Source: Haliotis cracherodii (taxonomy: Eukaryota). Taken from it: a DNA stretch of 64,000 nt. The translations under genes and the position numbers were made by a program. Position 1 is the stretch's first letter; each line of letters opens with the position of its first letter. Positions 1-64,000 of this stretch are shown in pieces. The stretch spans positions 24,180,001-24,244,000 of the forward strand of contig NW_027266275.1 of the NCBI RefSeq assembly GCF_022045235.1. Reading direction: 5' to 3'. The notes beneath the pieces were generated by a model. It saw only the letters and a list, made by a program, of their open reading frames with translations. It ran no database searches and was not told where the DNA came from.

Positions 1-1481
1 TAACGCCGCTTTGAGCAATATACCGGCAGCATCACGGCTGGGGGACACAAGAAATGTTATTCACATATTGCACCAATGTGGGCAATCGAACACGGTGTGC
101 TCGGCGTAAGGAGCTAACGCTTTACCCACTAGGCTACCACACCACTCACTAGATACAGTCAGTACAGGTGGATTAAAACAGGTGTCTGATTTTTTAAAAA
201 AAGGCGAGATCTTGAATACACAATATTTTAATTCAAGGAAACCAAAACAAAAAGGTAGTTGTAGGAGACAAGACGATGGAACAGTACGTGTTGGAGGCAA
301 AGCTGAAGCTGATAAACAGAAATTCGCTTCCATACGAAATTGAAAATTACTAACGAGTTTAGAGCAAAAAAGGATTGTATTCATTAATTGTGGACTATAT
401 GGTAAGAATGTGTAGACAAATGCTCCAAATGAACGTCGGGGATGTGGGGTAGCCTAGTGGTTCAAAGCTTTCGTTCGACACGCCGAAGACCCGAGTTCGA
501 TTCTCCACATGGGTATAATGAGTGAAACCCGTTTCTTGTGTCCCCCGCCGTGATATTGCTGGAATAGTGCCAAAAGCGGCGTAAAACCATACTCACTCAA
601 TCACTCACTCACTCACTCAGATGAACGTCACATGAAGACAGGTAACCAGTCTATCGTTACCATGTCACGCAATGAACAACGGTCTTCATCAAATCACCGA
701 CATGACGTCACGCTGATAAGGAAGATTCGTAAACAACCAAAATCGTTTAACCAGGGAGCCTATATATATTTTTTTTGTATGGTCTCCCTGGTTTAACAGT
801 AAGAATGAATTGATTTTTTGAGAAGTGAAATGTTTATGTCTGTAACAACCCTTTCTGTATTGAATGAGCATTGAGGTACAGTGTATAACTGCGGACCTTA
901 ATCATATCCTGGTTGTCCAATCAATGCTCACCGCAAGTGCTAGCTACAAATATGTTTTGTTAATCCTGACCAATCAGATTCAGTGATAAGCGATATAACA
1001 GATTCCCAATTATAGGTGTAATAGCCTACCAGTCCATGCACGTGGTCAGGCGACACAGCCCTGCACCAACCAGGCGTGATGCCCTTTGTCGATCAGCCAT
1101 GTGTCAGTGATTCCCCTGTACGAATAGACGAAGGAAGTGTTTTATCAATCGATTTTTGAGTGAATTACAGGGCAATTTGATGTTTTAAATTAGACGACGC
1201 GTGAATACATAAATATCCGGATCGTGATGTCAGATTACACAAGACTGCCACCGCTCAACAGATACTTGAACATGACGAGGGTTCAGGATACCTAAAAACT
1301 CGACGGATTCCAAGACCATCGAAGGACGAATTTTACAGTCTCAACTCTGTATGGATCAACGCTTGTGGATTTTACCACGTTTACCAGTACTGACTTCCAA
1401 GGTGGGCCCAAGGCGAGCATTGCAAACCTATTCGCCGAGCAGACGACATTCTCTGACAGTGTTTTCATTACCGATGTGACA

Positions 1482-1992
1482 ATGGCAACTCACGAAGCCT
1501 ACCTCCGCAAATCAAGAGACACTGTTATTCCTCCAGGAAGGGATCCAGGACATCAAGACCGTCAGCGCAGAAATCATGTTCCTAGATCGTTGGGCGACTC
1601 GAAACAGTTCCATGCCTACTTCTGCCAGGATAATCTCGATTCCATTTGGACGAGAAAGCTCATTGATGAATTGGAAGGGAGTCATGGCTTTAAATGTGCC
1701 GAGTACCACAGGGACTTGGTGGTAGGAGAAAGGGTTCTAGATTTAATGACTATGTTCATTTTCACATCGGATAGAATCGTCTTCATTCTATCTGAGAATT
1801 TTCTTAAGTCGAATTATGCTATGTATCAACTTCAGCTGGCCGTGCAGTATGACATTGACCACGACACAAACAACATAGTGGCACTCCACGTGGACGAGTG
1901 TAGAGTGCCGTCAGAGCTGTTGACATTTCAGATCATTGACACAAAGTCTCGTGGGTGGAAGGACATATTCATGGACTATTTGAAGAAACCGG
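1482..1992 (+). CDS. TIR-SH3-SH3 protein, coding exon 1 (TIR domain)
   Basis: ATG at 1482 in acaATGG context. The translation has a TIR pattern (FHAYFCQD, RDLVVG, RIVFILSENFLKSNYAMYQL, VPSEL). GTAAGT donor at 1993, phase 1. Confidence 0.88.
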
Positions 1993-2176
1993 GTAAGTCA
2001 TCCTACCTTTAACACAACACGCACTGTACACCAGGTTAGTTCGCTGCACAGTGGAAATACTCGAACATCGATATAAGATTGCATTAACATATTTAGACCT
2101 ATGCATTGATACATTTAAAAAGTGTTGAGTAATTGAGTAAAGATTACCAGGAAATCAAATATATACGTGCCCTACT

Positions 2177-2445
2177 AATCTATGCTATACAATATACACA
2201 AGACGTTTTACTCCATATCGTTCACACGATATACACAAGACATATTACTCTATACCGTTCACACAAAATACACAAGACGTATTACTCTGTACCGTTCACA
2301 CAATATACACAAGACGTATTACTCTGTACCGTTCACACAATATACACAAGACGTATTACTCTATACCGTTCACACAATATATACACGGTCTTTTACTATT
2401 TTTCGTTTACACAATATACAAACGACATATCCTATTACTCTGTGC
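2177..2445. repeat. 37-bp minisatellite, about 7 copies
   Basis: Units start at 2248, 2285, 2322 and 2359 (ctctRtaccgttcacacaatatacacaagacgtatta). Confidence 0.9.
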
Positions 2446-3879
2446 TACGTACCCGTGAAGATCCGGGGTAGAATATGTCTTCAGCAAACCATGCTTGCCG
2501 TAAAAGGCGACTATGCTTGTCGTAAGAGGCGAGTAAGGGAATCGGGTGGTCAGGTTTGATGACTTGGTTGATGCACATCAACATGTATCAACATTGCGTG
2601 GAGCGATGCTCATGATGTCAAACACTGGATTGTCTGATCCAGAGTCGATTATTAACAGACCGTCGTCATATAGCTGGAGTGGATATGATGACGTGTATGC
2701 ATGAACCCAGTCAGTGAGCCTGACCACGGAATCCCGTCAGTCGCCTCTTACAAGCACGGGTTGCTGAACACCAGTTCTAACCCGGATCTTCATGGGGGTA
2801 TTTTATCATACTTATCCAGGTAATTTCATTGGTTCATTCCAACACTACATGGGAGCCTTGTTTTATATTTATATCATACGAAATAACCAAATTACTTCCT
2901 TTTTGCGGGAAAACACGATGCGGGCTGCTTGTACTAGTCCGGAGTGAAGCCGATGTATAGTGCTAGCCCACTGAGATACCATGCCGCAGTTTAACATGAA
3001 TACCCCACTCAGACACAGTATACTGACTCCGAGCCGACCAGTCCTTGTTTTAGCCCCTTAATGCCGAGCGCCAGACAGGGTAAAAACAAGTACCATCTTT
3101 TAACGTCTTTTGGTATGACGCGGTCGGGGATCGCTCTACCACTAGACCATGGAGGCGGTCCTACGTACAATGGAATCTGTTCAGCACATAATTGACTGTT
3201 TATTCTCTGGCGTTGACGTTTTGATGTAGTGGCTTTTTCAAACAGTCCAGGTTGAGATGAACTTGTATTACCCTCAGGCATGCTGACTATTTACACCAAT
3301 ATACATAGGAAGCTCAGTGTGTGTTGGGCATTATTCGTTGTCCCCTGTCTTTTCAAATAGTTTAAACCTTGGTACAGATGTCATAATCAAAGGTCAAGGT
3401 TCCCCGCATTCATAAGTGAACTGACTACGCTAATTACGTCAATGCAGTATACATTCGGAAGTGAAATCTGCAAAAATCTCCCTTTAGAGAATTGTTTGGT
3501 CAGTGTGCAGTGAGTGTTTCAACTAATACTAAGGTATAGCCCCAATGCGTAATGTGAGAGAGTGAGTGAGTATGGTTTTACGTCGCTTTTAGCAATATTC
3601 CAGCAATATCACGACAGGGGACACCAGAAATGGGCTTCACACATTGTACCCATGTGCCATGTGTGCAATCGAACCTGGGTATTCGGCGTGACGAGCGAAC
3701 GCTTTAACCACTAGGCTACCCCACCGCTCTCAATACGTAATATACATCATGAAGTTAATGCAAGCATGAAATTAATGCGAGAAACACGAGTGGCGCATTA
3801 TCATGCCATATTGGACGTATATGCACGTGAGTCCTGCAAAACACACATACATATAAAAGATTTTTGTTATGGTATTGAA

Positions 3880-4740
3880 ATAATATGATAATAAAAGCGA
3901 CAAAGCCCTTTCTATAAGAAATATCTGCAAAAGTCGATTTACGATTTACTATATCATGATCATGTGTTCATGAATCACTATCAAATAGTGATGATGCCAG
4001 GTGTTCGCGAAAAGGTGTGCGCATCCTGTGCCACCAATGGCACCCGTCACAAACAAATGCAAAGGCAAGTCAATTCTTCACCTAATAACACAAGAAGATA
4101 TGGTACCAAATAGGGAATTGCATCGGACATAATTTGTGTCACTGATCCGTCAATTTTGGGAATGTCCTCTACATGTCTATCTTAAAACATTTTGAAAGCT
4201 TTACTGAGGCCTGGAATGTTGTAATGATGAAACACCTTCTGAGCAAGAGAGGTTTGACGCTCTTTGAAATCTTGGTAGAAAGAGCATGCTCGGTTGTATC
4301 TCAAAAGTTGTGAAATGTAGACTCCAAGGGCTGCAGCTTCAGGAAGATAGTTCGACATAAAGGAAAGTTTACCTTTGGAAATTTGCACAACCATCTTGTC
4401 ACACAGTCTTGTGGGGAGTGTTTTGTCACTCCGAATCTTTATGCATAGATCTAAGTATGAAACAGATGATGCGGTCTCACTGGTCTCCTTTATTTCAAGT
4501 TCAGGTGGGTAATAACGTGGAAAGGAATTGGCTATTTGATGGTTATTGAACGATATCAGATTATTAATATTCTGATTTGCCATTTCAAGCAGAAATTCTG
4601 AAATGTCTGAAATTCTGATTGGCGCCCATGGGAATGCCTACTTCTTGCCTAAATGTCTTACCCCCAAATTTTACATAGATAATATCAATGTCCAACATTT
4701 CACAATAGTGTTTTCTCAGTAAACGTCAGATGGCATTTGC
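3880..4740 (-). mobile_element. Penelope-like (Naiad/Chlamys-type) RT remnant with 3' region
   Basis: RQEVGIPMG (about 4625-4652), YPPELEIKET, SYLDL, GVYISQLLRY. The same 3' region recurs at about 17990-18145, 28500-28855, 32870-33340 and 39170-39495. Confidence 0.75.
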
Positions 4741-6217
4741 TTTCATTTTTGACAAATTGACCTGAACCTCTGAACATAGATAACTGTATGTATGATCACA
4801 ACGGTTTGTGCAAAAAAATCCCATGGCCCAAGGAATGCAATTTCCCCTAAAGTTTGTCATGTTGGATAGTGGTGTACAAATTTGAAAAATCAAATGTTTC
4901 GACACAATGAATCTGGTTCTTTTTTGAGATTGTAAAATGGCAAGCAAATCCTTTGAGTTTTTGAGAACCCACGTGGTAATAATTCCACTTGTCTCAGATA
5001 CTCTCTGACCCGTGAAGATCCGCGGTAGAATAGGTCTTCATCAACCCATGCTTGCAGTAAAAGGCGACTATGCTTGTCGAAAGAGGCCACTAACGGGATC
5101 GGGTGGTCAGGCTCGCTGACTTGGTTGATGAATGTCATCGTATCCCAATTGCGTGGATCGATGTTCATGATGTCAATCAATGGATTGTCTGGTCCAGTCT
5201 GGATTATTTTCAGACAGCCGTAATATAGCTGGAATATTGCTGAGTGCGGCATTAAACAAAATGAAACAAACAAACGAAAACAGATACTCTCTATAAAGAA
5301 CCGCCTCCGTGGTCTAGTGGTAGAGCGTCCGCCCGGAGGGGTGAAGGTCCGGGGCAGAATGGGTTTTGTTCCATTTTTGTTTCCTCTTTTGCACTTTGTG
5401 CATTCTACCTATGACAACATCACGCACGGACTTAACCATGGTTTATTTATTCATAATGGCATCATAACAATGTGTAATAGTTTGAACATGTACGGAAACG
5501 CATTTTGAAAACTAATACCATTACTTATTTTTACATTTTAGCGATACTGATTTAACAATCCTCCCTGTACATAATAAATCATTTCTCAAGACGCTTTGTA
5601 ACGCCGTTTGACGCGTACTGAGACAAAAGGAAACCAACACCTCACATGGTCTTTTCCTTTCAAACTGCTTTGGGAACACTGGGGAATAACCAGACATCTC
5701 ACCAAAGCTTGTGTGCCGAACATACAAAATGCAAGAAAACACTTGTTTGAATTAAGGTAAATATGTTTTTAGTAATACAAAAATTGGCATCTTCAGAATA
5801 CTTCCGCGTCTTTATCCTAATTAAACATCAGGTCTTTTAAAAACATGGAATGAGGTGCGTCAAGTAAATATGATTAGGAAGAAGGCGATCACAGTTACGT
5901 TTGCCTTTTGATATGGTTCATGGAGTGAGTGAGTGAGTTTAGTTTTACGCCGCTCTTAGCAATATTCAAGCAATATCACGGCGAGGGACACCAGAAATGG
6001 GCTTCACACATTGTACCCATGTCGGGAATCGAACCCGAGTCTTTGGCGTGACGAGCGAACGCTTTAACCACTAGGCTACCCGACCGGCCCTATGTTACAT
6101 GGAATGTGGATAATTGTAGCGTATATTATGTTCCAGCACCGATGATGCCAGCCAAAATATGCACTTATGGATGTGAGTAGACATTTTACGATGTGATTTT
6201 TCTTCATATATATCTAA

Positions 6218-6547
6218 GGCCACACATTTTTTTTATTTTTCGTTTCACGGGCCTGCCGCTCATACTGCAGAGCAACCGGAAAAGAAATCAGTTATACATA
6301 ATTTATTTTTATTATATCTCCCGCTAGTAATATAGAACCTCACTAAAAAGATTTTCTTATATAAATGCCATGTTTACATCACTATCGGTGATTCAAGTAG
6401 CCAGCTGCAGTTTTAACCCCACAGCAGAATGATTTTCATTAAAAAAAAAAAAAATGATAGGCATAGCTATTTTTTTTTTTTTTGGACCGATCTTGTGTGG
6501 AAAAGCTGGAATAAATCCGCGAAACATATAATTTAAAAGGTGTGGCC
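6218..6547. mobile_element. MITE, PIF/Harbinger-like
   Basis: TIR GGCCACAC...GTGTGGCC flanked by a TAA/TAA TSD. Confidence 0.6.
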
Positions 6548-6628
6548 TAAAAGTTATAAATCTTAATTCACGCCATTGTTATGTATGTAGCACACACCTC
6601 TCAGGTGTAATTCTTTTTATCGTTGTAG

Positions 6629-6738
6629 CACATGTCAGTGTTACAGACTTATGCAAAACTAATAGGTCAGTGATGTCAGAGCCACCAACGCTGAAAGCAA
6701 CTCTCCGTATCCCTGACAACATCAGACGTAGGATCAAG
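6629..6738 (+). CDS. TIR-SH3-SH3 protein, exon 2 (linker)
   Basis: Acceptor ttctttttatcgttgtag. Phase-1 entry gives the open frame AHVSVTDLCK...NIRRRIK. Donor AAG|GTATGG, phase 0. Confidence 0.7.
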
Positions 6739-7829
6739 GTATGGTGCCAAATAAAAAATAGTCATCAAATACACACGTCACACATATTACGTAAAATATG
6801 TATTTGCTCTTTGCTTTTGTTGCCATCAGTCACACACCAGTACATATACTGTTGTATCATTCGCCTAACCTACCAAATTATATCTTGCATAATATCAGTT
6901 TTATTCACAGTACTTATAGGTGTCCGCCACATTTGATTCTGGATAGCATTGCGTGATGAATATTCATTGAACGTGTGGGTAGTGTGAACTAATTATTTGT
7001 GAGTCAGTACGGTTTTATATGTAATCTTACGTACCAAGAAACACTGAGAAATGTACTCGTATATATATTATGTATAGCCATGTAGCAAAGGATATGACAC
7101 TTGTTTACAATTTTAAGCGTGTATTACTTACGAAGTGCGTTCTCCATTGAAGTTCACATTTATTATAGAAGTTATTAAAGCTGCTCTAACGTCTTGAAAT
7201 CACGACGTTTACGTTAATCACATTCGGATCTGTTCTACCGATGTTATTAATTTTGGGGAAATTCATATGTCGATCCTATTGATGTTGTGAAAATGAAAGT
7301 TACATAGCTGCACATACGCGTTAAATCCTGTGTAAAAATTCTTTGAGAATACTGACAGATAGTGTTGTGTACTGTTAGATGTTATTTCAGTAAAAAATGT
7401 CATTGTATTCTGAAGAAGAAGATTGCTATAACATCGCTTTGTACAGCGCTGTATTAATATCAGAGCAATATCATACCCAGCATATGAAGCATGCATATAT
7501 AAGGGTGTAATATTCTTTGGACCTCCTCCGTAGTGTAGTGGATAGAGCGCTCCTGGAAAGCGGATGGTTGGTGGTTCGATCCCCGGCCTCGTCATACCAT
7601 AAGACGTTAAAAGATGATACGTGTTGTATTCCTGCTCGGCGATCGGCAATTGGGGGATAAAACAATGACTGGTCGGCACAGGCAAGGACGCACGCACGCC
7701 ATATAAGTGCAATAATCTTGCTAAAAAGTGCAATAATCTTGAACGCGACGTGTAACCCCATTACAACTCACCACAACTTCCAATGGTTCTCTAGATCCCG
7801 GGTTCTGATGTTTGATGCATGTATTACAG

Positions 7830-7886
7830 ATCTGGCACAGATCCCAGTCCCTGGGCGACACACAGCTGCGGAAAGCAACAACCCAA
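7830..7886 (+). CDS. TIR-SH3-SH3 protein, exon 3 (short linker; could be skipped without a frameshift)
   Basis: Acceptor tattacag, 57 nt (IWHRSQSLGDTQLRKATTQ), donor CAA|GTGAGT, phase 0/0. Confidence 0.55.
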
Positions 7887-8523
7887 GTGAGTATCCTCAT
7901 CAGTTGGGGTAAGTGATTCATTCACGTGTAACTATTCCACATATCACTTCAATCAAAGTCTACAGAGTCATGACACGGTTGAATTGTAACATGTCCCAAG
8001 CGCTCTAAACTCAACGGATCTCGAGGGGTATATAGTGTGATGTACCCCGTGCGTTAGCCCATGTACCCCGATCCGTTAGGCGAGGGTACAAAGTCTCACA
8101 CACAGGGCACATCACATCATATGCCCCGACTGATCGGTCGACAACGAATTTTTCTCCCCAACATTCATTCAAACAGGTCCGGAATATAATTTTGTTCCCA
8201 GTTTCTCCGAGTAAGCAAAACCCGTGTCAGACGAAACGAGTTACTTCCCTTTACCCATTGCATTCGGATAAACATCGGTTCATTTCACCTGTGGGTTTCA
8301 AAAAAAGGGAAACTTCTACGACCTACATCGAACTGACGCACCTTGATATAACTGCAATAATGTTGCTTCCTCACTCGCTACTCTTTTAATGTGGACTTAA
8401 AGTAAAGTCTAACTTTTAAAGTCAACATGTAACCCCATGGGGGCTGAGATATTACATTTTTGTAGAACAAACTGTAAACGTCCCCGCATGTACTGACCGC
8501 TTACCACTTATCTGATTCATCAG

Positions 8524-9219
8524 AGTAGCAGCCCTGTCAGCCTGACTACTGAGAGCAGTACCGACCTAGACGATCAACAGATGGAGGATACAGTGCTAGT
8601 AGGAGCTGAGGATACAGTGAATGTACAGTATTCCTGGAAGCGGGTGACCAAACCACAGGCTACATTGTTGCATGCCCTCAACATACGCGTGAAGGGGGGA
8701 TTCGTGTACGAGGCGAGAGAGTCACGGCTGACTGACAATGAGGATGAACTGAACGTTGAAGAAGGAGACGTGTTAGAAATGTTACACGATGAACCCACTC
8801 ATGGTAATATGTACAAGTGTAAAAATGCTCAAGGACATGTTGGTTTTGTGCCTAATTCGCTGATGTCGCCATCTTTCTATTTGCTCCCCTCTCAAATTGT
8901 AAAACAGTTCAAACAAACAATATCAAATTCTGAAAATGAAATGTTCAGAAAGGAACTTGAACGACTTGGAATTTCCTACTTCGTTGCCACCGGGGAAAAT
9001 CGGGGGGATGCTGTGTACTTATCTGTCAAAAGGAAGGATGTTTTGGTACAAGTAGCAACAAGAAACGCAGGTCGAGCTGTTTTCAAAAACTGTAGAAATG
9101 AAACAGGTTACCTACCCATTTCGCTCACTGAATACGTAAATGTCGAAAAACCCTACTTAGGGTTAGGAATCTCGGCTCTGTTCAACATGGGAAGGGAGAG
9201 TTTTGAATCAGAGGCGTAA
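8524..9219 (+). CDS. TIR-SH3-SH3 protein, last exon (two SH3-like domains)
   Basis: Acceptor gattcatcag, phase 0, in frame with ORF 8581-9219. SH3-1 about 8701-8871 (DELNVEEGDVLE...GHVGFVPNSL). SH3-2 about 8977-9138 (LSVKRKDVL...ETGYLPISL). The joined CDS is 1374 nt, 457 aa. Confidence 0.8.
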   Translation, partial: SSSPVSLTTESSTDLDDQQMEDTVLVGAEDTVNVQYSWKRVTKPQATLLHALNIRVKGGFVYEARESRLTDNEDELNVEEGDVLEMLHDEPTHGNMYKCKNAQGHVGFVPNSLMSPSFYLLPSQIVKQFKQTISNSENEMFRKELERLGISYFVATGENRGDAVYLSVKRKDVLVQVATRNAGRAVFKNCRNETGYLPISLTEYVNVEKPYLGLGISALFNMGRESFESEA

Positions 9220-9509
9220 CACAAGAGGGACAGCATAACGGATAGCTGTGCCTCGTGCCCATCTGTGTTACGATGGAGTAGAGCTCTGCTCCTGGTCAAT
9301 CTATTACGATGGCACATAGTTGTGGCTAATTCTTCTAGTGGTACCATGGTACATAGCTGTCTCATGCTCAGTGGTGTTACTATGGCACGTGTCTGTTCCT
9401 CGTGATCAGTAGTGTTTCCGTGGCACAGTTTATTGCACTTATGATATTTGTGCAGCTCTGACAAAAGCTTTTTTCCTGATTGAAAATACACCGACTGTCA
9501 AATCTGATG

Positions 9510-9768
9510 ATGAGAATGGCAGTGACATCTCTCCCACCTATAACATCTGCAAATTAAGAGAAGTGTTATTCCTTGAGGACATCAAGACTGTCAGCGCAAT
9601 AATCATGTTCCTAGATCGCTGGACGACTCGAAATGATTCCCTGCTTACGTCAGTCAGGATACTCTCGATTGGAGAATTGGAAGGATGTCATGCGCCGAGT
9701 ACCACAGAGACTTTGTGGTAGGAGAAAGGGTTCTAGATTGAATGACTATGACATTTTCACATCGGATT
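9510..9768 (+). pseudogene. Decayed duplicate of the TIR exon 5' half
   Basis: Nucleotide match to about 1480-1772 (aatcatgttcctagatcg; gtggtaggagaaagggttctagatt), with deletions and stops. Confidence 0.8.
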
Positions 9769-10274
9769 AACACGTAAAGATGTCTTGTGCTTGTTCTATC
9801 AGCATGGGAGAATACCGCCCGTATCATTACGCTCTCACTGCCATATCCATCGATCTGCGGTTTGCGGAAAAACGTTAATACGTCGGTACACACTGGCCCT
9901 AAAGTCAGATCTTCGAAATCCTGGAGTTGTTGCTGTATGGCTTAGCCAAGTTAGATGATGTACCTCTTTCGCATAGTATGTGTTAATGTCTTTCATCTTT
10001 CTGTTTTTCGCAAGGGCATATTTTGACAGTGATCAATGAAGTCATCCGTTTATAAGAAATTCGAAATAAACAAAACTCACAATTAAGTACTTTTCTTTGC
10101 AAAAGGAAAATATTTTGTCTCTAAAACGTACACAACCTATTCTGTCGTTTGTATGTTTCTGTACATATGGGTTGGATGTCGATATCATCGATAGTTTTGT
10201 ACCACTACTGTTAAGTAAATACGCCATTGTATTCCAGTATGTTTGTTCGAGTTTGTTGTCACCTATACTTGCCG

Positions 10275-10541
10275 ACCCGTGAAGATCGGGGTAGAATTGG
10301 TCTTCAGCAACCCATGCTTGCCCGAAAAGGCGACTATCCTTGTCGTAAGAGGCGACTGATGGGATCGGGTGGTCAGGCTCGCTGACTTGGTTGATGCATG
10401 TCATCGTATCCCAATTGAATTGGTTGATACTCATGATGCCAATCACTGCATTGGTTGGTCCAGATTCGATTATTAACAGACCGCCGTCATATAGCTGGAA
10501 TATTGCTGAGTGCGGCGTTAAACAACAAACCCACCAACCAA
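10275..10541 (+). mobile_element. SINE-like family B (no tRNA head; (AAAC)n tail)
   Basis: About 15 copies: about 2451-2680, 2685-2796(-), 5008-5275, 22022-22215(-), 23005-23092(-), 25248-25375, 26140-26335, 28962-29200(-), 31006-31151, 33857-34097(-), 45425-45640, 60768-60990, 62938-63200, 63351-63611. Confidence 0.85.
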
Positions 10542-10799
10542 CTGTTAACGGCAACACACGTCATCACCGAATACAGAATAACATGTGACCAACCATGAAA
10601 TAAGGGACCTTATGGGTGAAATATCACATTTTGTATTCTAACTATATTTTAAAACTACGGTATCGTAGGAAAATAAAAATACAATTGATAAGCTTTAATT
10701 AATATATATTACACATATACATGCCATCACATATTTGGACTCATTTCCTGCAAAGTCCCAATTTTCAGACTTATAATGTTCATACCTGTCTGGGCTGTA

Positions 10800-10955
10800 C
10801 AGTTAAATCACCCACCCTACAGCCCAGACTTTGCCCCAGTGACTATTTCCTGTTCCGGCATATGAAATCTGCCCTACGTGGAAGACACTTCCAGGATGAC
10901 GAGGACATAAAGGCTGCCACAGAGGCGTGGTCAGAGGACCAATCTGAGGATTTCC
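10800..10955 (+). mobile_element. mariner transposase C-terminal remnant
   Basis: HPPYSPDFAP, then a frameshift, then SDYFLFRHMKSALRGRHFQDDEDIK. This is the mariner YSPDLAP motif region. Confidence 0.8.
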
Positions 10956-11066
10956 TAATCCCAGCTTTCCACTTGTCTCACCAACCCCAGCCTTCCAGCA
11001 AAAAAATAAATCTCTAGGGTTCAGGCACCACACATCTCAACTCACCCAAACCAAACACCCCAAAAC

Positions 11067-12708
11067 ATGACAGACACACGCATCATCTCACACGCAGACA
11101 CCCCAGATCCTGACTTACCCACACCCGCGGAAGCGCACAACACCTCCGGGAGGACAGTCGAAAACATTGTTCCGGACGAGTATGGCTCAGACATGGAACA
11201 TACCACCCCCACCAAACCAGCCAACTCACCTCCACAATACACAAACCCCAAAAAACGTAAGCTCGACTCATCCACTCCACCACCTTCTCCCACACCCACC
11301 CCGGCTTCCTTCATCACCACCTTCGCGCTATACTTCTTCGCCGCAGGCTCAGCATCAATCCTAACTAAACAACTCTCAGCAGACAGGATAGGTTTATGGT
11401 TTAAACGCGAAAAAATCCATTACAGCAACATCAAAAAAGCAAATAAAGGTTACCAAATAATATTCCCAAATCAAGATTCATTCAATGCAGCTAAAAAAAT
11501 AGTACAAATTTTTCACGTAACCGTAACAAAACAAATTCCAAATTGGCAGCAATTCACCCGAGGGGTAATAAGAGTAAACCCTAGAGAAACAGCCGAAGAC
11601 CTAGAACTCTACACCCAAGAAGCAAACACAAATCAATACCCTCAACCCCAAATAACAAGCACCCGCAGGATAACAACAAACAGAAACGGCAAAACGGTCC
11701 CTACATCAATCGTTATTGTAAACTTCAAAAAAACGGCTAAATTTCCTGAAGCCCCTAATCACATCTCTTTCGGTGCCCACACTAAACTAGAAGTTAAACC
11801 ATACATCAAACAGGTCAAACAATGTTCTAACTGCCTTAGATATAACCACACGGCCACCCAATGTACATTCAAAAAAACTAAATGTAAAAAATGCGCCCAA
11901 ACCGATTGCCCAGGTACATGCTCTCCCTGGTGCATCCATTGCAAATGCATAAAACATACATCACTCTCAAACCAGTGTCCGCACAGACATGCCCTAACAC
12001 AACAGGCCAACAAACACATAAACATAGATTCGGCCAAAATCCAAACAAGAAAATATGCACCACCTACATCCAAACCTCTCCTCCCCACACCACACTCAAA
12101 CACCACACACAAACTCTCGGATTCAATCTGGGGCAACCACATAGAAACCGCACCCACCACTTCCACACATCACCTCACACAGCCACCTACCAACTCCCCC
12201 ATAACATCAACACCCGCATGCAAAGCAAACAGCAAAACCACAGACACACAACGACCCTCAGCCAGACACTCTACAGCCCACAAGGCAACAACACTTCCCC
12301 ACAAGCAACCACAAAAAAAAAAACTCAAACACTGAGGAAACCACAGCTACACCCAACACGCAAGCACAAACTCAACACCCCACACCACAAACACCTCCAC
12401 AGGCCTCCCCAATGAAAACTCAAACAATAAAAACCAACCTAACCGACGAAGACGAGTATTCTTCCACCGAGGAAATAAATGAAATCACTTTCTCAGCCCC
12501 TAAAACCAACAAAAACTTCAGGCGCAAAAATCCTCAATTAACCAGCACTAAAACTCTTAATAACCTCACACTACTCCTAGCCTACATGCATAAGCAAAAC
12601 TCACCAAATGCTAGTATTAAAGCTTTTCACTCAGTAGCACAAAAACTAAAACTCACAACTCTCTCCTTTGAGTTATTTCTCTCCCAACTTAGGGAAGCTA
12701 CCAATTAA
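11067..12708 (+). CDS. LINE ORF1 (gag-like), split by a +1 indel in the A11 run at 12313-12323
   Basis: CSNCLRYNHTATQC knuckle plus two further Cys clusters, and a PKKRK NLS. Removing one A joins ORF 11067-12335 to the frame ending at 12708 (about 546 aa). Confidence 0.8.
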
Positions 12709-12755
12709 ACAAAACCTAAAACTCAAAACAAACTAATAACCTCTCATCCCCCAAA

Positions 12756-15700
12756 ATGGAAGGACTAAATATATTTCAGTGGAACGCCAACGGATTAGCC
12801 TCCCACGGCAAGGAGTTAAAAGCTAAATTCAAACGAGACAAAGGTCCACACATAGTCTGTATACAGGAAACTAAATTCTCTACCAGATCTAAATTCACCC
12901 TACCAAACTATAACTCAATAAGAACTGACCGAGCCAAAACAAACCCAGGTAGAGCCGGAGGCGGCCTAATCATATACGTCAGGGAAGATTTAAGCTACAA
13001 AGAACTAAAAATAAACACACCGAACCTAGAAGCAAACGGTATCCAAATAACAAATAACAACCAAAAAATTAATATCATAAATATATACCACTGGGTAGAA
13101 AAACAGGTCAAACCTGAGGATTTAAACACCCTCCTCCAAATAGGCAATAAATCTACAATCTTCCTAGGAGACTTTAATGCCCACCACCCTACCTGGGGTA
13201 TAGAAGATAAAATAGATAAACACGGAAAACTCATCTCAGAATGGATAGAACAAAATGACCTAATACTACTAAATAACAACCAACCTACTAGATACGACAA
13301 AATACACCACAAAATGTCGGCTATCGACTTAACCATATGCACCCCAGATTTAGCCCAAAGTATTCAATGGGAAGTACACGGGGTACCACTAGGTAGTGAC
13401 CACTTCCCCATAAATATAACTATAGGAGACGTAAACATCCCATCACCAGCCCCAAACCAGGAACCTAAATTCCACTACAACAAAGCCGACTGGGACAAAT
13501 TTCAGGACATTTGCAACCAGGCTAACCTAGCTGACCTAGAAAGTAACGACCCCGAAATCTACTGTAAAAACCTCACTGACTATATAATAAACGCAGCTAA
13601 AAACTCCATTCCTTTCAAAACAACCAGCATAGGCAAACCCTCGGTTCCTTGGTGGAACGAGGAGATAGAACAAACGAGGCGTAAACGCAAATCCGCATTC
13701 AATAAAGCCAAACGTGACTTCAAACACCTAAAGATAGCACATGAACTAAATCACAAAGTACAAAGCTTAGTTAAAACAGCTAAAACAAGAGACTGGAAAA
13801 AATTTTGCGAAGAAATTAACCATCATACAGACGCCAGAACAGTTTGGCGCAAAATCCACGCCATTAGGGGCATTAAACGTCATAAAAAAACTCCCAACGT
13901 AAACAATTCAACAAACCCCACTGAAAAAGCTAATAACCTAGCAAATCACTTCTCGGCCGTCAGTAGCAATAGCAACTTCAACCAAAAATTCCAGGAACAA
14001 CTAAAAGCAGAAACCAAATTTACCAAAGAGCCAAAAGATAATAACCTAGAAATTAATCTCCATTTCACAATGGAAGAACTACTCCACGTCCTACAAAATA
14101 GGAAAAAGGGCACAGCCCCAGGCTTAGACCTTACTTCATACCAGATAATTAAACAACTACCACCCAAACTACTCCAAACTCTTCTGAAACTCTATAACCT
14201 CATATATCTAAACGGACAGGTCCCATCACCTTGGAAACAAGCCCTGGTCATACCAATCCCCAAACCCAATAAACCAGCTGACCAGGCTAATTCATACAGA
14301 CCAATCTCCCTAACTTCTAACTTATGCAAAGTAATGGAATCAATGGCCAAAAACAGGTTACAACACTACTTAGAACAAAACAACATAATAAATCCAGACC
14401 AAAGCGGTTTCACTCCTGGACGCTCAACCTTAGATAACCTCGCCCGACTAGAGCAGGACATTAAAACAGGCCAACTTAACAAACAATATACTACAGGCAT
14501 CTTTCTAGACTTCTCCAAAGCATTCGACATGGTTTGGCATAACGGGCTAATACAAAAACTTAAAAAAATAGGACTTAAAGGTCAAATAATTAACTACATC
14601 CAAAGTTTCCTAACAAACCGCAAAATCACCGTGGGCATAGACCAAACGCTATCGGACCAATGTCCCCTAGAAAATGGCACTCCCCAGGGCAGCATCCTAA
14701 GCCCAACACTCTTCAATATTATGATTAACGATTTATTCGAGGGACTATCCCCCAAAGTAAACACATCAAAATTCGCGGATGATGGAGCCCTCTGGATCCG
14801 CACTAAAAGCATTAAAATGGCCCAAAACTTACTACAAAAATCTCTAAATAAAATACAAAAATGGGCTGACAAATGGGGCTTCTCCCTAAACTCAGAAAAA
14901 ACCACAGGAATAGTATTTAAACACAAAAATATGCAACCCGCCACCCTAAACCTCCAACTAAACAACAAACCAATCAAATTCCAAAAACAAACCAAATTCT
15001 TAGGATTAATCTTCGATGAACATCTCACCTGGGATGCTCACATTAAAAACCTTGTAACCAGATGCAGCAAAGACCTAAACACGTTAAGATGCCTAACCGG
15101 CTCCAACTGGGGGGCCTCTAAAAACACCCTCCTCTCACTCTATATATCACTAATTAGGTCCAAACTAGACTATGGCAGTGCCATTTACGACACCTTAAAC
15201 AACTCTCTCATTAAAAAACTAGACTCAATCCAGTATCAGGCCCTAAAACTAATCACACGAACTCAACATGGCACCTCTTCCACCTCACTCCAGGCCTTAA
15301 CAGGAGAAATGCCACTTAAACTACGTAGGGAACAACTTACCCTAAACTTCTGGGCTGCGTCCCAATCAAACCCACTAATCGAAAACTTAATAAAACAAAA
15401 TATTAGCCCTAGAAACCAAGCCCTAGCCCGGAAACATCCACTACTTACTCCAATTTCCCAAAGAATAACCAATTACCTAAACGAACACAAAATAAATAAT
15501 CTTAAACAAAACAATAAATCATCCAATATCTTCACTCCAAAACTTAAAATACCAAAAATAGACACAACACTAGCCGATACACTAAATAAACAGACCGATC
15601 CTAACATCGCTAAAACCACCACACTAGCATACATACATGAACATTGGCCAAATTGGTGTCACATATACACAGACGGATCCTCAGATCCGATCTCAAAACA

Positions 15701-16514
15701 CACAGGTTTCGGAGTCCACATCGCACAACCAACCAAAGACACACAATCTTACCGACTCCCAAACAACCAATCCATATTCACGGCCGAACTAATGGGCATG
15801 GCCTCAGCACTACACAATCAGCAATCTAAAACACACCAAAAAATCCTCATCCTAACCGACTCTCTCAGTGGACTACAAGCCCTCAAAAATAAAAACACTA
15901 AAAACCGCCCCAAACTAATAAATCAAATACTCAATAGCTCAAACAACTTAACTAAGGTAGGTAAACAAATAGAGTTCATTTGGATCCCCGCCCACGTAGG
16001 AATCTTTGGAAATGAAAAGGCAGATAAAGCAGCAAAATTATCCCTTAAACTCCCAGAAATAAGCTTAAACTTACCCAGCTCAAAATCAGAAATCAAAAGT
16101 GTCACTAAACAAAAAATTAACAAAAAATGGCAAAATATATACCAAAACTCAAATAGCCAAATCAGGAAAGTACTCAAAAAAAACCTAAATAAACCCAAAA
16201 TACTACACCCATCCAAAAAAATCGACAGAATAATTACCAAACTACAAACAGGCCACACCAAACTAAATAATCACCGTAAAATAGCTAAACTACACACAAC
16301 AGGAAACTGCCCACATTGCAAACAACAAGAAACACCAGAACACGTACTCATTCACTGCACACACTACCAAACACACCGAACAACACTACAGACCACCCTA
16401 AATCTTAAAACCGGACTTACACTAGAATCAATCCTAAATCCACAAAATAAATTAGAAAAATTCAAAGCCTTAGGCATATACCTAATAAAAACAGGACTAA
16501 TTAGTCGCATTTAA
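12756..16514 (+). CDS. LINE ORF2 polyprotein: APE endonuclease, reverse transcriptase, RNase H, CCHC
   Basis: QWNANG/IQET/GDFNAHH/SDH (APE); PQGSILSP and FADD (RT); YTDGS, AEL, LTDS, WIPAHVGIFGNEKAD (RNase H); CPHC...EHVLIHC. Uninterrupted 1252 aa. Confidence 0.96.
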   Translation: MEGLNIFQWNANGLASHGKELKAKFKRDKGPHIVCIQETKFSTRSKFTLPNYNSIRTDRAKTNPGRAGGGLIIYVREDLSYKELKINTPNLEANGIQITNNNQKINIINIYHWVEKQVKPEDLNTLLQIGNKSTIFLGDFNAHHPTWGIEDKIDKHGKLISEWIEQNDLILLNNNQPTRYDKIHHKMSAIDLTICTPDLAQSIQWEVHGVPLGSDHFPINITIGDVNIPSPAPNQEPKFHYNKADWDKFQDICNQANLADLESNDPEIYCKNLTDYIINAAKNSIPFKTTSIGKPSVPWWNEEIEQTRRKRKSAFNKAKRDFKHLKIAHELNHKVQSLVKTAKTRDWKKFCEEINHHTDARTVWRKIHAIRGIKRHKKTPNVNNSTNPTEKANNLANHFSAVSSNSNFNQKFQEQLKAETKFTKEPKDNNLEINLHFTMEELLHVLQNRKKGTAPGLDLTSYQIIKQLPPKLLQTLLKLYNLIYLNGQVPSPWKQALVIPIPKPNKPADQANSYRPISLTSNLCKVMESMAKNRLQHYLEQNNIINPDQSGFTPGRSTLDNLARLEQDIKTGQLNKQYTTGIFLDFSKAFDMVWHNGLIQKLKKIGLKGQIINYIQSFLTNRKITVGIDQTLSDQCPLENGTPQGSILSPTLFNIMINDLFEGLSPKVNTSKFADDGALWIRTKSIKMAQNLLQKSLNKIQKWADKWGFSLNSEKTTGIVFKHKNMQPATLNLQLNNKPIKFQKQTKFLGLIFDEHLTWDAHIKNLVTRCSKDLNTLRCLTGSNWGASKNTLLSLYISLIRSKLDYGSAIYDTLNNSLIKKLDSIQYQALKLITRTQHGTSSTSLQALTGEMPLKLRREQLTLNFWAASQSNPLIENLIKQNISPRNQALARKHPLLTPISQRITNYLNEHKINNLKQNNKSSNIFTPKLKIPKIDTTLADTLNKQTDPNIAKTTTLAYIHEHWPNWCHIYTDGSSDPISKHTGFGVHIAQPTKDTQSYRLPNNQSIFTAELMGMASALHNQQSKTHQKILILTDSLSGLQALKNKNTKNRPKLINQILNSSNNLTKVGKQIEFIWIPAHVGIFGNEKADKAAKLSLKLPEISLNLPSSKSEIKSVTKQKINKKWQNIYQNSNSQIRKVLKKNLNKPKILHPSKKIDRIITKLQTGHTKLNNHRKIAKLHTTGNCPHCKQQETPEHVLIHCTHYQTHRTTLQTTLNLKTGLTLESILNPQNKLEKFKALGIYLIKTGLISRI

Positions 16515-16799
16515 ACCCCAAATAAAATATTAAAACCAAAATTACCTTATTTGATAACCACCCAACACACACAGCTCCCTTAGTTCGTCCCCCACCCACT
16601 CTTGGCATTCTTTCCAAATCTCAAAATTTCAAAATTACTATATAAGTAACCCCTAAAGCCCCCTCCTGGGTTGCACAAACTCACTTTTCCCCTTTTTGGA
16701 AACACATTAAATGGCCTGGCCGGGCCCGTGTGCGACATACGCTTGCAGTCGGAAAGCGCACGTTAAATCTCCAATATAAGTAAGTAAGTACCCTCATTC

Positions 16800-17075
16800 A
16801 GTCTTGCTTGACAACGGTATAAGGATCTATACCGAAACGTCGCCTTTTACAGTATTAAAGAAGTTGTTATCCATAAAAATTGTGTCTATCTTGTAAGAAT
16901 TTATGGATAAACAACTTCTTTCTTACAATTAAGAACTACAATTATCACCAAGTACTTGCCAACCGCACTCTGTAAATCACTTGCTTGATAACAGTGTTAG
17001 AACCTACACCGAAACATTGCTCATAATTGTAATAAAGAAGTTGTTCATCCATAAATTCTTATCCTTTATTAGTAC
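16800..17075. mobile_element. Penelope-like terminal-repeat remnant (direct and inverted copies)
   Basis: The motif cttgaYaac...ccgaaac...taaagaagttgtt(c)atccataaa occurs twice (about 16807 and 16985), with an inverted partial copy at about 16896-16930. Confidence 0.5.
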
Positions 17076-17605
17076 TCCAACTTCTAAATGCCTATCAAAG
17101 ACGTTTATGGATGCTGTTTGGCCACACTATCCCTTCATATCTTGAAATGAAAACATGTTAGACCTGGATCTTGTTTGAGCAGTTAAGTATCCAAGTATTA
17201 GGCTTGTATCTACAAGTCATACTCTATCATATACCAAAAGTTAAAAATCCCGTCTAGGCTATTTGTTGAATCTTTGTTTAAGCATGTGTCCTACTTTTAA
17301 TCATGGCGGGTTGCACGGGTGGCCCAGTCGTCTAAGGCGCCGCGATTCGGCGCGCAGGGTTGCGTCCCTTGGGCACGCCAGAAACTTATGATTGTGGGTT
17401 CGAATCCCGGTTCGCCCCGATTGTGTTTCTAGGTTTGTCAGCACCATACCCGAGCTCGTGGGTTTCACCGAAGTGGTAAACGTCTGAGACCTGCATCACT
17501 TTGGACTTTCCTCTCACATTAAGCTGACACGCCGTGATATAACAGTAATACTGTTAAAAGCGGCGTTAAACCCAACTCCCTGACTCACTTTAATCATGGC
17601 TTACA

Positions 17606-17792
17606 NNNNNNNNNNNNNNNNNNNNNNNNNNNNNNNNNNNNNNNNNNNNNNNNNNNNNNNNNNNNNNNNNNNNNNNNNNNNNNNNNNNNNNNNNNNNNNN
17701 NNNNNNNNNNNNNNNNNNNNNNNNNNNNNNNNNNNNNNNNNNNNNNNNNNNNNNNNNNNNNNNNNNNNNNNNNNNNNNNNNNNNNNNNNNNN
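17606..17792. other. Assembly gap
   Basis: Run of N. Confidence 1.
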
Positions 17793-18197
17793 CAGGATTT
17801 GCCCCGCTTGTCATCATAAAAACTAAATATATAATTTTGACTTCTAAAGGAAGATTCTACAGATTAAGAACGGATTATCATTAGTATTTGTAAACAAAAT
17901 GGAAGTTACAAACATAGGGTCGGCAGAGTAGTAAATTTCCATAATTCCTTTTTTCCTTAATCCTGATTTATGACAATAAGCAAATATTTTTTAAGTTGTA
18001 AATAAAAAACGACAAAACCCCTTCAAAAAGCAGAGTCGACAGTACGATTACATAAATAATGAACACGTGTTTTTGAGTCATTATCAAATGATGATGGTCT
18101 CCTGCCGCACCGATGACACCCGTCACAAACACATGCAAAGGCAAGAATTGTTTACTTGTAAAAGACAGTGTATGCAGAGCTGCAGATTAGCTGCGTA

Positions 18198-18328
18198 NNN
18201 NNNNNNNNNNNNNNNNNNNNNNNNNNNNNNNNNNNNNNNNNNNNNNNNNNNNNNNNNNNNNNNNNNNNNNNNNNNNNNNNNNNNNNNNNNNNNNNNNNNN
18301 NNNNNNNNNNNNNNNNNNNNNNNNNNNN
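18198..18328. other. Assembly gap
   Basis: Run of N. Confidence 1.
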
Positions 18329-18839
18329 AAAGGAGCTAATTTCCTAAACAAAATTACGAGATAATTTACTTTCCTAGTCAAGCCTATATATTTGGAACAG
18401 TTATATACAGCTAGAACATTATTTATTTGTTTTTAAATCTTAAAATGTTCACGCTTTTTAAAAAAAAACACAAAAAAACAACCAATAGAGTGATGAATAG
18501 ATGGGTGAACAAATTTTGGTTACCCAATGAAAAATGTAACAAACCAATTAAAATAGAAACCCTAGAGTAAAAACTCAATTGCTCAAAAAGTTATCTGGAG
18601 CTCTGGTATGGTACAAGTCAAAATAGGGATTGGATCGGACATTAGTTTTGTCACTTTTGCGTCGAATTAGGAAATGGGTACCATGAAACCTTTTCAAAGC
18701 TTTCCCGAGGCCTTACATGTTTGACACCTCTTTGAAACCCATCGCTAGTCGCCTCTGAAAGTCGATCCTTGGTGAAAGTATGATAAAGTAAACAGGGAGT
18801 TCAAAGTTTCAACCTGAAGGTTAGTCATATATCCACGAA

Positions 18840-19011
18840 GGGGCGGTCGGGTAGCCTAGTGGTTAAAGCGTTTGCTCGTCACGCCGAAGACCCGGGTTCG
18901 ATTCCCGACATGGGTACAATGTGTGAAGCCCATTTCTGGTGTCCCCCGCCGTGATATTGCTTGAATATTGCTAAAAGCGGCGTAAAACCAAACTCACTCA
19001 CTCACTCACTC
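18840..19011 (+). mobile_element. SINE family A (tRNA-Asp-like head, (ACTC)n tail)
   Basis: A/B boxes and TSD catawatccacga. Other copies: about 1-143(-), 438-618(+), 3557-3728(-), 5923-6090(-), 40173-40286(-), 48893-49054(+). Confidence 0.88.
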
Positions 19012-19140
19012 ATAAATCCACGATATGAATCCATACTATCCAAAACATTGAATGTAAAGCCCCTTGGACTGTGATTAGATTATTTCATGTTTATAAATAC
19101 ATGCTCAAGTGTACGGTATATAGTTATAATCACTTCCCCA

Positions 19141-19159
19141 GCACTGGGAGATGTAGTCC
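19141..19159 (-). promoter_or_regulatory. ZNF143/Staf-type promoter motif upstream of the caspase gene
   Basis: The reverse strand reads GGACTACATCTCCCAGTGC, matching ACTAYRnnnCCCR. Confidence 0.45.
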
Positions 19160-19293
19160 TATTCCGACTGTTCAAGACCTCCATCATTGATGCTTTAGCC
19201 AGGTGGTATTTTGTTCATGAGTAGATAAATTGTGGTAATTTGAGTATAAAAACCCCAATTGATAATGTTTATTACTGAATCTCAAATCCGTGT

Positions 19294-19372
19294 ATGGATG
19301 GATGGATGGGTGGGTGGGTGGGTGGGTGGATGAATGGATGGATGGATGGATGCATCTATCCATCCATCCATT
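19294..19372. repeat. (GGAT)n/(GGGT)n microsatellite with an inverted (ATCC)n arm
   Basis: Seen directly. Confidence 0.85.
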
Positions 19373-19525
19373 TGGGTGGGGAAGGCGGCAAAAATAATGA
19401 TACTCTTAGGATGATATTCTGTGAATAGTAATGATGCAAATATCAATGAATTGACCATGTGTTCGCCTTGCCAAGAACTATCTGACCCTTATTTTGTAGG
19501 TCCAAGGAGAGGTTGTGTGATCCTG

Positions 19526-20833
19526 ATGGCCGAAGGTAGAAGGGTTGTGTCCCTGCATGTTCTCGGATCTAAAGGATCGGGCAAATCTCTCTTCATACGA
19601 CAGCTGGCTAATACAAGACACTGCAAGAAGCTCAAACTTGGTAAGAGGTGTTATGTTGTTGAACTGGATCTGGAGACACTTATTGGAGTTCCAGTTCTTG
19701 TAAACATCACGGAGTACAGAGGTGTGAAGTCCAATGGAGCTCTTGCCTTTGCGTACCATAAGGCAGATGCGTGTTTACTGTTCTATGACAGAGAGGAAGC
19801 TGCTAGCTTTGATAGAGCACAAATGGGATATATCTGGTGTCATTATTTCATGATAGGGAATCCAAATACTTTTGTTGTGGGAAACAAATGTGATAGGTTA
19901 GACAGGAACGACGTTCGACTGGAGGCTGTAGATGCATTCATCAACAAGTTCGGACCAGTTAAGGGCCACTTTTCTGTATCAGCTGAAACTGGCTGCAATA
20001 TCAAACCGATGTTGGTTGATGTTCTTCAACAAGTTTTGGAAGAACGTTTTGTAATCAACAGTAGCCCAGCACAGCTAGAAGTGGCCCTTCGGAATAGTGA
20101 TCCCCACTCGGGAGTGCAAATCTATGCAGTTGAAGAAACAGCTGGTTTGTGTGTTATTGTTAACAACGACACTTTTGAAAACTTGCCGTATCGAGACGGG
20201 GCTGTTAAGGACGTAGAGAACATCGAATCCACATTTGGACCACTTGGATTTGATATGAGGTACATTGAGAACAAAGATGTTTCATCACTCATCAGGAGAA
20301 TGCACGATATATCTAAAATGGATCATACAATGAACAGTATGTTTGTCTGTTTCATCATGTCTCATGGATCACGCAACAGTATTCTGGGAGTAGACGGCCT
20401 GACAATCGACCTTGACAGACTAACATCGTTGTTTTCTGCCCAGCAGTGTCCTAGTCTAGCGGGGAAGCCCAAGCTGTTCATAATTCAGGCATGTCAGGGT
20501 TCCATGGTCCAATCACCAGCAAACGCTCATTCAGACTCTGCAGCAATTCCCGAAGTCACTCGAGAGAGACCAACTGTGCCGGAGTTCGGAGACCTTTTAA
20601 TAGCACATTCTACTATTACAGGATTTGTTGCGTATCGTTACCCCGACAGAGGTTCTCCGTTTATATCGACGCTGTGCAACAAAATTCAGAACTTTCCTGA
20701 GAATCACATGGTGGATATTCTGACCATGGTTAACGGGGAGGTTGCTGCTATGAACTTTGGAGGGTCATTTAAACAGATGCCAATGTTCCAGTCACGGCTT
20801 CGAAAGCGCCTGTACCTGAAGAGGTTGTCATGA
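19526..20833 (+). CDS. Ras/Rab-like GTPase domain fused to a caspase-8-like protease (435 aa from ATG 19526)
   Basis: P-loop GSKGSGKS (19565-19588), G4 VVGNKCD, G5 SVSAETG. Caspase GLCVIVNN, SHG (His 20363), GKPKLFIIQACQG (Cys 20492), p10 DLLIAHST...KQMP. Acceptor ttattttgtag at 19499 precedes the ATG. Confidence 0.92.
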   Translation: MAEGRRVVSLHVLGSKGSGKSLFIRQLANTRHCKKLKLGKRCYVVELDLETLIGVPVLVNITEYRGVKSNGALAFAYHKADACLLFYDREEAASFDRAQMGYIWCHYFMIGNPNTFVVGNKCDRLDRNDVRLEAVDAFINKFGPVKGHFSVSAETGCNIKPMLVDVLQQVLEERFVINSSPAQLEVALRNSDPHSGVQIYAVEETAGLCVIVNNDTFENLPYRDGAVKDVENIESTFGPLGFDMRYIENKDVSSLIRRMHDISKMDHTMNSMFVCFIMSHGSRNSILGVDGLTIDLDRLTSLFSAQQCPSLAGKPKLFIIQACQGSMVQSPANAHSDSAAIPEVTRERPTVPEFGDLLIAHSTITGFVAYRYPDRGSPFISTLCNKIQNFPENHMVDILTMVNGEVAAMNFGGSFKQMPMFQSRLRKRLYLKRLS

Positions 20834-23394
20834 GATGTGGCAATGATGATATTGGAAATATATTGCCAAGGCAACAGACACCCATGAATGTCTGTAATAT
20901 GTGAATGATGAAACTTGGTGTGTAGTTGGATACGTGTGTTGTCAAGGGAACATGAAACAATGGCTGAATGTAATCTATGGATAGTGTCCCGCACTTCAGA
21001 CACCGCGAAGAAACATGTACAGTGACAAAAAACACAGGCAGTTATGAGATAAATGTCCAGTTATACGTTTAGTTACTGACACAGGACTTTACAAGAATAC
21101 ATTCAACAGTCAACCGAATACATTTACAAAGATATATATATTTGTATCATGACTGCCTCTATTATTATAAAATCCTGAAATAATAAGGGACATTTGTGTC
21201 CCGCCATTTCCATTCACGACTGCATACTCATAGCGCACCATGAAAACACACTTAAACAGAGAAGTATGCATAAGCTTATCAGATGTGTTTTCAGAGCAGC
21301 TTTAAATGTAGTTAGACATGGAACATCATCTTTGTATGTTCAGAAACTTATTGGTCAGGGATATAGTTGTGCATGAGTAATGTCATTTATCAAACTGCTT
21401 TGAACTTGATATAATTCATGCTTTCAAGTGGAATATTTGCGTAGTTGCTCTTAGTGAGTGACCAGTTAATCTACATCATTAAGTTGATGCACTTAAGCTA
21501 TGCTTGAACAGAAATTGTAAAAGCCAGAAAGATTACTAATAATACTTTGGTTCTGAATAAAAATCACTTTGACGGGTAATATTCTGAACGTATAAACCCA
21601 TATGTTATATCGATATGCCTGGCCCGGTACAAGGATAAGCAGTTTCGGACCCACGGCTCGCTGAAAAGATCAAATCATTATCCCCGCCTCGAGTCTATTA
21701 CAGCTCCCCATAGCATAAAGTACCCCCAACCCCAACCACCCCACCCACCCCACCCCCACATTATTTTACTATTTCATTATTTTGAGGCTTCACACATACT
21801 GTTGGAGGCCAGAAGGGTTCTACTAAAATGTGGAATGTAACACATGTAAACTTTGCTGCCCACCTTAAGTGCAGGTATGAACCTGGGACACTGAGTGCTA
21901 TACTACTGTTGGATTGCTATACATGTTGCAAATCATACAGTGAAAACAGTAGACATATCTTAATTGCTGTCTCACAATTTATATTTTGACATTAAACTGT
22001 ATATATGATAATTGTTTGCCTATGTTTGTTTGTTAGTTTGTTGTTTAACGCCGCACTATTCCAGCTGGATCTATATGACGGCGGTATGTAAGTAATCGTG
22101 TCTTGACCAGACAATCCAGTGTTTGACATCATGAGCATCGATCCATCAATTGGGATACGATGACATGCATCAACCAAGTCAGCCAGCCTGACAACCCGAT
22201 CTCGTTAGTCGGATCTGTGAAGTCTACTCCTCCGACATCAGCATGGATGTCAACTGTGACAGCAGATGAATGAAATGATATTTCACTTTGCAATAAGTAA
22301 AATTACATGGATCAAGGGTCGTAGCTCTGTAAAAAAGTAATTGATGGGACTAAACTTCGACAGACGGAAAGACGGACGGACGGACGGACGAACACTTCGT
22401 GACGGGGGATAATAATGATGACAACAGTGTTAAACACCATTCACTCTTGGACACGAGACGTATTACCATTGGAAACTGTTTTCACGAGGGACAAGTGATC
22501 GTCTGTATGAGACAATCATTCTGAAAGGGATAACTTTTCACGTCAGTGTGGAATGACACGCCATCAAGTCCAAGATTTAGTCCACTACGACAAGCATGAT
22601 ATACAGGGGGGCCTATTCTAAACTGGCCTTCAAAAGGGTTGTTAAAGTGAAAAAAGACTGCACAATCCTGGTGCAGTAAAATCAAAGAGAAAGATTGCGC
22701 CGTATTCAGAATAACGATACAACAGAGATATAGGACAGTCAAGTGTATGTCTGGAAGTGTGGTCGATAGATACATTTGGGATATTTAATTTATCATAACG
22801 TAAGTTACCTCCATATTTGATACCACGATAACGATACCACTTGCATTTAAACAGCATAATAGGGTTAAATACGGGCACAAAGATCATATCCGGTACAAAG
22901 GGCATGTCTTGAAATCCAGTGTTTACCCAACTGGCATGAACATCAGCGAACAGAATCTGGCGACTTACAGTCTCTAGCCTTTGACAGGTGAGGTGAGGTA
23001 AGTGAAGTCAACCGTCAGCGAGCCTGACCAACCGACCCCCTTAGTCGCCTCTTACTGCAATCATGGGTTGCTGAAGACAGGATCTTCACGGGCGGTGTGT
23101 TAATGACAGAGTGGATCTCCGCACCGAACTGAGTAGCTGAGTATGCTTAATGCATACCAACTTACACAATGATGAAAGCAAACGTGGCTGAGAAAGGGAC
23201 ACTAATGTTATTTTCCGACATCATAACACAGAAATTCAGCTTCATGAACGATGGCTTCAAGGCAGACATCCTTCATTCATGTAAGAGTATAAACAGACTA
23301 GATTATCTACCGAAAGAGATTCCATTTAGCGCAAACGGGCAAAGTAGCTGTGCAAATTATGTGAATGGACCACTGAAAATCAGAGATGACACCA

Positions 23395-23504
23395 GGGCCC
23401 ACTTGCACAAAGCGATCTTAGCGCTACGACTATTGTAAGCCTATGTTAAAGTATGGGAGTTACGATCATCTTAGCGCTAAGATCGCTTTGTGCAAGTTGG
23501 GTTC
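23395..23504. mobile_element. Short palindromic MITE (second copy about 45703-45803)
   Basis: acttgcacaaagcgatcttagcgcta...tagcgctaagatcgctttgtgcaagt. Confidence 0.7.
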
Positions 23505-23757
23505 AGGTGTCGCGAAAAGGTAACGATAAAGTAACGATAAACGCCTTATTTTTGCACTTTACACAAAGAGTGCCAAACTCTATTGGAATAACATGCCTGT
23601 GTTTTCACAAGTCATTTATAGCCAATAAAAGCTTCAAGCTAAAACACATATTTGGAAAAGAAAACAACATCAGACAACCGATTTAACACTAGGGTTTGGC
23701 AGCCATTACATGAATCTGTTTTTGACAGGACAAGGCCATTATTTGACACATCTTTGG

Positions 23758-24299
23758 CATCTTCCCGAGGCAATAGAGTTAACTGACTTTAAAAGTCCAG
23801 TTTCCACCCTTGCCGAACTTTGCTAGATTTCCAGGGCTCGATCGTAGTGCCACCAGTGGCTATTACGAGTTATGTTCCTTCTATGCCTCTCCTATGGACC
23901 AATCAGATTCCACCTCTCGTATCACTTGCGTTTGGTTCACACAAAATGGTGGCGCCCAGTCAAAACGATCTGATCGATAATCAAGATCTATATTGTGATA
24001 AAACGGAACTTACATCGCGAAATGCATCAAATCACGTGAGCACCTTGATTAAAAAAATGAAAAGATTTGGAAAATATCTGCTGACAACGAGTTGGCAGTG
24101 CAAATGTTTTGCAAATTCTGCAATCGACCGAAAATCTGCACGACAGTTTTCGAACTGGATTTCGATTTCGGTGAGCGAATTTGATCGGACTATGCATAGA
24201 CTCGTTAGTCCAGCCAATATGTAACTCCATAATACCAGCCTAGTTCGGCAAAGGTGGAAACTGGACTTTTATAGTCAGTTAACTCACTTGCCTCGGGAA
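23758..24299. mobile_element. Non-autonomous DNA transposon with about 60-bp TIRs
   Basis: 23762-23819 is the inverted repeat of 24242-24299. A TIR-only derivative lies at 47800-47897. Confidence 0.75.
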
Positions 24300-25481
24300 T
24301 GAGTTGGTTGTTTTTTATATAACTTCCTTAGATCACCGTAATGGTGAATCCAACAATATTGTTCATTAATTTATAATTCTGTAGGACATTTCCTTTATAG
24401 ATCGCGTCCAAGATTATTGCACTTATATAGCGACGTGGATGTACGTGTGTGTGTTTGTGTGGCTGCTTGTACTAGTCCGGACTGATGCCGATTTACAGTG
24501 CTAGCTCACTGAGATACCTTGCCGCAGTTTAACATGAATATCCCACTCAGACACAGTATACTGACTCCGAGCCGACCAGTTCTTGTTTTAGCCCCTTAAT
24601 GCCGAGCGCCAGACAGAGTAACGACAAGTACCATCTTTTAACGTCTTTTGGTATGACGCGGCCAGGGATCGAACCCCGGACCATTTCGCTGGACAACCCA
24701 TATCAGAGTGTGTTCAAATAGCGTTGCTCAAGGTCTTTTTAAACTCCGTAACACTTGAGATAGACACAATATGTAACAAGAGTAAATATGCAGCTGTGGT
24801 TTCTAAATAAAACTTGAGATATCATTTCTTGAATGTCTAAGTGGAAACAAAACTTTTTTTTAACCGGCTGCGTCATACCAAAAGACGTTAAAAGATGACA
24901 CTTGTTGTTACCCTGCCTGGTGCTCGGCATTAAGGTGATTAAACAAGGACTGGCCGGCGCGGAGTCAGTATATTGTGTCTGAGTGGGGTATTCGTGTTAA
25001 ACTGCGGCTGGGTGGCTCTGTGGGCCAGCACTTTAAAACCGATATGAGTCTGGACTAGTACAAGCAGCACGTTGTTGTACACGCGCAATAATCTTGAACG
25101 CGATGTCACACTCATTTCACCTGACCTCACCTCTGAAACATAATTCGTTCCAAGGAATGGAGTCAGGTTAACAGTTAGGTTACGGCCTTGTACATGCTTT
25201 TGTGCAGGAAGGAAATAATATCAGCCTCGAGTAATCAACGAAGAAACGTGGTCAGGCTGTGTTGATCGTTGCTCATGGTGTCAGTCACTGGATTGCCTGG
25301 TCCAGACTTGATTATTTACAGACCGCAGTAATATAGCTGGATATTGCTGAGTAGGGCGTTAAACAACAAACAAACCTCAGATATATTAATACAAAGTCAT
25401 ATGTCGAGACTTTGATGATAACCACAGATATGAATAATGAGCATTGTGCTGAAAAACAAGGACCAACACGAATATCTAGTT

Positions 25482-26135
25482 CATCATCATCATCATCATC
25501 ATTTATTGTATTCAGGCCATAGGCCCATATACATACAATAATATTATATTTATACAATTTTGTAAAAGTATAAACATGCAGACTTATAAATACAATTTTG
25601 TGAAAAAGAAATCGCATCACAACACAACAAGAGGAGAGTAAAGCATTTGATTAATAAAGGCAAATAACCTCAAGAATAATTAAACATCATTTGTACAAAG
25701 GCGGTTGCGAAGTCGTAAACCATAATTAATGTAGATAGTATTCTTTTGTTGCTCGTTAGATATTTCATCAAAACGGAGCAGCTTGATTAGTGTCTTGATG
25801 TTTTGGGGTAAACCTTGGAAATATTTTGTTCTGAGCGATTCGTAACATGGACAGATAAGCATAAAATGGTATTCGTTTTCAATAAATGTGGGGCAAAAAG
25901 GACAAAAACGCATATTTTTTTAAACTGAGGAAAAACGACCCGTATTACATACTAAATTGTTCAAACCTAATCTAAAACGTGTAAAACACACTCTAAGTTT
26001 TCTGTCTGTTATTTCTGTTAAGTACTGTTCTGCAGATAAGCAGGATTTAAATGTTTTATAAAGGTCGTATCTTGAACTATTTTCCAGTGTAGCTCTCCAT
26101 TCTTGGATAAACATATCAGATGCAATTTGTTTAAA
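25482..26135 (-). mobile_element. 3' fragment of a second LINE family (CR1/RTEX-like C-terminus)
   Basis: SSRYDLYKTFK...FRLG...GR, then CPFC...ENEYHFMLICPCY. AATAAA followed by a (TGA)n tail at about 25482-25507. Confidence 0.75.
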
Positions 26136-26457
26136 TACACTTGTCGTAAGAGGCGACTAATGGGATCGGGTTGTCAGGCTTGCTGACCTGGTTGATCAAT
26201 GTCATCGTATCCTAATTGTGTAGATCGTTGCTCATGATGTCAGTCACTGGATTGCCTGGTCCAGACTTGATTATTTACAGACCGCGGTTATATAGCTGGA
26301 CATTGCTGAGTACGGCGTTAAGCAACAAACAAACCACAGATATGTTGATACAATGTCATATATCGAGACTTACGTAACTGTAATATTTCATCCAACCCAG
26401 TGCCTTGTATCAGCTAGCACATGCCTTGCAGAATCACATACACGTTTCTTATCTTTC

Positions 26458-26738
26458 CGGGGGCACGGGTGGCCCAGTCATCTAAGGCTCCGCGATTCGC
26501 TGTGCAGAGTTGCGTCCCTTGGGCACGCCAGAAACCTATGATTGTGGGTTCGAATCCCGGTTCGCCCCGATTATGTTTCTAGGTTTGTCAGCACCATACC
26601 CGTGCTCGTGGGTTTCACCGAAGTGGTAAACGTCTGAAACCTGCATCACTTCGGGCTTTCCTCCCACATTAAGCTGACACGCCGTGATATAACTGGAATA
26701 CTGTTAAAAGCGGCGTTAAACCCAACTCACTCACTCAC
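26458..26738 (+). mobile_element. SINE family C (tRNA-like head, V-domain-like core)
   Basis: ctcgtgggtttc...tttcctcccaca core. Other copies: about 17309-17590, 32510-32640, 40795-40910(-), 55495-55600. Confidence 0.85.
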
Positions 26739-27858
26739 CCTTACTGGTCACGTGACTAAATATAATGCAGGACACAGATGACACACACTTACATAACGAC
26801 GGTAATATAGGTCGCAACAGGGGGTGGGGAGGGGTGAGGTGAGGTGAGGTTGGACGGGGTGGGGTGGGGTGGGGTGGTTTATTGCCGAGTAATACGTCTT
26901 CTGGTCAGCAGGCATATGCTCTGTGTGTGTGGTTGAACATGAAAGGCGTTAGGGTATTTAGCTGATTGTGCACCTTGGCTTAATGGAGGTACTGTCGGAC
27001 AGATCTGTCACTGTGCCAGCACTCCACTGCAGATGGAAATCGGCTTTCCCTGATTCTATAGACAGACCTGGGCTGACAGCAGCGTGATGCTTATGGGTAC
27101 ATATAATATTTACATATGTAATCATATGAAGAGAATGTATTCCTAATCTAGTTCAATAACATGCTTATCCCAATGAGAAATAAAATGACAGAGAATATTG
27201 AATGTCACTTCTCTCTTAACGTTACTCGATACATGACAAAAGCCACAGCATGATTGTGGGAACAAGGTCTTTATGAGACATCAGCATCAACACACACAAG
27301 CTAAACTGACCGGCAAAAAAATCATACCGAGTTTGTTTTTTATGTAACTTAAAATTAAAAGAACTGTTGTTAAATTGGATTATGTCTGATCAATCATTCC
27401 TGTAAGTTATCCCCTACCATGAAATGTAAATTTGAGCGAAAAACTATAAAATATAAGATGTCTAAGATACCCATCGGCAGTTGTCTACTATCCGAATTTT
27501 GTTTCTTAATTTAAGAAAATTTAAATCAAATTATTGTAAAAAAAAATTAAAAATCATCTAGAAGTATTCTTTGAGTGCTGACTAAGCGCAAATAAAGTCA
27601 CCTTTTTATATATAATATCACTAACTAGAGATATTAATAAATGAAAATCAAACATATAATACAATTGAGAGTTATAGATTCTTTTGCCCCACAGTTTATA
27701 TGTAAGAATAATGATAATGATGGTTTATTAAGGCCACGTTAAAAAACAGTATTAATTAACATGACATGCGAACAGAATCAACAACTATACGCCTGAAACA
27801 CGTCTGGATTATTTGTATCATCATTTCTTTAAATCATTTCTAATTCTTAGTAGCATGT

Positions 27859-28386
27859 CTAACACGAAAACTTAATATTTGATGTTGTTGAATTATCAAT
27901 TACGAATCTCCCAGCGTTAGGTGTAGCAATACATCGCCCGCTTACAGACAAATTAGCAAATAGCCAATCGGACACATAGCCGTTGGGTTTATAACCTGAT
28001 ATTTCATTCATGAGCTGGCCACTACTTGGCTGTGAACCAACCGACACATCTATAAATCGTACATTGGATGAAGTTCCATTGATCCCTGCCGGCATGGTCC
28101 AGAAAACAAAACGAGGACAAAAACCTTCAAGACGAATGTTTTGAAACACCACATTATTCATGTTGATGACCTTGACGTTTCCAGCCAGATCGAACACTGC
28201 ATTGTTTCTACTAAGCATACCACAGTCGCGGTCGTGGAATGTACACCAGTCCGTGTGAATGACGTCGATGTTGCTGATGCTGACTCTGTGAAGGTCACGT
28301 TCCGTCCACCAGCCTGTTTGGAATACGGCACCATTTTGCATTTGCCAGATGACCACTCTCTGTATCGTCATATCGTTGTTGTACAC
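27859..28386 (-). CDS. GH49-like hydrolase A, exon 2
   Basis: Acceptor ttttccttatag, then VYNNDM...VVIWQMQNGAVFQTGWW...IDVIHTDW. The joined protein is 477 aa. Confidence 0.88.
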   Translation of the reverse strand: MYNNDMTIQRVVIWQMQNGAVFQTGWWTERDLHRVSISNIDVIHTDWCTFHDRDCGMLSRNNAVFDLAGNVKVINMNNVVFQNIRLEGFCPRFVFWTMPAGINGTSSNVRFIDVSVGSQPSSGQLMNEISGYKPNGYVSDWLFANLSVSGRCIATPNAGRFVIDNSTTSNIKFSC

Positions 28387-29357
28387 CTATAAGGAAAACT
28401 AACATTCAAAAAGTCGTTCAAGATATTCAAGGAACCATCGAGCAAGACTGGAATCTCTGAGTAAAAGGTGACTTAGCGACATATGACTCTTGCTTAGAAG
28501 TTGTTTGATCACCTTTACAACATTCAAGGATTCAGTAAAGCTTTCAAAAATGTTTATGGAGGACATTTCCAAATTTGACGCATCAGTGACAAAAATGATG
28601 TCCGATGCAGTTCCCTGTTTTGACTTGTTCCATAATGTTCCCGTGTTTTTCAGGTGAACATCGACTTGCCCGTGCATGTGTTTGTGACGGGTGCCGCAGG
28701 ATACGCTCACATTTTCGCGAACACCTGGTATCATTACTATTTGATAGTGATTCATAAACACATGCTCAGGATATAATGTGAATCGTACAATCGACTCTGT
28801 TTTATGCAGAGATTTCTATTGGATATGGAAAGGGTTGTGTTGCTTTATTTATATGTGCAATGGATAACTAAGTGTACGATGGTTTTGAGTGAGGTCAAAC
28901 TAATCCTAAGAAACCTATTCTTGATTATAGTTAGATTATAATGTTTTTTTTGTTTTTTTTATTGTTTGTTTGTTGTTCAACGCCGCACTTAGCCGCACCG
29001 ACGGCGGTCTGTAAATAATCGAGTCTGAATCAGACTATCCAGTGATTGACATCATGCCCATCAATCCACGCATTTGGGATACGATGACACTCATCAACAA
29101 AGTCAGCGAGTCTGACCACCCGTTCCCGTTTGTCCCCTCTTACGACAAGCATAGTCACCTTTTACAGCAAGCATGGGTTGCTGAAGACCTATTCTACCCA
29201 GATTGTAATGTTTGTAGGGGCTATAGTAATGTTTAATCTGTAGCGCTATTAACGAAGCTAAAACATAAATAATACAGATGGAATTGATGAATTGATAATT
29301 TATATGCTATCATATCTGAAACACACAGAGTTGTTAGATGTTAAAGTCTGGCATTAC

Positions 29358-30263
29358 CTTGAGTGAGTCGTCATTGGCCATAATGAACACGTCCTCCACC
29401 AAACCACCAACGCCCATCTCAATACCGTCAGTATTGTAAGGCCAGGCGCCCACCATCTTGACCTGTTTAATGATGTTGTTGGGACTTTGGGCGAATATGA
29501 AAAACTGTTGGGGATCACTTAACGTTATGCCTTCAATTGTGTGATTAGTGCCTTGTGCAGTGTTGATCAACGACCACTGAAATCGCTTGTCATGAAATTT
29601 GTACTTGCGGCCTGAACAGATCCCTCTTCCATGGAACTTGACCTTTGTGTTATCTGTGGTGATGAACCCTCCATCAACGAAAGCTCCAGCACTGATGTAA
29701 ACCTCTTTTATACTCGAGTTCAATCTGACTTGACCGTCAAGATAATGCACACCGACGTCAAAGAACATTACCGAGGGGTCACTCTTAGAAGGAACGTCTC
29801 TCTCCAAAGGTTCTGCAAAGATCAGCAGCTTGTCGACTATGTCGGACTTCCAACTGCCGTAGTCATTATCAAACTCTACAGACATCATAGTAGAATTCCG
29901 AGTCACTGTAAACCTAGCCGTCTTGTTCCCCACCCTACTGCAGGCGTACCCGTAACTTACCGGGCGAACCAGACACTGACTGAAGTCCTTCTGTGTCCTG
30001 ACCTCAACGATTACCGGACCACGACTGAATGCAAAAGACGACCATGACACGGAGCGGTTGGGATGGACGTAGTGGTTCTCGATATGTCTGTGGTTCGAGG
30101 TCGTCTTGTAAGTGAAGGTACCCAATAATGGATCCCCGAGACCTACCAATACCTCATACTTATCTGATGACTCCATGGTCGGAGGTGCAGGGTATATGAC
30201 CAGCTCGGCCATATATCCGCCCATCATTGTCATTACTAGGTAGATGACTGGACACACATCCAT
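29358..30263 (-). CDS. Secreted GH49-like glycoside hydrolase A, exon 1
   Basis: Hydrophobic N-terminus, then VYISAGAFVDGG, GRGICSG, WPYNTDG, FIMANDDSLK. Donor AAG|GTAATG, phase 0. Confidence 0.88.
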
Positions 30264-31599
30264 GCTGTTTTAGTACACTATGGTGAATGGCTACCTGCTA
30301 TGTTATTTATCAAACGTTTACACTCCACGATAGCTGTTATCGTGTTGCTTGATATTGACAGGATCAGATAACGAATATATCATGTCATATATGACGTACA
30401 TTTCAACATCTCAAATGCACTGTGTCTGTTGATAGGGTATGAGACATATGGGTATATCTCGTCGGCCAAAATGTTTCGTGGGCTCCTGGAAGAAAACAAA
30501 ACACAAAGATCACACTGTCAATGTTTGCTAGATTTGAAGACGTGTGTGTTGAAGCAATATCCTTGGATGGTTTGATAATATTCTCATTTATTTAAAGAAA
30601 CGTTGTTCCCTTCGCTGAAACCAAAGAACATCAACACCTTATGAGTTGGTTTAGATTCAACATTTTTAGCTATACTGGAAGGCAAAAGAAAGTCGCCATG
30701 GGCATTATTATACAGAGAATGGTCGATATGCGTTTTGGCGACCTGTTCAGAAATGGTTTCTGGTGGTATGACCTTGGACATTCACACATAGTTCAGTTCG
30801 AGCAAATCATGCAAAATGCACGTGCAAATTGTTGCTTCGCCGACATGCTTTCTCTTGTGTTCACATCCAGCAGACAGTTGAGGCAATAGCTGCCAATGAT
30901 GCTGGCTGATGCACTGCCATTGTATAAACAATGTCATGTTTGACGGCAGCCTGCAAATATTAGAAGTTAGTCCGTATTGTTGATTCCTCGCTTCTATAGT
31001 GGCACTTGTCATCGTATTCCAATTGCGTGGATCGATGCTCACGATATCAATCACTGGATTGTCTGGTCCAGACTCGATTATTTACAGACCGCCGTCATAT
31101 AGCTGGAATATTGCTGAGTGCGGCGTTAAACAACAAACCAACCAACCAACCATAGTCGCACTGACATCCTGATGGAATTACTTTGGGTGACTATTGGGCT
31201 GTCATGGGACCCCTGTCGTGAAACTTGTTCCCGTACAATGCATTGTAAACTCTGTCTTTGTTCTGATCTCGACTGTCACGGGACTGTCTGAGAAAGACGA
31301 TTTCCTGTTAGGTTCAACAGACAACGCATCTTTCACTCTGTTCTTTGACTCTGTAATGTAAGTGAATTGAATACCTTTCAAACCACATTGTGATGCATCG
31401 ACGTGGACGTTATGACCCAGGGACGCCTGATGTGGATGGGTACATATCTAAATCGCAAACGGCTTCGGAAATGTAAATACCTAACATCAAAGCCGTGAAC
31501 GTGTGACAAAGAGCAGCTATAGCATTAGGAGGGATCACACACTGTCATAACTGAAATTGCTCGTTGTCTCAACTGAAAAGTCTCGTTGTCTGCCAAAAC

Positions 31600-33340
31600 C
31601 ATGCATCGGTACTATCCACTTTTGACATGACTCTTTAACCTGAAGACATGTCCATGACATGTACTGGATTCCAAAGCTCTATAAAGATCCGTACAAAGAG
31701 GGGTATATTGCTGGGTACAACAAATGTGCCACCAAATCCCTGTCTCAAAGATTAACCACAATCCTTAATACAATCAAGGAAGGACTTTCATTATATTCAC
31801 AGGGAGTGTTTGAGACAAGAGGAATGAATACCATGTGGGTTCTCAAAAACTCAAATCACGATGACCTTTTATAATCTCAGAAAAGAACTAGGTTCAATTA
31901 TGTCAAAGTATTTGAGTTTTCGGTGGATGACTTTGTGTGCTGGCGATTGGTGCCTCAATCTGGGAGTTTCGAATTCCGGATGGGACTCAACCATAAAAAT
32001 TTCTAGAATTTGTACTTCACTAAGGAAGTGTTATCCCAAATATCACAATTGTTACCTATGACGGTCGTACAAGGTGACTGAATAGATTGTATGGACAGGT
32101 TCAGTGAACTGGTTTGTCGTGTGTCATTGTACCCAGACAGCGTGGATCATAACACTTAATATCAATCACTGGACTCTCCGGACCAAACTCCATTATTTAC
32201 ATTATTAACGAGGTAATAAACCATCAAATATATCGCATGTATACTTCCGACATTTCAGATAATGATCTGATGGTCATATTCCATCAGTGTAACTACTATC
32301 TTAAGGACAACTGAATATCGCATTTCATCATTATTTCCCTTATCGGAATATTGCAAATATTCATATGGTTGTGTCTATATTATCTGAACTAAAGTATGTC
32401 TAGATATCATCTGTTGTGCATTAGATGGTTGTTCAAAATTGAACAACAGGCACTTTCTATGATTTATTCATACTTTTAAGATCATATATCTATTATTGCT
32501 ATATATCCGGGGGCAAGGGTGACCCAGTCGTCTAAGGCGCCGCGATTCGCTGTGCAGAGTTGCGTCCCTTAGGCACGCCAGAAACCTATGATTGTGGGTT
32601 TGAATCCCGGTTCGAACCGATTATGTTTCTAGGTTTGTCAGAAAAGAACTAGGTTCAATTATGTCAAAGTATTTGAGTTTTCGGTGGATGACTATGTGTG
32701 CTGGCGATTGGTGCCTCAATCTGGGAGTTTGGGTTCGAATTCCGAATGGGACTCAACCATAAAAAGTTCTAGAATTTGTACTTCACTAAGGAAGTGTTAT
32801 CCCAAATATCACAATTGTTACCTATGACGGTCGTACAAGGCGACTGAATAGATTGTATGGACAGGTTCATCTCTTTCATATTAAGATCTATGCATAAATG
32901 TTCTGAGTGACACAAAACTGTCCACAAGAATGTATTACAAGAGGGATAACTTCAACTTTCCAATGGTCAACTTTCCCTTTATGTCCAGCCTTTAAAGAGC
33001 CTCTTACGACTCTTGGTAAACAATTTTTTATCCGGTCTCAGCATTCAAAGGCCTCAGTTTAAAAAAAGTTTTATGGTACATATGTGGAGGATATTTCCAA
33101 ATGTGACGTATTAGTGAAAAACTTAATGTCCAATGCTATTCCATTTTTTTACTTGTACCATATATTACCCTGTTTTGTTCAGATGAACAACTGACTTGTC
33201 TTTCCATGTGTTAGTGACATCTGCCACACGTGGTATCATCACTATTAATATCGATTCATAACACATGCGTAATTGTACAATGGCTCTGCTTTTAGCAGAG
33301 AATTTCTTACGATTATGGTAAGGGTTTTGTCGTTTTATGG
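31600..33340 (+). mobile_element. Interrupted Penelope-like (Naiad/Chlamys-type) remnant
   Basis: MYWIPKLYKDPYK...MWVLKNS at 31659-31874. It resumes near 32870 (KLSTRMYYKRDNFNFPMVNFPF) after inserted and duplicated repeats. Confidence 0.7.
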
Positions 33341-34453
33341 TTTTACCGGTATGGTGCTGACAAACTAAGGATCAGAAACGTCATGAATCTGCGATTCGGG
33401 TCCACACTGGTATAATTAATACCTTCTGCTGCAGCCACTTTCTACGCGGAAATATATTTCTTCGCAAATTCTACAGGGTACAAGGTTACTGTATTAGTAA
33501 GTGAAGAAAACGTGTGACATGTTCTTTTTATGTTTTGCATGTTTTGTTAGGGTTAATGTAAAAAACAGGTGTGCTTAAGTTGGAAATCGAATCCACGTGC
33601 ACGTTTACGACATGACGAGATAAACGCTTAACGGCTGGGCAAGCTGAATATGTACATTGGTATACTGCAGCGGTCGTTTTGGAGAAGCCGTTCCAGCTGC
33701 GGATGAACTCGAGTGCATGAAGGATAAACGCAAATGAAGATGCATGTGACAGCCTTTAGATGATATTACCACTGAACGTATTCTCCGATTGTCATAATAT
33801 ACATCATATAAGCAACGTCCACCTGGGAGATATCAGCTGTGTCAACTGGGTCAAATTTGTTTGTTTGATGTTTAACGCCTCACTCAGGAATATCCAGCTT
33901 TATGACGGCGGTCTGACAATCCAGTGATTGACATTATGAGCATCGATCCACGCAATTGGGATATGATGACATACATCAACCAAGTCAACGCGCCTGACAA
34001 CCCGATCCCGTTAGTCGCCTCTTAGGACAAGCATAGTCGCCTTTTACGGCAAGCATGGGTTGCTGAAGACCTATTCTATACCGGATCTTCACGGGTTTTA
34101 TAGGAGATAAAAAAAATCACGAAGGATGGTAACTCATTTGGGACCTGCCCTTTGTGTTAGATATTAACCATGAAACTTTCGTGGAATTCAACATTTGTTA
34201 TCCACGCATTGAAATTCGTTTATTTAGTTTGGGCTAGGCTACCAAGTGGTTGATAACATGAACAACAATTCAACCCAACGGGATATGTTGACACATAAAC
34301 ATCCAGGTCAAACATTGTGACCACTAGATCTTTATTGCATTGGCTCGTGCGACAAGTATGGGTTATGTGGACATATTCTACCGAGCAATCCTCACGAGAA
34401 CTTTTGCAAATATTGCAGTGTGTTTTGATGTTTTAAACGACTTTCCATTAATA

Positions 34454-34991
34454 TCATCCAATGATAGGACTAGTACCGCATACAATGTTGATGTTGTGTG
34501 TCGTATGCGAGTCAACCGAAAAGTGTCCTGCACCTGTGTTACTGACACAGTGGCCGCCACACCGGAGATTGACAAACTACAAGTTCTGGATAGGAGCTCT
34601 TGGTGTGCCTGCTATAATGTTATGCATGCTGCTCGATACGGATTCAACATAGATGTTCTCGAAACGCAGATTGCTAACTTTTCCCACAGCTCCGTTGTAG
34701 AGTTTCCGCTCTACCAGTCTCGGACATTCTCCCTCAATTCGGATGTCCTTGAGAATGGTGTCATCGACGTGAAACTCGTGGGTGTGGCCGGACACGGTGA
34801 AGACAAGCAGCATTAGGCTGAAGATGACAGTTATCTCCCTTGTAAGCGCACCAATCCATATGTATAATGTCCACGTCGGAGACCCGGATGTCATGAACGT
34901 TCCTGGACTTGCACCATCCGAACTGGAAGATGGCTCCGAACTGCATCTGCCACACGACTGTTCGCCTGATAATCAAGCCGGTATGGAACAC
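34454..34991 (-). pseudogene. GH49-like pseudogene (exon 2)
   Basis: Acceptor ttttttcag. Colinear with the paralogs down to PIIG-stop, but has a 1-nt frameshift near 34807 and an in-frame TAG at 34577-34579. No intact exon 1 upstream. Confidence 0.85.
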
Positions 34992-36213
34992 CTGAAAAAA
35001 ATGATATATATGGTAACAAGATGACTTTATCATAATCTAAAGGCAAATACCTAAGGGTTTTTTAATCAGGCACACTCGCCTATTGATAAAATATGTTGTA
35101 GCAGGCTGCTGAAGATCCGGGGTAGAATAGGTCTTGATGAGCCAAGTAGATGGTCAAGGTCGTCTCCAACGTCAGCCTGAAAACAGTTTGTTTATATCTT
35201 AACTCGACAAGGAATTGACTGATAACAATCTTATGATAACAGTAGTAGGTTATGTTGAGGTCATGCAGCATGTGCTGTATTTACATACGTTGCTATATTG
35301 CCCTCAGGAATGTTCTTGAAATACTTGTCATTGAGTTTGGAAGGTCGGATTCACGCTCAATGTCGTACACTCAAAAATGAACAATGTTCATAATAACTCA
35401 ACAAATATATAGAGTTTATTTCAGTCAGATCAAATTTAGTAAATACCTTCCTTAGTGTGGGGAATTGACTCTGCTTGGTTTTAAGAGGCCTTCATTCAAG
35501 ATCAAGGCCACACGGTGATGAAATTAAACCGGACGTGCATATAACGTTCCTATTAATGTAGCTAGCGGTATGGGATTTGCTGTTTTAAAGTCGTCATAGA
35601 ACGTGTGGGATGAATTGAAACGACGTTTTCAACCTCTTCGAAGTCGTGTGATGTTGGCCAAGCTGCAGCAGGCAAATCTGGAATGACGTCCCCGAGGCTT
35701 CCTGAATTCTCTGTTTTGTCCTTATTCGGAGTCATTGCCAGGCAAATGTCTTTGCAAATGGTGGTCACTTTGACTTTGACTTGTTAACTATCCGAAACCT
35801 ACTTCGAAACCTTGGTCGTGCACGTGCACCTGAGTTCACATTCTTATTCCGATATCCTGCTTTTTGAATATTACATATTGATATGACTCAATAATCGATG
35901 TGTTTGTTTATTCATTTCACTTGGGTATCAGTGATGTATGGGTACTTTCTTCCAAAATTAGACCACCCTCACGTACCACGTGACAGTCGAGACAGTAACT
36001 ATATTTGAATAGATAAAGTTCCGTTTTTTCAGACAGATAGTGCAAAGGACCAGATGTTTCTTTTTATCTCTACAGAATGTAGATACAATATGTTTTGAAT
36101 AAGTGAAAAAATGTTATGGTTGCACTGATTAGAAGGGATGGGTCTCATGCGTCACAATCTCTGCAGATTCATATTAAGTTATTAGTGCCACAGTCAGCCG
36201 GTGCCGCCACAGC

Positions 36214-37125
36214 ATGGTCGGTCTCTGTGTTTGGGTGGTTCTCTTCACCCTCGCCAACGAGGCGACGGGAAGCGTCATCATATACCCACACGCCAGTGGT
36301 CCACCAGCTTCCAACAAATTCAAGGTGTATGTGAGTCAGGGTGGAAGAAAACATGACAGTTTCACTTACATTACCACCTCTGACAAACGTTCCCACGAAA
36401 CATCATCTGCACACCCAGGACGATCGATGTCGTTCACGTCGTTTTCCTTTACTGGCGGTGCCGTGACAGTGGAGGTCCACACCCAGCGCGACTTCCACAA
36501 CTGCATCGTCAGACCCAAAAGCTACAACTACCACTGCCGCAGAACAGGAACCAAGGTTGCCCAATTCACCGTGTCCAACACCGAGAAGTGGATGTCCGTA
36601 GAATTTGACTATGACTACGGCAGCAGTAATGGAGGCCCAGACATAACAGACAGGCTCCTTGTGTTCGCAGATCCGCCTGAGACACATAAGCCAAACAAGA
36701 ACGACAACTCTGTTCTGTATTATGACGTAGGGATACACAATCTGCATGGCCCGAAACAATTGGATTCTCACATAAAAGAAGTATATTTAGCACCAGGGGC
36801 GTATGTTCAAGGAGGATTTAAGACCACTGGGAATCAACCAGTGAAGATCTATGGCAGAGGAATACTCTCCACTGCTACATACACGTGGCACGATCCAAGA
36901 TTTCAGTGGGCAATGATCGACATTGATAAGGGACATTCTCACGTACTTGAGGGTATCATCATGGTTGATCCTGTGAAATACTTCTACCGCGGACTGAGCG
37001 ATCACAATACCGTCCGTTATGTAAAGATGGTTGGGTCGTGGGCCTATAATTCCGATGGTATTGGTATTGGTCATGATGGACTGGTCGAGGACTGCTTCAT
37101 CTCGGCAAACGATGATGCACTGAAG
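36214..37125 (+). CDS. Secreted GH49-like glycoside hydrolase B, exon 1
   Basis: Signal peptide MVGLCVWVVLFTLANEATG, then VYLAPGAYVQGG, GRGILS, WAYNSDG, FISANDDALK. Donor AAG|GTTTGT, phase 0. Confidence 0.9.
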
Positions 37126-37384
37126 GTTTGTGAATTTTGTTATGTAGACATTTCTTGGATCTTTGCTTGAGCAGTGAATTAGCATTAGCAATACCGAAAG
37201 GGCGTTGATAGGTGTCTCTCTCACACAATGCAAATCGTGTTCTATTATCAAAATCAAACAATCTCGGGAATATGTGATAGTCTGGAGACTCCGAATTATG
37301 AAGTATTGTGGAAAACTTTTACATGATATTAAATAACTATTTTTTAGCAATGATTGGTGAAGTCGATATTTTGACGTATAGATA

Positions 37385-38425
37385 AACAGGGTTTTTCTTG
37401 AAACAGTACTGACGGATCAACATGGGTTTTCTGGGAAAAGTACTAACCAAGTGAAGCTGGTTTTACTGGGAATATAAACGACAGGTGAAAAGGGTTTTAC
37501 TGGGGAAAGATAAACGACAGGTTAAGAGGGTTTTACTGGGAAAGTAAACGACAGGTGAACAAGAATTTTCTGGGAAAATAAACGACAGGTAAAAAAATGT
37601 TTAATGGGAAAATGAACGACGGGTGAAAGGGGTTTTACTGTGAAAAAAACCGACGGGTGAAAGGGGTTTTATTGGGAAAATAAACGACAGGTCAACAGGA
37701 CTTTACTGGGAAAATTAAGGACAAGTCAACACGGTTTTACTGGGAAAATAAACGACATGTGAAGAGGGTTTTACTGGGCAAATAAATGACAGGTGAACAG
37801 GTTTTAAAAAAAATAAACGTCAGGTGAACAGGTTTTTACTGGGAAAATAAACGTCAGGTGAACACGGTTTTACTGGGAAAAGTACTGACGGATGAACAGG
37901 GTTTCACTGAGAAAAGTACTGACGGACGAACATGGTTTTACTGGGATCTGTACTGATGAATAAACATGGTTTACTGGGAACAGTAGCGACAGGTGAACTG
38001 GGTTTTACTGGGAAAATAAATGACAGGTGAACATGGTTTTACTGGGATAATAAACGACAGGTCAAGAGGGGGCGTACTGGGAAAAATAAACGACATGTGA
38101 AGAGGGTTTTACTGGGAAAATAAAGGACAGGTGAACAGGGGTTTTACTGGGAAAATAAACGACAGGTGAACAGGGTTTTAGTAGGAAAATAAAGGACAGG
38201 TGAACAGGGGTTTTACTGGGAAAATAAACGACATGTGAAGATTGTTTTACTGGGAAAATAAACGACAGGTGAAAACGATTTTACTAAGAAAACTACTGAT
38301 GGGTTAACAGGGTTTCATTGGGAAAGGTAATGACGGACAAAAATGGTTTTACTGGGATCGGTACTGGTGAAGAAACGTGGTTTTACTGGGAACAATAGCG
38401 ACAGGTGAAATGGGTTTTACAAGGA
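37385..38425. repeat. About 34-bp minisatellite inside the GH49-B intron
   Basis: Unit gggttttactgggaaaataaacgacaggtgaaca, about 30 diverged copies. Confidence 0.9.
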
Positions 38426-38577
38426 TATCCACTATCAGGACGACCAGGGTTTCCCCGTATCTTTAATTAATTTTCAATTACACCCAACAAATAATCTAGA
38501 ACGTGGGATGGTGCGGCAAATGTTACTCCCATTCGAGAAATTTAGAAACCCAACTGGAGCGTGCTTATTGTATTCAG

Positions 38578-39117
38578 GTATACACAGACAACATGGTGGC
38601 ACGGAGGGTCGTCATCTGGCAGATGCAGAACGGGGCTGTCTTCCAGAACGGATGGTGGAGCGGCAGAGATATGAAGAAAGTCAGGATAAGTGACATCGAC
38701 GTCATTCACACCGACTGGTGCACTTTTAAAGGTTCCAACTGTCACATCAGCGACAACGACGCAGTCTTCGACCTGGCTGGTAACACAAAGCATTTCGCCA
38801 TGAATGATATCGTCTTCACCAACATTAGGGTAGAAGGGACTTGTCCACGTATTGTGTATTGGAAGATGGCCAACGGGGCATCGGGGGCGGCTTCCAACGT
38901 CCACATTATAAACCTGTCCGTGGAATCCCAGCCTGGCCACGACAGTCTCCATAACGAAATAGCAGGGAATTCTGGAGGCAGAGTCACCAACTGGCAGTTC
39001 AACAACTTCAAGATTGGCGGCAAATGCATCTCCGGTGCAGCCCAAGCAGACTTTCATATCGATGCCAACACCACCAGCAATATCCGGTTTAATTGCGGGG
39101 GAGCTATCATTGGATAA
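38578..39117 (+). CDS. GH49-like hydrolase B, exon 2
   Basis: Acceptor tgtattcag, then VYTDNM...VVIWQMQNGAVFQNGWW. The joined protein is 483 aa. Confidence 0.9.
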   Translation, partial: VYTDNMVARRVVIWQMQNGAVFQNGWWSGRDMKKVRISDIDVIHTDWCTFKGSNCHISDNDAVFDLAGNTKHFAMNDIVFTNIRVEGTCPRIVYWKMANGASGAASNVHIINLSVESQPGHDSLHNEIAGNSGGRVTNWQFNNFKIGGKCISGAAQADFHIDANTTSNIRFNCGGAIIG

Positions 39118-42100
39118 TGAGATGATGGTAATGAAACGTGGTTTGAATACATTTGGCTGCAACATTTCAGGCGTGAGTAAAGCTTTCAAAAAGTGTTATG
39201 GAAGACGTGGAGGATATTTCCAAATGTGTCGCATCAGTGACAAACATTATTCTCGATGCAATTCCTTATTTTAATTTGTACCAGGTGTTTCCGTGTCTTT
39301 CCAGGTGGACAATTGACTTACCTTTGCATGTGTTTGTGTCAAGTGTGCAACCGGTGGACAGGATAGGCTCACCTTTTCGCGAACACCTGGTATAAACACA
39401 TGCTTGTGATGAAAACAATGGTCAGAATTATACAATGGACTCTGCTTACAGAAGAGATTACTTTTGATTATGAAAATGGTTTTGTCCATTTTTATTTATT
39501 TGAATATAGAACTGAAAATTCAAACCTTAAAATTGAACTGTTTCACTAGTTTGAGTAAAAAAATGAGGCTCGGTTTATATGTCATCGTTATCTCATCACA
39601 GATTTGTTCACACTATGTAACTCCGTGAAATATTGATGATGGTTGACCTTGAATGTCACAGAGTGGTGATGCGTTGTAAATTGAAGTAATAAACACATAA
39701 GGAGAGATTAGGCACCATCCAACCTGTAGGGATTCCTGGTCAGAAAAAGACCCTCATTGCTTCATGCTTTTCGCAACATTTGATCAGATGGACAGGTTCT
39801 GTTGCATGCCATGTAGCTGGTCGCATGTCTGGCGTGGAGTGCTGGTCATGCTTTCAATCACTGGTTCGTCTTGTCCACACTCGAATACTTACAGACCGCC
39901 GTGATATAACTGATATTGGCGTTAAACAGCTTTCACTCACTTAAACATCAACTACCTTATTGCATCTGAACTATTTCATTTTTTATGTTTTAATCACTGA
40001 AAAAAATCTTACCAAATCGTTTATCTCATAAGACTTTTTTGAAAATTACCTTCTGAAGCATAATACCATGGTGGTCTTTTGTTTTCATTTCAAGATGACA
40101 GACGTCTGGTCAACAACTCATATAACGGTTTCAAACAGTTCCGTCAGGCGTCCAACGTCACACGAATTTCTAGGAGTGAGTGAATCGGGTTTTACGCCGC
40201 TTTTAGAAATATTCTAGCTTCACACATTGTACCCATGTCGGGAATCGAACCCGGGTCTCCGGTGTGACGAGCGAACGATTTAAACACAAGGCTACCCGGC
40301 CGCCCTTGAGTGTCTAGGAAGACATTGAATGTCACAGAGTGGTGATGTGTTAGAACATACAGTGTCAGCTGAGAACATATGACTCAGGTGTCGCAGCCTA
40401 ATCATGACATATTGTCAATATATAGTTTTCAATTTAGGAGTGCTAAGCATTTGCTAAGGCGTATGATAGAGGCGTATAGTGAGGTGAAGGTAAAATGGGG
40501 TTTTAACGTCGCGTCGAAGATATTTGCACTTATATAGCGATGTGCATGCACACGTGTGTGTGTGTGTATGTGTGTGTCTGCTTGTACTTGTCCGGGCTGA
40601 TGCCGATTTATAGTGCTATCCCACTGAGATACCATGCCTCAGTTTATCATGAATACCCCACAGAATACTGAGCCGACCAGTCCCTTAATGCCGAGCGCCA
40701 TCTTTTAACGTCTTTTGGTATGACGCGTCCGGGGATCGAACCCCGGACCCTACGCTCTCCGGGCGGACGCTCTACCACTAGACCACCGAGAAGCCCGACG
40801 TGTTGCAGGTCTCAGACGTTTACCGCTTCGGTGAAACCCACGAGCACGGGTATGGTGCTGACAAACCTAGAAACATAATCGGGACGAACCGGGATTCGAA
40901 CCCACAATCATCGTCTTTGCACATTAAACAATAACTGAAGCCGAAACAAATTCATATTTTTCAGAATTAATGACGATGAAGCCAACAGAAAGTGATAGAT
41001 AAGTGTTGGGTGTTTTGTGTGTAGGTACCGGAGGTGTAGATGACGGCAACATTCGGAACATTTTCTGTTTTACCTCTGTTGTGTTGCAATAATACAATGT
41101 CGATTCATTCTGGCTGTGCCTGGTATCGCTATTTTGGACACACAAGGGACCATTATTCTTGGTATCTTTACTATTATATGATTATGATACTATGTAGTAT
41201 TTCATCAAAACTAGACAACTTTCATTCTTCAAAATCATAATGGTTCGTAAAAAATAGAATAATCTCCGGAATTATGAAATTCTCATCAATATCTTTCGTC
41301 GTTTTGAGAATGAAAGACTTCTAAATTATTTCTTACCAGATGTTAATATCTCTTTACGGATAGCGGATAGATTCCACACTTTCCTTCACCAGCCTTTTTA
41401 AGGCAAGTTGATAAAATTAGCAAAGTTACATGACATTATGCGCGTACATGTATGTCAATAATACCAGTTAGCGTGTTTTTATGTGTTAGCGTGTTCATTG
41501 TTATATACTATTCTTAATTTCTCATTTTTTTTCTAGATATTGGAATTAAATTTTACAATGTTAATTGTTATCATTGTAATTTTCAACAGATCTATGTAGA
41601 AATATATCTTGGTTCAATAATCCCCATAGACCATGCTAGTGTTGGCGTGGCTAGCTAGGATGGAGCTGAAATGTTGCGTATTTTAAAGAAGCCCTTGAAA
41701 TACAATTCGGTAACAAAGATGGCTGGGTGCCTGGGTGACATATTAGATGCGTGTACTGTAAATGTAAAAAGTGTCACTACACATATTACATCATATACGC
41801 GACACAATACTGCATATCCTACACCTACAACCATGACAATATTCAGAGATTGTACAGATGGTCGTGGAACATCAGGGTGGCGAGATAGTTCTTGTGGTAA
41901 TGGCCCCGTGGAGATTCCAGATTAGATGGTTCCCCAGCTACTTACATTATTTTGTTTGCTGTGCGAGGTAACGAAATGGATATGGTTCCCTTCAACTAGT
42001 GCATGTAAATGTGCTAAATGAACTTATTGCTAAGTAAGTAAAAGTTGCATTGGGCCTGTTCAGCCAGGATATGTATTTCTGCTTCAAAATATAATATGAA

Positions 42101-42424
42101 AAGGCCTAAATTGAGCTATTAATGCAGACGACAACAGAGCGTGGTGGTCTGAATCTTCACATTTCTAGCAGCACTGATATGAAAATAAAATCGCTATGAA
42201 CATTGAATGGTACATTTGAACTTTGATAAACATTGTAAATATCCGTATGCTTATCTACTATTATTGTTTTACACACCCCATACAAAAATGTACCATAAAA
42301 TATTGCTCTCGCTCTTTTGTTGTCACCCGATTCGAACCTGAGATTACATTGGCTTGCTCGGGTGAAAAGAATACGTGTACATCAAGAAATCAGAGTTACC
42401 CCCCTTCGTTTGACTGCATTCAAA

Positions 42425-42547
42425 ATGGCTGCCTTGTCAAGGGCAGGACTGAATGTCGGTCGACAAATCGTTTGTCGGGCATTCTCATCCACTCGAAAAA
42501 CTCTCGGATCTCAGTCTCACGTGGATGAAAAAACACACACAGGACAG
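42425..42547 (+). CDS. NDUFS6: NADH dehydrogenase [ubiquinone] Fe-S protein 6, exon 1 (mitochondrial presequence)
   Basis: aaaATGG start, Arg/Ser-rich presequence, ends THTGQ; donor CAG|GTATAA. Confidence 0.9.
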
Positions 42548-43763
42548 GTATAATGAATACGATATGATCTTAGATATTCATTTGTGAGAATGCAAACGTT
42601 CAAGTAACAAGTCAGGTGAACTGGGTTCGAGAATGTCACTATTCAGTTTATATATTCTGTTTTTAGTTTATAACCTTTTAACATATAGCGTATTAATGTA
42701 TACGTGCAATCACACATGTTCAACTCCAACATATATAATAGATATGACTAAATGAGAATGTATAGCTATAACTAAGCCAGTAAACATGGGATTTGCTAGG
42801 TTTTTAATTTCTAGCTGTTCCTCAGCGAAAACATGTTTACACAAACTCCTATGTAAAAACCTCATTGAAATATTTACATTGTCCGTGGAATAAAGAAGGT
42901 ACTAGAGCTTAAATTCTCCATCCAGGAATTAAACGCTGTCAGTGGTTACCCACTGGAATAGGTCCCTCCAACCTCACTCTGTAGAGGGAGCTTTTAATTG
43001 TCTCAGTGGTCAGCTTTGGTGATCTGGGTGATTGTTCTGTCATCATCCAACACCAGTGCCCGGTCCAGTGGCATGGGATGTTGCACTATCAGGGTTAGAA
43101 CTTAGAGGGACAGGACGTCAGCCATACTGAAGTATTGTTTTTAAATTAACCTAGCCGATAACCCCTGGTGGTCACAAAGAACTCAGGGTAGGATTGTCTT
43201 CATTTAACATGTTTAATGTGTAATCTGGGCTTCGATACACACTGGCAGTTACACATGTTACAAGCTGACATTTAGTAGTTTTGTAATTCCGACATAAGAA
43301 ACATACACAAGCTTTCTCTTCGATTTGCCGAAAAGACAAGACTGAAGCCAGTTTACTCCGCACATCGCTTGCGTTGTCAGCTTCGCTGGGCAGAGCTCTA
43401 TTGTTTTGGAATGAGAATTGAATCAGGCATGTGACATTACACTTGGAAATTATTTCATGCATCATTTGGTAACTAACACAACAGTTGATGTGCTGTCCCT
43501 TTAACACTAGCTCTCTAACCCGTGGCTAGGTACAAATTGCTGCAGGCTACTACAAATTTCCCCATTGTTTTAACACAATATGCATTCTCCGAATATTCTT
43601 GCATCAGTGATTACATGTATTGTGTCAGTATGTCTGTAACAATTTCAGTTTATTCATCATTCTTCAGATCGATATGGTTTAGATTTGTTTCTGGATATGT
43701 TTAAGACCTTTCCTTGAGCATATTTAGCCATGTTTTTGTTCAAGACAGTGTTGTATGTTTCAG

Positions 43764-43817
43764 GTATGGGAAAGGGGAGACTACCGGCGTGTGAGATTTG
43801 TTGACAAGGACAAGATG
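43764..43817 (+). CDS. NDUFS6: NDUFS6 exon 2
   Basis: VWERGDYRRVRFVDKDKM; ttcag acceptor, GTAAGA donor. Confidence 0.92.
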
Positions 43818-43961
43818 GTAAGATAGAGAAAAATCAAACATTAAATTTCTGGGAGTTGATACTTAACATGATGTTGTACCTTATGCTACACTCTTGCTGA
43901 TATTAACTGATCATGCTGATCACAATACATTGAGCATGTGATACACAGTTATTTGTGGACA

Positions 43962-44131
43962 GGGGCAGTCGGGTAGCCTAGTGGTTAAAGTGTTCGCTCG
44001 TCACGCCGAAATTCCGGGTTCAATTCCTGACATGGGTACAATGTGTGAAGCCCATTTCTGGTGTCCCCTGCCGTGATTTTGCCGGAATATTGCTAAAAGT
44101 GGTGTAAAACCATACTCACTCACTCGCTCAC
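43962..44131 (+). mobile_element. SINE family A copy in an NDUFS6 intron
   Basis: Flanked by TSD tatttgtggacag. Confidence 0.88.
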
Positions 44132-44740
44132 TATTTGTGGACAGTGGGTCAACATGATCAATACTATCAGTTCCATCGGTGTGATAAGTGTGCTTGTAAC
44201 CATGGTAACCATGTTAAAAAGCTTACTGTTGAAGAGAAAAAAGGTAAAGAATATGGTATGGTAGAAATATAGAATGAAACAATGAAATCTTTCTCAAGTG
44301 ACTGAAGCCATTGATCAAACTGTTGATTGGTGCATCGCATTTATCCATATCATGATGATTAGTAGCATTATTTTGTGAGATACGAATAGTATTTGAACAT
44401 TTTATAGCATATCCATATGTATATCTTCAACATTTTTCTCGTTAATTCAGAAGTAAATGACAAGAGGGAGTTGTTTATTGTACATTGAAACACTGCAGGG
44501 AGAATAAACCATGAGGGGCACAGTCCTCAGTTGTTTATTCTCCCTGCAGTGTTTTATTGTATGATAAACAATGACCACAAGTCGTTTCTTCCTTACAATT
44601 ATGTACAGCCCCCCTGAATAGAATCTGACCTCGGACATGTCAGACAAGTCCATTTTACCAACAGGGGGATTATCCTCACGTCAATTATCTGTACCTTTTC
44701 TCCTAATACCAATTGTCAGATCTCTCCTACTTTGGGATGT

Positions 44741-44913
44741 GGGGCGGTCGGGTAGCCTAGTGGTTAAAGCGTTCGCTCGTCACGCCGAAGACCCGGGTTT
44801 ATTTCCTGACATGGGTACAAAGTGTGAAGCCCATTTCTGGTGTCCCCCACCATGATATTGCTGGAATATTCCTAAAGCGGCGTAAAACCATACTCACTCA
44901 CTCACTCACTCAC
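44741..44913 (+). mobile_element. SINE family A copy in an NDUFS6 intron
   Basis: Flanked by TSD ctactttgggatg. Confidence 0.88.
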
Positions 44914-45259
44914 TACTTTGGGATGCGATTGTACGGCCACTGTGTTTATCCGCGTCGTGCAACTACACCTATGGGGAACAACTTACTAGATACTTCCCTC
45001 TCAAAAATAACGTCATCCAATATATGGCGTCATCAAGTTGCAACGCATATTCGAATCTGTAGAAATGAGGTCATGATGGTCATGAGGTCACAATGTTTTA
45101 TAGTGAAATAAACCACGCTTTGTTCTTTATTGTTTTTTGTAATTTATCGCGTAGCTATCTTATATTGAATATTAATAGAATTGTTGAGGTCATTTTGATA
45201 ATCTGTCCTCTTTAGCATGTTTAGTGTTGAGTGGTACACTTCTCTGTGTATATTTCCAG

Positions 45260-45379
45260 GTAAATGAGCAGTTCGCTGTGAACCTGATAGCTGAAGATCC
45301 TGTAGTGGTGGTGGAGGCACGCAATGTGTGGAGCGACAGTGGTGGAGCACTGGGACACCCCAAGGTCTACATTAACCTG
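45260..45379 (+). CDS. NDUFS6: NDUFS6 exon 3
   Basis: [40 protein letters not shown]. Confidence 0.95.
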
Positions 45380-46917
45380 GTCTGTGTTTCTGGTCTTTAG
45401 TTATTCTCATATTAGGGATTCAAGGTTAGGATAGATCCCCAGCAACCTATGTTTGTTGTAAGAGGCGACTAAATGGAGCGTGTGGTCATTCTTGATGTCT
45501 TGTTTGATTGTGTGTCATCGTGCCCCGATGGTATGAGGCATTATAATAATATTCACTGGTTTGTCTGGTCCGGATTTGATTACTTACAGGCTGCTGGAAT
45601 ATAGCTCAGTACAGTGTTAAAGAAATACAAATGAACAAATTCTTCTCGTGTTATATTCCTTATACCGGTAATCATATTGGGAAAACTGGGCAGAATAGAC
45701 CGGGACCCACTTGCACAAAGCGATCTTAGTGCTAAGATGATCCTATACTTTAACATAGGCTTACGATAGTCTTAGGGCTAAGATCTCTTTGTCCAAGTGG
45801 GCCATGTTGGTCTGACGTCTTTGTCAAGCCCCTGGCATGGGCATCTGTCATCACACACCTGTATAGTAGCTCATGCTATCAACCTATGGTTTGCCCTGCC
45901 CCAACTAAACGATGTACCAGGTTTCATGATAGGGTTCATAAGTTGGAATAGTGCTGAATGTGATGAAAGACAACAATCGCTCACACCTACACTACAAGAA
46001 GGGGTGATTTGACTTGGTGTCTTGGCAACATTGAGGAAATTTGGGTTATCATTATTTTGTGGTATCTTTGTATGTGTTTGATAGATTTATGAGAAATGCT
46101 TCAATGCAGGCAATGAAATAAAGTCGGGAGTATTTAATAGACCTTTTTGGGGTTATATACAGTTTCTACATAGTCTCGTGAAAACATGACTTGCGATATT
46201 TCTGGTCCATTTTTATGTGGGCCAGTGAAACCTTGGAACTATCTACTTCATTGGTTCTGTTTGCAGGGTTTGAAATATGTTTGAAACCCCAAAAGGCGTG
46301 CAGGTGACCCATAACTGCTGCCTGCCCATCTTCAAACTTATCTGCCCTCATTCAGACATTATTAATATTGAAAAATCGCCACCAAAAATAAGAGGCAAAT
46401 CACGTCTTGATTCAGTTGAAATAATGAAAACAATTACCAGAGAACCTACAAGGAGTTAACTGAATAAAACTGAATACGTAAGTAGTCTTAAATTATCTGC
46501 CAGACAGTCTGGCAGGTGGAGGAAAATTTCATGCAGCCTGACACAAAAGTTGCAAGCCACAGGCAGGCTGACAGGCAGGCTGGCAAGCAGTTATTTTCGG
46601 ACACTGTATGTGTATCATAGGTTCTGGTTACTGTATAACACATTAGGAGTTACTGTTACTGTTGCCTTTTTGCAGTGTTAGAACATGAATTGTATATAAT
46701 TTTTATCATACAGTAACTGTAGGAATACAATATCTCAATGGAACACCCCATGTATAATATAATTCCAAATTATTTACAGCCATATTTGTTTGCCATAAGC
46801 ACTCATACATTGGAAAGAACCTATCAAATGTTTTGTCATTTGCATATTTTTTGGATGGTGGTTAGATTGGGTTATATTACACAATCCACTATATTGTAAG
46901 TCTTTATATTCTTGCAG

Positions 46918-47052
46918 GATAAGAATGAATTTGGCGTGTGCGGCTACTCGGGAAGGAAGTTTATCCAGAAGAAGTTCTATGATCCGGCCAAGCACGGTCC
47001 CAGTATAACATATGCAGAGTACCTGGCACAGGTGCAGCCCAGCAGTGACTAG
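46918..47052 (+). CDS. NDUFS6: NDUFS6 exon 4
   Basis: DKNEFGVCGYSGRKFIQKK...PSSD-stop; AATAAA at 47156-47161. Total 143 aa. Confidence 0.92.
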   Translation, partial: DKNEFGVCGYSGRKFIQKKFYDPAKHGPSITYAEYLAQVQPSSD

Positions 47053-50000
47053 TGTATGTGTGTGCGTGTGAGACTATAAGGAAGCCCTCTTCCTATCTGT
47101 GAATATGATGTGTAGATGAACATTGAACACTGATGTTCTCTCCTTGTCCGGAGAAAATAAACCAAGTGTTAAGTATCACATGTTTTGTTTATTATCTTTG
47201 CTGGAGCAGTCAGAGCAACGCAATATTAACCATATGTAATGTCAAATTACCCTTTTCAATGTGGGGTATTTTGTGTTTTACTTGATGCAAAATATTACGT
47301 CCCACACCATTCAAACTGGGAATGGTACTTCACACTAATGGAGCACACCAGTATGGCTATTTGAATAATTATACCTATCAAAACTGTAGATTGCATGTTA
47401 TGCATCAATGCATAATGCAGATTCTGGTAGGCAATACTCTAAAAGTTCATGGTGTCATTGTTTAAATGTCTTCAATCTAACGCTGAAATGCCCATTTATG
47501 GTAGGTTTTTAAGTCTTGTACATGTGCAGTGATATAACAGTAACATTCTTGGAAATTAAGTGACGCATGTCACATGTCACCATCCTGGCAAGGGCGCGAG
47601 TATATAGTTAAACAATGGAATTATGTCCATCCTTCCGGGGACGTTTTTGTGTGCAACCTATAACTTGAAAACTACAGCATAGAATCTTTTCAAATTTGGT
47701 GAACACTTTCTATATCAATGGGAGAGGTGCAGTGCCAAGTTTGATTTGATATGTGGATTTTCTGAGAAAATAATGTTGGATTCTTTTCATCCATGTTCTA
47801 CATCTTCCCGAGACAAGGGAGTTATAACTGACTGTAACAGTCCAGTGTGGAAACAGGACTTTTATAGTCAGTTAACTCCCTTGCCTCGGGAAGATGTCAG
47901 TTCTATTACTCTGTAACTTGGCTTAAAGCAGTTAAGTCCAAAAAATGCTCAAAAATATGCTTTTGATATTTAACATTATAAACACATAAAAATGTGTAAA
48001 ACGTCAAGTGCTTATCAAAAAGGATAAACATCACTAAAAACATAAGTGCCCAACTTTAGTTGTTGGTTGGCATCTATTGAGAAGAAGGATACTTTGCCGT
48101 AAACAGAAAAACAAATCGCCCATTCAAGCAGCTCAACGCGAGATCACAGCGTGAGGTGCCATATAGACAAGAAAAGGAGGACAAAAGCACTCGGAAATGA
48201 TTGACAAAAGCACTCAAAATGATTATCCATTTTGAAAAATCGTTAAAAAAACCAGACAATTAATGTTTACAATTAAAAAGTCTGACTGCTACTCTGTTTT
48301 GCTCGCCATTGGTGAATGTATCAATATATAATTGTTGTTATGTGTAATGTATTAATGTCGGTTGATTGATGTAGGTTTCTAGATACAACCCGTTGGATAC
48401 AATCAAACCACGGAGGAAGGGTCATGAAAAAAATCATGTGATTCTTATTTGAATTTTCAACCAGTGCTTTCTTCATTATCACAAACGTAAAGCACAGACT
48501 TCGTTCAATGTTACATCGTTAACTTGACGGAGAAGGCTGGCGGGTTTCCGTATTGACTGACCGATGTGATTCCCTCGTACGTGTAGCCAGCCCCCTAGCA
48601 GCATTGGGCTCCAGAATGGTACGTTAAGGATAGTCTCCCGACCAACCGGGAGATATCCTTGTGGAGTAAACGTGGAAATCGTTTAATGAAATCTGTTGTG
48701 CGAGAACGAGTACCCTTCTCACCCTCGGGTTGAACACATCCGTTCAGATGAGGTTATTGCGGCTGGACGGTGATGTTCATTCTCATATTTGGAAACAGGC
48801 GTTATCGGATTTGGATCACCTTCACGGTATATAGTTACGCCATGTTTTCGACAAAGTGTTTTCTCTTTGTCTTTCAGTTTCCCTATATAATGTGAGGTGG
48901 TAGGGTTGCCTAGTGGTTAAAGCGTTCGCTCGTCACACTGAAGGCCCGGGTTCGAGTTCCCACATGGGTACCATGTATGAAGACCATTTCTGGTGTCCCT
49001 CGCCGTGATATTGCTGGAATATTGCTAAAAGCGGCGTAAAACCATACTCACTCATTGGAGATAATGCAGTGACATGAGCAGGATGGTGTTATGCCTTTTT
49101 CTGCAAGTACTTGATCACTGCTCGTTTTCAAGTTTGTCCATTTTCCACAGATTCTTGCTTATTTTACTGTCGCAGCGAACAATTTACTGAAATGACTAAC
49201 GATTTTGTTGATATACCCCTATGACATCAAGTAATGTTGAATTTCACTATGACGCGATTCCTTCTATGTGAGGTTCAGAAAATATCGATCAACCCCATGG
49301 TATCAAAATTTCACTCCAGTGAAATGACATGTTTTATTATGGTTTTGTTTTTTCGTGATCTGTAAAATGAGAAAAACAGATTTTTGGTTAGATGATCATG
49401 TTATTATATCAGACAAAAATATCCTCTTTATATTTTGAAATGAAATATGTTCTAAAAATCTTAAAAAGAGGGGGGGAATCGAAAATATGAAGGCATGATT
49501 CTTCTATGGTTAATAACGCCTTTATTGTTTGTAACGGCGTTTCGGGATTGCTGCCTGTGCCGTCACCACCACTGAAACGTCGTTAACGTATATTGGTCAA
49601 AGACAGCATAATATAAAGTGCGCTGAAACTAATCGAAGCGGCATGTCAATCACGCTAACTTTCAAGCTTCTCCAGGATGTCACTAAATCTTGTATATCAT
49701 GGTCCGTAGTGAAGATAAATGGCGAAATACACATCTTATGGGAACATAAATTAATACCATGATAGAATATGTCGATATCACGAACATCAAAAGATCTACA
49801 TGATATATACGGTGTATATGAACTATATATCATAATGAACACGGCTGTGGTCTGACACATGATGATGCTAGTTGACATCCCGGACTATTATAATGTACTA
49901 ATATGTACATGGCAGTGTGTGTGTCTCGTGTCCGCTTATATGGAAGTGGAGCTACTGTTGGAACTGCACCTCTGAATACACCTCCGGTTAACCGGTCCTG

Positions 50001-50244
50001 TCCTCGCTGTCGCATCGGACAGAAAATCCCAGCCAGCTTTAATTTCGTGTCTCAAAACACAGCAGTGTACGTAGAAACTAAGTGTACTTGATTAATAAAC
50101 TATAGCTAGATTAGATAAGGGACGGTGCTTAGTAGGTTGTATATAATCTTGCTTCAGTCAGTTTATTTACTTTCTTTGTGAATGTCTTTCTCTTGGCGGA
50201 TTGTTACCTTGTATGTTGATGAGTAGGATGATGAGTCGGTTGCA

Positions 50245-50591
50245 GTGGTGGTGAAATGGGGTTAAACGTCGCGTCCAAGATATTGCACTTATATAGCGAC
50301 GTGCATGCCCGTGTATGTGTGTGGCTGCTTGTACTAGTCCGGACTGATGCCGATTTATAGGGCTAGCACACTGAGATACCATGCCACAGTTTAACATGAA
50401 TACCCCACTCAGACACAGTTAACTGACGCCGAGCCGACCAGTCCTTGTTTTATCCCCTTAATGCCGAGCGCCAGACAGGGTAACAACAAGTACCATATTT
50501 TAACGTCTTTTGGTATGACGCGGACGAGGATCGAATCCCGGACCTTCCGCTCTCCGGGCGGACGCTCTACCACTAGACAACGGAGGCGGTC
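50245..50591 (-). mobile_element. SINE family D (tRNA head, Meta/MESC-like core)
   Basis: Core cgtcataccaaaagacgttaaaa...ggcgctcggcattaaggg. Other copies: about 2922-3160(-), 7520-7775(+), 24395-24685(-), 24864-25130(+), 40480-40790(-). Confidence 0.82.
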
Positions 50592-51121
50592 GTTGGTTGC
50601 AGACGGGCAGCCAATATAAAAATGCAGATCGTCACAAATTTTGGAATTGTAAAGAGCATACCCACATGGATGAGAAACACGTGTTGATATGACTTGTGAA
50701 ATGAAAATCACAGAACTATGCGGGGAAATGTGTTTAGTTAATGTTTAACAAAATCGAGTGCTTCAAGCTGTGGTAGCAATCTGAAACACGTGTATATGCA
50801 GTACACAGCACATGACGGATATGCAAGTAGTCGTCTAATGTGTTTTAATCAGTGTTTTATTACTATTTTATTATGCAGTGTCTCATGGGCATTGTGGCTG
50901 GAAGTCCCCATTGTTTCATGCTCTTTTATCTGTGATTTATGCAATGGGTGTTTTCTGTGGCACACAAATAAACTAGATTTTTCTTAAAACACAATGTATT
51001 CGCATAAGCCTGTATTGTCCACGGATACGAATAAGCGTTGTCGTTTCTCCATTACCCCTGGGGTGTTACTGCACATTAGCAGTTAATATATGCGGCCTGT
51101 AGCACATCTCTTACATACATC

Positions 51122-51122
<1 letters not shown>

Positions 51123-51195
<73 letters not shown>

Positions 51196-51418
51196 GATTA
51201 ATATTGATAACGTTTCTAGATTTGTTATCGCTCTCTTTCTCTCTCTCTTGATGATTAATACTGCTTGCGTTTCTAGATGTGTTATCGCTCTCTCTTCCTC
51301 TTTCTCTCTCTCTCAATGATTAATACTGATTACGTTGCTAGATGTGTTATCGCTCTCTCTTCCTCTTTCTCTCTCTCTCTCTCTCTCAATGATTAATACT
51401 GATTGCGTTGCTAGATTT

Positions 51419-51478
<60 letters not shown>
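51123..51478. repeat. (CT)n microsatellites separated by a repeated spacer (atgattaatac...ctagatgtgttatcg)
   Basis: Seen directly. Confidence 0.9.
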
Positions 51479-51483
<5 letters not shown>

Positions 51484-51988
51484 AGACATTGCTCAATCGT
51501 ATGCCCCACACCTTGTTGTGACAATGCAGGTGCGGACGTGCAGGTCCGAGTTCTATTCTGTTGTTGACTTTCCTACTATTGGCTTCGGGGCATCAATGAC
51601 GGGAGTGTATTAGAAGCCTAGTCCGGTATCTGCGTCCACGTTGGTAGCGCTCCCCACCGTGTTGTGCCTTTATGTGCAGTCAAGCTCGGTATCATTTATC
51701 AAAGACGTGCACAATCCCCCATTACCACGAAGACAAACAAGGATACCAAACAAGGTACTGTCAGGCCTTCCCAATACATCAGATGCAGGGATAATTCCTT
51801 GTATTTACCGCAGTACTAAATAAATGCCTCGCGAGGCCCTTCAACCGTGTTGAGTAACGGTAAACAACCTTCTCACCCCACCGCAGCTAATGGACTCGTC
51901 TTAAACCTAAACACAAGCGTCAGCTCTGTAGTCCCATTCATGAACGCTGTGATCACATTCTACAGTTGTCGGGAGTTGGGGGAACGGA

Positions 51989-51996
51989 TATAAATA
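51989..51996 (+). promoter_or_regulatory. TATA box of the SDR gene
   Basis: TATAAATA about 90 nt upstream of ATG 52080. Confidence 0.55.
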
Positions 51997-52079
51997 GAAC
52001 TCTACACTTACTTAAGACCCATTTCTCAATAGTATACAAACATTTTGTTGAGCGCTGCGATACTGCACGGTGCGTCCCA

Positions 52080-52290
52080 ATGGAGAACCACACACTTCTT
52101 GGACTGATTACTGCAGCCTTTGGACTGCTAGTATATATGGTTCAACCTGAGCCCCTGCGATCTGTTGTGTTAACGAACGAAATAACTTCAATTGTTTTCT
52201 ATGTTGCGGTTGTGGCGCTAACGCTTGCATTGATGAGGAAGGCCCCCGAAGAAGATGTGGACAGTGGGGGAAAAGCAGTTTTCATCACAG
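52080..52290 (+). CDS. Exon 1 of a membrane-anchored short-chain dehydrogenase/reductase (BDH1/RDH/17-beta-HSD-like)
   Basis: Two hydrophobic segments, then KAVFITG cut by a phase-1 donor G|GTGAGT inside the TGxxxGxG motif. Later exons were not found in the window. Confidence 0.75.
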
Positions 52291-53544
52291 GTGAGTGGAC
52301 TATTTTGAACGCAGGACATATCAACCACCCAGGTGTTTTAACTATCAAATAGATAGCTAGGTAGCTTCAGGTGACGTTTTAGAACCCGGCTTTGCGGTTG
52401 TGGTCTAGCGATTTCTTTCACTGAGAGGTAAATGCTGTCATTACACACTGAAGCAAGCCTGTGTGTAGCCCAAGGGTTTGTTATGTCAGCCATCTGCTAC
52501 CTCCCGTGATCATTAAGCGGTTTAGTGTCATATCTAAGTTATAAATCAGTATGTACATATGTACTATTAAAATAATATTTGCAATATTTAATACCGTTAC
52601 TTCATATGAATCGCCATCACCAAATCAGACGATTATTTACTGTATATAACACTGCGGGGTGTTTAAAGAAAAATCAATCATCTTGTTTTGTATCCTGGGT
52701 CTTTTTCTTCTTCTCCAAAAGAAAAAATACATTTTGTATAAAAAGTATGTGAAATAATAGGAAATGAAAATCAATAATGAACTTCTGTTTTGCTCGTTGA
52801 TTAGACGTAGCTTATGACACATGTCAAACTTCACCTGTCATATGAAATGTATTACTAACAGGCATCTAGGAAGTTAAACCATTTATACAACATATGTGCA
52901 ACACCTCGTTTATAACACGGGGTTCATTTACACACGGGCTATCAATAAACGTGGACTTTTGACCCATATCAGCCTCGACAGATATCCCCATACCACAGAT
53001 ATTTATATTGCAGACTGGGTCCAAACGTATGTGTTGAATGTTGTTACTCTATATTAGCCTGGGGCCTCTCTGCTCAGGACTACGGGCCACGGTCATTAGA
53101 CCCAATGTATTTTGAAGTAATTGACATATATGTTACGACATTCTGCCTGGTATCTGTGATATCGACAGCAGATGGGCTTTTGCTGAGTAGCTGGAACGAA
53201 TTGGGTTAGTCTGGGTACGGGTGTGTCAACATTAGCCGTTGACCCACTAAGAATGGGCAAACATTTGCAAGCTTTTGTAATGGTAGTTTACGAAATTTGT
53301 GTACGGTTAACAGCGTCAAATATAAAACTTATTTAACTATAGCATCCTGCTTGAAAAGCGCACCCCATGTCCCACTGTGGAGGGGAAAACAGTGTTGGGT
53401 TGACCAAGTTTCAAGGTCGTATAGCCCGTATTGTTAATGTATGTGGAGTTTTAAAGTGAAAACCGATAATGGATGTCCAACTGCAAGGTGTTCGAGTTGG
53501 GTTCTACACAGTTTCCCTGCTTCTGTTGCCATGTCAAGATCTGA

Positions 53545-55162
53545 CTATTTCCCCATTGTCCACAACGAAACTGTTTCCTCGTTGTACACAACGAAACTAT
53601 TTCCCCATGGTACACAACGAAACTATTTCCCCATGGTACACAACGAAACTATTTCCCCATGGTACACAACGAGACTGTTTCCCCGTGGTCCACAACGAAA
53701 CTGTTTCCCATGGTATACAACGAAGTTGAAAGTACATCTGGACATGCGGAAGTATGTTTGAACACATTTAACTGTGTCGTGGGTATATTTTTCGATTATT
53801 TTATTTTTCGATTTCTTGGGTATATTTTTGGTTTGTCGTATTTTCGCACATAGCATTCATCGATAGGGGGGACGAGTCTTCTTGCAGGTTACGGAAAGGG
53901 GCGAGTAGTGACGAATGACAACGAAACTGTGTCCCCATGGTATGCAACGAAACTGTTTCCCCATGGCATACAGCGAAACTATTCCCCACTGCACACAACG
54001 AAACTATTTCCCCATGGCACACAACGAAACTGTTTCCCCATGCTATACAACGAAACTTTCCCCACCACACAACGAAACTGTTTTCCCATGGTATACAACG
54101 AAACTATTTCTCCATGGTACGCAACGAAACTGTTTCACCGTGGTCCACAACGAGACTGTTTCCGATTGTACACTACAAAAGTGTTTCCCAATGAAACTAC
54201 AACGAAACTATTTCCCCATGGCACACAGCGAAACTGTTTCACCACGGTACACAACGAAACTGTTTCACCACGGTACACAACGAATCTGTTTCCCCATGGT
54301 ATACAACGAAACTGTTTCACCACGGTTCACAGCGAAACTGTTTCACCACGGTACACAACGAAACTATTTCCCCATGGTACACAACGAAACTATTTCCCCA
54401 GGGCACACAACGAAACTATTTCCCCATGGTACACAACGAAACTGTTTCACCACGGTTCACAACGAAACTGTTTCACCACGGTACACAACGAAACTGTTTC
54501 ACCACGGTTCACAACGAAACTGTTTCACCACGGTACACAACGAAACTATTTCACCACGGTACACAACGAAACTATTTCCCCATGGTACACAACGAATCTG
54601 TTTCCCCAGGGCACACAACGAAACTATTTCCCCATGGTACACAACGAAACCGTTTCACCACGGTACACAACGAAACTGTTTCCCCATGGTATACAACGAA
54701 ACTGATTCCCCATGGTACACAACGAAACTGTTTCCCCACGGTACACAACGAAACTGTTTCCCCATGGTACACAACGAAACTGTTTCCCCATGGTATACAA
54801 CGAAACTATTTCCCCATGGTACACAACGAAACTGTTTCCCCACGGTACACAACGAAACTGTTTCCCCATGGTACACAACGAAACTGTTTCCCCACGGTAC
54901 ACAACGAAACTGTTTCCCCATGGTACACAACGAAACTGTTTCCCCACGGTACACAACGAAACTGTTTCCCCATGGTACACAACGAAACTGTTTCCCCATG
55001 GTACACAACGAAACTGTTTCCCCATGGTACACAACGAAACTGTTTCCCCATGGTACACAACGAAACTGTTTCACCATGGCACACAACGAAACTGATTCCA
55101 CATGATATACAACGAAACTGTTTCCCCATGGTATACAACGAAACTATTTCCCCATGGTACAC
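53545..55162. repeat. 26-bp minisatellite in two blocks (53545-53725 and 53918-55162)
   Basis: Unit gtacacaacgaaactgtttccccatg, more than 50 copies. It generates the 26-aa-periodic ORFs. Confidence 0.95.
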
Positions 55163-56214
55163 GTCGATAAGCTTTTACCACGGCTAGTGTCGTTATTAAT
55201 GAAATAAGTCTAATGCAGCTATTCTTCCCCGGATCTTCACGGGTCTCGACACACGTTGTTGATTACGACGATCCTTGGCGCCTCGGTACGACGACAAACT
55301 ATCCTCCTGACTACCAATTCCCACCTTAGTGTGCTCTTTTGATAAACGTGGAGTACCTGGACCTGTTCTCATCCGGCACCCCACGGAGACTCGAACATAC
55401 GGTGCTGAGGTGCCACACTGCTCACAGATCCCTATGGGGTCTCAAGTCTTTCTGAAACCAAACAATGTTATACAGTCAACTTTATTTGATCAGATCGTGG
55501 GTTCGAATCGCGGTTGGATTATGTTTCTTTGTCAGCACCATACCCATGGATTTCACCCAAGTGGTAAACGTCTAAGACCCGCATCATCATTTCGGGTTTT
55601 ATTGATCAGAACAGCGTTATTCATAGAAGTACCCGTTCCGTTGTCTCTGATTTATCCCAAGTTGCATATTATACACCCTGCGACACTCTTAATTCTCGAC
55701 CAGTGATCACCAAAACATATAATATATCCAGGAACTACCCCTCTCTAAATGAATGCAAGCTCACTGTGGTATGCCCACACGCACGTTTATTTATATCTAT
55801 GTAATTTCTCTTTGTTAATGTTCACCTATAAACATGTCAGCCATTTTGTCGTAAAACTGAACATCCAGTTTCTGTGGCGTAAGTGTTGGCGAAGCGTTGA
55901 ATAAATTTAAATTTAAATTGTCCTACCAGGCACAGGTTCTTTACTGCTAGTTTTGTTTTTTGTTTTGTTGTCCGTCACGGAACACCAGACGCGATCATTC
56001 TTTCAAATAAATTATGTTCAGTGCACACGGGTCTTACAACGGAGTATGTTACAAAGGTAGCACACCCTTACAGCACAGCTTATACACGCTATGCAAGAAC
56101 ACACGTGGGTATAGTGCTGTCAGTTGTTACACAGCACTTCTCACCATGTACAGATATGCTCTTGTGTAATGCTGTCCCTACAACAACAGCGGAATGGTCA
56201 GGTTGAAGTAACTG

Positions 56215-57200
56215 ACAATGTTCAGTTACAGTATCACGATATCAGTTTCAGTTGTAATATTCAGTTACAGTTTCAGAATCGTGTTGTATTCAGTTACAGT
56301 CTCAGAATCGTGTGCTATTCAGTTGCAGTTGTAATATTCGGTTACAGTTTCCGAATCGTGTTGCATTCAGTTACAGTTTCAGAATCGTGTGCTATTCAGT
56401 TGCAGTAGTAATATTCGGTGACAGTTTCCGAATCGTGTTGCATTCAGTTACAGTTTCAGAATCGTGTGCTATTCAGTTGCAGTTGTAATATTCGGTGACA
56501 GTTTCCGAATCGTGTTGCATTCAGTTACAGTTTCAGAATCGTGTGCTATTTAGTTGCAGTAGTAATATTCGGTGACAGTTTCCGAATCGTGTTGCATTCA
56601 GTTACAGTTTCAGAATCGTGTGCTATTCAGTTGCAGTTGTAATATTCGGTGACAGTTTCCGAATCGTGTTGCATTCAGTTACGGTTTCAGCATCGTGTGC
56701 TATTCAGTTGCAGTAGTAATATTCGGTGACAGTTTCCGAATCGTGTTGCATTCAGTTACAGTTTCAGAATCGTGTGCTATTCAGTTGCAGTAGTAACATT
56801 CGGTGACAGTTTCCAAATCGTGTTGCATTCAGTTACAGTTTCAGAATCGTGTGCTATTCAGTTGCAGTAGTAATATTCGGTGACAGTTTCCGAATCGTGT
56901 TGCATTCAGTTACAGTTTCAGAATTGTGTGCTATTCAGTTGCAGTAGTAATATTCGGTGACAGTTTCCGAATCGTGTTGTATTCAGTTACAATTTCAGAA
57001 TCGTATAATATTCAGTTGCAGTTGTAATATTCGGTTACAGTTTCAGAATCATGTGGTCTTCAGTTGCTGTTACAGAATCGTGCGATATTCAGTTACAGTT
57101 GTAATATTCGGTTACAGTTTCAGAATCATGTGGTCTTCAGTTGCAGATGTAATAATCAGGTACAGTTACACAATCGGGTGCTATTAAGTTGAAGTTACAG
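56215..57200. repeat. 77-bp higher-order tandem repeat
   Basis: Period 77 (units at 56366, 56443, 56520), built from 29+19+29 subunits that share ttcRgtKRcagt. Confidence 0.9.
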
Positions 57201-58204
57201 TGTCGTGTGGTGATATCCATCAACAGCGTCGCGTGACAATATTCAGTCAGTGTGGTTACAATCACGTACAGCGTCGTATCGTTATTTTACGCTACAGTCT
57301 GGTGGAAAGCGGGACTCGAGATATGGTTAGAATATTGTAACATGGTTGTTCAAACCAATCTCACTACCCACCATCGTGTCTCACCTTACAATGTAGCATA
57401 GCGCCCTATTCTGTCATACACACCAGCTAGGCTGACCCGCTACAGACGGAATTGCATCTTGAGTAGATACAGGTTTTCTCAAGGAGGATTTAACTGTCAA
57501 ACAGAACACATTAAATACATGTGAAATGCTCTATGCCGGTATACCGGGATACGGTCTGTGCAGTGACTCTCAGTAATTAACGGAAAACCTGCAGGAAGAG
57601 AGTGTAGCACTTCCGATACATGCCTACGGGTCTGTCTGTGGCATGGTCTTGTAGGGGGATAAGAGAAGAGCTCTTTGATTCTGTGCATGAATACAATATC
57701 AAGCCTTTTCCTGTTCTTGCTCCAGCGGTAGAACTTCCTGGTGCCTGTGTTCATAGAACAATCCGATCTACCTTGAGATATCTCTACATGCGATGCACGT
57801 GTAAACATTGATATAGTGGAGTCGTTCCCACGACATTTAACAGAAGCTTAAGCCAAGAGACCACATAAGTGACTACTATTTCATTTGATGTTAACTCGGG
57901 GCGGGTCTCCACACTAGATTGGTCGACGCTTTATGCCAGTGTGTTATTCTAGTTGTGCTATACATACAGACATTACGAGAGGTATTCAGGCACACTGTGA
58001 CGGTGCAATGTCAACGAGAACATCGACAGAAGCCAATGCTCCTCTGTACTTGCGAGGCTCCGGATCAAAGGAGAGAAGCCATTGCGCTTACGGTGTCTCG
58101 ACTCGACTGCAGCAGCCATATGTTGCAGTATGGGATTACACCAACTTCAATTCAGCGATGATATTTTTCATGAGAAATATTAGTGCTGGCTACGTATTGT
58201 TGTT

Positions 58205-61200
58205 ATCCTTTTCATGGACAATCGCAGTTATTATACATGAAAATAGAAAATCAGTTTAGAAAAGCTTTCTTCTTTTACACGAATACGTGAGCTCAAGGAC
58301 GCCATGGGGCCAAGTACAGACGCGTGTATACCTGTATACACGACACCCCTAATATTACGAACTCTACCCAAATAAATCAGACCGGTTCTTGTTCATTCAT
58401 CGAACTGAACAGTTTGCACCGCTGCCCGGGGGTTACAGGTATGTTCGGTATAGCCAGTGTTTTGTTATAGCCGGAGTTGTAAGTAATGTATTATTCACAC
58501 CTGTATGGTGCCATGAGGATAAAGGTACATGTAATATTGTATGGGGATATAGGGAAATGCCATGATACCTTATGGCGTAAGAGCTTAGTGTCCCCCGCCT
58601 GCTACCGTAACACTCCCCCAACCTCGATGTTGGATGTTATAGTGTAAAGACCAGATGGCTGCTCTTTTGTTGGGTGCAGCGGGAACACCAAAACCTGGAT
58701 GCAATATCCATAAAAAATGAAAGGTGAAAATGGCTGAATAACAATAAGCAATGGATAAAATAAAACTTGAACCTTTTGCCAACTTTATTTTTTCTAACTT
58801 TCTTCGGTGTTATAGCATGTGGATGTTTGTGTGTCTATGTCAAGGTTTTATAAGATATGTTTTATGCCTTACAGTAAGTAGTTGCAATTCAGATATAATT
58901 CGATTGTAAGAAATACTGCGTGAGCCCAAAGCCGTTCGTAGCCAATCGTAATGCTCAATTGTTTCTTTGTTTGTTGTTGAACGCCGAACTCTTCAATAGT
59001 CTAGCTCTATGTAGGTCTTTCATAACTTATGTTAAATTAACCTTTAACAAAAATATTGTAAATTAATTTATAAAATACTTTTTCACAGAGTACCATCAAG
59101 AAACCTTGACTCAAATAATTTAGTTATCCTTGAATCTAAACATAATTATCCTCGTTATCCTTGGCATCAAAAGCGATAGTAGTTCCACCTCGTGTCTCAG
59201 TATGTGAAGTATACATAACATTAAGTGAACAATGCGAACGCTGATGTGAATGTTTGTGGTTAACTAGGGGTGTGGGTGTAGCCCATTGTTTGCACAGGCG
59301 GTTAAGCTACCGCAGCCAGATAATAATGTCCACTCTATCTCTCTCGTCATGCTGGGCATTCGTCACCACTCGCCTATTTCCGTAACCTGCAAGAAGATCG
59401 GGAAGGTCACGAATGAAACCGAGTATATATAGTTTCATAACGATTGTGCATAAACAGTACCAGACTGCATTGCCGTAGTGTATGACATGTCCTTATTAAA
59501 TATACATGTATCACTTTGTATCGCGATGCATCCAGCCAGGTGTTCCCCACTGTCCTCTATATCACCATGGCAACGTTTCAGTACACAACAACACATCCAT
59601 GAGATATCTTTATATCCTAAACTCTTTGACATTCAGTTCTGCAAAAGAGCAAAGAATGGGTTTCGATGTACCAAAGCAGGGAAACGAACGCTTTAACCAC
59701 AAGGCTATCTAATGTCAGTTTGAATGTGTAAATAATGCGTGGGCTATCATACTAGATACTGTATCCTTATGCATTGGTGATTTTGAGCTCATATCTTATA
59801 AAACTTCTACTTATTATGAACAGGGGGCACGGGTGGCCCAGTCGTCTAAGGCGCCGCGATTCGCTGTGCAGAGTTGCATCCCTTGGGCACGCCAGAAATC
59901 TATGATTGTGGGTTCGAATTCCGGTTCGCCCCAATTATGTTTCTAGGTCTGTCAGCACCATACCCGTGCTCGTGGATTTCACCGAAGTGGTAAACGTGAC
60001 CTGTATCACTTCGGGCTTTCCTCCCTTATGAAGCTGACACGCTGCGATATAACTGGAATAGGGGGTACGGGTGGCCCAGTCATCTAAGGCGCTGCGATTC
60101 GCTGTGCAGAGTTGCGTCCCTTGGGCACGCCAGAAATCTATGATTGTGGGTTCGAATTCCGGTTCGCCCCAATTATGTTTCTAGGTTTGTCAGCACCATA
60201 CCCGTGCTCGTGGGTTTCACCGAAGTGGTAAATGTCTGAGAGCTGCATCACTTCGGGCTTTCCTCCCACATTAAGCTGACACGCCACGATATAACTGGAA
60301 TACTGTTAAAAGCGGCGTTAAACCCAACTCACTCACTCACTCACTATTTTGAACATCTAGTGCATCGCTGGGCGGAGTCTTTAAGTTCGACGTGCCGACT
60401 TAGTTTGTAAGTAATGAAGCACAACTACAGCGCCGTGTGTTCTATGGTAGGGATGGAGTAATTGGCAAGCCTTATCGTGTTCTTATCTTGTAATGAAACA
60501 ACCAGTTTGATGTATCTCCATGATGCGTGTGGTGCAATGCAGTGTGCATATGGTGATAGTTAGGCAAGGATTATCGACGGGTTAACATGGATTATCTGTG
60601 CAGATGAAGACGCGACGACTGTTAATGCTGTTCCGTGTTGGTACGGTGCTCTCCGGATGCGGTTGCCATGACTGATGGTTTATCGTCTTAACAGACAGCA
60701 GTTGTATGCTAACGTCGCAGCTATTCCGACGGACACATGTGCAATATTTGCAGTGTTTATAATCATAGAATTGGTCTTCAGCTATACTTGCACTAAGAGG
60801 CGACTAACGGGATCGGGTGGTCAGACCTGTTGACTTGGTTGATGCATGTCATCGTATCCCAAAATTAAGGGATCGATGCTCATGATGTCAGGTACTCGAT
60901 TGTCTAGTCCAGACTCAATTATTTACAGACCACCGTCAAATAGCTGGAATATTGTTGAGTGCGGCGTTAACCAACAAATAAATAAACAATCAAAAAGATG
61001 AGTTATTTTGATTATAGTTTCTTCTGTTAGGTGCAAGTAATTTGTATTGGGTACACCTCTTTTAAGTTACCCTCCTGGGGTTTGTGATGGAAACACGGAC
61101 TATCTGACGGTGTCCAGTAATGGCTATATGTTTCACAGACATCTGCCCAGGTTCGTGTGGGACTTGTGTATCACATGGATATGACATTAATATGGAAGAT

Positions 61201-61585
61201 TTGAGTGTGACATAGTGAACAGACGCGGTCTTCTCTCAGTAGTGGTACGTGACTCTTTTTTCACTCTTATGGCGCCATGCAGGTATAAATAGCACATTAC
61301 ATACAACTCCGGCTATAACGAACTACTGGCTATACCGAACACACCTGTAATCACGGAACAGTGGTGCAAACTGAACTGTTTAAGTGAATGAATGAACTAG
61401 AACCGGTCTGATATATTTGGGTAGAGTTCGTAATATCAGGGGTGCAGTGTATACAGGTACACACCCGTCTCTACTTGGCCTCATAGCGTCCTAAAGCCCA
61501 CGTATTCGTGTGATTAAGAAGAAAGCGTTTCTAAAATGATTTTCTATTTTCATGTATGTTTACTGCGATGTTCATGAACAGGAAA
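58205..61585. repeat. About 310-bp inverted repeat pair (58205-58518 and 61266-61585)
   Basis: Shared runs such as atattacgaactctacccaaata and gttatagccggagttgta occur in opposite orientation. Confidence 0.8.
59822..60345 (+). mobile_element. Tandem dimer of SINE family C
   Basis: Two head-to-tail copies (59822-60060 and 60061-60345). The flanks share tattwtgaaca. Confidence 0.85.
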
Positions 61586-61781
61586 GGTTCGAATCCCGGT
61601 TCGCCCCAATTATGTTTCTAGGTTTGTCAGCACCATACCGGTGCTCGTGGGTTTCACCGAAGTGGTAAACGTCTGAGACCTGCATCACTTCGGGCTTTCC
61701 TCCCACATTAAGCTGACACGCCGTGATATAACTGGAATACTGTTAAAAGCGGCGTTTAACCCAACTCACCCACCCACCCAC
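61586..61781 (+). mobile_element. 5'-truncated SINE family C copy
   Basis: 13-bp TSD catgaacaggaaa on both sides. Confidence 0.85.
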
Positions 61782-64000
61782 CATGAACAGGAAAACAGCA
61801 CCTACTGACACTCAGAGTTTAATATACGAGTGATGATGCAGTTGACTACTATAGAACTTATTGCGACATAGCTTTGTATTGTATACAACGTAAGCGTGGT
61901 TAGATGTCACCCTGACCAATTTGAAAGCAGAATAAGGACGGGGGATATTTGAACATTCGAACGCTGTGTCATACCTGAGTGAGCTTCTGGGTGTACGCTG
62001 GTCCCAAGACCAGAGCTACTGCGCATGTCGGCCGTGTGTATACTGGTATGTGTGTTGGTTAAACATCGCTTGATTAAATATGCTATAATTAGATCTCTCT
62101 TTAACTTTAATTGAACATGGAAATATTATCGTGAAAGAGGCAATTGCACCTTGAAAATCATGAAAACACATTTTAATTTCAAATTTCAAATTTCAAATTT
62201 AATTTATGAAGTTCGGATAGGTTAACATGAAAGCAGTCACGCGTCTTCTCCAGATTAGTAATCTACCTCCTTTAATTTGGGAAGATAGGAAAATAGTTTC
62301 TAGGTAACGATTACGTTTTAATTCTGGTTCGTTGCTTTAGAGTAGAGTGTGAAGCGTGGTGGTGAAAGTCTCTCTGCAGACACGTGCCCGCATCACGGAA
62401 TGTACTTTCACGGCTTGAAGACCTCTGCTATTAAGGCAACATGAGCTATTAAACTCAACACCTCTTAGCGTGTTATACTCACAAAAGTAAAATTTTCGGA
62501 ATTTGGGGTAAATGAATTGCCATGCAGAGAGAAAGCTTGGAAAGTTTGTTTTTTTATTTACCTGTCATCTTCTGGTAATAGGCCTTAGGAAAACACGTTT
62601 AAAGGCGAATGAGTAACGTGTCAAGTAGTTTTTAGCAATCTTAATGTTTATTCAGTAGTGCGCTCATGAACAGTTATGAAGAACGCATGCACTGTTTTCA
62701 TAGAACATCGCGATAATAGGACCGGCTGGCAAATTTTGCTTCGTGTACATTTACCAGAACGTAGACTTCAGAAGGTCGGTTTTCTCAGCAAAGCAGAATT
62801 ATTCATAAAAATCCTCTTTCATACTAACATGTCAACAATTCTTGTATTCATCCACATTCATGATCATCGCCGTCATTTAAACCCATAATCATTATTATCA
62901 TTACTATCACCACAGCCGACATCCCGATACAAACGGCCGGTGACGATTCCGGGGTAGAATAGGTCTTTAGCTACCCATTCTTGCCGTTAAAGGCGACTAT
63001 GCTTGTCGTAAGAGGCGACTAACAGGATCGGGTGGTCAGGCTCGCTGACTTGGTTGATGCATGTCATCGTATCTCAATTGCGTGGATGGAAGGTGATTAT
63101 GTCAATCACTGGATTGTCTGGTCCAGACTCGATCATTTAGAGGCCGCCGTCATATAGCTGGAATATTACTGAGCGCAGCGTTATACAACAAACAAACAAT
63201 GTAAACAACATTACCATTACCTATCTCTTCCCAATCACCATGACCATTTGTGTCAGCACCACAAGGATCATAATCGCCACCCCCGCAATATTGATCGTCC
63301 GAAATTCTTTTATTTTTATGATCATAATTTTATATAATCCGAGTGTACAACCCCGTGAAGATCCGGGGTGGAATAGGTCTTCAGGGACCCTGCTTGTCGT
63401 AAGAGACGAATATGCTTGTCGTAAGAGGGGGCTAACGGAGCGGAATGACAGGCTCGCTGACTTAGTTGATGCATATCATCGTATCCCAATTGCGTGGATC
63501 GATGCTCATGATGTCAATCACTGGATTGTCTGGTCCAGACTCGATTATTTACAGACCGCCGTCATATAGCTGGAATATTGCTGGGTGCGGCGTTAAACAA
63601 CAAACAAACAAGCCAATAAACAAACGAATGTATTAACACTCGACCGTCAGTCACTTATATATCTTGTGTCGGTAAGTTAAGACCCGAACTAGAACCAGAC
63701 GGCTATCTCTAAGTTGAGTAGTAAGATAAGAACGGCTTCCGGAAGTGACCACCGGAAGTGTTTGACCAATATGTACATCTTAGTTTACATGCCGTAGCTG
63801 TTGGAGTGATTAGTAATAGATATGTACTTATTTGTATATGAACCGTGAGAAGCTAATCGACACGCTTCCGTATGCATGACGAGTAACATTCCAATGAGCG
63901 GTTGTTAGCAAGCGTCTGAGGTGACTTGTGGCCAGATTGCTGTGTGCCCATGTCTCGCCTCTGTCTTCTACAGTCTATGTCATCAGTTCCCGATAACCAA

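What the first reader, a model, noticed from the sequence alone, without database searches (positions are those of the whole stretch)
1482..9219. Cryptic 4-exon gene encoding TIR plus tandem SH3-like domains
Seen: the ORF track shows unrelated fragments, but canonical splice sites with matching phases (1, 0, 0) join them into a 457-aa frame. It contains an N-terminal TIR, a Ser/acidic linker and two SH3-like domains, with no TM, LRR or death domain. Both SH3s appear to lack the ligand-binding Trp (MYKC, AVFK) and the PxNY ending (PNSL, PISL). Established: the classical TIR adaptors (MyD88, MAL, TRIF, TRAM, SARM1) lack this layout. Inference: a novel cytosolic adaptor linking TLR-type TIR assemblies to non-PxxP partners.
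Basis: partly seen in the sequence, partly recalled or inferred. Interest (0 to 1): 0.8.

Follow-up and report, generated by a model that had tools for sequence, protein, structure and literature searches.

The report
Abalone TIR protein with two SH3s
This is a real, transcribed black-abalone gene for a cytosolic protein that joins a Toll-receptor-type TIR signalling domain to two unusual SH3 domains; it is already in RefSeq as an unnamed protein, occurs only in a few early-branching snail lineages, and nobody has studied what it does.

Summary
The RefSeq model of this locus (Haliotis cracherodii XP_071107847.1, 469 aa, "uncharacterized protein") matches them letter for letter.

Exon 1 is a Pfam-significant TIR. 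Exon 4 holds two SH3 folds, each preceded by a helix (AlphaFold pLDDT 83-93; VIA Z 8.9 and 9.3). Both lack the ligand-binding Trp and the PxNY Tyr, in every family member.

Spliced RNA contigs from two related abalones join exon 2, exon 3 and exon 4 and run on upstream of exon 2. The exon 1 junction itself was not covered.

The gene is the third of three tandem paralogues. The family was found only in gastropods: Haliotis, Gigantopelta, Patella and Lottia.

The TIR is closest to TLR1/2/6 TIRs and has Gln where NADase TIRs need Glu, so a scaffolding adaptor or regulator role is most likely. That role is untested.

It is a lineage-restricted domain shuffle of known parts, of moderate interest. 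I found no paper describing it. This scan had not noted it on other DNA.

The parts
1482..1992 (+). Coding exon 1: start codon, a basic disordered N-terminal tail (aa 1-42) and the whole TIR domain (aa ~43-168, nt ~1608-1985). It ends in phase 1 at CGG|GTAAGT.
   Evidence: Sequence. Pfam TIR_2 41.8 bits and TIR 27.4 bits. Identical to P0013 residues 1-170. Nearest solved sequences are TLR15/TLR2/TLR1 TIRs, E 5e-9. Foldseek TIR hits have prob 1.00.
6137..6172 (+). 36-nt microexon (phase 1 to 1) that completes the boundary Ala codon and encodes PMMPAKICTYG plus the first base of the Ser codon. It is probably a cassette exon.
   Evidence: Found by mapping the extra residues of RefSeq protein P0013. 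It is flanked by ttccAG and GTGAGT. The segment is conserved in Haliotis paralogues, Gigantopelta and Patella isoform X1, and absent from Patella isoform X2.
6629..6738 (+).
   Evidence: Splice sites. Exact match to P0013. Laid in spliced RNA contigs X3 record 22 and X7 record 27. Conservation.
7830..7886 (+). It holds the nearly invariant Trp221 at the end of a predicted basic helix.
   Evidence: Splice sites. Exact match to P0013. In both spliced contigs 59 nt (2 + 57) lie between the exon-2 and exon-4 pieces, and depth is seen in bin 7801-8000. It is skipped in H. rufescens LOC124120460 isoform X2.
8524..9219 (+). Last coding exon: Ser/Thr-rich acidic linker (aa 1-40 of the exon), helix + SH3-1, connecting helix, helix + SH3-2, a short tail and the stop codon.
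   Evidence: Sequence, translation. Exact match to P0013 239-469. AlphaFold2 pLDDT 83-93 over exon residues 41-210.
8650..8871 (+). Helix-preceded SH3-1 (helix at exon-4 residues 43-56, barrel at 61-116). It is NCK2/EPS8-like, with Met for the binding Trp and Leu for the PxNY Tyr.
   Evidence: Pfam SH3_2 27.3 bits. NCK2 SH3 E 6e-6, with aligned WW->MY and PKNY->PNSL. VIA Z 8.9, rmsd 1.5 over 62 residues to the IRSp53 SH3.
8926..9138 (+). Helix-preceded SH3-2 (helix at 135-148, barrel at 152-205). It is a divergent SH3 below Pfam detection, with Ala for the binding Trp and Leu for the Tyr.
   Evidence: VIA Z 9.2-9.3, rmsd 1.1-1.6 over 56-58 residues to the DNMBP and Hck SH3s, and all top 50 hits are SH3. 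Tandem-SH3 structures top Foldseek. The family profile hits the EPS8 SH3 at E 9e-4. There is weak internal similarity to SH3-1.
9220..9713 (+). 3' UTR, at least this long.
   Evidence: RNA contigs X3 record 22 (to 9474) and X7 record 29 (8838-9713) run on colinearly past the stop codon.
9558..9770 (+). Decayed partial copy of the TIR exon (about 83% nt identity to 1508-1780). It has deletions of 12, 23, 10 and 1 nt and in-frame stops. It lies in or next to the 3' UTR and is a remnant of the tandem duplications.
   Evidence: tblastn, DNA alignment, own-genome search showing 3 TGA stops inside. A similar remnant lies after paralogue A at C12:24168561-24168833.

Best explanation
**What it is (shown).** The locus is a genuine, transcribed, 5-coding-exon gene of the black abalone (RefSeq XP_071107847.1, 469 aa). 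It is the third of three tandem paralogues. It belongs to a small family found so far only in patellogastropod, vetigastropod and neomphaline snails.

**The protein (shown or predicted).** It is soluble and cytosolic, and is built as follows:
- a short basic tail;
- a TLR-type TIR domain;
- a conserved basic linker, encoded by three small in-phase exons that relatives splice alternatively;
- an acidic Ser/Thr-rich spacer;
- two SH3 domains, each with an N-terminal helix.

**How it most likely works (inferred).**
- The TIR is a non-enzymatic scaffold. It has Gln at the position of the NADase catalytic Glu.
- The TIR probably joins TIR-TIR assemblies nucleated by abalone TLR or IL-1R-like receptors.
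- The tandem SH3 module has lost the Trp and Tyr of the polyproline pocket in every family member yet remains under purifying selection. It probably recruits a partner that is not a canonical PxxP peptide.
- Whether the net effect is to propagate or to damp signalling is open.
For: **Gene model**
- Canonical splice sites.
- Exact identity of all pieces to RefSeq protein P0013.
- Spliced contigs from two relatives join 6629-6736 to 8524 onward, with 59 nt (2 nt of exon 2 plus the 57-nt exon 3) between the laid pieces.
- One of these contigs has 74 further nt upstream of exon 2, more than the 36-nt microexon can supply.

**Same architecture elsewhere**
- Ten other proteins from six species share it.

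**Domains**
- TIR by Pfam.
- SH3-1 by Pfam in the three black-abalone copies.
- Both SH3 folds at pLDDT 83-93, with Z 8.9 and 9.3 and only SH3 domains among the top 50 hits.
- Tandem-SH3 structures are the best Foldseek hits.
- The SH3-2 family profile finds EPS8 and NCK SH3 domains.

**Scaffold-type TIR**
- The best sequence matches are TLR1/2/6/10/15 TIRs. TLR2 'YEL' aligns to 'YQL' here. The family shows Q, V, Y or F at that column.

**Still functional**
- Open frames are intact in all three paralogues.
- dN/dS is 0.14-0.30 for the TIR and 0.34-0.53 for SH3-2.
- The H. rufescens orthologue is 95% identical.

**Cytosolic**
- No TM segment and no hydrophobic N-terminus.
Against: - No interaction, localisation or expression-response data exist. 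Function rests on domain identity alone.
- The exon 1 to microexon junction was not seen directly. The stretch laid began at 3801, and only one read-laying run of 6,000 letters was allowed.
- In Haliotis the BB-loop Pro of the RDxxPG box is Val (RDLVVG). From established knowledge of TLR2 and TLR4 mutants, that change can abolish adaptor recruitment.
- The dN/dS values come from three paralogues. Synonymous divergence is uneven along the gene (0.01-1.0), which suggests gene conversion and makes the ratios rough.
- The taxon range rests on one single-sequence phmmer search plus word-based searches. More distant relatives could have been missed.
- The runs used are labelled 'RNA?' by guess. That they are RNA is inferred from the intron-less contigs.
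Confidence: 0.6

Rival explanations
1. It is a negative regulator or decoy. The TIR docks onto receptor or MyD88 TIRs but cannot propagate the assembly. The SH3 tandem sequesters the complex or holds the protein auto-inhibited. In this reading it resembles the 'orphan TIR' and truncated-MyD88 inhibitors proposed for molluscs.
For: All Haliotis copies have Val in place of the BB-loop Pro (RDLVVGERV), whereas Gigantopelta, Patella and Lottia keep Pro. There is no death domain or other known downstream-coupling domain. The greenlip abalone survey suggests negative regulation for orphan TIR proteins (PMC11103948).
Against: The non-Haliotis members keep the Pro, so loss of the BB-loop Pro is not a family trait. 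The SH3 tandem is conserved under purifying selection. That fits an output module better than a passive plug. There is no functional test either way.
Confidence: 0.2
2. It has a non-immune scaffolding role. The SH3 tandem, which is NCK/EPS8/STAC-like, works in actin, endocytic or ion-channel complexes, and the TIR serves only as an oligomerisation module.
For: The nearest sequence relatives of both SH3s are NCK and EPS8. The best fold matches include the STAC, sorbin and Grb2 tandems. No immune-specific feature other than the TIR is present.
Against: Outside SARM1, animal TIR domains are known almost only from TLR/IL-1R pathways (established knowledge). The gene sits in a tandemly duplicated cluster with a fast-changing N-terminal tail, a pattern typical of immune genes. 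A caspase gene lies about 10 kb downstream.
Confidence: 0.12
3. It is an enzymatic TIR. In this reading it is an NAD+-cleaving executor like SARM1 or bacterial and plant TIRs, with the SH3 tandem as sensor or regulator.
For: The TIR also matches the oyster TIR-STING fusion (6wt6, E 2e-6) and prokaryotic SPARTA TIR-APAZ by fold.
Against: The column that aligns with the Glu of TLR2 'YEL' is Gln here and Q, V, Y or F across the family. By established knowledge that column is the catalytic Glu position of the SxWCxxEL motif in NADase TIRs. The closest sequences are receptor-type TIRs.
Confidence: 0.05
4. It is an annotation artefact. The TIR exon and the SH3 exon belong to separate transcripts and are joined only by gene predictors.
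For: The exon 1 donor is followed by an in-frame stop after 6 codons, so a TIR-only product is conceivable. Exon 4 has an internal ATG at 8581. The exon 1 junction was not directly observed.
Against: Spliced contigs in two species link exon 2, exon 3 and exon 4, and extend 38 and 74 nt upstream of exon 2. The same order of TIR, conserved linker and SH3 tandem recurs in six species and in three tandem paralogues, each with a TIR exon 7-8 kb upstream of its SH3 exon.
Confidence: 0.03

Closest known systems
Classical animal TIR adaptors (MyD88, MAL/TIRAP, TRIF, TRAM, SARM1)
   Same: It is a soluble cytosolic protein whose TIR domain is of the receptor/adaptor type. Pfam TIR and TIR_2 are significant. 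By fold it matches the TRAM, MyD88 and IL-1RAcP TIRs. Like MyD88, it has Gln at the position of the NADase Glu (established knowledge, compared).
   Different: It has no death domain, no PIP2-binding motif or myristoylation site, no RHIM, and no ARM or SAM. Its partner module is a tandem of SH3 domains, which none of the five adaptors has. TIR sequence similarity to MAL, MyD88 and TRAM is only marginal (E 0.01-0.6), so it is not an orthologue of any of them.
Invertebrate 'TIR-domain-containing' (TIR-DC / orphan TIR) proteins of molluscs and other phyla
   Same: It is a lineage-restricted, tandemly duplicated TIR protein without LRR or TM. Such proteins are generally proposed as alternative adaptors or regulators (PMC6321704, PMC9334734, PMC11103948).
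   Different: None of the architectures listed in the papers I could read combines a TIR with SH3 domains. Those papers list ARM-TIR, EGF-TIR, IG-TIR, TIR-TPR, orphan TIR and TIR-STING. The key catalogue, cited as reference 30 in PMC6321704, is not in the held library and could not be checked.
Tandem-SH3 adaptors (NCK, Grb2, STAC, sorbin/CAP, p47phox) and the EPS8 SH3
   Same: It has two consecutive SH3 barrels. SH3-1 is 40-50% identical to the NCK2 third SH3 over 41 residues. The SH3-2 profile hits the EPS8 and NCK1/2 SH3s. Tandem-SH3 structures are the top Foldseek hits.
   Different: Both domains lack the conserved Trp and the 3-10-helix Tyr that form the polyproline pocket. Each barrel is preceded by a helix. 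There is no SH2, C1, PX or SoHo domain. The relative orientation of the two barrels does not match the known tandems (rmsd 12-15 A over both).
Helically extended SH3 (hSH3) domains of ADAP/FYB
   Same: An N-terminal helix precedes each SH3 barrel in the model. There are weak Pfam hSH3 matches in several family members. From established knowledge, hSH3 domains also lack canonical PxxP binding and bind lipids.
   Different: All Pfam hSH3 scores are below the cut-off (at most 21.1 against 25.7). No ADAP structure appeared among the top fold matches. Whether the helices pack on the barrels as in ADAP was not examined.
Sea-anemone 'Novel Gene 3' (kinase-Roc/COR-SH3-death-TIR)
   Same: It is another animal protein in which SH3 and TIR domains occur together (PMC5094078).
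   Different: That protein is a large multidomain kinase/ROCO protein with one SH3 and a death domain. It is unrelated in layout, and the exhaustive search with the SH3 exon did not recover it.

Membership tests
TIR domain superfamily (Pfam PF13676 TIR_2 / PF01582 TIR) | Sequence match above the curated Pfam gathering score | tested here: met
   TIR_2 41.8 bits (cut-off 28) and TIR 27.4 bits (cut-off 21.3) on the exon 1 translation.
TIR domain superfamily (Pfam PF13676 TIR_2 / PF01582 TIR) | Flavodoxin-like alternating beta/alpha fold that matches solved TIR domains | tested here: met
   The model has strand-helix alternation over residues 43-168. Foldseek prob 1.00 to the TRAM, IL-1RAcPb, TLR1 and MyD88 TIRs, TM 0.50-0.63 normalised to the target. 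Model confidence is only moderate (pLDDT 50-82).
TIR domain superfamily (Pfam PF13676 TIR_2 / PF01582 TIR) | Box 2 / BB-loop RDxxPG with the conserved Pro | tested here: not met
   All Haliotis copies read RDLVVGE (Val for Pro). Gigantopelta (RDFTPGE), Patella (RDFRPNK) and Lottia (KDFNPSH) keep the Pro. This is a functional motif, not a requirement for membership.
NADase-type TIR (SARM1, plant and bacterial TIRs) | Catalytic Glu in the alpha-C helix (SxWCxxEL-type motif) | tested here: not met
   TLR2 'YEL' aligns with 'YQL'. The family column is Q, V, Y or F. The equivalence of this column with the catalytic Glu rests on established knowledge. It was not checked here by a direct alignment to SARM1.
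SH3 domain (Pfam clan; PF07653 SH3_2) | Sequence match above the curated cut-off | tested here: met
   SH3-1: SH3_2 27.3 bits against 21.8, and NCK2 SH3 E 6e-6. SH3-2 alone is not detected by Pfam. Its 8-sequence family profile reaches the EPS8 SH3 at E 9e-4, and most of the 32 hits listed are SH3 domains.
SH3 domain (Pfam clan; PF07653 SH3_2) | Five-stranded SH3 beta-barrel fold | tested here: met
   pLDDT 83-93. SH3-1: Z 8.9, rmsd 1.5 A over 62 residues. SH3-2: Z 9.2, rmsd 1.1 A over 56 residues. All top 50 of 48,161 chains are SH3 domains.
SH3 domain (Pfam clan; PF07653 SH3_2) | Canonical PxxP-binding pocket (the Trp that opens strand c, and the Tyr of the SNY / PxNY 3-10 helix) | tested here: not met
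   SH3-1 has Met for Trp and Leu for Tyr, aligned to NCK2. In SH3-2 the Trp column is Ala in this gene and the motif reads PISL. No family member has Trp at either site. This is a functional feature, not a requirement for the fold family.
Helically extended SH3 (Pfam PF14603 hSH3) | Sequence match above the curated cut-off | tested here: not met
   19.3 bits against 25.7 for this gene. The best in the family is 21.1.
MyD88 / death-domain TIR adaptors | Death domain joined to the TIR | tested here: not met
   No death-fold Pfam match at E up to 1 in any exon or at E up to 0.1 in the full RefSeq proteins.
Toll-like receptors | LRR ectodomain and a transmembrane helix before the TIR | tested here: not met
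   No LRR match. No TM-grade hydrophobic segment. The TIR lies 42 residues from the N-terminus.

The most novel reading that the evidence does not exclude
The family defines a new, gastropod-born output branch of TIR signalling. A TLR-type TIR is hard-wired to a tandem of helix-capped, Trp-less SH3 domains. These form a previously unrecognised SH3 subclass that binds something other than polyproline, for example a PxxDY-like motif, ubiquitin or membrane lipid. Alternative use of the three small in-phase linker exons would tune the coupling between the two ends.
Probability: 0.25. Interest if true: 0.55.

Novelty: new variant of a known kind. Interest (0 to 1): 0.38.

Why it matters
**Context.** Molluscs have very large and poorly understood sets of TLRs and TIR proteins. 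How signals leave those receptors beyond MyD88 is largely unknown.

**What this family offers.**
- A compact TIR protein whose only other module is a conserved SH3 tandem. That makes it a concrete, clonable candidate for an alternative adaptor or regulator.
- A natural case of SH3 domains that have kept the fold but given up the polyproline pocket.

**Why abalone.** Black abalone is an endangered species devastated by a bacterial disease, withering syndrome (established knowledge). Immune-pathway genes of this species therefore have some applied interest.

**Limits.** The finding stays within the well-known pattern of lineage-specific domain shuffling in invertebrate immune genes, and the gene is already annotated. 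It would be a useful lead for comparative immunologists rather than a surprise.

Tried and rejected
**Searches that gave nothing**
- The word-based protein search with exon 4 alone found nothing. Its length filter (127-404 aa) excludes the full-length relatives of 458-563 aa, and the 381-aa Patella relative inside that range was not picked up either. The exhaustive phmmer search then found the family.
- A word-based search with the family alignment added no new taxa.
- The ESM Atlas could not read the exon 4 sequence. With P0013 it gave no usable hit.

**Limits on the read evidence**
- Read laying allows 6,000 letters, and exon 1 to exon 4 spans 6,533. I chose 3801-9800 to anchor on the long exon. 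The 1992-to-6137 junction therefore stays unobserved.
- The microexon itself lies beside a high-copy repeat (5958-6090). Its use in the contigs could not be read.

**Literature**
- Searches for TIR-DC plus SH3, TIR-SH3 phrases, ecTIR-DC, and abalone or Aplysia TIR repertoires found no description of this architecture.
- The main TIR-DC catalogue is not held.

**Readings considered and rejected**
- Pseudogene: rejected, because the frames are intact and selection is purifying.
- hSH3 membership: rejected, because scores are below the cut-off.
- NADase TIR: rejected, because the Glu is missing.
- A recent TLR-derived TIR: rejected, because the next-best TIRs in the genome are at most 39% identical.
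- Tandem repeats as the cause of the composition skew at 10-18 kb: rejected, because it is a LINE.

**How the spliced model was handled**
All searches on window sequence were done exon by exon.
- Full-length analyses used the database protein P0013 as returned by the tools.

Full report
**Source and rules followed.** The window is G000:C12:24180001-24244000 of the black abalone, Haliotis cracherodii. Window sequence was searched exon by exon. Full-length work used the RefSeq protein that the database tools returned (P0013). No contig looked human. The 318 N in the window were left alone.

**The observation.**
- 1482-1992, followed by GTAAGT
- 6629-6738, between ttgtAG and GTATGG
- 7830-7886, between ttacAG and GTGAGT
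- 8524-9219, after tcAG

The phases are 1, 0, 0 as stated.

**Domain scans of the exons.**
- Exon 1 translates to a protein with a significant TIR (TIR_2 41.8 bits, TIR 27.4 bits).
- Exon 4 has a significant variant SH3 (SH3_2 27.3 bits) at exon residues 71-116.
- The second SH3 is not seen by Pfam.

**The gene is already modelled, with one more exon.**
- An exhaustive phmmer search of 1.84 billion representatives with exon 4 returned eight hits, five of them full-length relatives and the other three generic SH3 or repeat proteins.
- A follow-up search returned P0013. This is XP_071107847.1, 469 aa, 'uncharacterized protein [Haliotis cracherodii]'.
- All four translated exons occur in it exactly.
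- The 12 extra residues between exons 1 and 2 map to a 36-nt microexon at 6137-6172. It is flanked by ttccAG and GTGAGT and runs phase 1 to phase 1.
- The annotated gene therefore has five coding exons.
- Patella vulgata isoforms X1 and X2 differ by exactly this segment.
- H. rufescens LOC124120460 isoform X2 skips the next-but-one small exon.
- The three small linker exons thus behave as in-phase cassettes in relatives.

**Transcription and splicing.**
- Twenty runs, none on record as RNA, hold 24-57% of the 31-mers of exon 4, as expected for close relatives.
- I laid the contigs of four of these runs on 3801-9800.
- X3 record 22 (1,156 nt) matches 6629-6736 at its positions 39-146 and 8524-9474 at its positions 206-1156.
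- X7 record 27 (400 nt) matches 6629-6736 at 75-182 and 8524-8682 at 242-400.
- In both, the 59 unplaced letters equal 2 nt of exon 2 plus the 57-nt exon 3. Depth also appears in the 7801-8000 bin. Introns 3 and 4 are therefore removed as predicted.
- These contigs must be RNA-derived. That is an inference, since the runs are labelled 'RNA?'.
- Record 27 carries 74 nt upstream of exon 2, more than the 36-nt microexon. It must therefore reach a further upstream exon.
- Exon 1 lay outside the stretch I could lay, so the 1992|6137 junction itself is not shown.
- X7 record 29 runs colinearly from 8838 to 9713, so exon 4 is the terminal exon, with a 3' UTR of at least about 500 nt.
It does not exclude rare isoforms.

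**Structure of the C-terminal half.**
- AlphaFold2 was run on the exon 4 product with a 9-row family alignment. It gives pLDDT 83-93 for residues 41-210.
- The order of elements is: helix 43-56, barrel 61-116, short helix, helix 135-148, barrel 152-205.
- VIA-align compared the model with 48,161 representative chains. Only SH3 domains appear in the top 50.
- SH3-2 examples are DNMBP (Z 9.2, rmsd 1.1 A over 56 residues) and Hck (Z 9.2, rmsd 1.6 A over 58).
- The SH3-1 example is IRSp53 (Z 8.9, rmsd 1.5 A over 62).
- Foldseek ranks tandem-SH3 structures first: sorbin, STAC1-3, Grb2 and p47phox. About 150 columns are aligned.
- The high rmsd over both barrels shows a different mutual arrangement, or none that is fixed.

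**Sequence evidence for the two SH3 domains.**
- SH3-1 is closest to the third SH3 of NCK2 (E 6e-6). NCK2 'EWWKCKNARGQVGLVPKNY' is aligned to 'NMYKCKNAQGHVGFVPNSL'.
- An 8-sequence profile of SH3-2 reaches the EPS8 SH3 (E 9e-4), then EPS8L1, NCK1/2 and Grb2. EPS8 'WWKVRN' lies opposite the consensus 'rakvkN'.
- It holds for every family member, so this is an old, conserved property and not decay.
- Pfam hSH3 matches stay below the cut-off.

**The TIR.**
- The nearest solved sequences are the TIRs of TLR15/2, TLR1, TLR6 and TLR10 (E 5e-9 to 5e-6), and the oyster TIR-STING (E 2e-6).
- MAL, MyD88 and TRAM are only marginal.
- In the alignment with TLR2, 'SEWSKYEL' lies opposite 'SNYAMYQL'. That column is Q, V, Y or F in the family.
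- By established knowledge this is the position of the catalytic Glu of NADase TIRs (SxWCxxEL). MyD88 has Gln there too. An enzymatic TIR is therefore unlikely.
- Box 2 reads RDLVVGE in all Haliotis copies, so the BB-loop Pro is Val. Gigantopelta, Patella and Lottia keep the Pro.
- From TLR2 and TLR4 genetics (established knowledge) this residue matters for adaptor recruitment. That leaves room for a regulatory role in abalone.
- There is no TM-grade segment and no LRR or death domain.

**The linker.**
- Between the TIR and the SH3 tandem lies a conserved stretch: H-[VIL]-S, then R-S-x-x-S-[DE]-P-P-T, then I-P-[ED]-N-[IV]-[RK], then I-W-[HF]-[RK]. Ser196 and Pro201 are invariant and Trp221 is nearly so.
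- It has net charge +8.
- Part of it is predicted as a helix at low confidence.
- Its role is unknown. A docking motif or a membrane-facing basic helix are guesses.

**Family and genomic setting.** The own-genome search finds three complete copies in tandem on the + strand.

| Gene | TIR exon (C12) | SH3 exon (C12) | Protein |
|---|---|---|---|
| A | 24156262 | 24164420 | P0001 |
| B | 24169534 | 24177863 | P0011 |
| C (this gene) | 24181482 | 24188524 | P0013 |

- TIR exons are 88-92% identical in protein and SH3 exons 73-74%.
- Similarity between paralogues is confined to exons. Introns align only at dispersed repeats.
- Synonymous divergence is very uneven. It is 0.01-0.14 in the TIR and SH3-1 and 0.5-1.0 in SH3-2 and the tail.
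- That pattern suggests old duplicates with exon-limited gene conversion.
- dN/dS is 0.14-0.30 for the TIR and 0.34-0.53 for SH3-2. The N-terminal 42 residues give ratios above 1, on few sites.
- Decayed TIR-exon fragments lie after gene A (24168561-24168833) and after gene C. The latter is at window 9558-9770, with four deletions and three TGA stops. It sits within or next to the 3' UTR.

**Relatives in other species.**
- H. rufescens has all three genes. The orthologue of this one, XP_046339263.2, is 95% identical.
- H. asinina has two.
- More distant members are in Gigantopelta aegis (XP_041364767.1), Patella vulgata (two genes) and Lottia gigantea (V4BF27).
- No bivalve, cephalopod, higher gastropod or non-mollusc protein passed E 0.001 with the SH3 exon as query.

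**What is known.**
- I found no paper describing a TIR plus tandem-SH3 protein.
- Mollusc surveys list ARM-TIR, EGF-TIR, IG-TIR, TIR-TPR, orphan TIR and TIR-STING (PMC9334734, PMC11103948).
- In such surveys this family would be counted as 'orphan TIR'.
- A sea-anemone gene combines kinase, Roc/COR, SH3, death and TIR domains (PMC5094078), but it is unrelated in layout.
- The principal catalogue of invertebrate TIR-DC proteins is not in the held library, so prior mention there cannot be excluded.

**Verdict.**
It overstates how cryptic and how novel the gene is, and the function is untested.
- Most likely this is a non-enzymatic TIR scaffold protein of TLR-type pathways whose output or regulation runs through an atypical SH3 tandem.
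- It is a new variant of the known class of invertebrate TIR-domain-containing proteins, restricted to early-branching gastropods.
- Interest is moderate: a clean, clonable candidate, but one more case of immune domain shuffling.

Noticed in passing
window 11067-16514 (+): An apparently intact non-LTR retrotransposon (LINE). ORF1 is 422 aa with a Cys-rich knuckle. ORF2 is 1,252 aa and reads like endonuclease, reverse transcriptase and RNase H. It accounts for the strong negative GC skew and positive AT skew at 10-18 kb.
   Followed up: partly
window 9558-9770 and G000:C12:24168561-24168833: Decayed partial copies of the TIR exon lie just downstream of paralogue C and paralogue A. The one in the window has four deletions and three TGA stops, and RNA contig X7 record 29 covers it up to 9713 as 3' UTR. 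They look like leftovers of unequal crossing-over in the tandem array.
   Followed up: partly
paralogues at G000:C12:24156262-24165052 (L004/L002), 24169534-24178462 (L005/L003) and window 1482-9219: Synonymous divergence between the three paralogues is mosaic. It is 0.01-0.14 in the TIR exon and SH3-1, but 0.5-1.0 in SH3-2 and the tail, and the introns do not align at all. This suggests exon-limited gene conversion among old duplicates. The first 42 residues give dN/dS above 1, on few sites.
   Followed up: partly
window 2189-2420: A 37-bp tandem repeat of 6.3 copies with 88% matches lies inside intron 1. It produces the long spurious ORFs seen at 2133-2559.
   Followed up: no
window 5000-5350, 5920-6090 and 7400-7800: High-copy dispersed repeats in introns 1 and 3 have enormous summed contig depth in all four RNA-like runs. 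Joints and inserts contain tRNA-like letters (GGTTCGATCCCC), as expected of tRNA-derived SINEs. The element at 5958-6090 ends under 50 nt upstream of the microexon.
   Followed up: no
window 19421-20833 (+): A single long ORF of 470 aa lies about 10 kb downstream on the same strand. An earlier follow-up in this scan described it as a Rab-like GTPase fused to a caspase. The 3' UTR evidence here gives no sign that the TIR-SH3 gene splices into it.
   Followed up: no

Follow-up and report, generated by a model that had tools for sequence, protein, structure and literature searches.

In animals, initiator caspases depend on death-fold prodomains and on separate platforms for their activation, and caspases with long prodomains are activated by induced proximity. 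A GTPase switch and a caspase-type effector can also lie in one chain, as in the Roc-COR-caspase of Lingula (P0100) and the AP-GTPase and AIG-GTPase immune fusions, and GTPase switches have been described in predicted counter-invader systems (PMC8195603). The term pseudoGTPase denotes a GTPase fold that lacks G motifs, and three classes are distinguished, namely no nucleotide binding (class i), binding without hydrolysis (class ii) and retained hydrolysis (class iii) (PMC5593906; see PMC12490416 and PMC13222923 for further background). Another atypical small G protein, kappaB-Ras1, has Arg63 at the position of Ala59, His29 at that of Phe28 and Leu65 at that of Gln61, carries no lipid motif, and binds and hydrolyses GTP (PMC12314375). 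Here we describe a gene of the abalone Haliotis cracherodii that joins a degenerate G domain to a caspase.

The gene lies in a 64,000-nucleotide stretch of contig NW_027266275.1 (positions 24,180,001 to 24,244,000; hereafter the window, the coordinates of which are used throughout). One open reading frame on the plus strand (19526-20833, ATG at 19526; P0001) encodes a protein of 435 residues, in which Pfam detects Ras at residues 12-171 (within 1-176; E = 6.9e-10) and Peptidase_C14 at residues 207-430 (E = 1.6e-49). The coding sequence (19526..20833) is a single exon comprising the G domain (residues 5-172, 19538..20041), a linker of about 30 residues that contains Asp192 and is modelled with low confidence (20042..20131), and the caspase domain (20144..20815), and the exon starts at 19500, directly after a predicted splice acceptor with the polypyrimidine sequence TTTTGTAG (19490..19499, plus strand). 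Two contigs, X1 record 7 and X4 record 32, end their matches exactly at 19500 and carry 22 and 121 extra letters, respectively; the latter covers 19500-20837, and hence both domains, in one piece. The contig evidence comes from four runs in three studies, and our taking these runs for RNA is a guess. The motifs named in the initial annotation are found where it placed them, and the G-box and caspase motifs all lie in one open frame. The fusion of the G domain with the caspase is real, and a gene-model artefact is ruled out by this frame and by the alignment of 13 full-length relatives. Directly upstream of the gene, high-copy tRNA-like short repeats (SINE-like) lie at 17300-17590 and 18840-19010, with very high contig depth.

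The caspase shows the features of an initiator-type C14A peptidase, with the His280-Cys323 dyad in SHG (20360..20368) and QACQG (20486..20500), in frame with the G domain, and with the S1 arginines present; its predicted fold matches 4jj7 (VIA search; Z 29.8, rmsd 1.6, 213 residues). It shares QACQG, the xAYR/xSYR specificity loop and a long prodomain with the DED initiator caspases (caspase-8/10 type), but has the G domain where the DEDs would be, and the sources call such proteins caspase-3-like. No DED or CARD prodomain was found in the Pfam scan of the window protein. By hand count, 45 of 84 caspase relatives, which had been picked from 150 listed mostly for their long N-termini, carry DED and 2 carry CARD prodomains; a caspase with an AIG1 fragment is also among the relatives, besides the Lingula protein. 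An initiator-type caspase with DED-bearing relatives suggests that the G domain occupies the place of a proximity-inducing prodomain.

The genome of H. cracherodii bears three further fused copies, an intact and broken tandem pair on C23 and one gene on C13, the latter with an intron within the caspase. In the tandem pair (L034, G000:C23:30915000-30924999), one copy has lost 7 bases and carries an early TGA stop, and its remaining G-domain-only frame is annotated as Rab-5B-like (P0165). Relatives filed as 'caspase-3-like' were found in Haliotis rufescens, H. rubra, H. cracherodii and Gigantopelta aegis, and unnamed ENA records close to those of G. aegis also carry the fusion. Together, the fused relatives form four deep clades from abalones and neomphaline snails. 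Between clades, identity is 12-26% for the G domain and 32-40% for the caspase; the G domains of the window gene and of P0153, its counterpart in H. rufescens, are 96% identical. A search of 1.84 billion representatives returned mostly caspases, and a family profile search found the G domain in 4 of the 150 rows listed, one of them partial. The 13 fused sequences group together in a tree of 54 G domains (support 92/97; the tree carries a long-branch warning). This tree, which had only one Rab among its controls, does not point to a parent. In a FastTree analysis of 72 caspase domains, 10 fused sequences fall inside a group of 20 (support 90), the other 10 of which are caspases with different N-termini, four of them from named Haliotis or Gigantopelta. 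This mixing suggests that the G domain is one among several exchanged prodomains; the fusion itself likely had a single origin, as judged from the sequences compared. A fused paralogue in an unnamed ENA record, P0159, has its catalytic His replaced by Pro (SPG for SHG), and its contigs also hold active-looking copies; it is possible that P0159 is a c-FLIP-like inactive partner. Related snail caspases (L008 at G000:C23:20321045-20324716, P0029, P0116 and P0067) bear an N-terminal region of about 130 residues without a Pfam match.

To compare the G domain with described small GTPases, we used Ras residue numbering for the G-box positions. The AF2 model of the window protein, built from 13 sequences (mean pLDDT 71), leaves the relative placement of the G domain and caspase undefined (pTM 0.53), and its pLDDT is below 50 at linker residues 177-196 and switch II residues 67-71. 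Superposing the model on a Rab, as had been proposed for this gene, gives Rab28 as the best fold match of the G domain (Z 19.7, rmsd 2.5, 161 residues). Foldseek with the whole model returned caspases only; in the ESM Atlas, the G domain leads to generic Ras-family clusters, and the whole window protein gave no usable match. The P-loop GSKGSGKS (G1, residues 14-21, 19565..19588) contains a Gly-Lys-Ser that is invariant across the fused family, and G4 reads NKCD (residues 120-123, 19883..19894). G5 (residues 152-154, 19979..19987) is present too, but its SAE is SAK in H. rufescens and in both H. rubra relatives, a qualification to the initial description of G5 as canonical. In HMMER alignments to Rab2B, Ypt7 and RabF2b, EYRG falls on the DTAG of G3, and Lys, Leu or Gly occupies the G2 position in either register, which bears out the earlier reading of KLKLGKRC (residues 35-42, 19628..19651) as devoid of the G2 Thr and of EYRGV (residues 63-67, 19712..19726) as the G3 counterpart; Glu63 stands for Asp57, Arg65 for Ala59, Gly66 corresponds to Gly60, and Val67 stands for Gln61. 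The switch I region (residues 30-43, 19613..19654) is basic, with His32 at the position of Phe28 and a semi-conserved Cys42 (Cys in 6 of 8 divergent representatives). Measured against canonical Ras-superfamily GTPases, the protein has the fold, G1 GxxxxGK[ST], G4 NKxD and G5, and lacks the Thr35 of G2 and the DxxG plus Gln61 of G3. There is no CAAX box either, as had been noted, but nothing can be read from this, since the G domain stands at the N terminus and the caspase forms the end of the chain.

The best PDB sequence matches are Rabs for the window domain (E = 6e-7) and the C13 domain (E = 1e-10), whereas the C23 G domain matched Rab5, K-Ras and RhoG about equally. By these best matches (Rabs for two of the three clades tested), the window G domain appears Rab-like rather than Ras/Rho-like. 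Its likeness to the Rab family (Rab7/Ypt7, Rab1, Rab2, Rab5, Rab28) lies in the best sequence and fold matches; unlike Rabs, it has neither Thr35 nor DxxGQ nor a C-terminal prenylation tail, and no single Rab parent emerges. Profile matches of the fused domain include EhRabX3, Miro and Gem.

To see which of these changes are peculiar to the fusion, we compared 16 fused sequences (near-copies included, as well as P0165, which the broken copy encodes in truncated form) with 41 Ras-like domains that stand alone in the H. cracherodii genome. The control set favours intronless genes; its loci come from the 150 that were scored among 456 Pfam candidates, and the 41 remained from 57 loci after the removal of 1 without a profile hit, 3 duplicates and 12 without a matching G1 (mostly partial exons). 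Lys16 and Ser/Thr17 are present in all members of both sets (the latter being Ser in all 16 fused sequences). Thr35 occurs in none of the fused but in 30 of the 41 stand-alone domains; within two columns of it, a Thr lies in 31 of the 41 but not in the window protein or any other of the 16. At position 57, all fused sequences have Glu and none has Asp, whereas the stand-alone domains have Asp in 39 and Glu in 2 of 41. Arg at position 59 is found in 14 of 16 fused (His in P0028 and Ser in P0157) and 0 of 41 stand-alone domains; Gly60 in 15/16 and 31/41; Gln61 in 0/16 and 3/41; Asn116 in 16/16 and 33/41; and Asp119 in 10/16 and 41/41. Lack of Gln61 is thus the usual state in abalone and lack of Thr35 is not rare; it is the fixed E-x-R-G that marks the fused family. 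The initial annotation of a pseudo-GTPase with lost switch motifs stands insofar as the window domain is a pseudoGTPase by the sequence definition of Stiegler and Boggon (PMC5593906), but its G3 is a conserved replacement and not a mere loss. Among the controls, the stand-alone L097 and L098 have Glu for Asp57. Intronless Ras-like genes are strongly expanded on C4, C12, C14, C15, C20, C23, C24 and C78 of G000 (at least 150 Pfam Ras matches scored), and most of them lack Gln61.

The census also shows how the ends of the nucleotide site differ. In the neomphaline-type clade (6 of 16), the Lys and Asp of G4 and the whole of G5 are gone (NIRS, RVN/RVS), while GKS and E-x-x-G are kept, which suggests that the phosphate end is more conserved than the base end. 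In the C13 clade, G4 reads NRAD and the P-loop is shortened. These changes suggest that guanine binding is not required family-wide, a point against the nucleotide-binding reading given below. The net charge of switch I is +6 in the window protein (residues 27-45) and +1 to +6 in the fused set, compared with -3 in three canonical Ras/Rap-like controls; it is basic too in five stand-alone C4 genes. In the C4 cluster (L100-L104), switch I is rich in lysine, and Thr35 and Gly60 are both missing. Two fused clades have Met-Gly starts (MGGKPS, MGA; P0028, P0155, P0156, P0042, P0157 and P0159), which the window protein lacks; read against the N-myristoylation consensus, these starts could stand in for a CAAX box.

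With moderate confidence, we read the fused domain as a Rab-like, probably nucleotide-binding prodomain with a fixed E-x-R-G, which likely gates or recruits the caspase. The domain likely keeps GTP and Mg binding through its intact P-loop, G4 and G5. Glu63, which is longer than Asp, may make up for the Mg ligand that went with Thr35, and the gamma-phosphate may be held by Arg65 and Gly66; switch II would then be the sole nucleotide sensor, the usual GAP and effector cycling through switch I being gone. The nucleotide-loaded domain would either hold the caspase off or bring it to a membrane or a partner, where proximity would activate it, and caspase biology itself suggests that a long prodomain on a QACQG caspase would act through induced proximity. 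The phosphate-end residues are fixed even though the clades share as little as 12-26% of their G-domain residues, the fold is intact and the domain is under purifying selection (see below), all of which is consistent with a nucleotide-loaded prodomain, although the conserved Gly, Lys, Ser, Glu and Asn could be structural instead. The example of kappaB-Ras1, which binds GTP with several of the same substitutions, also favours this reading, but that protein keeps the equivalents of Thr35 and Asp57. As a pseudoGTPase, the window domain most likely belongs to class ii or iii. The members of these classes Rnd, RGK, the AGAP G-like domain and EhRabX3 share with it a Ras fold, degraded G2 and G3 and kept phosphate binding (PMC5593906); none of them is fused to a protease, and we saw no E-x-R-G in their description. 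We offer as a tentative and rather improbable extension that Glu63 and Arg65 together replace Thr35 and Gln61, so that the domain reads the phosphate state of its nucleotide and gates the caspase in cis; activation of the caspase by a nucleotide signal tied to metabolism or infection, or by an exchange factor of a pathogen, would then need neither an apoptosome nor a death-fold adaptor, and the clade lacking G4 and G5 would possibly use a non-guanine nucleotide.

In an alternative that we judge unlikely, the domain is an active atypical NTPase that cycles with Arg65 as its own arginine finger, and it may dimerise on nucleotide and thereby pair the caspases. The Arg stands in 14 of 16 sequences beside an invariant Glu and a near-invariant Gly, and hydrolysis is compatible with degenerate G motifs, as reported for the class iii RGK proteins (PMC5593906) and for kappaB-Ras (PMC12314375). 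Since kappaB-Ras hydrolyses GTP and 38 of the 41 stand-alone genes lack Gln61, the earlier suggestion that binding without cycling results from the loss of Gln61 and CAAX does not follow. The kappaB-Ras proteins (NKIRAS) resemble the fused domain in the Arg at Ala59, the His at Phe28 (window protein), a hydrophobic residue for Gln61 and the absence of a lipidation motif, but they keep Thr38 (G2) and Asp61 (G3), both missing from the fused family, and stand alone (PMC12314375). None of the fused-domain queries tried lists kappaB-Ras in its best 60 PDB rows, so the likeness may be convergent, and we did not adopt descent from kappaB-Ras, of which these rows give no sign. Against an arginine finger, the R63A change of kappaB-Ras2 lowers hydrolysis only slightly (PMC12314375), and the Arg itself is exchanged in P0028 and P0157. 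The Roc-COR-caspase of Lingula offers a precedent for a GTPase paired with a caspase, but it has a canonical DFGGQ at G3 and a COR domain, and the snail family has neither; no COR or other dimerisation domain was found in the Pfam scan. Membership of the Roco family was likewise rejected, as a linker of about 30 residues leads straight into the caspase.

Distinctly unlikely is a nucleotide-free scaffold, that is, a class i pseudoGTPase that would retain its fold solely to bind proteins as a prodomain. The persistence of the fusion in the neomphaline clade without G4 and G5 would fit such a role, and AAGAB and p190 pG1 are scaffolds of this kind (PMC12490416, PMC5593906). On the other hand, the window protein retains G1, G4 and G5 and the P-loop Lys-Ser is present in all 16 sequences, whereas p190 pG1 is degraded in all five motifs (PMC5593906).

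The C23 copies allow selection on the G domain to be estimated. Over 156 codons, pN is 0.22 and pS is 0.74 (P = 8e-22); dS is saturated, so that only the inequality is to be trusted, and the comparison concerns one paralogue pair with one member now broken. The G domain is thus under purifying selection, and neutrality, which the initial annotation had named as an outcome that would count against its proposal, is excluded. The block with the P-loop and switch I has pN of 0.15, and the unconverted part of the caspase has pN of 0.21, equal to that of the G domain (P = 0.83); the catalytic halves of the two caspases are nearly identical and form a gene-conversion tract.

These data bear on the decoy initially proposed for this gene, in which the domain would bait effectors directed against small GTPases of the host, the caspase being triggered once the domain is modified or cleaved. 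We consider such a decoy very unlikely, in spite of the sensor-like position of the domain on a death protease, the gene birth, loss and conversion on C23, and the proposal that degenerate NTPase domains are sensors of invaders (PMC8195603). At the protein level, the G domain is more divergent than the caspase in four of six close pairs (7/166 vs 2/229, 7/164 vs 1/239, 11/172 vs 2/231 and 24/172 vs 4/231 differences), as a decoy might be, but one pair shows the opposite (3/159 vs 16/231) and another shows no contrast, and gene conversion of the caspase half may account for the pattern. Similarly, two unnamed tandem copies differ at 4 of 14 switch I and 6 of 17 beta2-beta3 sites, and P0042 and P0159 differ at 4 of 14 switch I and 1 of 18 switch II sites, whereas the window gene and P0153 differ at 0 of 14 and 0 of 18, respectively. 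Of the effectors named in the proposal, RRSP cuts Tyr32-Asp33 in an acidic switch I that it recognises through arginines (PMC6254334), and VopS AMPylates Thr35 and VopC deamidates Gln61 of Rac1 (PMC7140047). All of these residues are missing from the 16 fused sequences, in which switch I is basic, and a bait without the attacked residues would be a poor bait. A decoy should also copy its host target, yet identity between the fused domain and stand-alone abalone G domains reaches at most 38%, in a partial match, and 20-30% where full-length domains are aligned, and a weak, word-based search for stand-alone relatives returned only P0165. It is possible that the domain is bait for some other Rab-directed effector or a bacterial GEF. 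The proposal called guard/decoy logic rarely shown in animals, but the guarding of GTPases is already known there: the pyrin guard of RhoA and the NLRP1B tripwire respond to effectors by way of the attack on a GTPase or the cleavage of a bait (PMC8888934), but they use separate sensors, and the snail fusion copies no effector site.

A neutral relic of a chance fusion, to which the long branches between clades and the broken C23 copy might point, is scarcely credible given the pN far below pS and the retention of the domain in four clades and four named species, with 96% identity between the window gene and P0153.

Other features of the window are recorded here in their own right. At least two intron-split GH49-type genes lie at 27862-30269 (minus strand) and 36178-39114 (plus strand), with pieces near 34328-34972; a GH49 N-terminal match has E = 1.2e-6 and an isopullulanase solenoid match E = 2.8e-4 in one copy, and the plus-strand frames, without a Pfam match, are homologous by eye only. 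GH49 is mainly microbial, and the abalone family was possibly acquired horizontally. An apparently intact non-LTR retrotransposon (11010-16514, plus strand) encodes an ORF1 of 441 residues and an ORF2 of 1264 residues with endonuclease, reverse transcriptase and RNase H, and is covered by contigs in all four runs. Exon-sized frames with TIR (1296-2009; E = 4e-10) and SH3 (8497-9216; E = 3e-6) matches lie on the same strand (plus), 10-18 kb upstream of the caspase. A long tandem repeat of units of about 60 bases (53854-55184) has open frames on both strands.

No published description of a Ras/Rab-caspase fusion in snails was found by title or abstract opening, although the domain-architecture supplements of PMC8195603 could list one; GTPase-caspase fusions of other kinds are known, and the Rab-like snail version with E-x-R-G is apparently undescribed. 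A small G domain serving as a prodomain in one chain would be a compact case of direct nucleotide control of a caspase, and the fixed E-x-R-G lets one ask, as in a natural experiment, whether a G domain can do with substitutes for Thr35, Asp57 and Gln61 all at once. For the abalone, these genes, filed only as 'caspase-3-like', are a lineage-specific candidate for cell-death and immune signalling.

What the first reader, a model, noticed from the sequence alone, without database searches (positions are those of the whole stretch)
19526..20833. Small-GTPase domain fused directly to an intact caspase-8-like protease
Seen: one uninterrupted frame carries a Ras/Rab-like fold (G1 GSKGSGKS, ADACLLFYD, G4 NKCD, G5 SAETG) followed by a complete caspase. 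The caspase has the His/Cys dyad, QACQG, both S1 arginines (YRDG, AYRY) and a candidate inter-subunit site AHSD/S. Established: QACQG typifies caspase-8/10, which are normally recruited through DED prodomains. No DED, CARD or DD is visible here, and the GTPase domain occupies the prodomain position. Inference: this is an initiator caspase with a new activation input, either nucleotide state, GTPase dimerisation or membrane recruitment. I know of no described protein with this architecture, but I could not search.
Basis: partly seen in the sequence, partly recalled or inferred. Interest (0 to 1): 0.92.

Follow-up and report, generated by a model that had tools for sequence, protein, structure and literature searches.

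The report
Abalone caspase with Rab-like GTPase prodomain
A black-abalone gene really does encode a cell-death protease (caspase) whose usual recruitment domain is replaced by a divergent Rab-like GTP-binding domain; it is transcribed and conserved in several abalone species, is already in RefSeq as "caspase-3-like", has never been studied, and offers a testable case of a caspase with an unconventional activation input.

Summary
Window 19526-20833 (+) is one uninterrupted 435-codon frame. Residues 12-171 match Pfam Ras (38.7 bits, cut-off 21.6). Residues 207-430 match Peptidase_C14 (E 1.6e-49). AlphaFold models give a complete Ras-type fold whose best solved neighbours are Rabs, then a disordered linker, then a caspase fold.

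Transcriptome-like contigs from three species labels start exactly at a splice acceptor at 19500. They bridge the domain junction and end just after an AATAAA at 21556.

The genome is Haliotis cracherodii. Same-architecture proteins, all named "caspase-3-like", occur in H. rufescens, H. rubra and H. asinina. They form three old subfamilies that are about 30% identical to each other. No search found the fusion outside Haliotis.

- "Caspase-8-like" is not established. The tree backbone is unresolved, PDB best hits are caspase-3/7, and the pentapeptide varies (QACQG or QACRG) within the family.
- The G domain keeps G1, G4 and G5. It lacks the switch-I Thr and the catalytic Gln, and has ExxG in place of DxxG. 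A classical GTP/GDP switch is therefore doubtful.
- A ROC-prodomain caspase was reported in an annelid in 2024, so the idea has a precedent.

Most likely the G domain is a nucleotide-stabilised recruitment prodomain. This is a new variant of a known kind, of moderate interest.

The parts
19486..19499 (+). Polypyrimidine tract and AG splice acceptor (…CCCTTATTTTGTAG|G); the intron ends at 19499
   Evidence: Sequence. Contigs X1 record 4 and X4 record 28 begin to match exactly at 19500, with 22 and 28 unmatched 5' letters. Depth is zero at 19208-19391.
19500..19525 (+). Start of the coding exon: a 26-nt leader without an in-frame stop. It is 5'UTR in the RefSeq-type model, or possibly coding if an upstream phase-1 exon is joined
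   Evidence: Position 19500 is the second base of a codon in the ORF's frame.
19526..20833 (+). CDS of the 435-aa Rab-like-GTPase-caspase fusion protein (stop at 20831-20833)
   Evidence: It is identical to database protein P0001 (435 aa). The H. rufescens ortholog XP_046339242.2 is 96-99% identical.
19541..20038 (+). Rab-like G domain (residues 6-171)
   Evidence: Pfam Ras 12-171. PDB phmmer best hits are Rab2B, Rab5-type and Ypt7. AF2 fold and Foldseek Rab hits.
19565..19588 (+). G1 P-loop GSKGSGKS (residues 14-21), canonical GxxxxGK[ST]
   Evidence: G14, G19, K20 and S21 are invariant across the three subfamilies.
19622..19648 (+). Switch-I region (residues 33-41, CKKLKLGKR) lacking the conserved Thr. 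Four of the listed between-species non-synonymous differences fall at residues 29-40
19712..19726 (+). G3/switch II: E63-Y-R-G66-V67 in place of D-T-A-G-Q. Asp is replaced by Glu and the catalytic Gln by Val
   Evidence: HMMER alignment to Rab2B. N60, E63 and G66 are conserved in all subfamilies.
19883..19894 (+). G4 NKCD (residues 120-123), the guanine-specificity motif
19979..19987 (+). G5 SAE (residues 152-154; SAK in canonical Rabs)
20039..20140 (+). Inter-domain linker (residues 172-205), predicted disordered and the fastest-evolving part. It contains Asp191 (NSD|P), a weak candidate prodomain-removal site
   Evidence: pLDDT is below 50 at residues 178-192. Linker identity to the H. rubra copies is 35-40%, against 58-67% in the domains.
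20141..20830 (+). Caspase catalytic domain (p20+p10; residues 206-435)
   Evidence: Pfam Peptidase_C14 207-430, E 1.6e-49. Caspase-3 in PDB at E 2.5e-37. pLDDT is above 90 over most of it.
20363..20365 (+). Catalytic His280 (SHG)
20486..20500 (+). Active-site pentapeptide QACQG (Gln321, Cys323)
20525..20539 (+). AHSD337|S: the inter-subunit cleavage candidate in the disordered L2 loop. Asp337 is invariant in all fusion proteins (ETD in subfamilies B and C) and aligns with caspase-3 Asp175
   Evidence: (pLDDT below 50 at residues 327-349).
20834..21586 (+). 3' UTR, with the AATAAA poly(A) signal at 21556-21561. Contig coverage ends at 21575-21586

Best explanation
What it is. This is a genuine, transcribed Haliotis cracherodii gene, carried in RefSeq as 'caspase-3-like'. 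Its whole coding sequence lies in one exon. It encodes a catalytically complete caspase whose prodomain is a divergent Rab-like G domain instead of a DED or CARD. It is one of three old subfamilies (A, B and C) of such fusions in abalones.

Shown:
- the architecture, the fold and the transcription across the junction
- conservation with purifying selection
- intact caspase catalytic and S1 residues, and an invariant inter-subunit Asp337
- intact G1, G4 and G5
- loss of the switch-I Thr and the catalytic Gln, and ExxG in place of DxxG

Inferred mechanism:
1. The G domain binds guanine nucleotide, but as a slow or non-hydrolysing module that is largely locked in one state.
2. It acts as the recruitment prodomain, docking the zymogen onto a partner or membrane. 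Subfamily B adds an MGxxxS myristoylation-type N-terminus.
3. Local crowding there lets the caspase domains dimerise and cut the L2 loop at Asp337.
4. The flexible linker leaves the protease free of the G domain.

A role in innate immunity or stress-induced cell death is likely. The family is lineage-specific, its G domain and loops diverge faster than the caspase core, and it sits among expanded intronless caspase paralogs. That role is not shown.

Confidence is about 0.95 for identity and architecture, and about 0.35 for the recruitment/proximity mechanism.
For: - ORF and motifs.
- Pfam Ras plus Peptidase_C14, with no death-fold domain.
- Caspase-3 alignment showing His, Cys, Gln, both Arg and Asp175 equivalents.
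- Same architecture in H. rubra, H. asinina, H. rufescens and H. cracherodii.
- Paralogs in the same genome: subfamily C is a single 444-aa ORF and subfamily B is at least 2 exons.
- RNA-type contigs start at acceptor 19500. X2 (20002-20642) and X3 (19966-21242) bridge the junction. Coverage ends after the AATAAA.
- Synonymous changes exceed non-synonymous ones: 13/5 and 8/4 over 295 S and 1010 N sites, so omega is about 0.1-0.17. There is also an in-frame 9-nt deletion in X4.
- The positions invariant across subfamilies are the nucleotide-binding residues: G14, G19, K20, S21, N120, D123, S152.
- Rab-like fold.
- Both domains are better conserved than the linker.
- Subfamily B has the N-terminus MGGKPSR.
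Against: - No biochemical data exist. Nucleotide binding is inferred from motifs only.
- Loss of the switch-I Thr, together with the Asp-to-Glu change, could weaken Mg2+/GTP binding.
- Subfamily B has a P-loop one residue short (GDSVGKS) and NRAD instead of NKxD.
- The window protein (subfamily A) has no lipidation motif.
- The caspase's L2 linker is short and caspase-3-like, and PDB best hits are effector caspases. That fits an effector cut by an upstream caspase as well as it fits self-activation.
- The G-domain homodimer prediction gave no verdict.
- The upstream exon joined at 19500 was not identified, so the true N-terminus could be longer.
- The fusion was found only in Haliotis, but the searches that could see other molluscs were limited by word filters or by the very divergent query.
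Confidence: 0.55

Rival explanations
1. It is an effector-type caspase. The protein would be a constitutive dimer like caspase-3/7, activated when an upstream initiator cuts Asp337. The G domain would be a bulky localising or inhibitory prodomain that is clipped off in the linker, not an activation platform.
For: - Best solved relatives are caspase-3 (E 2.5e-37) and caspase-7.
- The L2 loop is only 4 residues longer than that of caspase-3.
- Asp337 aligns with the IETD175 site that initiators cut.
- Subfamilies B and C carry a classical (L/H)ETD at this site.
- An Asp lies 9-14 residues before the conserved Tyr200 in all subfamilies, where caspase-3 removes its prodomain (the position of the caspase-3 site is from my own knowledge).
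- RefSeq names all members 'caspase-3-like'.
Against: - A folded prodomain of about 170 residues whose nucleotide-binding residues are selectively conserved is untypical of effectors, which have short prodomains.
- The tree does not place the fusions inside the effector clade.
- In the window protein the linker Asp191 is followed by Pro, a poor P1' residue for caspases (own knowledge).
- In the profile search, the best non-fusion matches outside Haliotis are DED caspases.
Confidence: 0.28
2. The N-terminal domain is a pseudo-GTPase that no longer binds nucleotide. It would serve only as a protein-protein scaffold, or as a decoy surface.
For: - The switch-I Thr is absent, DxxG is ExxG, and the catalytic Gln is replaced by V, P or D in subfamilies A, B and C.
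- Subfamily B has a shortened P-loop and NRAD.
- The Pfam Ras score is low for a small GTPase: 38.7 bits, against more than 120 for canonical Rabs.
- An exhaustive HMMER search finds canonical GTPases only at E of 5e-8 or weaker.
Against: - Between subfamilies that share only about 25% identity in this domain, the invariant positions are exactly the P-loop Gly/Lys/Ser, the NKxD Asn/Asp and the G5 Ser. That pattern is expected only if nucleotide contacts are still selected.
- Subfamilies A and C keep a full-length GxxxxGKS.
Confidence: 0.15
3. The 435-aa protein is only part of the product. The exon at 19500 would be spliced to the TIR exon at 1482-1992, giving a TIR-GTPase-caspase, so the real activation input would be TIR-TIR assembly.
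For: - Contigs show that the exon is spliced at 19500, and there is no in-frame stop between 19500 and the ATG.
- The TIR exon (Pfam TIR_2, E 3e-10) starts with an ATG at 1482. It ends with a consensus GTAAGT donor after 1992 in phase 1, which matches the phase needed at 19500.
- TIR-prodomain caspases are reported in an annelid (PMC11463336).
Against: - The two exons are 17.5 kb apart, with an SH3-like ORF and a full LINE between them.
- No protein of this cluster in the database carries a TIR. The models for H. cracherodii, H. rufescens and H. rubra all start at or 3 codons before this Met.
- Depth similar to that of the coding exon at 17920-18103 in all four runs suggests a nearby non-coding leader exon instead.
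- Subfamilies B and C have their own N-termini inside the same exon.
Confidence: 0.1
4. It is an annotation or assembly artefact, or a decaying pseudogene with no function.
For: A tandem copy of subfamily C (L002) is broken by a 7-nt deletion at codon 151. Many intronless caspase-like paralogs in this genome have lost the catalytic Cys.
Against: - The frame is uninterrupted.
- The ortholog in another species is 96-99% identical.
- There is a large synonymous excess.
- Spliced transcripts occur in four runs.
- All catalytic residues are intact.
Confidence: 0.02

Closest known systems
Effector caspases-3/7 (Peptidase C14A)
   Same: It is the best sequence match among solved structures (E 2.5e-37). 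It shares the His/Cys dyad, Gln283, the Arg179 and Arg341 equivalents, the inter-subunit Asp at the IETD position, and a similar L2 length.
   Different: It has a folded Rab-like prodomain of about 170 residues plus a 30-residue linker, where caspase-3/7 have a short peptide. The pentapeptide is QACQG rather than QACRG. It is not placed in the effector clade with support.
DED initiator caspases-8/10
   Same: It has QACQG. Mollusc and bird DED caspases are the best non-Haliotis matches in the profile search. A placement with them is not rejected (AU p 0.288). It has a long N-terminal folded domain, as an initiator would.
   Different: It has no DED. The L2 linker is shorter. The mollusc DED clade (97/94 support) excludes the fusions in the best tree. 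A sister subfamily carries QACRG.
ROC-prodomain caspase of the annelid Owenia fusiformis, and other lophotrochozoan caspases with unusual prodomains (ANK, kinase, TIR, Z-binding, PARP): PMC11463336
   Same: A Ras-superfamily G domain stands in the prodomain position of a lophotrochozoan caspase. The gene duplications are lineage-specific.
   Different: The annelid case is a single predicted protein, lies in the CARD-type 'caspase-Y' group, and the authors say it could be a prediction artefact. The abalone domain is Rab-like: Pfam Roc scores below its cut-off in subfamily A (15.9 against 27). It lies in one exon with the caspase, is bridged by transcripts, and forms a three-subfamily family in at least four species. 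Homology between the two was not testable here.
Rab small GTPases
   Same: It has the fold and topology, G1 GxxxxGKS, G4 NKxD and G5 SA(K/E). Best PDB sequence and structure matches are Rab2, Rab5-type, Ypt7, RabA1a, Rab28 and Rab8.
   Different: It has no switch-I Thr and no catalytic Gln, carries ExxG in place of DxxG, and has no C-terminal Cys prenylation motif. The C-terminus continues into a caspase. Sequence identity is only 18-24%.
ROCO proteins and DAPK (Roc-COR coupled to an effector domain in cell-death signalling)
   Same: The concept is shared: a Ras-like G domain is covalently linked to a death-related enzymatic output.
   Different: There is no COR domain, and the Roc model is below threshold in the window protein. 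The output is a protease, not a kinase.

Membership tests
Caspase (MEROPS C14A / Pfam PF00656) | Significant match to the Peptidase_C14 profile over p20 and p10 | tested here: met
   E 1.6e-49, 169 bits against a cut-off of 21.4, profile positions 2-233 of 233.
Caspase (MEROPS C14A / Pfam PF00656) | Catalytic His-Cys dyad (SHG … QACxG) and an S1 pocket of Arg, Gln and Arg | tested here: met
   His280, Cys323, Gln321, Arg223 and Arg371 align with caspase-3 His121, Cys163, Gln161, Arg64 and Arg207.
Caspase (MEROPS C14A / Pfam PF00656) | Asp cleavage site in the inter-subunit loop | tested here: met
   Asp337 is invariant in 10 fusion proteins, aligns with caspase-3 Asp175, and lies in a loop with pLDDT below 50. 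Actual cleavage was not tested.
Caspase (MEROPS C14A / Pfam PF00656) | Asp-directed proteolytic activity | not testable with these tools
   This needs recombinant enzyme and peptide substrates.
Caspase-8/10 (DED initiator caspases) | Tandem DED prodomain | tested here: not met
   There is no PF01335 hit at E up to 1. The N-terminus is a Ras-family domain.
Caspase-8/10 (DED initiator caspases) | Phylogenetic placement of the catalytic domain within the DED-caspase clade | tested here: inconclusive
   The best tree leaves subfamily A on an open backbone, outside the supported mollusc DED clade. Forcing it in costs 6.8 lnL, AU p 0.288.
Caspase-8/10 (DED initiator caspases) | QACQG pentapeptide | tested here: met
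   It is present but not diagnostic. Subfamily C of the same fusion family has QACRG, and the non-fusion paralog L005 has QACQG.
Ras superfamily small GTPase (Rab-like) | Match to the Ras-family profile and a Ras-type alpha/beta fold | tested here: met
   Pfam Ras scores 38.7 bits against a cut-off of 21.6. The AF2 model has 6 strands and 5 helices in canonical order, pTM 0.83. Foldseek Rab hits have probability 1.00.
Ras superfamily small GTPase (Rab-like) | G1 GxxxxGK[ST], G4 NKxD and G5 SAx nucleotide-binding motifs | tested here: met
   GSKGSGKS, NKCD and SAE are present, and these residues are invariant across the subfamilies.
Ras superfamily small GTPase (Rab-like) | G2 switch-I Thr, and G3 DxxGQ with the catalytic Gln | tested here: not met
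   Lys37 or Gly39 stands in the Thr position. E63-Y-R-G66-V67 replaces D-T-A-G-Q.
Ras superfamily small GTPase (Rab-like) | C-terminal prenylation motif (CC/CxC/CAAX) after a hypervariable tail | tested here: not met
   The G domain is followed by a linker and the caspase. The protein ends …LKRLS.
Ras superfamily small GTPase (Rab-like) | Guanine-nucleotide binding and hydrolysis | not testable with these tools
   This needs a biochemical assay.
ROCO (Roc-COR) proteins | Roc domain followed by a COR domain | tested here: not met
   Roc scores 15.9 bits against a cut-off of 27 in the window protein, and there is no COR hit. Subfamily B reaches 32.6 bits for Roc, also without COR.

The most novel reading that the evidence does not exclude
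The Rab-like prodomain is an integrated decoy or guard surface. Many intracellular pathogens covalently modify or bind host Rab switch regions. A hydrolysis-dead Rab mimic wired directly to a caspase could turn such an attack, or a change in nucleotide state, into immediate protease activation and cell death. It would be an animal counterpart of plant NLR integrated decoys and of pyrin guarding Rho.

Two observations are consistent with this but do not show it. The listed between-species amino-acid changes in the G domain cluster at residues 29-40, around switch I. The family is lineage-specific and fast-evolving, with broken and duplicated copies.
Probability: 0.1. Interest if true: 0.9.

Novelty: new variant of a known kind. 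Interest (0 to 1): 0.55.

Why it matters
Caspases are normally switched on through death-fold prodomains (DED, CARD) on adaptor platforms. A conserved, expressed family in which a nucleotide-binding Rab-like domain holds that position would give a directly testable example of a different input to a cell-death protease. It would also add molluscs to the lophotrochozoan groups that have re-tooled caspase prodomains.

This case is cleaner than the published single-gene predictions. Both domains lie in one exon, transcripts bridge the junction, and there are three subfamilies in at least four species. A chimeric gene model cannot explain that.

Abalones suffer mass mortalities from bacterial and viral disease, so lineage-specific death or immune effectors are also of applied interest. 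The gene itself is already annotated; what is new is the recognition and dissection of the architecture.

Tried and rejected
- **Breadth outside Haliotis.**
  - Word-indexed searches used the full protein, the subfamily-B G domain and a 10-sequence family profile. They returned fusions only from Haliotis.
  - An exhaustive HMMER search with the G domain against 1.8 billion representatives found one close relative (H. rubra) and a subfamily-C fragment. All else was ordinary Ras/Rab at E of 5e-8 or weaker.
  - The ten longest such hits are multi-Ras or EF-hand-Ras proteins, and none has a caspase.
  - Both ESM Atlas look-ups gave nothing usable.
  - These blanks do not prove absence in other gastropods.
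- **Orthologous DNA.** I used the partial list of contig differences from read laying instead.
- **G-domain homodimer.** The prediction gave no verdict: score 0.00, controls not run. It counts neither for nor against dimerisation.
- **N-terminus of the nearest non-fusion paralog.** I tested whether the N-terminal 140 residues of L005/P0009 are a decayed G domain. hhalign probability was 4.8%, so I rejected this.
- **Single origin from the caspase tree.** This could not be shown. The subfamilies are not joined with support, and a single clade is merely not rejected. The shared N-x-x-E-x-x-G and H148 features, and the reciprocal best hits between subfamilies A and C, favour one origin. Subfamily B scores better against canonical GTPases than against A or C.
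- **Upstream exon.** The exon spliced to 19500 was not identified. The single read-laying run did not print those loose ends. The N runs at 17606-17792 and 18198-18328 were left as they are.
- **Literature.** Four full-text searches found no paper on a Ras/Rab-caspase in abalone.
Full report
**1. Observation**

Window 19526-20833 (+) is a single open frame of 435 codons. The frame is open from 19421, and the first plausible ATG is at 19526. Pfam finds Ras at residues 12-171 (E 1e-9 for the domain alone; 38.7 bits against a gathering score of 21.6). It finds Peptidase_C14 at residues 207-430 (E 1.6e-49). There is no DED, CARD or Death domain; NACHT and other P-loop hits are sub-threshold noise on the P-loop.

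The alignment to human caspase-3 (E 2.5e-37) matches these residues:
- His280, Cys323 and Gln321 to the catalytic residues
- Arg223 and Arg371 to the S1 residues
- Asp337 (AHSD|S) to the IETD175|S inter-subunit site

**2. Fold**

AlphaFold2 on a 75-sequence alignment gives mean pLDDT 83.4. The model has:
- a G-domain fold at residues 6-171
- a disordered linker at 178-192
- a caspase fold at 207-435
- a disordered L2 loop at 327-349

The G domain modelled alone has pLDDT 86.2 and pTM 0.83, with the canonical order of six strands and five helices. Foldseek against the PDB returns at least 500 hits. The top ones are Rabs (RabA1a, Rab28, Rab10, Rab8, Rab2, Rab7) at probability 1.00 and TM 0.65-0.8. 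By sequence the best solved relatives are Rab2B (7e-7), a plant Rab5-type protein and Ypt7. The N-terminal half is therefore a real Rab-like G domain.

**3. Organism and gene model**

Paralogous loci in the same assembly encode proteins identical to RefSeq XP_071113381.1 and XP_071108634.1 of Haliotis cracherodii. The genome is therefore black abalone. The window protein is in the public protein collection as a 435-aa model. Its H. rufescens ortholog (XP_046339242.2, 'caspase-3-like') is 96% identical in the G domain, 95% in the linker and 99% in the caspase domain.

I laid Logan contigs of four runs (three species labels) on 17000-22500. Their sizes are those of transcriptomes. The results were:
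- Coverage runs only from 19500 to about 21586, and is zero at 19208-19391.
- Two contigs begin to match exactly at 19500, with 22 and 28 foreign 5' letters. Position 19500 lies just after …TTATTTTGTAG, so it is a used splice acceptor.
- Contigs X2 (20002-20642) and X3 (19966-21242) run straight through the domain junction.

Coverage ends 15-25 nt after an AATAAA at 21556-21561. The fusion is therefore transcribed as one unit, and in these assemblies it is not spliced apart.

The exon that donates to 19500 was not identified. Depth like that of the coding exon at 17920-18103 in all four runs hints at a nearby leader exon. The N runs at 17606-17792 and 18198-18328 were left untouched.

**4. Selection**

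The contig differences that the tool listed are a partial list. For one related species they are 13 synonymous to 5 non-synonymous, and for another 8 to 4. The CDS has 295 synonymous and 1010 non-synonymous sites, so omega is roughly 0.1-0.17. One species has an in-frame 9-nt deletion.

The non-synonymous changes fall at residues 29-40 (around switch I), 201 and 203 (linker), and 346 and 348 (L2 loop). None falls in the folded caspase core. Against the two H. rubra copies the domains keep 58-67% identity, while the linker keeps 35-40%.

**5. A family, not a one-off**

In this genome the G domain finds three further loci:
- a 444-aa single-ORF fusion on contig 23 (subfamily C; P-loop GPSESGKS, NKLD, QACRG)
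- its tandem neighbour, broken by a 7-nt deletion at codon 151
- a subfamily-B gene on contig 13, with an intron inside the caspase domain

Subfamily B proteins start MGGKPSR, which fits the MGxxxS/T myristoylation consensus (my own knowledge). They have a P-loop one residue short and NRAD in G4.

Subfamilies A, B and C are about 30% identical to one another, and each is conserved between species. Across all ten proteins, the invariant G-domain positions are G14, G19, K20 and S21 (G1), N60, E63 and G66 (G3 region), D81, Y87, D88, G119, N120 and D123 (G4), and H148, S152, G156 and N158 (G5 region). In domains otherwise about 25% identical, this pattern is what continued selection on nucleotide contacts would produce.

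Relative to canonical Rabs, all three subfamilies share the following:
- ExxG in place of DxxG
- no catalytic Gln (V, P or D in its place)
- in subfamilies A and C, no switch-I Thr

The shared derived G3 motif, and the reciprocal best hits between A and C, favour one ancestral fusion. Subfamily B is more canonical, and its link to the others is weaker.

**6. Which kind of caspase?**

I built a maximum-likelihood tree of 43 caspase domains under LG+C20.
- It recovers each subfamily at 100% support but leaves them on an open backbone.
- Subfamily B is sister to a non-fusion 376-aa abalone paralog (92/94).
- The mollusc DED-caspase clade (97/94) contains several intronless abalone pseudo-caspases but none of the fusions.
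- AU tests reject neither 'all fusions plus that paralog form one clade' (p 0.205) nor 'subfamily A belongs with the DED caspases' (p 0.288).

PDB best hits are caspase-3/7. Profile-search best hits outside the genus are DED caspases. The L2 loop is only four residues longer than that of caspase-3. QACQG is not diagnostic, since subfamily C has QACRG. 'Caspase-8-like initiator' is thus unproven, and so is RefSeq's 'caspase-3-like'.

**7. Breadth and precedent**

All sequence searches that could see other animals returned the fusion only from Haliotis: cracherodii, rufescens, rubra and asinina. The Atlas look-ups were blank. These searches are limited, so absence elsewhere is not shown.

In the literature library I found no description of the abalone proteins. 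A 2024 survey of lophotrochozoan caspases (PMC11463336) reports unusual prodomains: ANK, kinase, TIR, Z-binding, PARP, and a ROC domain in one Owenia fusiformis caspase. Its authors caution that some may be chimeric predictions. The abalone family is a better-documented case of the same general phenomenon, with a different (Rab-like) G domain.

**8. Mechanism**

Shown: a competent-looking caspase zymogen is tethered by a flexible linker to a G domain that retains its nucleotide-binding elements but lacks the hydrolysis and switch residues.

Inferred, at about 0.35: the G domain is a largely locked, nucleotide-stabilised docking module. It concentrates the zymogen on a partner or membrane. Proximity then drives dimerisation and cleavage at Asp337.

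The main rival, at about 0.28, is an effector caspase activated by upstream cleavage, with the G domain as a localising or inhibitory prodomain. Lesser rivals are:
- a nucleotide-free pseudo-GTPase scaffold (0.15)
- a longer TIR-G-caspase isoform (0.1)

The TIR idea rests on splice phases. The TIR exon at 1482-1992 ends in phase 1 at a GTAAGT donor, which fits the acceptor at 19500. No database model has such a protein, however. The homodimer prediction for the G domain gave no verdict.

**9. Verdict**

This is a new variant of a known kind (lophotrochozoan caspases with non-death-fold prodomains). It is already annotated but uncharacterised. Interest is moderate (0.55).

Noticed in passing
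window 1482-1992 (+): A TIR-domain exon (Pfam TIR_2, E 3e-10) that starts with an ATG. It ends at a consensus GTAAGT donor in phase 1, the phase needed to read into the exon that starts at 19500. This is either a separate TIR gene or an alternative first exon.
   Followed up: partly
window 11067-16514 (+): A full-length LINE-type retrotransposon: a 422-aa ORF without a Pfam hit, followed by a 1252-aa ORF with endonuclease, reverse transcriptase and RNase H. It lies between the TIR exon and the caspase gene.
   Followed up: partly
window 8581-9219 (+): A 212-aa ORF with a variant SH3 domain (SH3_2, E 2e-6). Which gene it belongs to is unknown.
   Followed up: no
window 27859-30263 (-): Two ORFs with weak matches to the glycosyl hydrolase family 49 N-terminal domain (E 1e-6) and the isopullulanase beta-solenoid repeat. 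As far as I know this enzyme type is mainly bacterial and fungal, so it is odd in an abalone chromosome.
   Followed up: no
window 19296-19372: A (GGAT)n/(GGGT)n microsatellite followed by its inverted complement (CCAT)n, about 130 nt upstream of the splice acceptor. Reads appear cut there in read laying.
   Followed up: no
L002 (G000:C23:30922745-30926119): A tandem duplicate of the subfamily-C GTPase-caspase gene, 74% identical in DNA to its intact neighbour L003. It is broken by a 7-nt deletion at codon 151 and has a stop near the caspase C-terminus. Its 159-aa G-domain fragment is annotated as a protein on its own (P0088).
   Followed up: yes
L006-L013 (G000 contigs C45, C1, C56): At least six intronless caspase-like ORFs have the catalytic Cys (and often the His) replaced: QASRG, QADRG, IPCGQG (three copies in tandem), IPYGSG and QGAQG. 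This is an expanded set of pseudo-caspases that groups with mollusc DED caspases in the tree. The C56 copies have a 205-222-aa upstream ORF of unknown type.
   Followed up: partly
L005 (G000:C23:20320527-20324716): A single-exon 376-aa active caspase (QACQG) with an unassigned 140-residue N-terminal domain. It is sister to subfamily B in the tree. Its N-terminus shows no detectable similarity to the G domain (hhalign probability 4.8%).
   Followed up: yes
L004 / P0008 (subfamily B): An N-terminal MGGKPSR motif (myristoylation-type), conserved in H. cracherodii, rufescens, rubra and asinina. It occurs together with a P-loop one residue short (GDSVGKS) and NRAD.
   Followed up: partly
window 17606-17792 and 18198-18328: Runs of N (masked or gaps) flank the only unique stretch upstream of the gene (17793-18197). 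That stretch has transcript-like depth in all four runs. The N runs were not filled or looked up.
   Followed up: no

What the first reader, a model, noticed from the sequence alone, without database searches (positions are those of the whole stretch)
27859..39117. Cluster of secreted GH49-like glycosidases in an animal genome: probable horizontal acquisition
Seen: two intact paralogs (477 and 483 aa) with signal peptides, YxAPGAYV, GRGI, WxYNxDG and ANDDxLK motifs, spliceosomal introns and host SINEs around them. Established: GH49 (dextranase, isopullulanase, sulfated-arabinan arabinanase; inverting beta-helix with a DG...DD Asp triad) is mainly a bacterial and fungal family. Inference: a microbial gene domesticated and amplified for digesting algal or biofilm polysaccharide, with unknown substrate.
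Basis: partly seen in the sequence, partly recalled or inferred. Interest (0 to 1): 0.8.

Follow-up and report, generated by a model that had tools for sequence, protein, structure and literature searches.

The report
Mollusc-wide GH49-type glycosidase gene cluster
The black abalone window holds two intact, head-to-head genes for secreted GH49-type sugar-cleaving enzymes plus two decayed copies; the family occurs in gastropods, a chiton and a pearl oyster but in no other named animal, and its closest relatives are genes of single-celled eukaryotes, not bacteria.

Summary
Observation confirmed. Gene A (minus strand, 477 aa) and gene B (plus strand, 483 aa) each have one phase-0 GT-AG intron directly after the NDDxLK motif. 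Between them lie a frameshifted exon-2 remnant and a small exon-1 fragment.

Contigs from three studies carry gene A's intron-less form, so gene A is transcribed and spliced as predicted.

Solved-structure sequence hits, a confident model of the H. rubra orthologue and three conserved catalytic Asp place the proteins in GH49. Pfam support is only partial.

- The family is not abalone-specific. Homologues occur in Vetigastropoda, Patellogastropoda, Caenogastropoda, a chiton and Pinctada, and they form one clade. Every named animal hit is a mollusc.
- The sister group is a eukaryotic clade: the choanoflagellate Salpingoeca urceolata, the telonemid Artemidia, and metagenome contigs with GT-AG introns.
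- An AU test rejects grouping the molluscs with the bacterial clade that holds a Phocaeicola plebeius DSM 17135 homologue; two distant GH49 enzymes of that strain are proven sulfated-arabinan hydrolases.

The best reading is an ancient, stem-mollusc acquisition from, or shared with, microbial eukaryotes. Vertical descent with many losses is not excluded. The substrate is unknown.

RefSeq already calls these proteins "dextranase-like".

The parts
29358..30263 (-). Gene A exon 1 (302 codons). It encodes the signal-peptide-like N-terminus, the N-terminal beta-sandwich, the first half of the beta-helix and all three putative catalytic Asp (D279 in NTDG; D298 and D299 in ANDDSLK).
   Evidence: Pfam GH49 N-terminal domain PF17433 scores 28.8 bits against a cut-off of 21.3. 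99% identical to residues 1-302 of H. rufescens P0046.
28387..29357 (-). Gene A intron (971 nt, phase 0, GT..AG).
   Evidence: Sequence. Contigs of three runs from three studies skip exactly 971 nt here: X4 record 9, X6 record 16 and X7 record 23. The joint is ambiguous by 2 nt because both sides read GT.
28941..29270 (.). Interspersed host repeat (~260 bp) inside gene A's intron.
   Evidence: At least 13 copies in the window at 73-88% identity. Summed contig depth exceeds 50,000 in the runs laid. No Rfam family matched.
27859..28386 (-). Gene A exon 2 (175 codons plus stop): the second half of the beta-helix and the C-terminal cap.
   Evidence: Isopullulanase beta-solenoid repeat PF18783 at E 2.8e-4. 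98% identical to residues 303-477 of P0046.
31244..31453 (-). Decayed exon-1-like fragment (about 40% identity to residues 22-96 of family members).
34457..34997 (-). Exon-2 remnant of a third paralogue, frameshifted near 34800-34804, with no exon 1 upstream. It corresponds to the C-terminal part of H. asinina P0008 (77-78% identity).
   Evidence: (PF18783 at 32.4 bits against a cut-off of 30.2).
36214..37125 (+). Gene B exon 1 (304 codons): signal-peptide-like N-terminus, beta-sandwich, first half of the beta-helix, and D281 (NSDG) plus D300 and D301 (ANDDALK).
   Evidence: 88% identical to H. rubra P0001 residues 14-304.
37126..38577 (+). Gene B intron (1452 nt, phase 0, GT..AG). Most of it is a 34-nt minisatellite spanning 37381-38417.
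   Evidence: The junction is supported only by the orthologue model. No reads were laid on gene B.
38578..39117 (+). Gene B exon 2 (179 codons plus stop).
   Evidence: PF18783 at E 1.3e-3 and PF03718 at E 0.017. 91% identical to P0001 residues 305-483.

Best explanation
The window holds two functional members, and two decayed ones, of a mollusc-wide family of secreted GH49-type glycoside hydrolases. Each protein is an N-terminal beta-sandwich followed by a right-handed beta-helix. By homology with dextranase and isopullulanase, three Asp (one in the xDG motif, two in NDD) would carry out inverting hydrolysis of a polysaccharide; this is inferred. The most likely role is endo-cleavage of an algal or biofilm glycan in the gut of grazing molluscs. 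The substrate is unknown; sulfated arabinan and alpha-glucans are the known GH49 substrates. The family entered, or was already present in, the mollusc stem before chitons, bivalves and gastropods diverged. It gained one phase-0 intron right after the catalytic NDDxLK motif and has since evolved by duplication and decay on one chromosome. Its closest relatives are genes of microbial eukaryotes. The favoured origin is therefore an ancient lateral acquisition from, or shared with, a protist lineage, not a recent bacterial transfer into abalone.
For: Shown.
- Intact two-exon genes.
- Gene A's spliced form occurs in contigs from three studies.
- Only GH49 chains hit by sequence: 6nzs at 2e-20, 3wwg/1wmr at 1e-17 and 1ogm at 1e-15, with the xDG and NDD Asp aligned.
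- The AlphaFold model of orthologue P0001 has pLDDT 89. Its top seven Foldseek matches are all GH49, with E down to 3e-23 and TM 0.77; the next hits are GH87 and GH28, at E 3e-7 and weaker.
- The same exon break occurs in all four two-exon paralogues of this genome, all on contig C12.
- Named homologues come from Haliotis, Patella, Lottia, Littorina, Batillaria, Pomacea, the chiton Liolophura and the bivalve Pinctada, and from no other animal phylum. This holds in two word searches and in an exhaustive profile search of 1.84 billion representatives.
- The mollusc clade has SH-aLRT 100, and molluscs + the protist-type clade has 99.
- The protist-type set includes S. urceolata and Artemidia motanka and metagenome contigs whose copies are split by GT..AG introns.
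- The protist-type set shares the mollusc Cys pairs.
- Molluscs + the bacterial clade is rejected by an AU test (p 4e-5).

Inferred: secretion, catalysis, the digestive role and the direction of transfer.
Against: - No enzyme assay and no tissue data exist.
- Pfam support is partial: the GH49 catalytic model PF03718 stays below its cut-off.
- The runs that show splicing are only guessed to be RNA, and gene B's expression was not tested.
- The trees were built with the quick search, rooted on GH28, and contain no named fungal GH49. The AU groups were chosen after the tree had been seen.
- Molluscs + choanoflagellates is not rejected and scored 6.9 lnL units better than the free tree, which fits vertical inheritance in Choanozoa.
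An unnamed relative could therefore be a non-mollusc animal.
Confidence: 0.55

Rival explanations
1. Vertical inheritance. A GH49-type gene was present in the common ancestor of choanoflagellates and animals, survived in molluscs, and was lost in every other sampled animal lineage.
For: A choanoflagellate (S. urceolata, P0129) carries a 32%-identical homologue (E 4e-83) with the same Cys pairs. The tree that holds molluscs and the choanoflagellate group together is not rejected and has the higher likelihood (p-AU 0.567).
Against: This needs about ten or more independent losses across animals. No named non-mollusc animal homologue appeared in any search. Among named protists the family is itself patchy, with one choanoflagellate species and one telonemid. 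The intron seen in protist contig L100 lies 6-8 codons away from the mollusc intron, so no intron position is shared.
Confidence: 0.25
2. Direct transfer from a bacterium into the gastropod or abalone lineage, which is the simplest form of the reader's idea. The donor would be of the Verrucomicrobiota, Planctomycetota or Bacteroidota type that carries ~460-aa GH49-like enzymes.
For: The bacterial proteins have the same length and architecture and are 29-38% identical. A 457-aa member of this clade lies in Phocaeicola plebeius DSM 17135 (L040); Helbert et al. showed that two distant GH49 proteins of that strain are sulfated-arabinan hydrolases acting on green-algal cell wall, a plausible grazer food.
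Against: Molluscs group with the eukaryotic clade (SH-aLRT 99). Forcing molluscs together with the bacterial clade costs 135 lnL units (p-AU 4e-5). The family is also present in a chiton and a bivalve, so it is not specific to gastropods.
Confidence: 0.07
3. The proteins are not enzymes. They would act as carbohydrate-binding or structural beta-helix proteins, for example in mucus or immunity.
For: The substrate is unknown. One Lottia paralogue (P0018) has lost the first Asp, reading SAG where the others read SDG. A Pinctada model is fused to a C1q domain, though this is probably an annotation artefact.
Against: Genes A and B and most orthologues keep all three Asp and the surrounding motifs across the gastropod, chiton and bivalve sequences compared.
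Confidence: 0.08
4. Contamination or an assembly artefact of microbial DNA.
For: None found.
Against: The genes carry spliceosomal introns and host interspersed repeats, and they lie on an 82-Mb contig next to animal genes. Orthologues at 88-99% identity exist in other Haliotis genomes, and spliced transcripts were recovered.
Confidence: 0.01

Closest known systems
GH49 dextranases and isopullulanase (Penicillium Dex49A 1OGM, Arthrobacter AoDex 6NZS, Aspergillus niger isopullulanase 1WMR/3WWG)
   Same: They share the two-domain fold of an N-terminal beta-sandwich plus a right-handed beta-helix. They are the best and only strong sequence and fold matches among solved structures. The xDG and NDD Asp align.
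   Different: Identity over the aligned fold is only about 20%. The mollusc proteins are about 100 residues shorter. The Pfam catalytic model PF03718 stays below its cut-off. The mollusc proteins carry a distinct set of Cys pairs. No evidence exists for activity on alpha-glucans.
Distant GH49 endo-acting sulfated-arabinan hydrolases of Bacteroides (Phocaeicola) plebeius DSM 17135 (EDY96541.1 and EDY96565.1; Helbert et al. 2019, PMC6442616)
   Same: A 457-aa homologue from that strain (L040) has the same length and architecture, is 29% identical over the full length (E 3e-60), and shares the motifs around the Asp triad. Its substrate is a green-algal cell-wall polymer, plausible food for grazers. 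In bacteria these genes sit beside GH43 genes and sulfatases.
   Different: The mollusc clade does not group with this bacterial clade. That L040 is one of the two assayed proteins could not be checked by accession. No sulfatase or GH43 partner is known near the abalone genes.
Unnamed eukaryotic GH49-like clade (Salpingoeca urceolata P0129, Artemidia motanka P0139, and intron-bearing metagenome contigs L076, L080, L100)
   Same: It is the sister group of the mollusc clade (SH-aLRT 99). Identity is 32-39%, and the Cys pairs C93-C104, C346-C353 and C448-C471 (P0001 numbering) are shared.
   Different: The protist proteins often have N-terminal extensions or membrane anchors (P0131, P0134). Some have several short introns at other positions. 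None has been characterised.
Other glycoside hydrolases of animals attributed to lateral transfer (for example GH28 polygalacturonases of beetles and bugs)
   Same: They are beta-helix glycosidases of a mainly microbial family, fixed, intron-bearing and duplicated in a herbivorous animal lineage. This comparison rests on established knowledge and was not tested here.
   Different: The family differs (GH49, not GH28), the recipient is an ancient mollusc lineage, and the nearest relatives are eukaryotic, not bacterial or fungal.

Membership tests
Glycoside hydrolase family 49 (CAZy GH49) | Significant sequence similarity to characterised GH49 enzymes | tested here: met
   phmmer of orthologue P0001 against all PDB chains hit only GH49 chains: 6nzs at 2e-20, 3wwg/1wmr at 1e-17 and 1ogm at 1e-15.
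Glycoside hydrolase family 49 (CAZy GH49) | Pfam GH49 models above their gathering scores (PF17433 N-terminal domain, PF18783 solenoid repeat, PF03718 catalytic region) | tested here: inconclusive
   PF17433 passes for gene A exon 1 (28.8 against 21.3) but not for gene B. PF18783 passes only on the exon-2 remnant (32.4 against 30.2). PF03718 stays below its cut-off. L040, the P. plebeius homologue of the assayed distant GH49 enzymes, matches no GH49 model above cut-off and hits the GH28 model instead, so this criterion is weak.
Glycoside hydrolase family 49 (CAZy GH49) | Two-domain fold: an N-terminal beta-sandwich plus a right-handed parallel beta-helix that superposes on GH49 structures | tested here: met
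   The model of P0001 has pLDDT 89.1 and pTM 0.89. The Foldseek top seven are all GH49, with E from 3e-23 to 2e-20 and TMq 0.71-0.77; the next hits are GH87 and GH28, at E 3e-7 and weaker. This was tested on the H. rubra orthologue, not on a joined window protein.
Glycoside hydrolase family 49 (CAZy GH49) | Catalytic Asp triad (one Asp in xDG, two in NDD/DDD) | tested here: met
   D281, D300 and D301 of P0001 align with the TDG and (N/D)DD Asp of 6nzs and isopullulanase. They are invariant or nearly so in 16 gastropod proteins. They are present in gene A (NTDG, ANDDSLK) and gene B (NSDG, ANDDALK). That these are the catalytic residues of the solved enzymes rests on my own knowledge.
Glycoside hydrolase family 49 (CAZy GH49) | Inverting hydrolysis of dextran, pullulan or sulfated arabinan | not testable with these tools
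   This needs recombinant protein and assays.
Glycoside hydrolase family 49 (CAZy GH49) | Assignment by dbCAN or CAZy curators | not testable with these tools
   No dbCAN or CAZy library is available here.
Sulfated-arabinan hydrolase subgroup of GH49 (B. plebeius type) | Phylogenetic grouping with the clade that holds the B. plebeius homologue of the characterised enzymes | tested here: not met
   Molluscs branch with the eukaryotic clade. Constraining them with the 21-row bacterial clade that holds L040 is rejected (delta lnL 135, p-AU 4e-5).
Laterally acquired animal gene | Integrated in the host genome (introns, host repeats, syntenic orthologues, transcripts) | tested here: met
Laterally acquired animal gene | Absent from other animal phyla | tested here: met
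   Every named animal hit is a mollusc, in two word searches and in the exhaustive profile search. The limit is that many close hits are unnamed contigs and no animal genome collection could be scanned directly.
Laterally acquired animal gene | Recipient clade nested within a donor clade in a rooted tree | tested here: inconclusive
   Molluscs are sister to the protist-type clade, not nested in it. Grouping with choanoflagellates is not rejected, which is also what vertical descent predicts.

The most novel reading that the evidence does not exclude
A GH49-type polysaccharide hydrolase passed from a microbial eukaryote into the stem lineage of Mollusca, which would be a eukaryote-to-animal transfer. 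It was kept for over half a billion years in grazing and filter-feeding classes as an endogenous enzyme for a marine algal or biofilm glycan, such as sulfated arabinan, that animals are not otherwise known to digest. It would be part of the enzymatic basis of radular herbivory.
Probability: 0.2. Interest if true: 0.7.

Novelty: new member of a known kind. Interest (0 to 1): 0.5.

Why it matters
To my knowledge GH49 is known only from bacteria and fungi, and no paper in the searched library links it to molluscs or choanoflagellates. An old, expressed, duplicated GH49 family confined among named animals to molluscs would add a new enzyme class to the endogenous digestive toolkit of abalone, limpets, periwinkles, chitons and oysters. 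It would also point to an unstudied eukaryotic GH49 subfamily. It offers a clean test case for separating ancient eukaryote-to-animal transfer from differential loss. A defined substrate could matter for abalone nutrition in aquaculture and for processing algal polysaccharides.

Tried and rejected
- Exon joining. All searches with window sequence were run exon by exon. The natural orthologues P0001 and P0046 served as full-length proxies for the PDB search, the fold and the trees.
The source organisms and gene neighbourhoods of the unnamed close relatives (P0052, P0125-P0134) and of the Pinctada models could not be inspected.
- Shared intron positions between molluscs and protist contigs were looked for and not found. 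The L100 intron lies 6-8 codons downstream of the mollusc position.
- Rfam gave no match in 27000-40000, so the intron repeat could not be classed as a SINE.
- Literature searches returned nothing relevant for GH49 with mollusc or gastropod terms, GH49 with choanoflagellate, or dextranase with abalone. The metazoan HGT compendium text mentions no such gene.
- Reads were laid on gene A only, because one call was allowed and gene B's intron is a long minisatellite. Gene B's transcription is untested.
- Contamination was considered and rejected.
The N runs at 17606-17792 and 18198-18328 were left alone.

Full report
**What is in the window**

The window is G000:C12:24180001-24244000 of a 1.18-Gb assembly. 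That fits the H. cracherodii RefSeq proteins, which match other loci of the same contig at 97-100%.

Gene A lies on the minus strand.
- Exon 1 is 30263..29358 (302 codons, ending ANDDSLK|gtaatg).
- Exon 2 is 28386..27862 plus the stop codon (175 codons, preceded by atag).

Gene B lies on the plus strand.
- Exon 1 is 36214..37125 (304 codons, ending ANDDALK|gtttgt).
- Exon 2 is 38578..39114 plus the stop codon (179 codons, preceded by ttcag).

The two genes stand head to head, 5.95 kb apart. They are 49% identical in exon 1 and 55% in exon 2.

Two decayed copies lie between them:
- an exon-2 remnant on the minus strand at 34997..34457, frameshifted near 34800-34804;
- a short exon-1-like fragment at 31453..31244.

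Window sequence was searched exon by exon. The natural RefSeq orthologues served as full-length proxies:
- P0046 (H. rufescens) is 99% and 98% identical to gene A's two exons;
- P0001 (H. rubra) is 88% and 91% identical to gene B's two exons.

Both orthologue models switch from exon 1 to exon 2 at exactly the predicted residues.

**Transcription and splicing**

Public runs that hold about 40% of gene A's sampled words were found. That share is close to what exons alone would give. Contigs from three of these runs, from three different studies, lie on both exons and skip exactly the 971-nt intron:
- X4 record 9;
- X6 record 16, which is 1585 nt and spans the whole coding sequence;
- X7 record 23.

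The intron itself is covered only by fragments of a very abundant repeat.

There are three caveats. The runs are only guessed to be RNA. The contigs differ from the window at about 1-1.5% of positions, so they may come from sister species or alleles.

**Family assignment**

Pfam support is partial.
- The GH49 N-terminal domain model passes its cut-off on gene A exon 1.
- The isopullulanase solenoid repeat passes only on the remnant.
- The GH49 catalytic model stays below its cut-off.

Stronger evidence comes from solved structures.
- By sequence, P0001 hits only GH49 chains: AoDex 6nzs at 2e-20, isopullulanase at 1e-17 and Dex49A at 1e-15. The Asp of the xDG motif and the two Asp of NDD are aligned.
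- An AlphaFold model of P0001 has pLDDT 89 and pTM 0.89.
- The seven best Foldseek matches of that model are all GH49 entries (E 3e-23 to 2e-20, TM 0.71-0.77). Next come a GH87-type alpha-1,3-glucanase (5zru) at E 3e-7 and GH28 enzymes from E 1e-5.

The three Asp are conserved in both window genes and are nearly invariant among 16 gastropod proteins. All three lie in exon 1, just before the intron.

I therefore file the proteins as GH49-type. Activity itself is untested.

**Distribution**

In this genome the family has four two-exon copies, all on contig C12 and all broken at the same profile position:
- gene A;
- gene B;
- the P0015 gene at 18.16 Mb, which looks intact;
- a copy at 22.27 Mb with an in-frame stop at codon 225, matching a truncated 224-aa RefSeq model.

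Several fragments are present as well.

Named homologues come from these molluscs:
- Haliotis rubra, H. rufescens and H. asinina;
- Patella vulgata and P. caerulea;
- Lottia gigantea;
- Littorina saxatilis;
- Batillaria attramentaria;
- Pomacea canaliculata;
- the chiton Liolophura sinensis;
- the pearl oyster Pinctada imbricata.

RefSeq labels many of them dextranase-like.

The claim rests on absence from other animals, so I ran the exhaustive profile search. It returned 3812 hits at E up to 1e-3. Every named animal sequence among the best hits is a mollusc.

**Nearest relatives and phylogeny**

The exhaustive search revealed a set of proteins that score above all bacterial ones. It includes P0129 from the choanoflagellate Salpingoeca urceolata, P0139 from the telonemid Artemidia motanka, and many unnamed contigs. 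These proteins share the mollusc Cys pairs. Some carry membrane anchors.

JGI and ENA metagenome contigs that encode close relatives of this set are interrupted by short introns. In L100 these have clear GT..AG ends. The clade is therefore truly eukaryotic.

In a 71-row tree (IQ-TREE quick search, LG+C20), support was as follows:
- the molluscs form one clade (SH-aLRT 100);
- the protist-type rows form another (94);
- the two together form a clade (99);
- next come proteins with the full GH49 Pfam architecture;
- then a Bacteroidota group;
- then the large clade of ~460-aa proteins from Verrucomicrobiota, Planctomycetota, Lentisphaerota, Bacteroidota and Paenibacillus.

Two AU tests bear on the origin.
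- Holding molluscs together with that bacterial clade is rejected (delta lnL 135, p-AU 4e-5).
- Holding molluscs with the choanoflagellate group is not rejected, and it gave a likelihood 6.9 units higher than the free search (p 0.567).

Inside the mollusc clade the chiton sits among limpet paralogues and Pinctada sits near the base. This suggests paralogy older than the classes.

The Pinctada model P0123 consists of two exon-1-like halves that each stop at NDDAIK. This hints that the bivalve shares the exon break.

An intron of protist contig L100 lies 6-8 codons further on, so no intron position is shared with molluscs.

**Hints on function**

The bacterial clade includes a 457-aa protein of Phocaeicola (Bacteroides) plebeius DSM 17135 (L040). 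It is 29% identical to P0001.

Helbert et al. 2019 showed that two distant GH49 proteins of this strain are endo-acting hydrolases of the sulfated-arabinan cell wall of the green algae Chaetomorpha and Cladophora. I could not check by accession whether L040 is one of them.

The gene neighbourhoods fit that activity:
- In P. plebeius the gene lies between a GH43 gene and a GH36-like gene, next to a sulfatase.
- In Paenibacillus it lies between sulfatases.
- In Chitinophagaceae it is fused to a GH43 domain.

The mollusc clade is not part of this bacterial clade and is equally far from the alpha-glucanases, so its substrate cannot be read off. The carriers are grazers of algae and biofilm, plus one filter feeder. 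This makes a digestive role on an algal or microbial glycan the most economical guess, but it is inference only.

**Verdict**

The GH49 reading is supported. The horizontal-acquisition reading is only partly supported. The gene family is foreign-looking among animals, but it is ancient and mollusc-wide, its closest kin are eukaryotic, and vertical descent from a choanozoan ancestor with many losses cannot be excluded.

My estimates are:
- about 0.55 for the whole best reading: secreted GH49-type hydrolases of a mollusc-wide family, acquired in the mollusc stem from, or shared with, microbial eukaryotes, and probably digestive;
- about 0.25 for vertical descent with loss;
- under 0.1 for a direct bacterial donor.

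This left the organisms of the unnamed relatives unknown.

Noticed in passing
window 37381-38417: Gene B's intron is mostly a minisatellite: a 34-nt unit (GGTTTTACTGGGAAAATAAACGACAGGTGAACAG) in about 25-30 copies at 75-77% identity, with a 104-nt higher-order period.
   Followed up: partly
window 28941-29270, with copies at 5024-5221, 10285-10530, 33912-34078, 62952-63624 and elsewhere: A ~260-bp interspersed repeat has at least 13 copies in the window at 73-88% identity. Its summed contig depth is above 50,000 in the runs laid, so it is very abundant, perhaps as transcript. No Rfam match was found, and its class is undetermined.
   Followed up: partly
L111 (G000:C12:22271000-22276500), codon 225 of exon 1: The paralogue at 22.27 Mb has an in-frame TAG (…RIG*CTVNF…). 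RefSeq XP_071107376.1 is the resulting 224-aa product. This is a pseudogene or a truncated allele.
   Followed up: yes
P0123 and P0051 (Pinctada imbricata models): P0123 (776 aa) strings together two exon-1-like halves, each ending NDDAIK, and then a long Lys/Thr/Gln-rich repeat. P0051 joins a partial GH49-like part to a C1q domain. Both look like gene-model artefacts over a tandem cluster.
   Followed up: no
L030-L033, L035-L037, L039 (Bacteroidota; for example L031:3992-6367): In Chitinophagaceae and relatives the GH49-like module is fused to a C-terminal GH43 domain, giving a ~790-aa protein. A GH115-like gene and a GH28 gene sit beside it. This looks like a dedicated arabinan-type degradation locus.
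   Followed up: partly
P0124 (1281 aa, unnamed NCBI contig): A bacterial-type protein carries two GH49-like modules separated by a middle domain.
   Followed up: no
P0018 (Lottia gigantea LOTGIDRAFT_231772), alignment A2 columns 296-301: This limpet paralogue reads HHSAG where the others read YNSDG. It lacks the first putative catalytic Asp and may be inactive or repurposed.
   Followed up: no
P0134 and P0131 (unnamed protist-type proteins): Some members of the eukaryotic sister clade are membrane-anchored. P0134 has a C-terminal transmembrane helix plus a tail, and P0131 has an N-terminal anchor. The mollusc forms are soluble.
   Followed up: no
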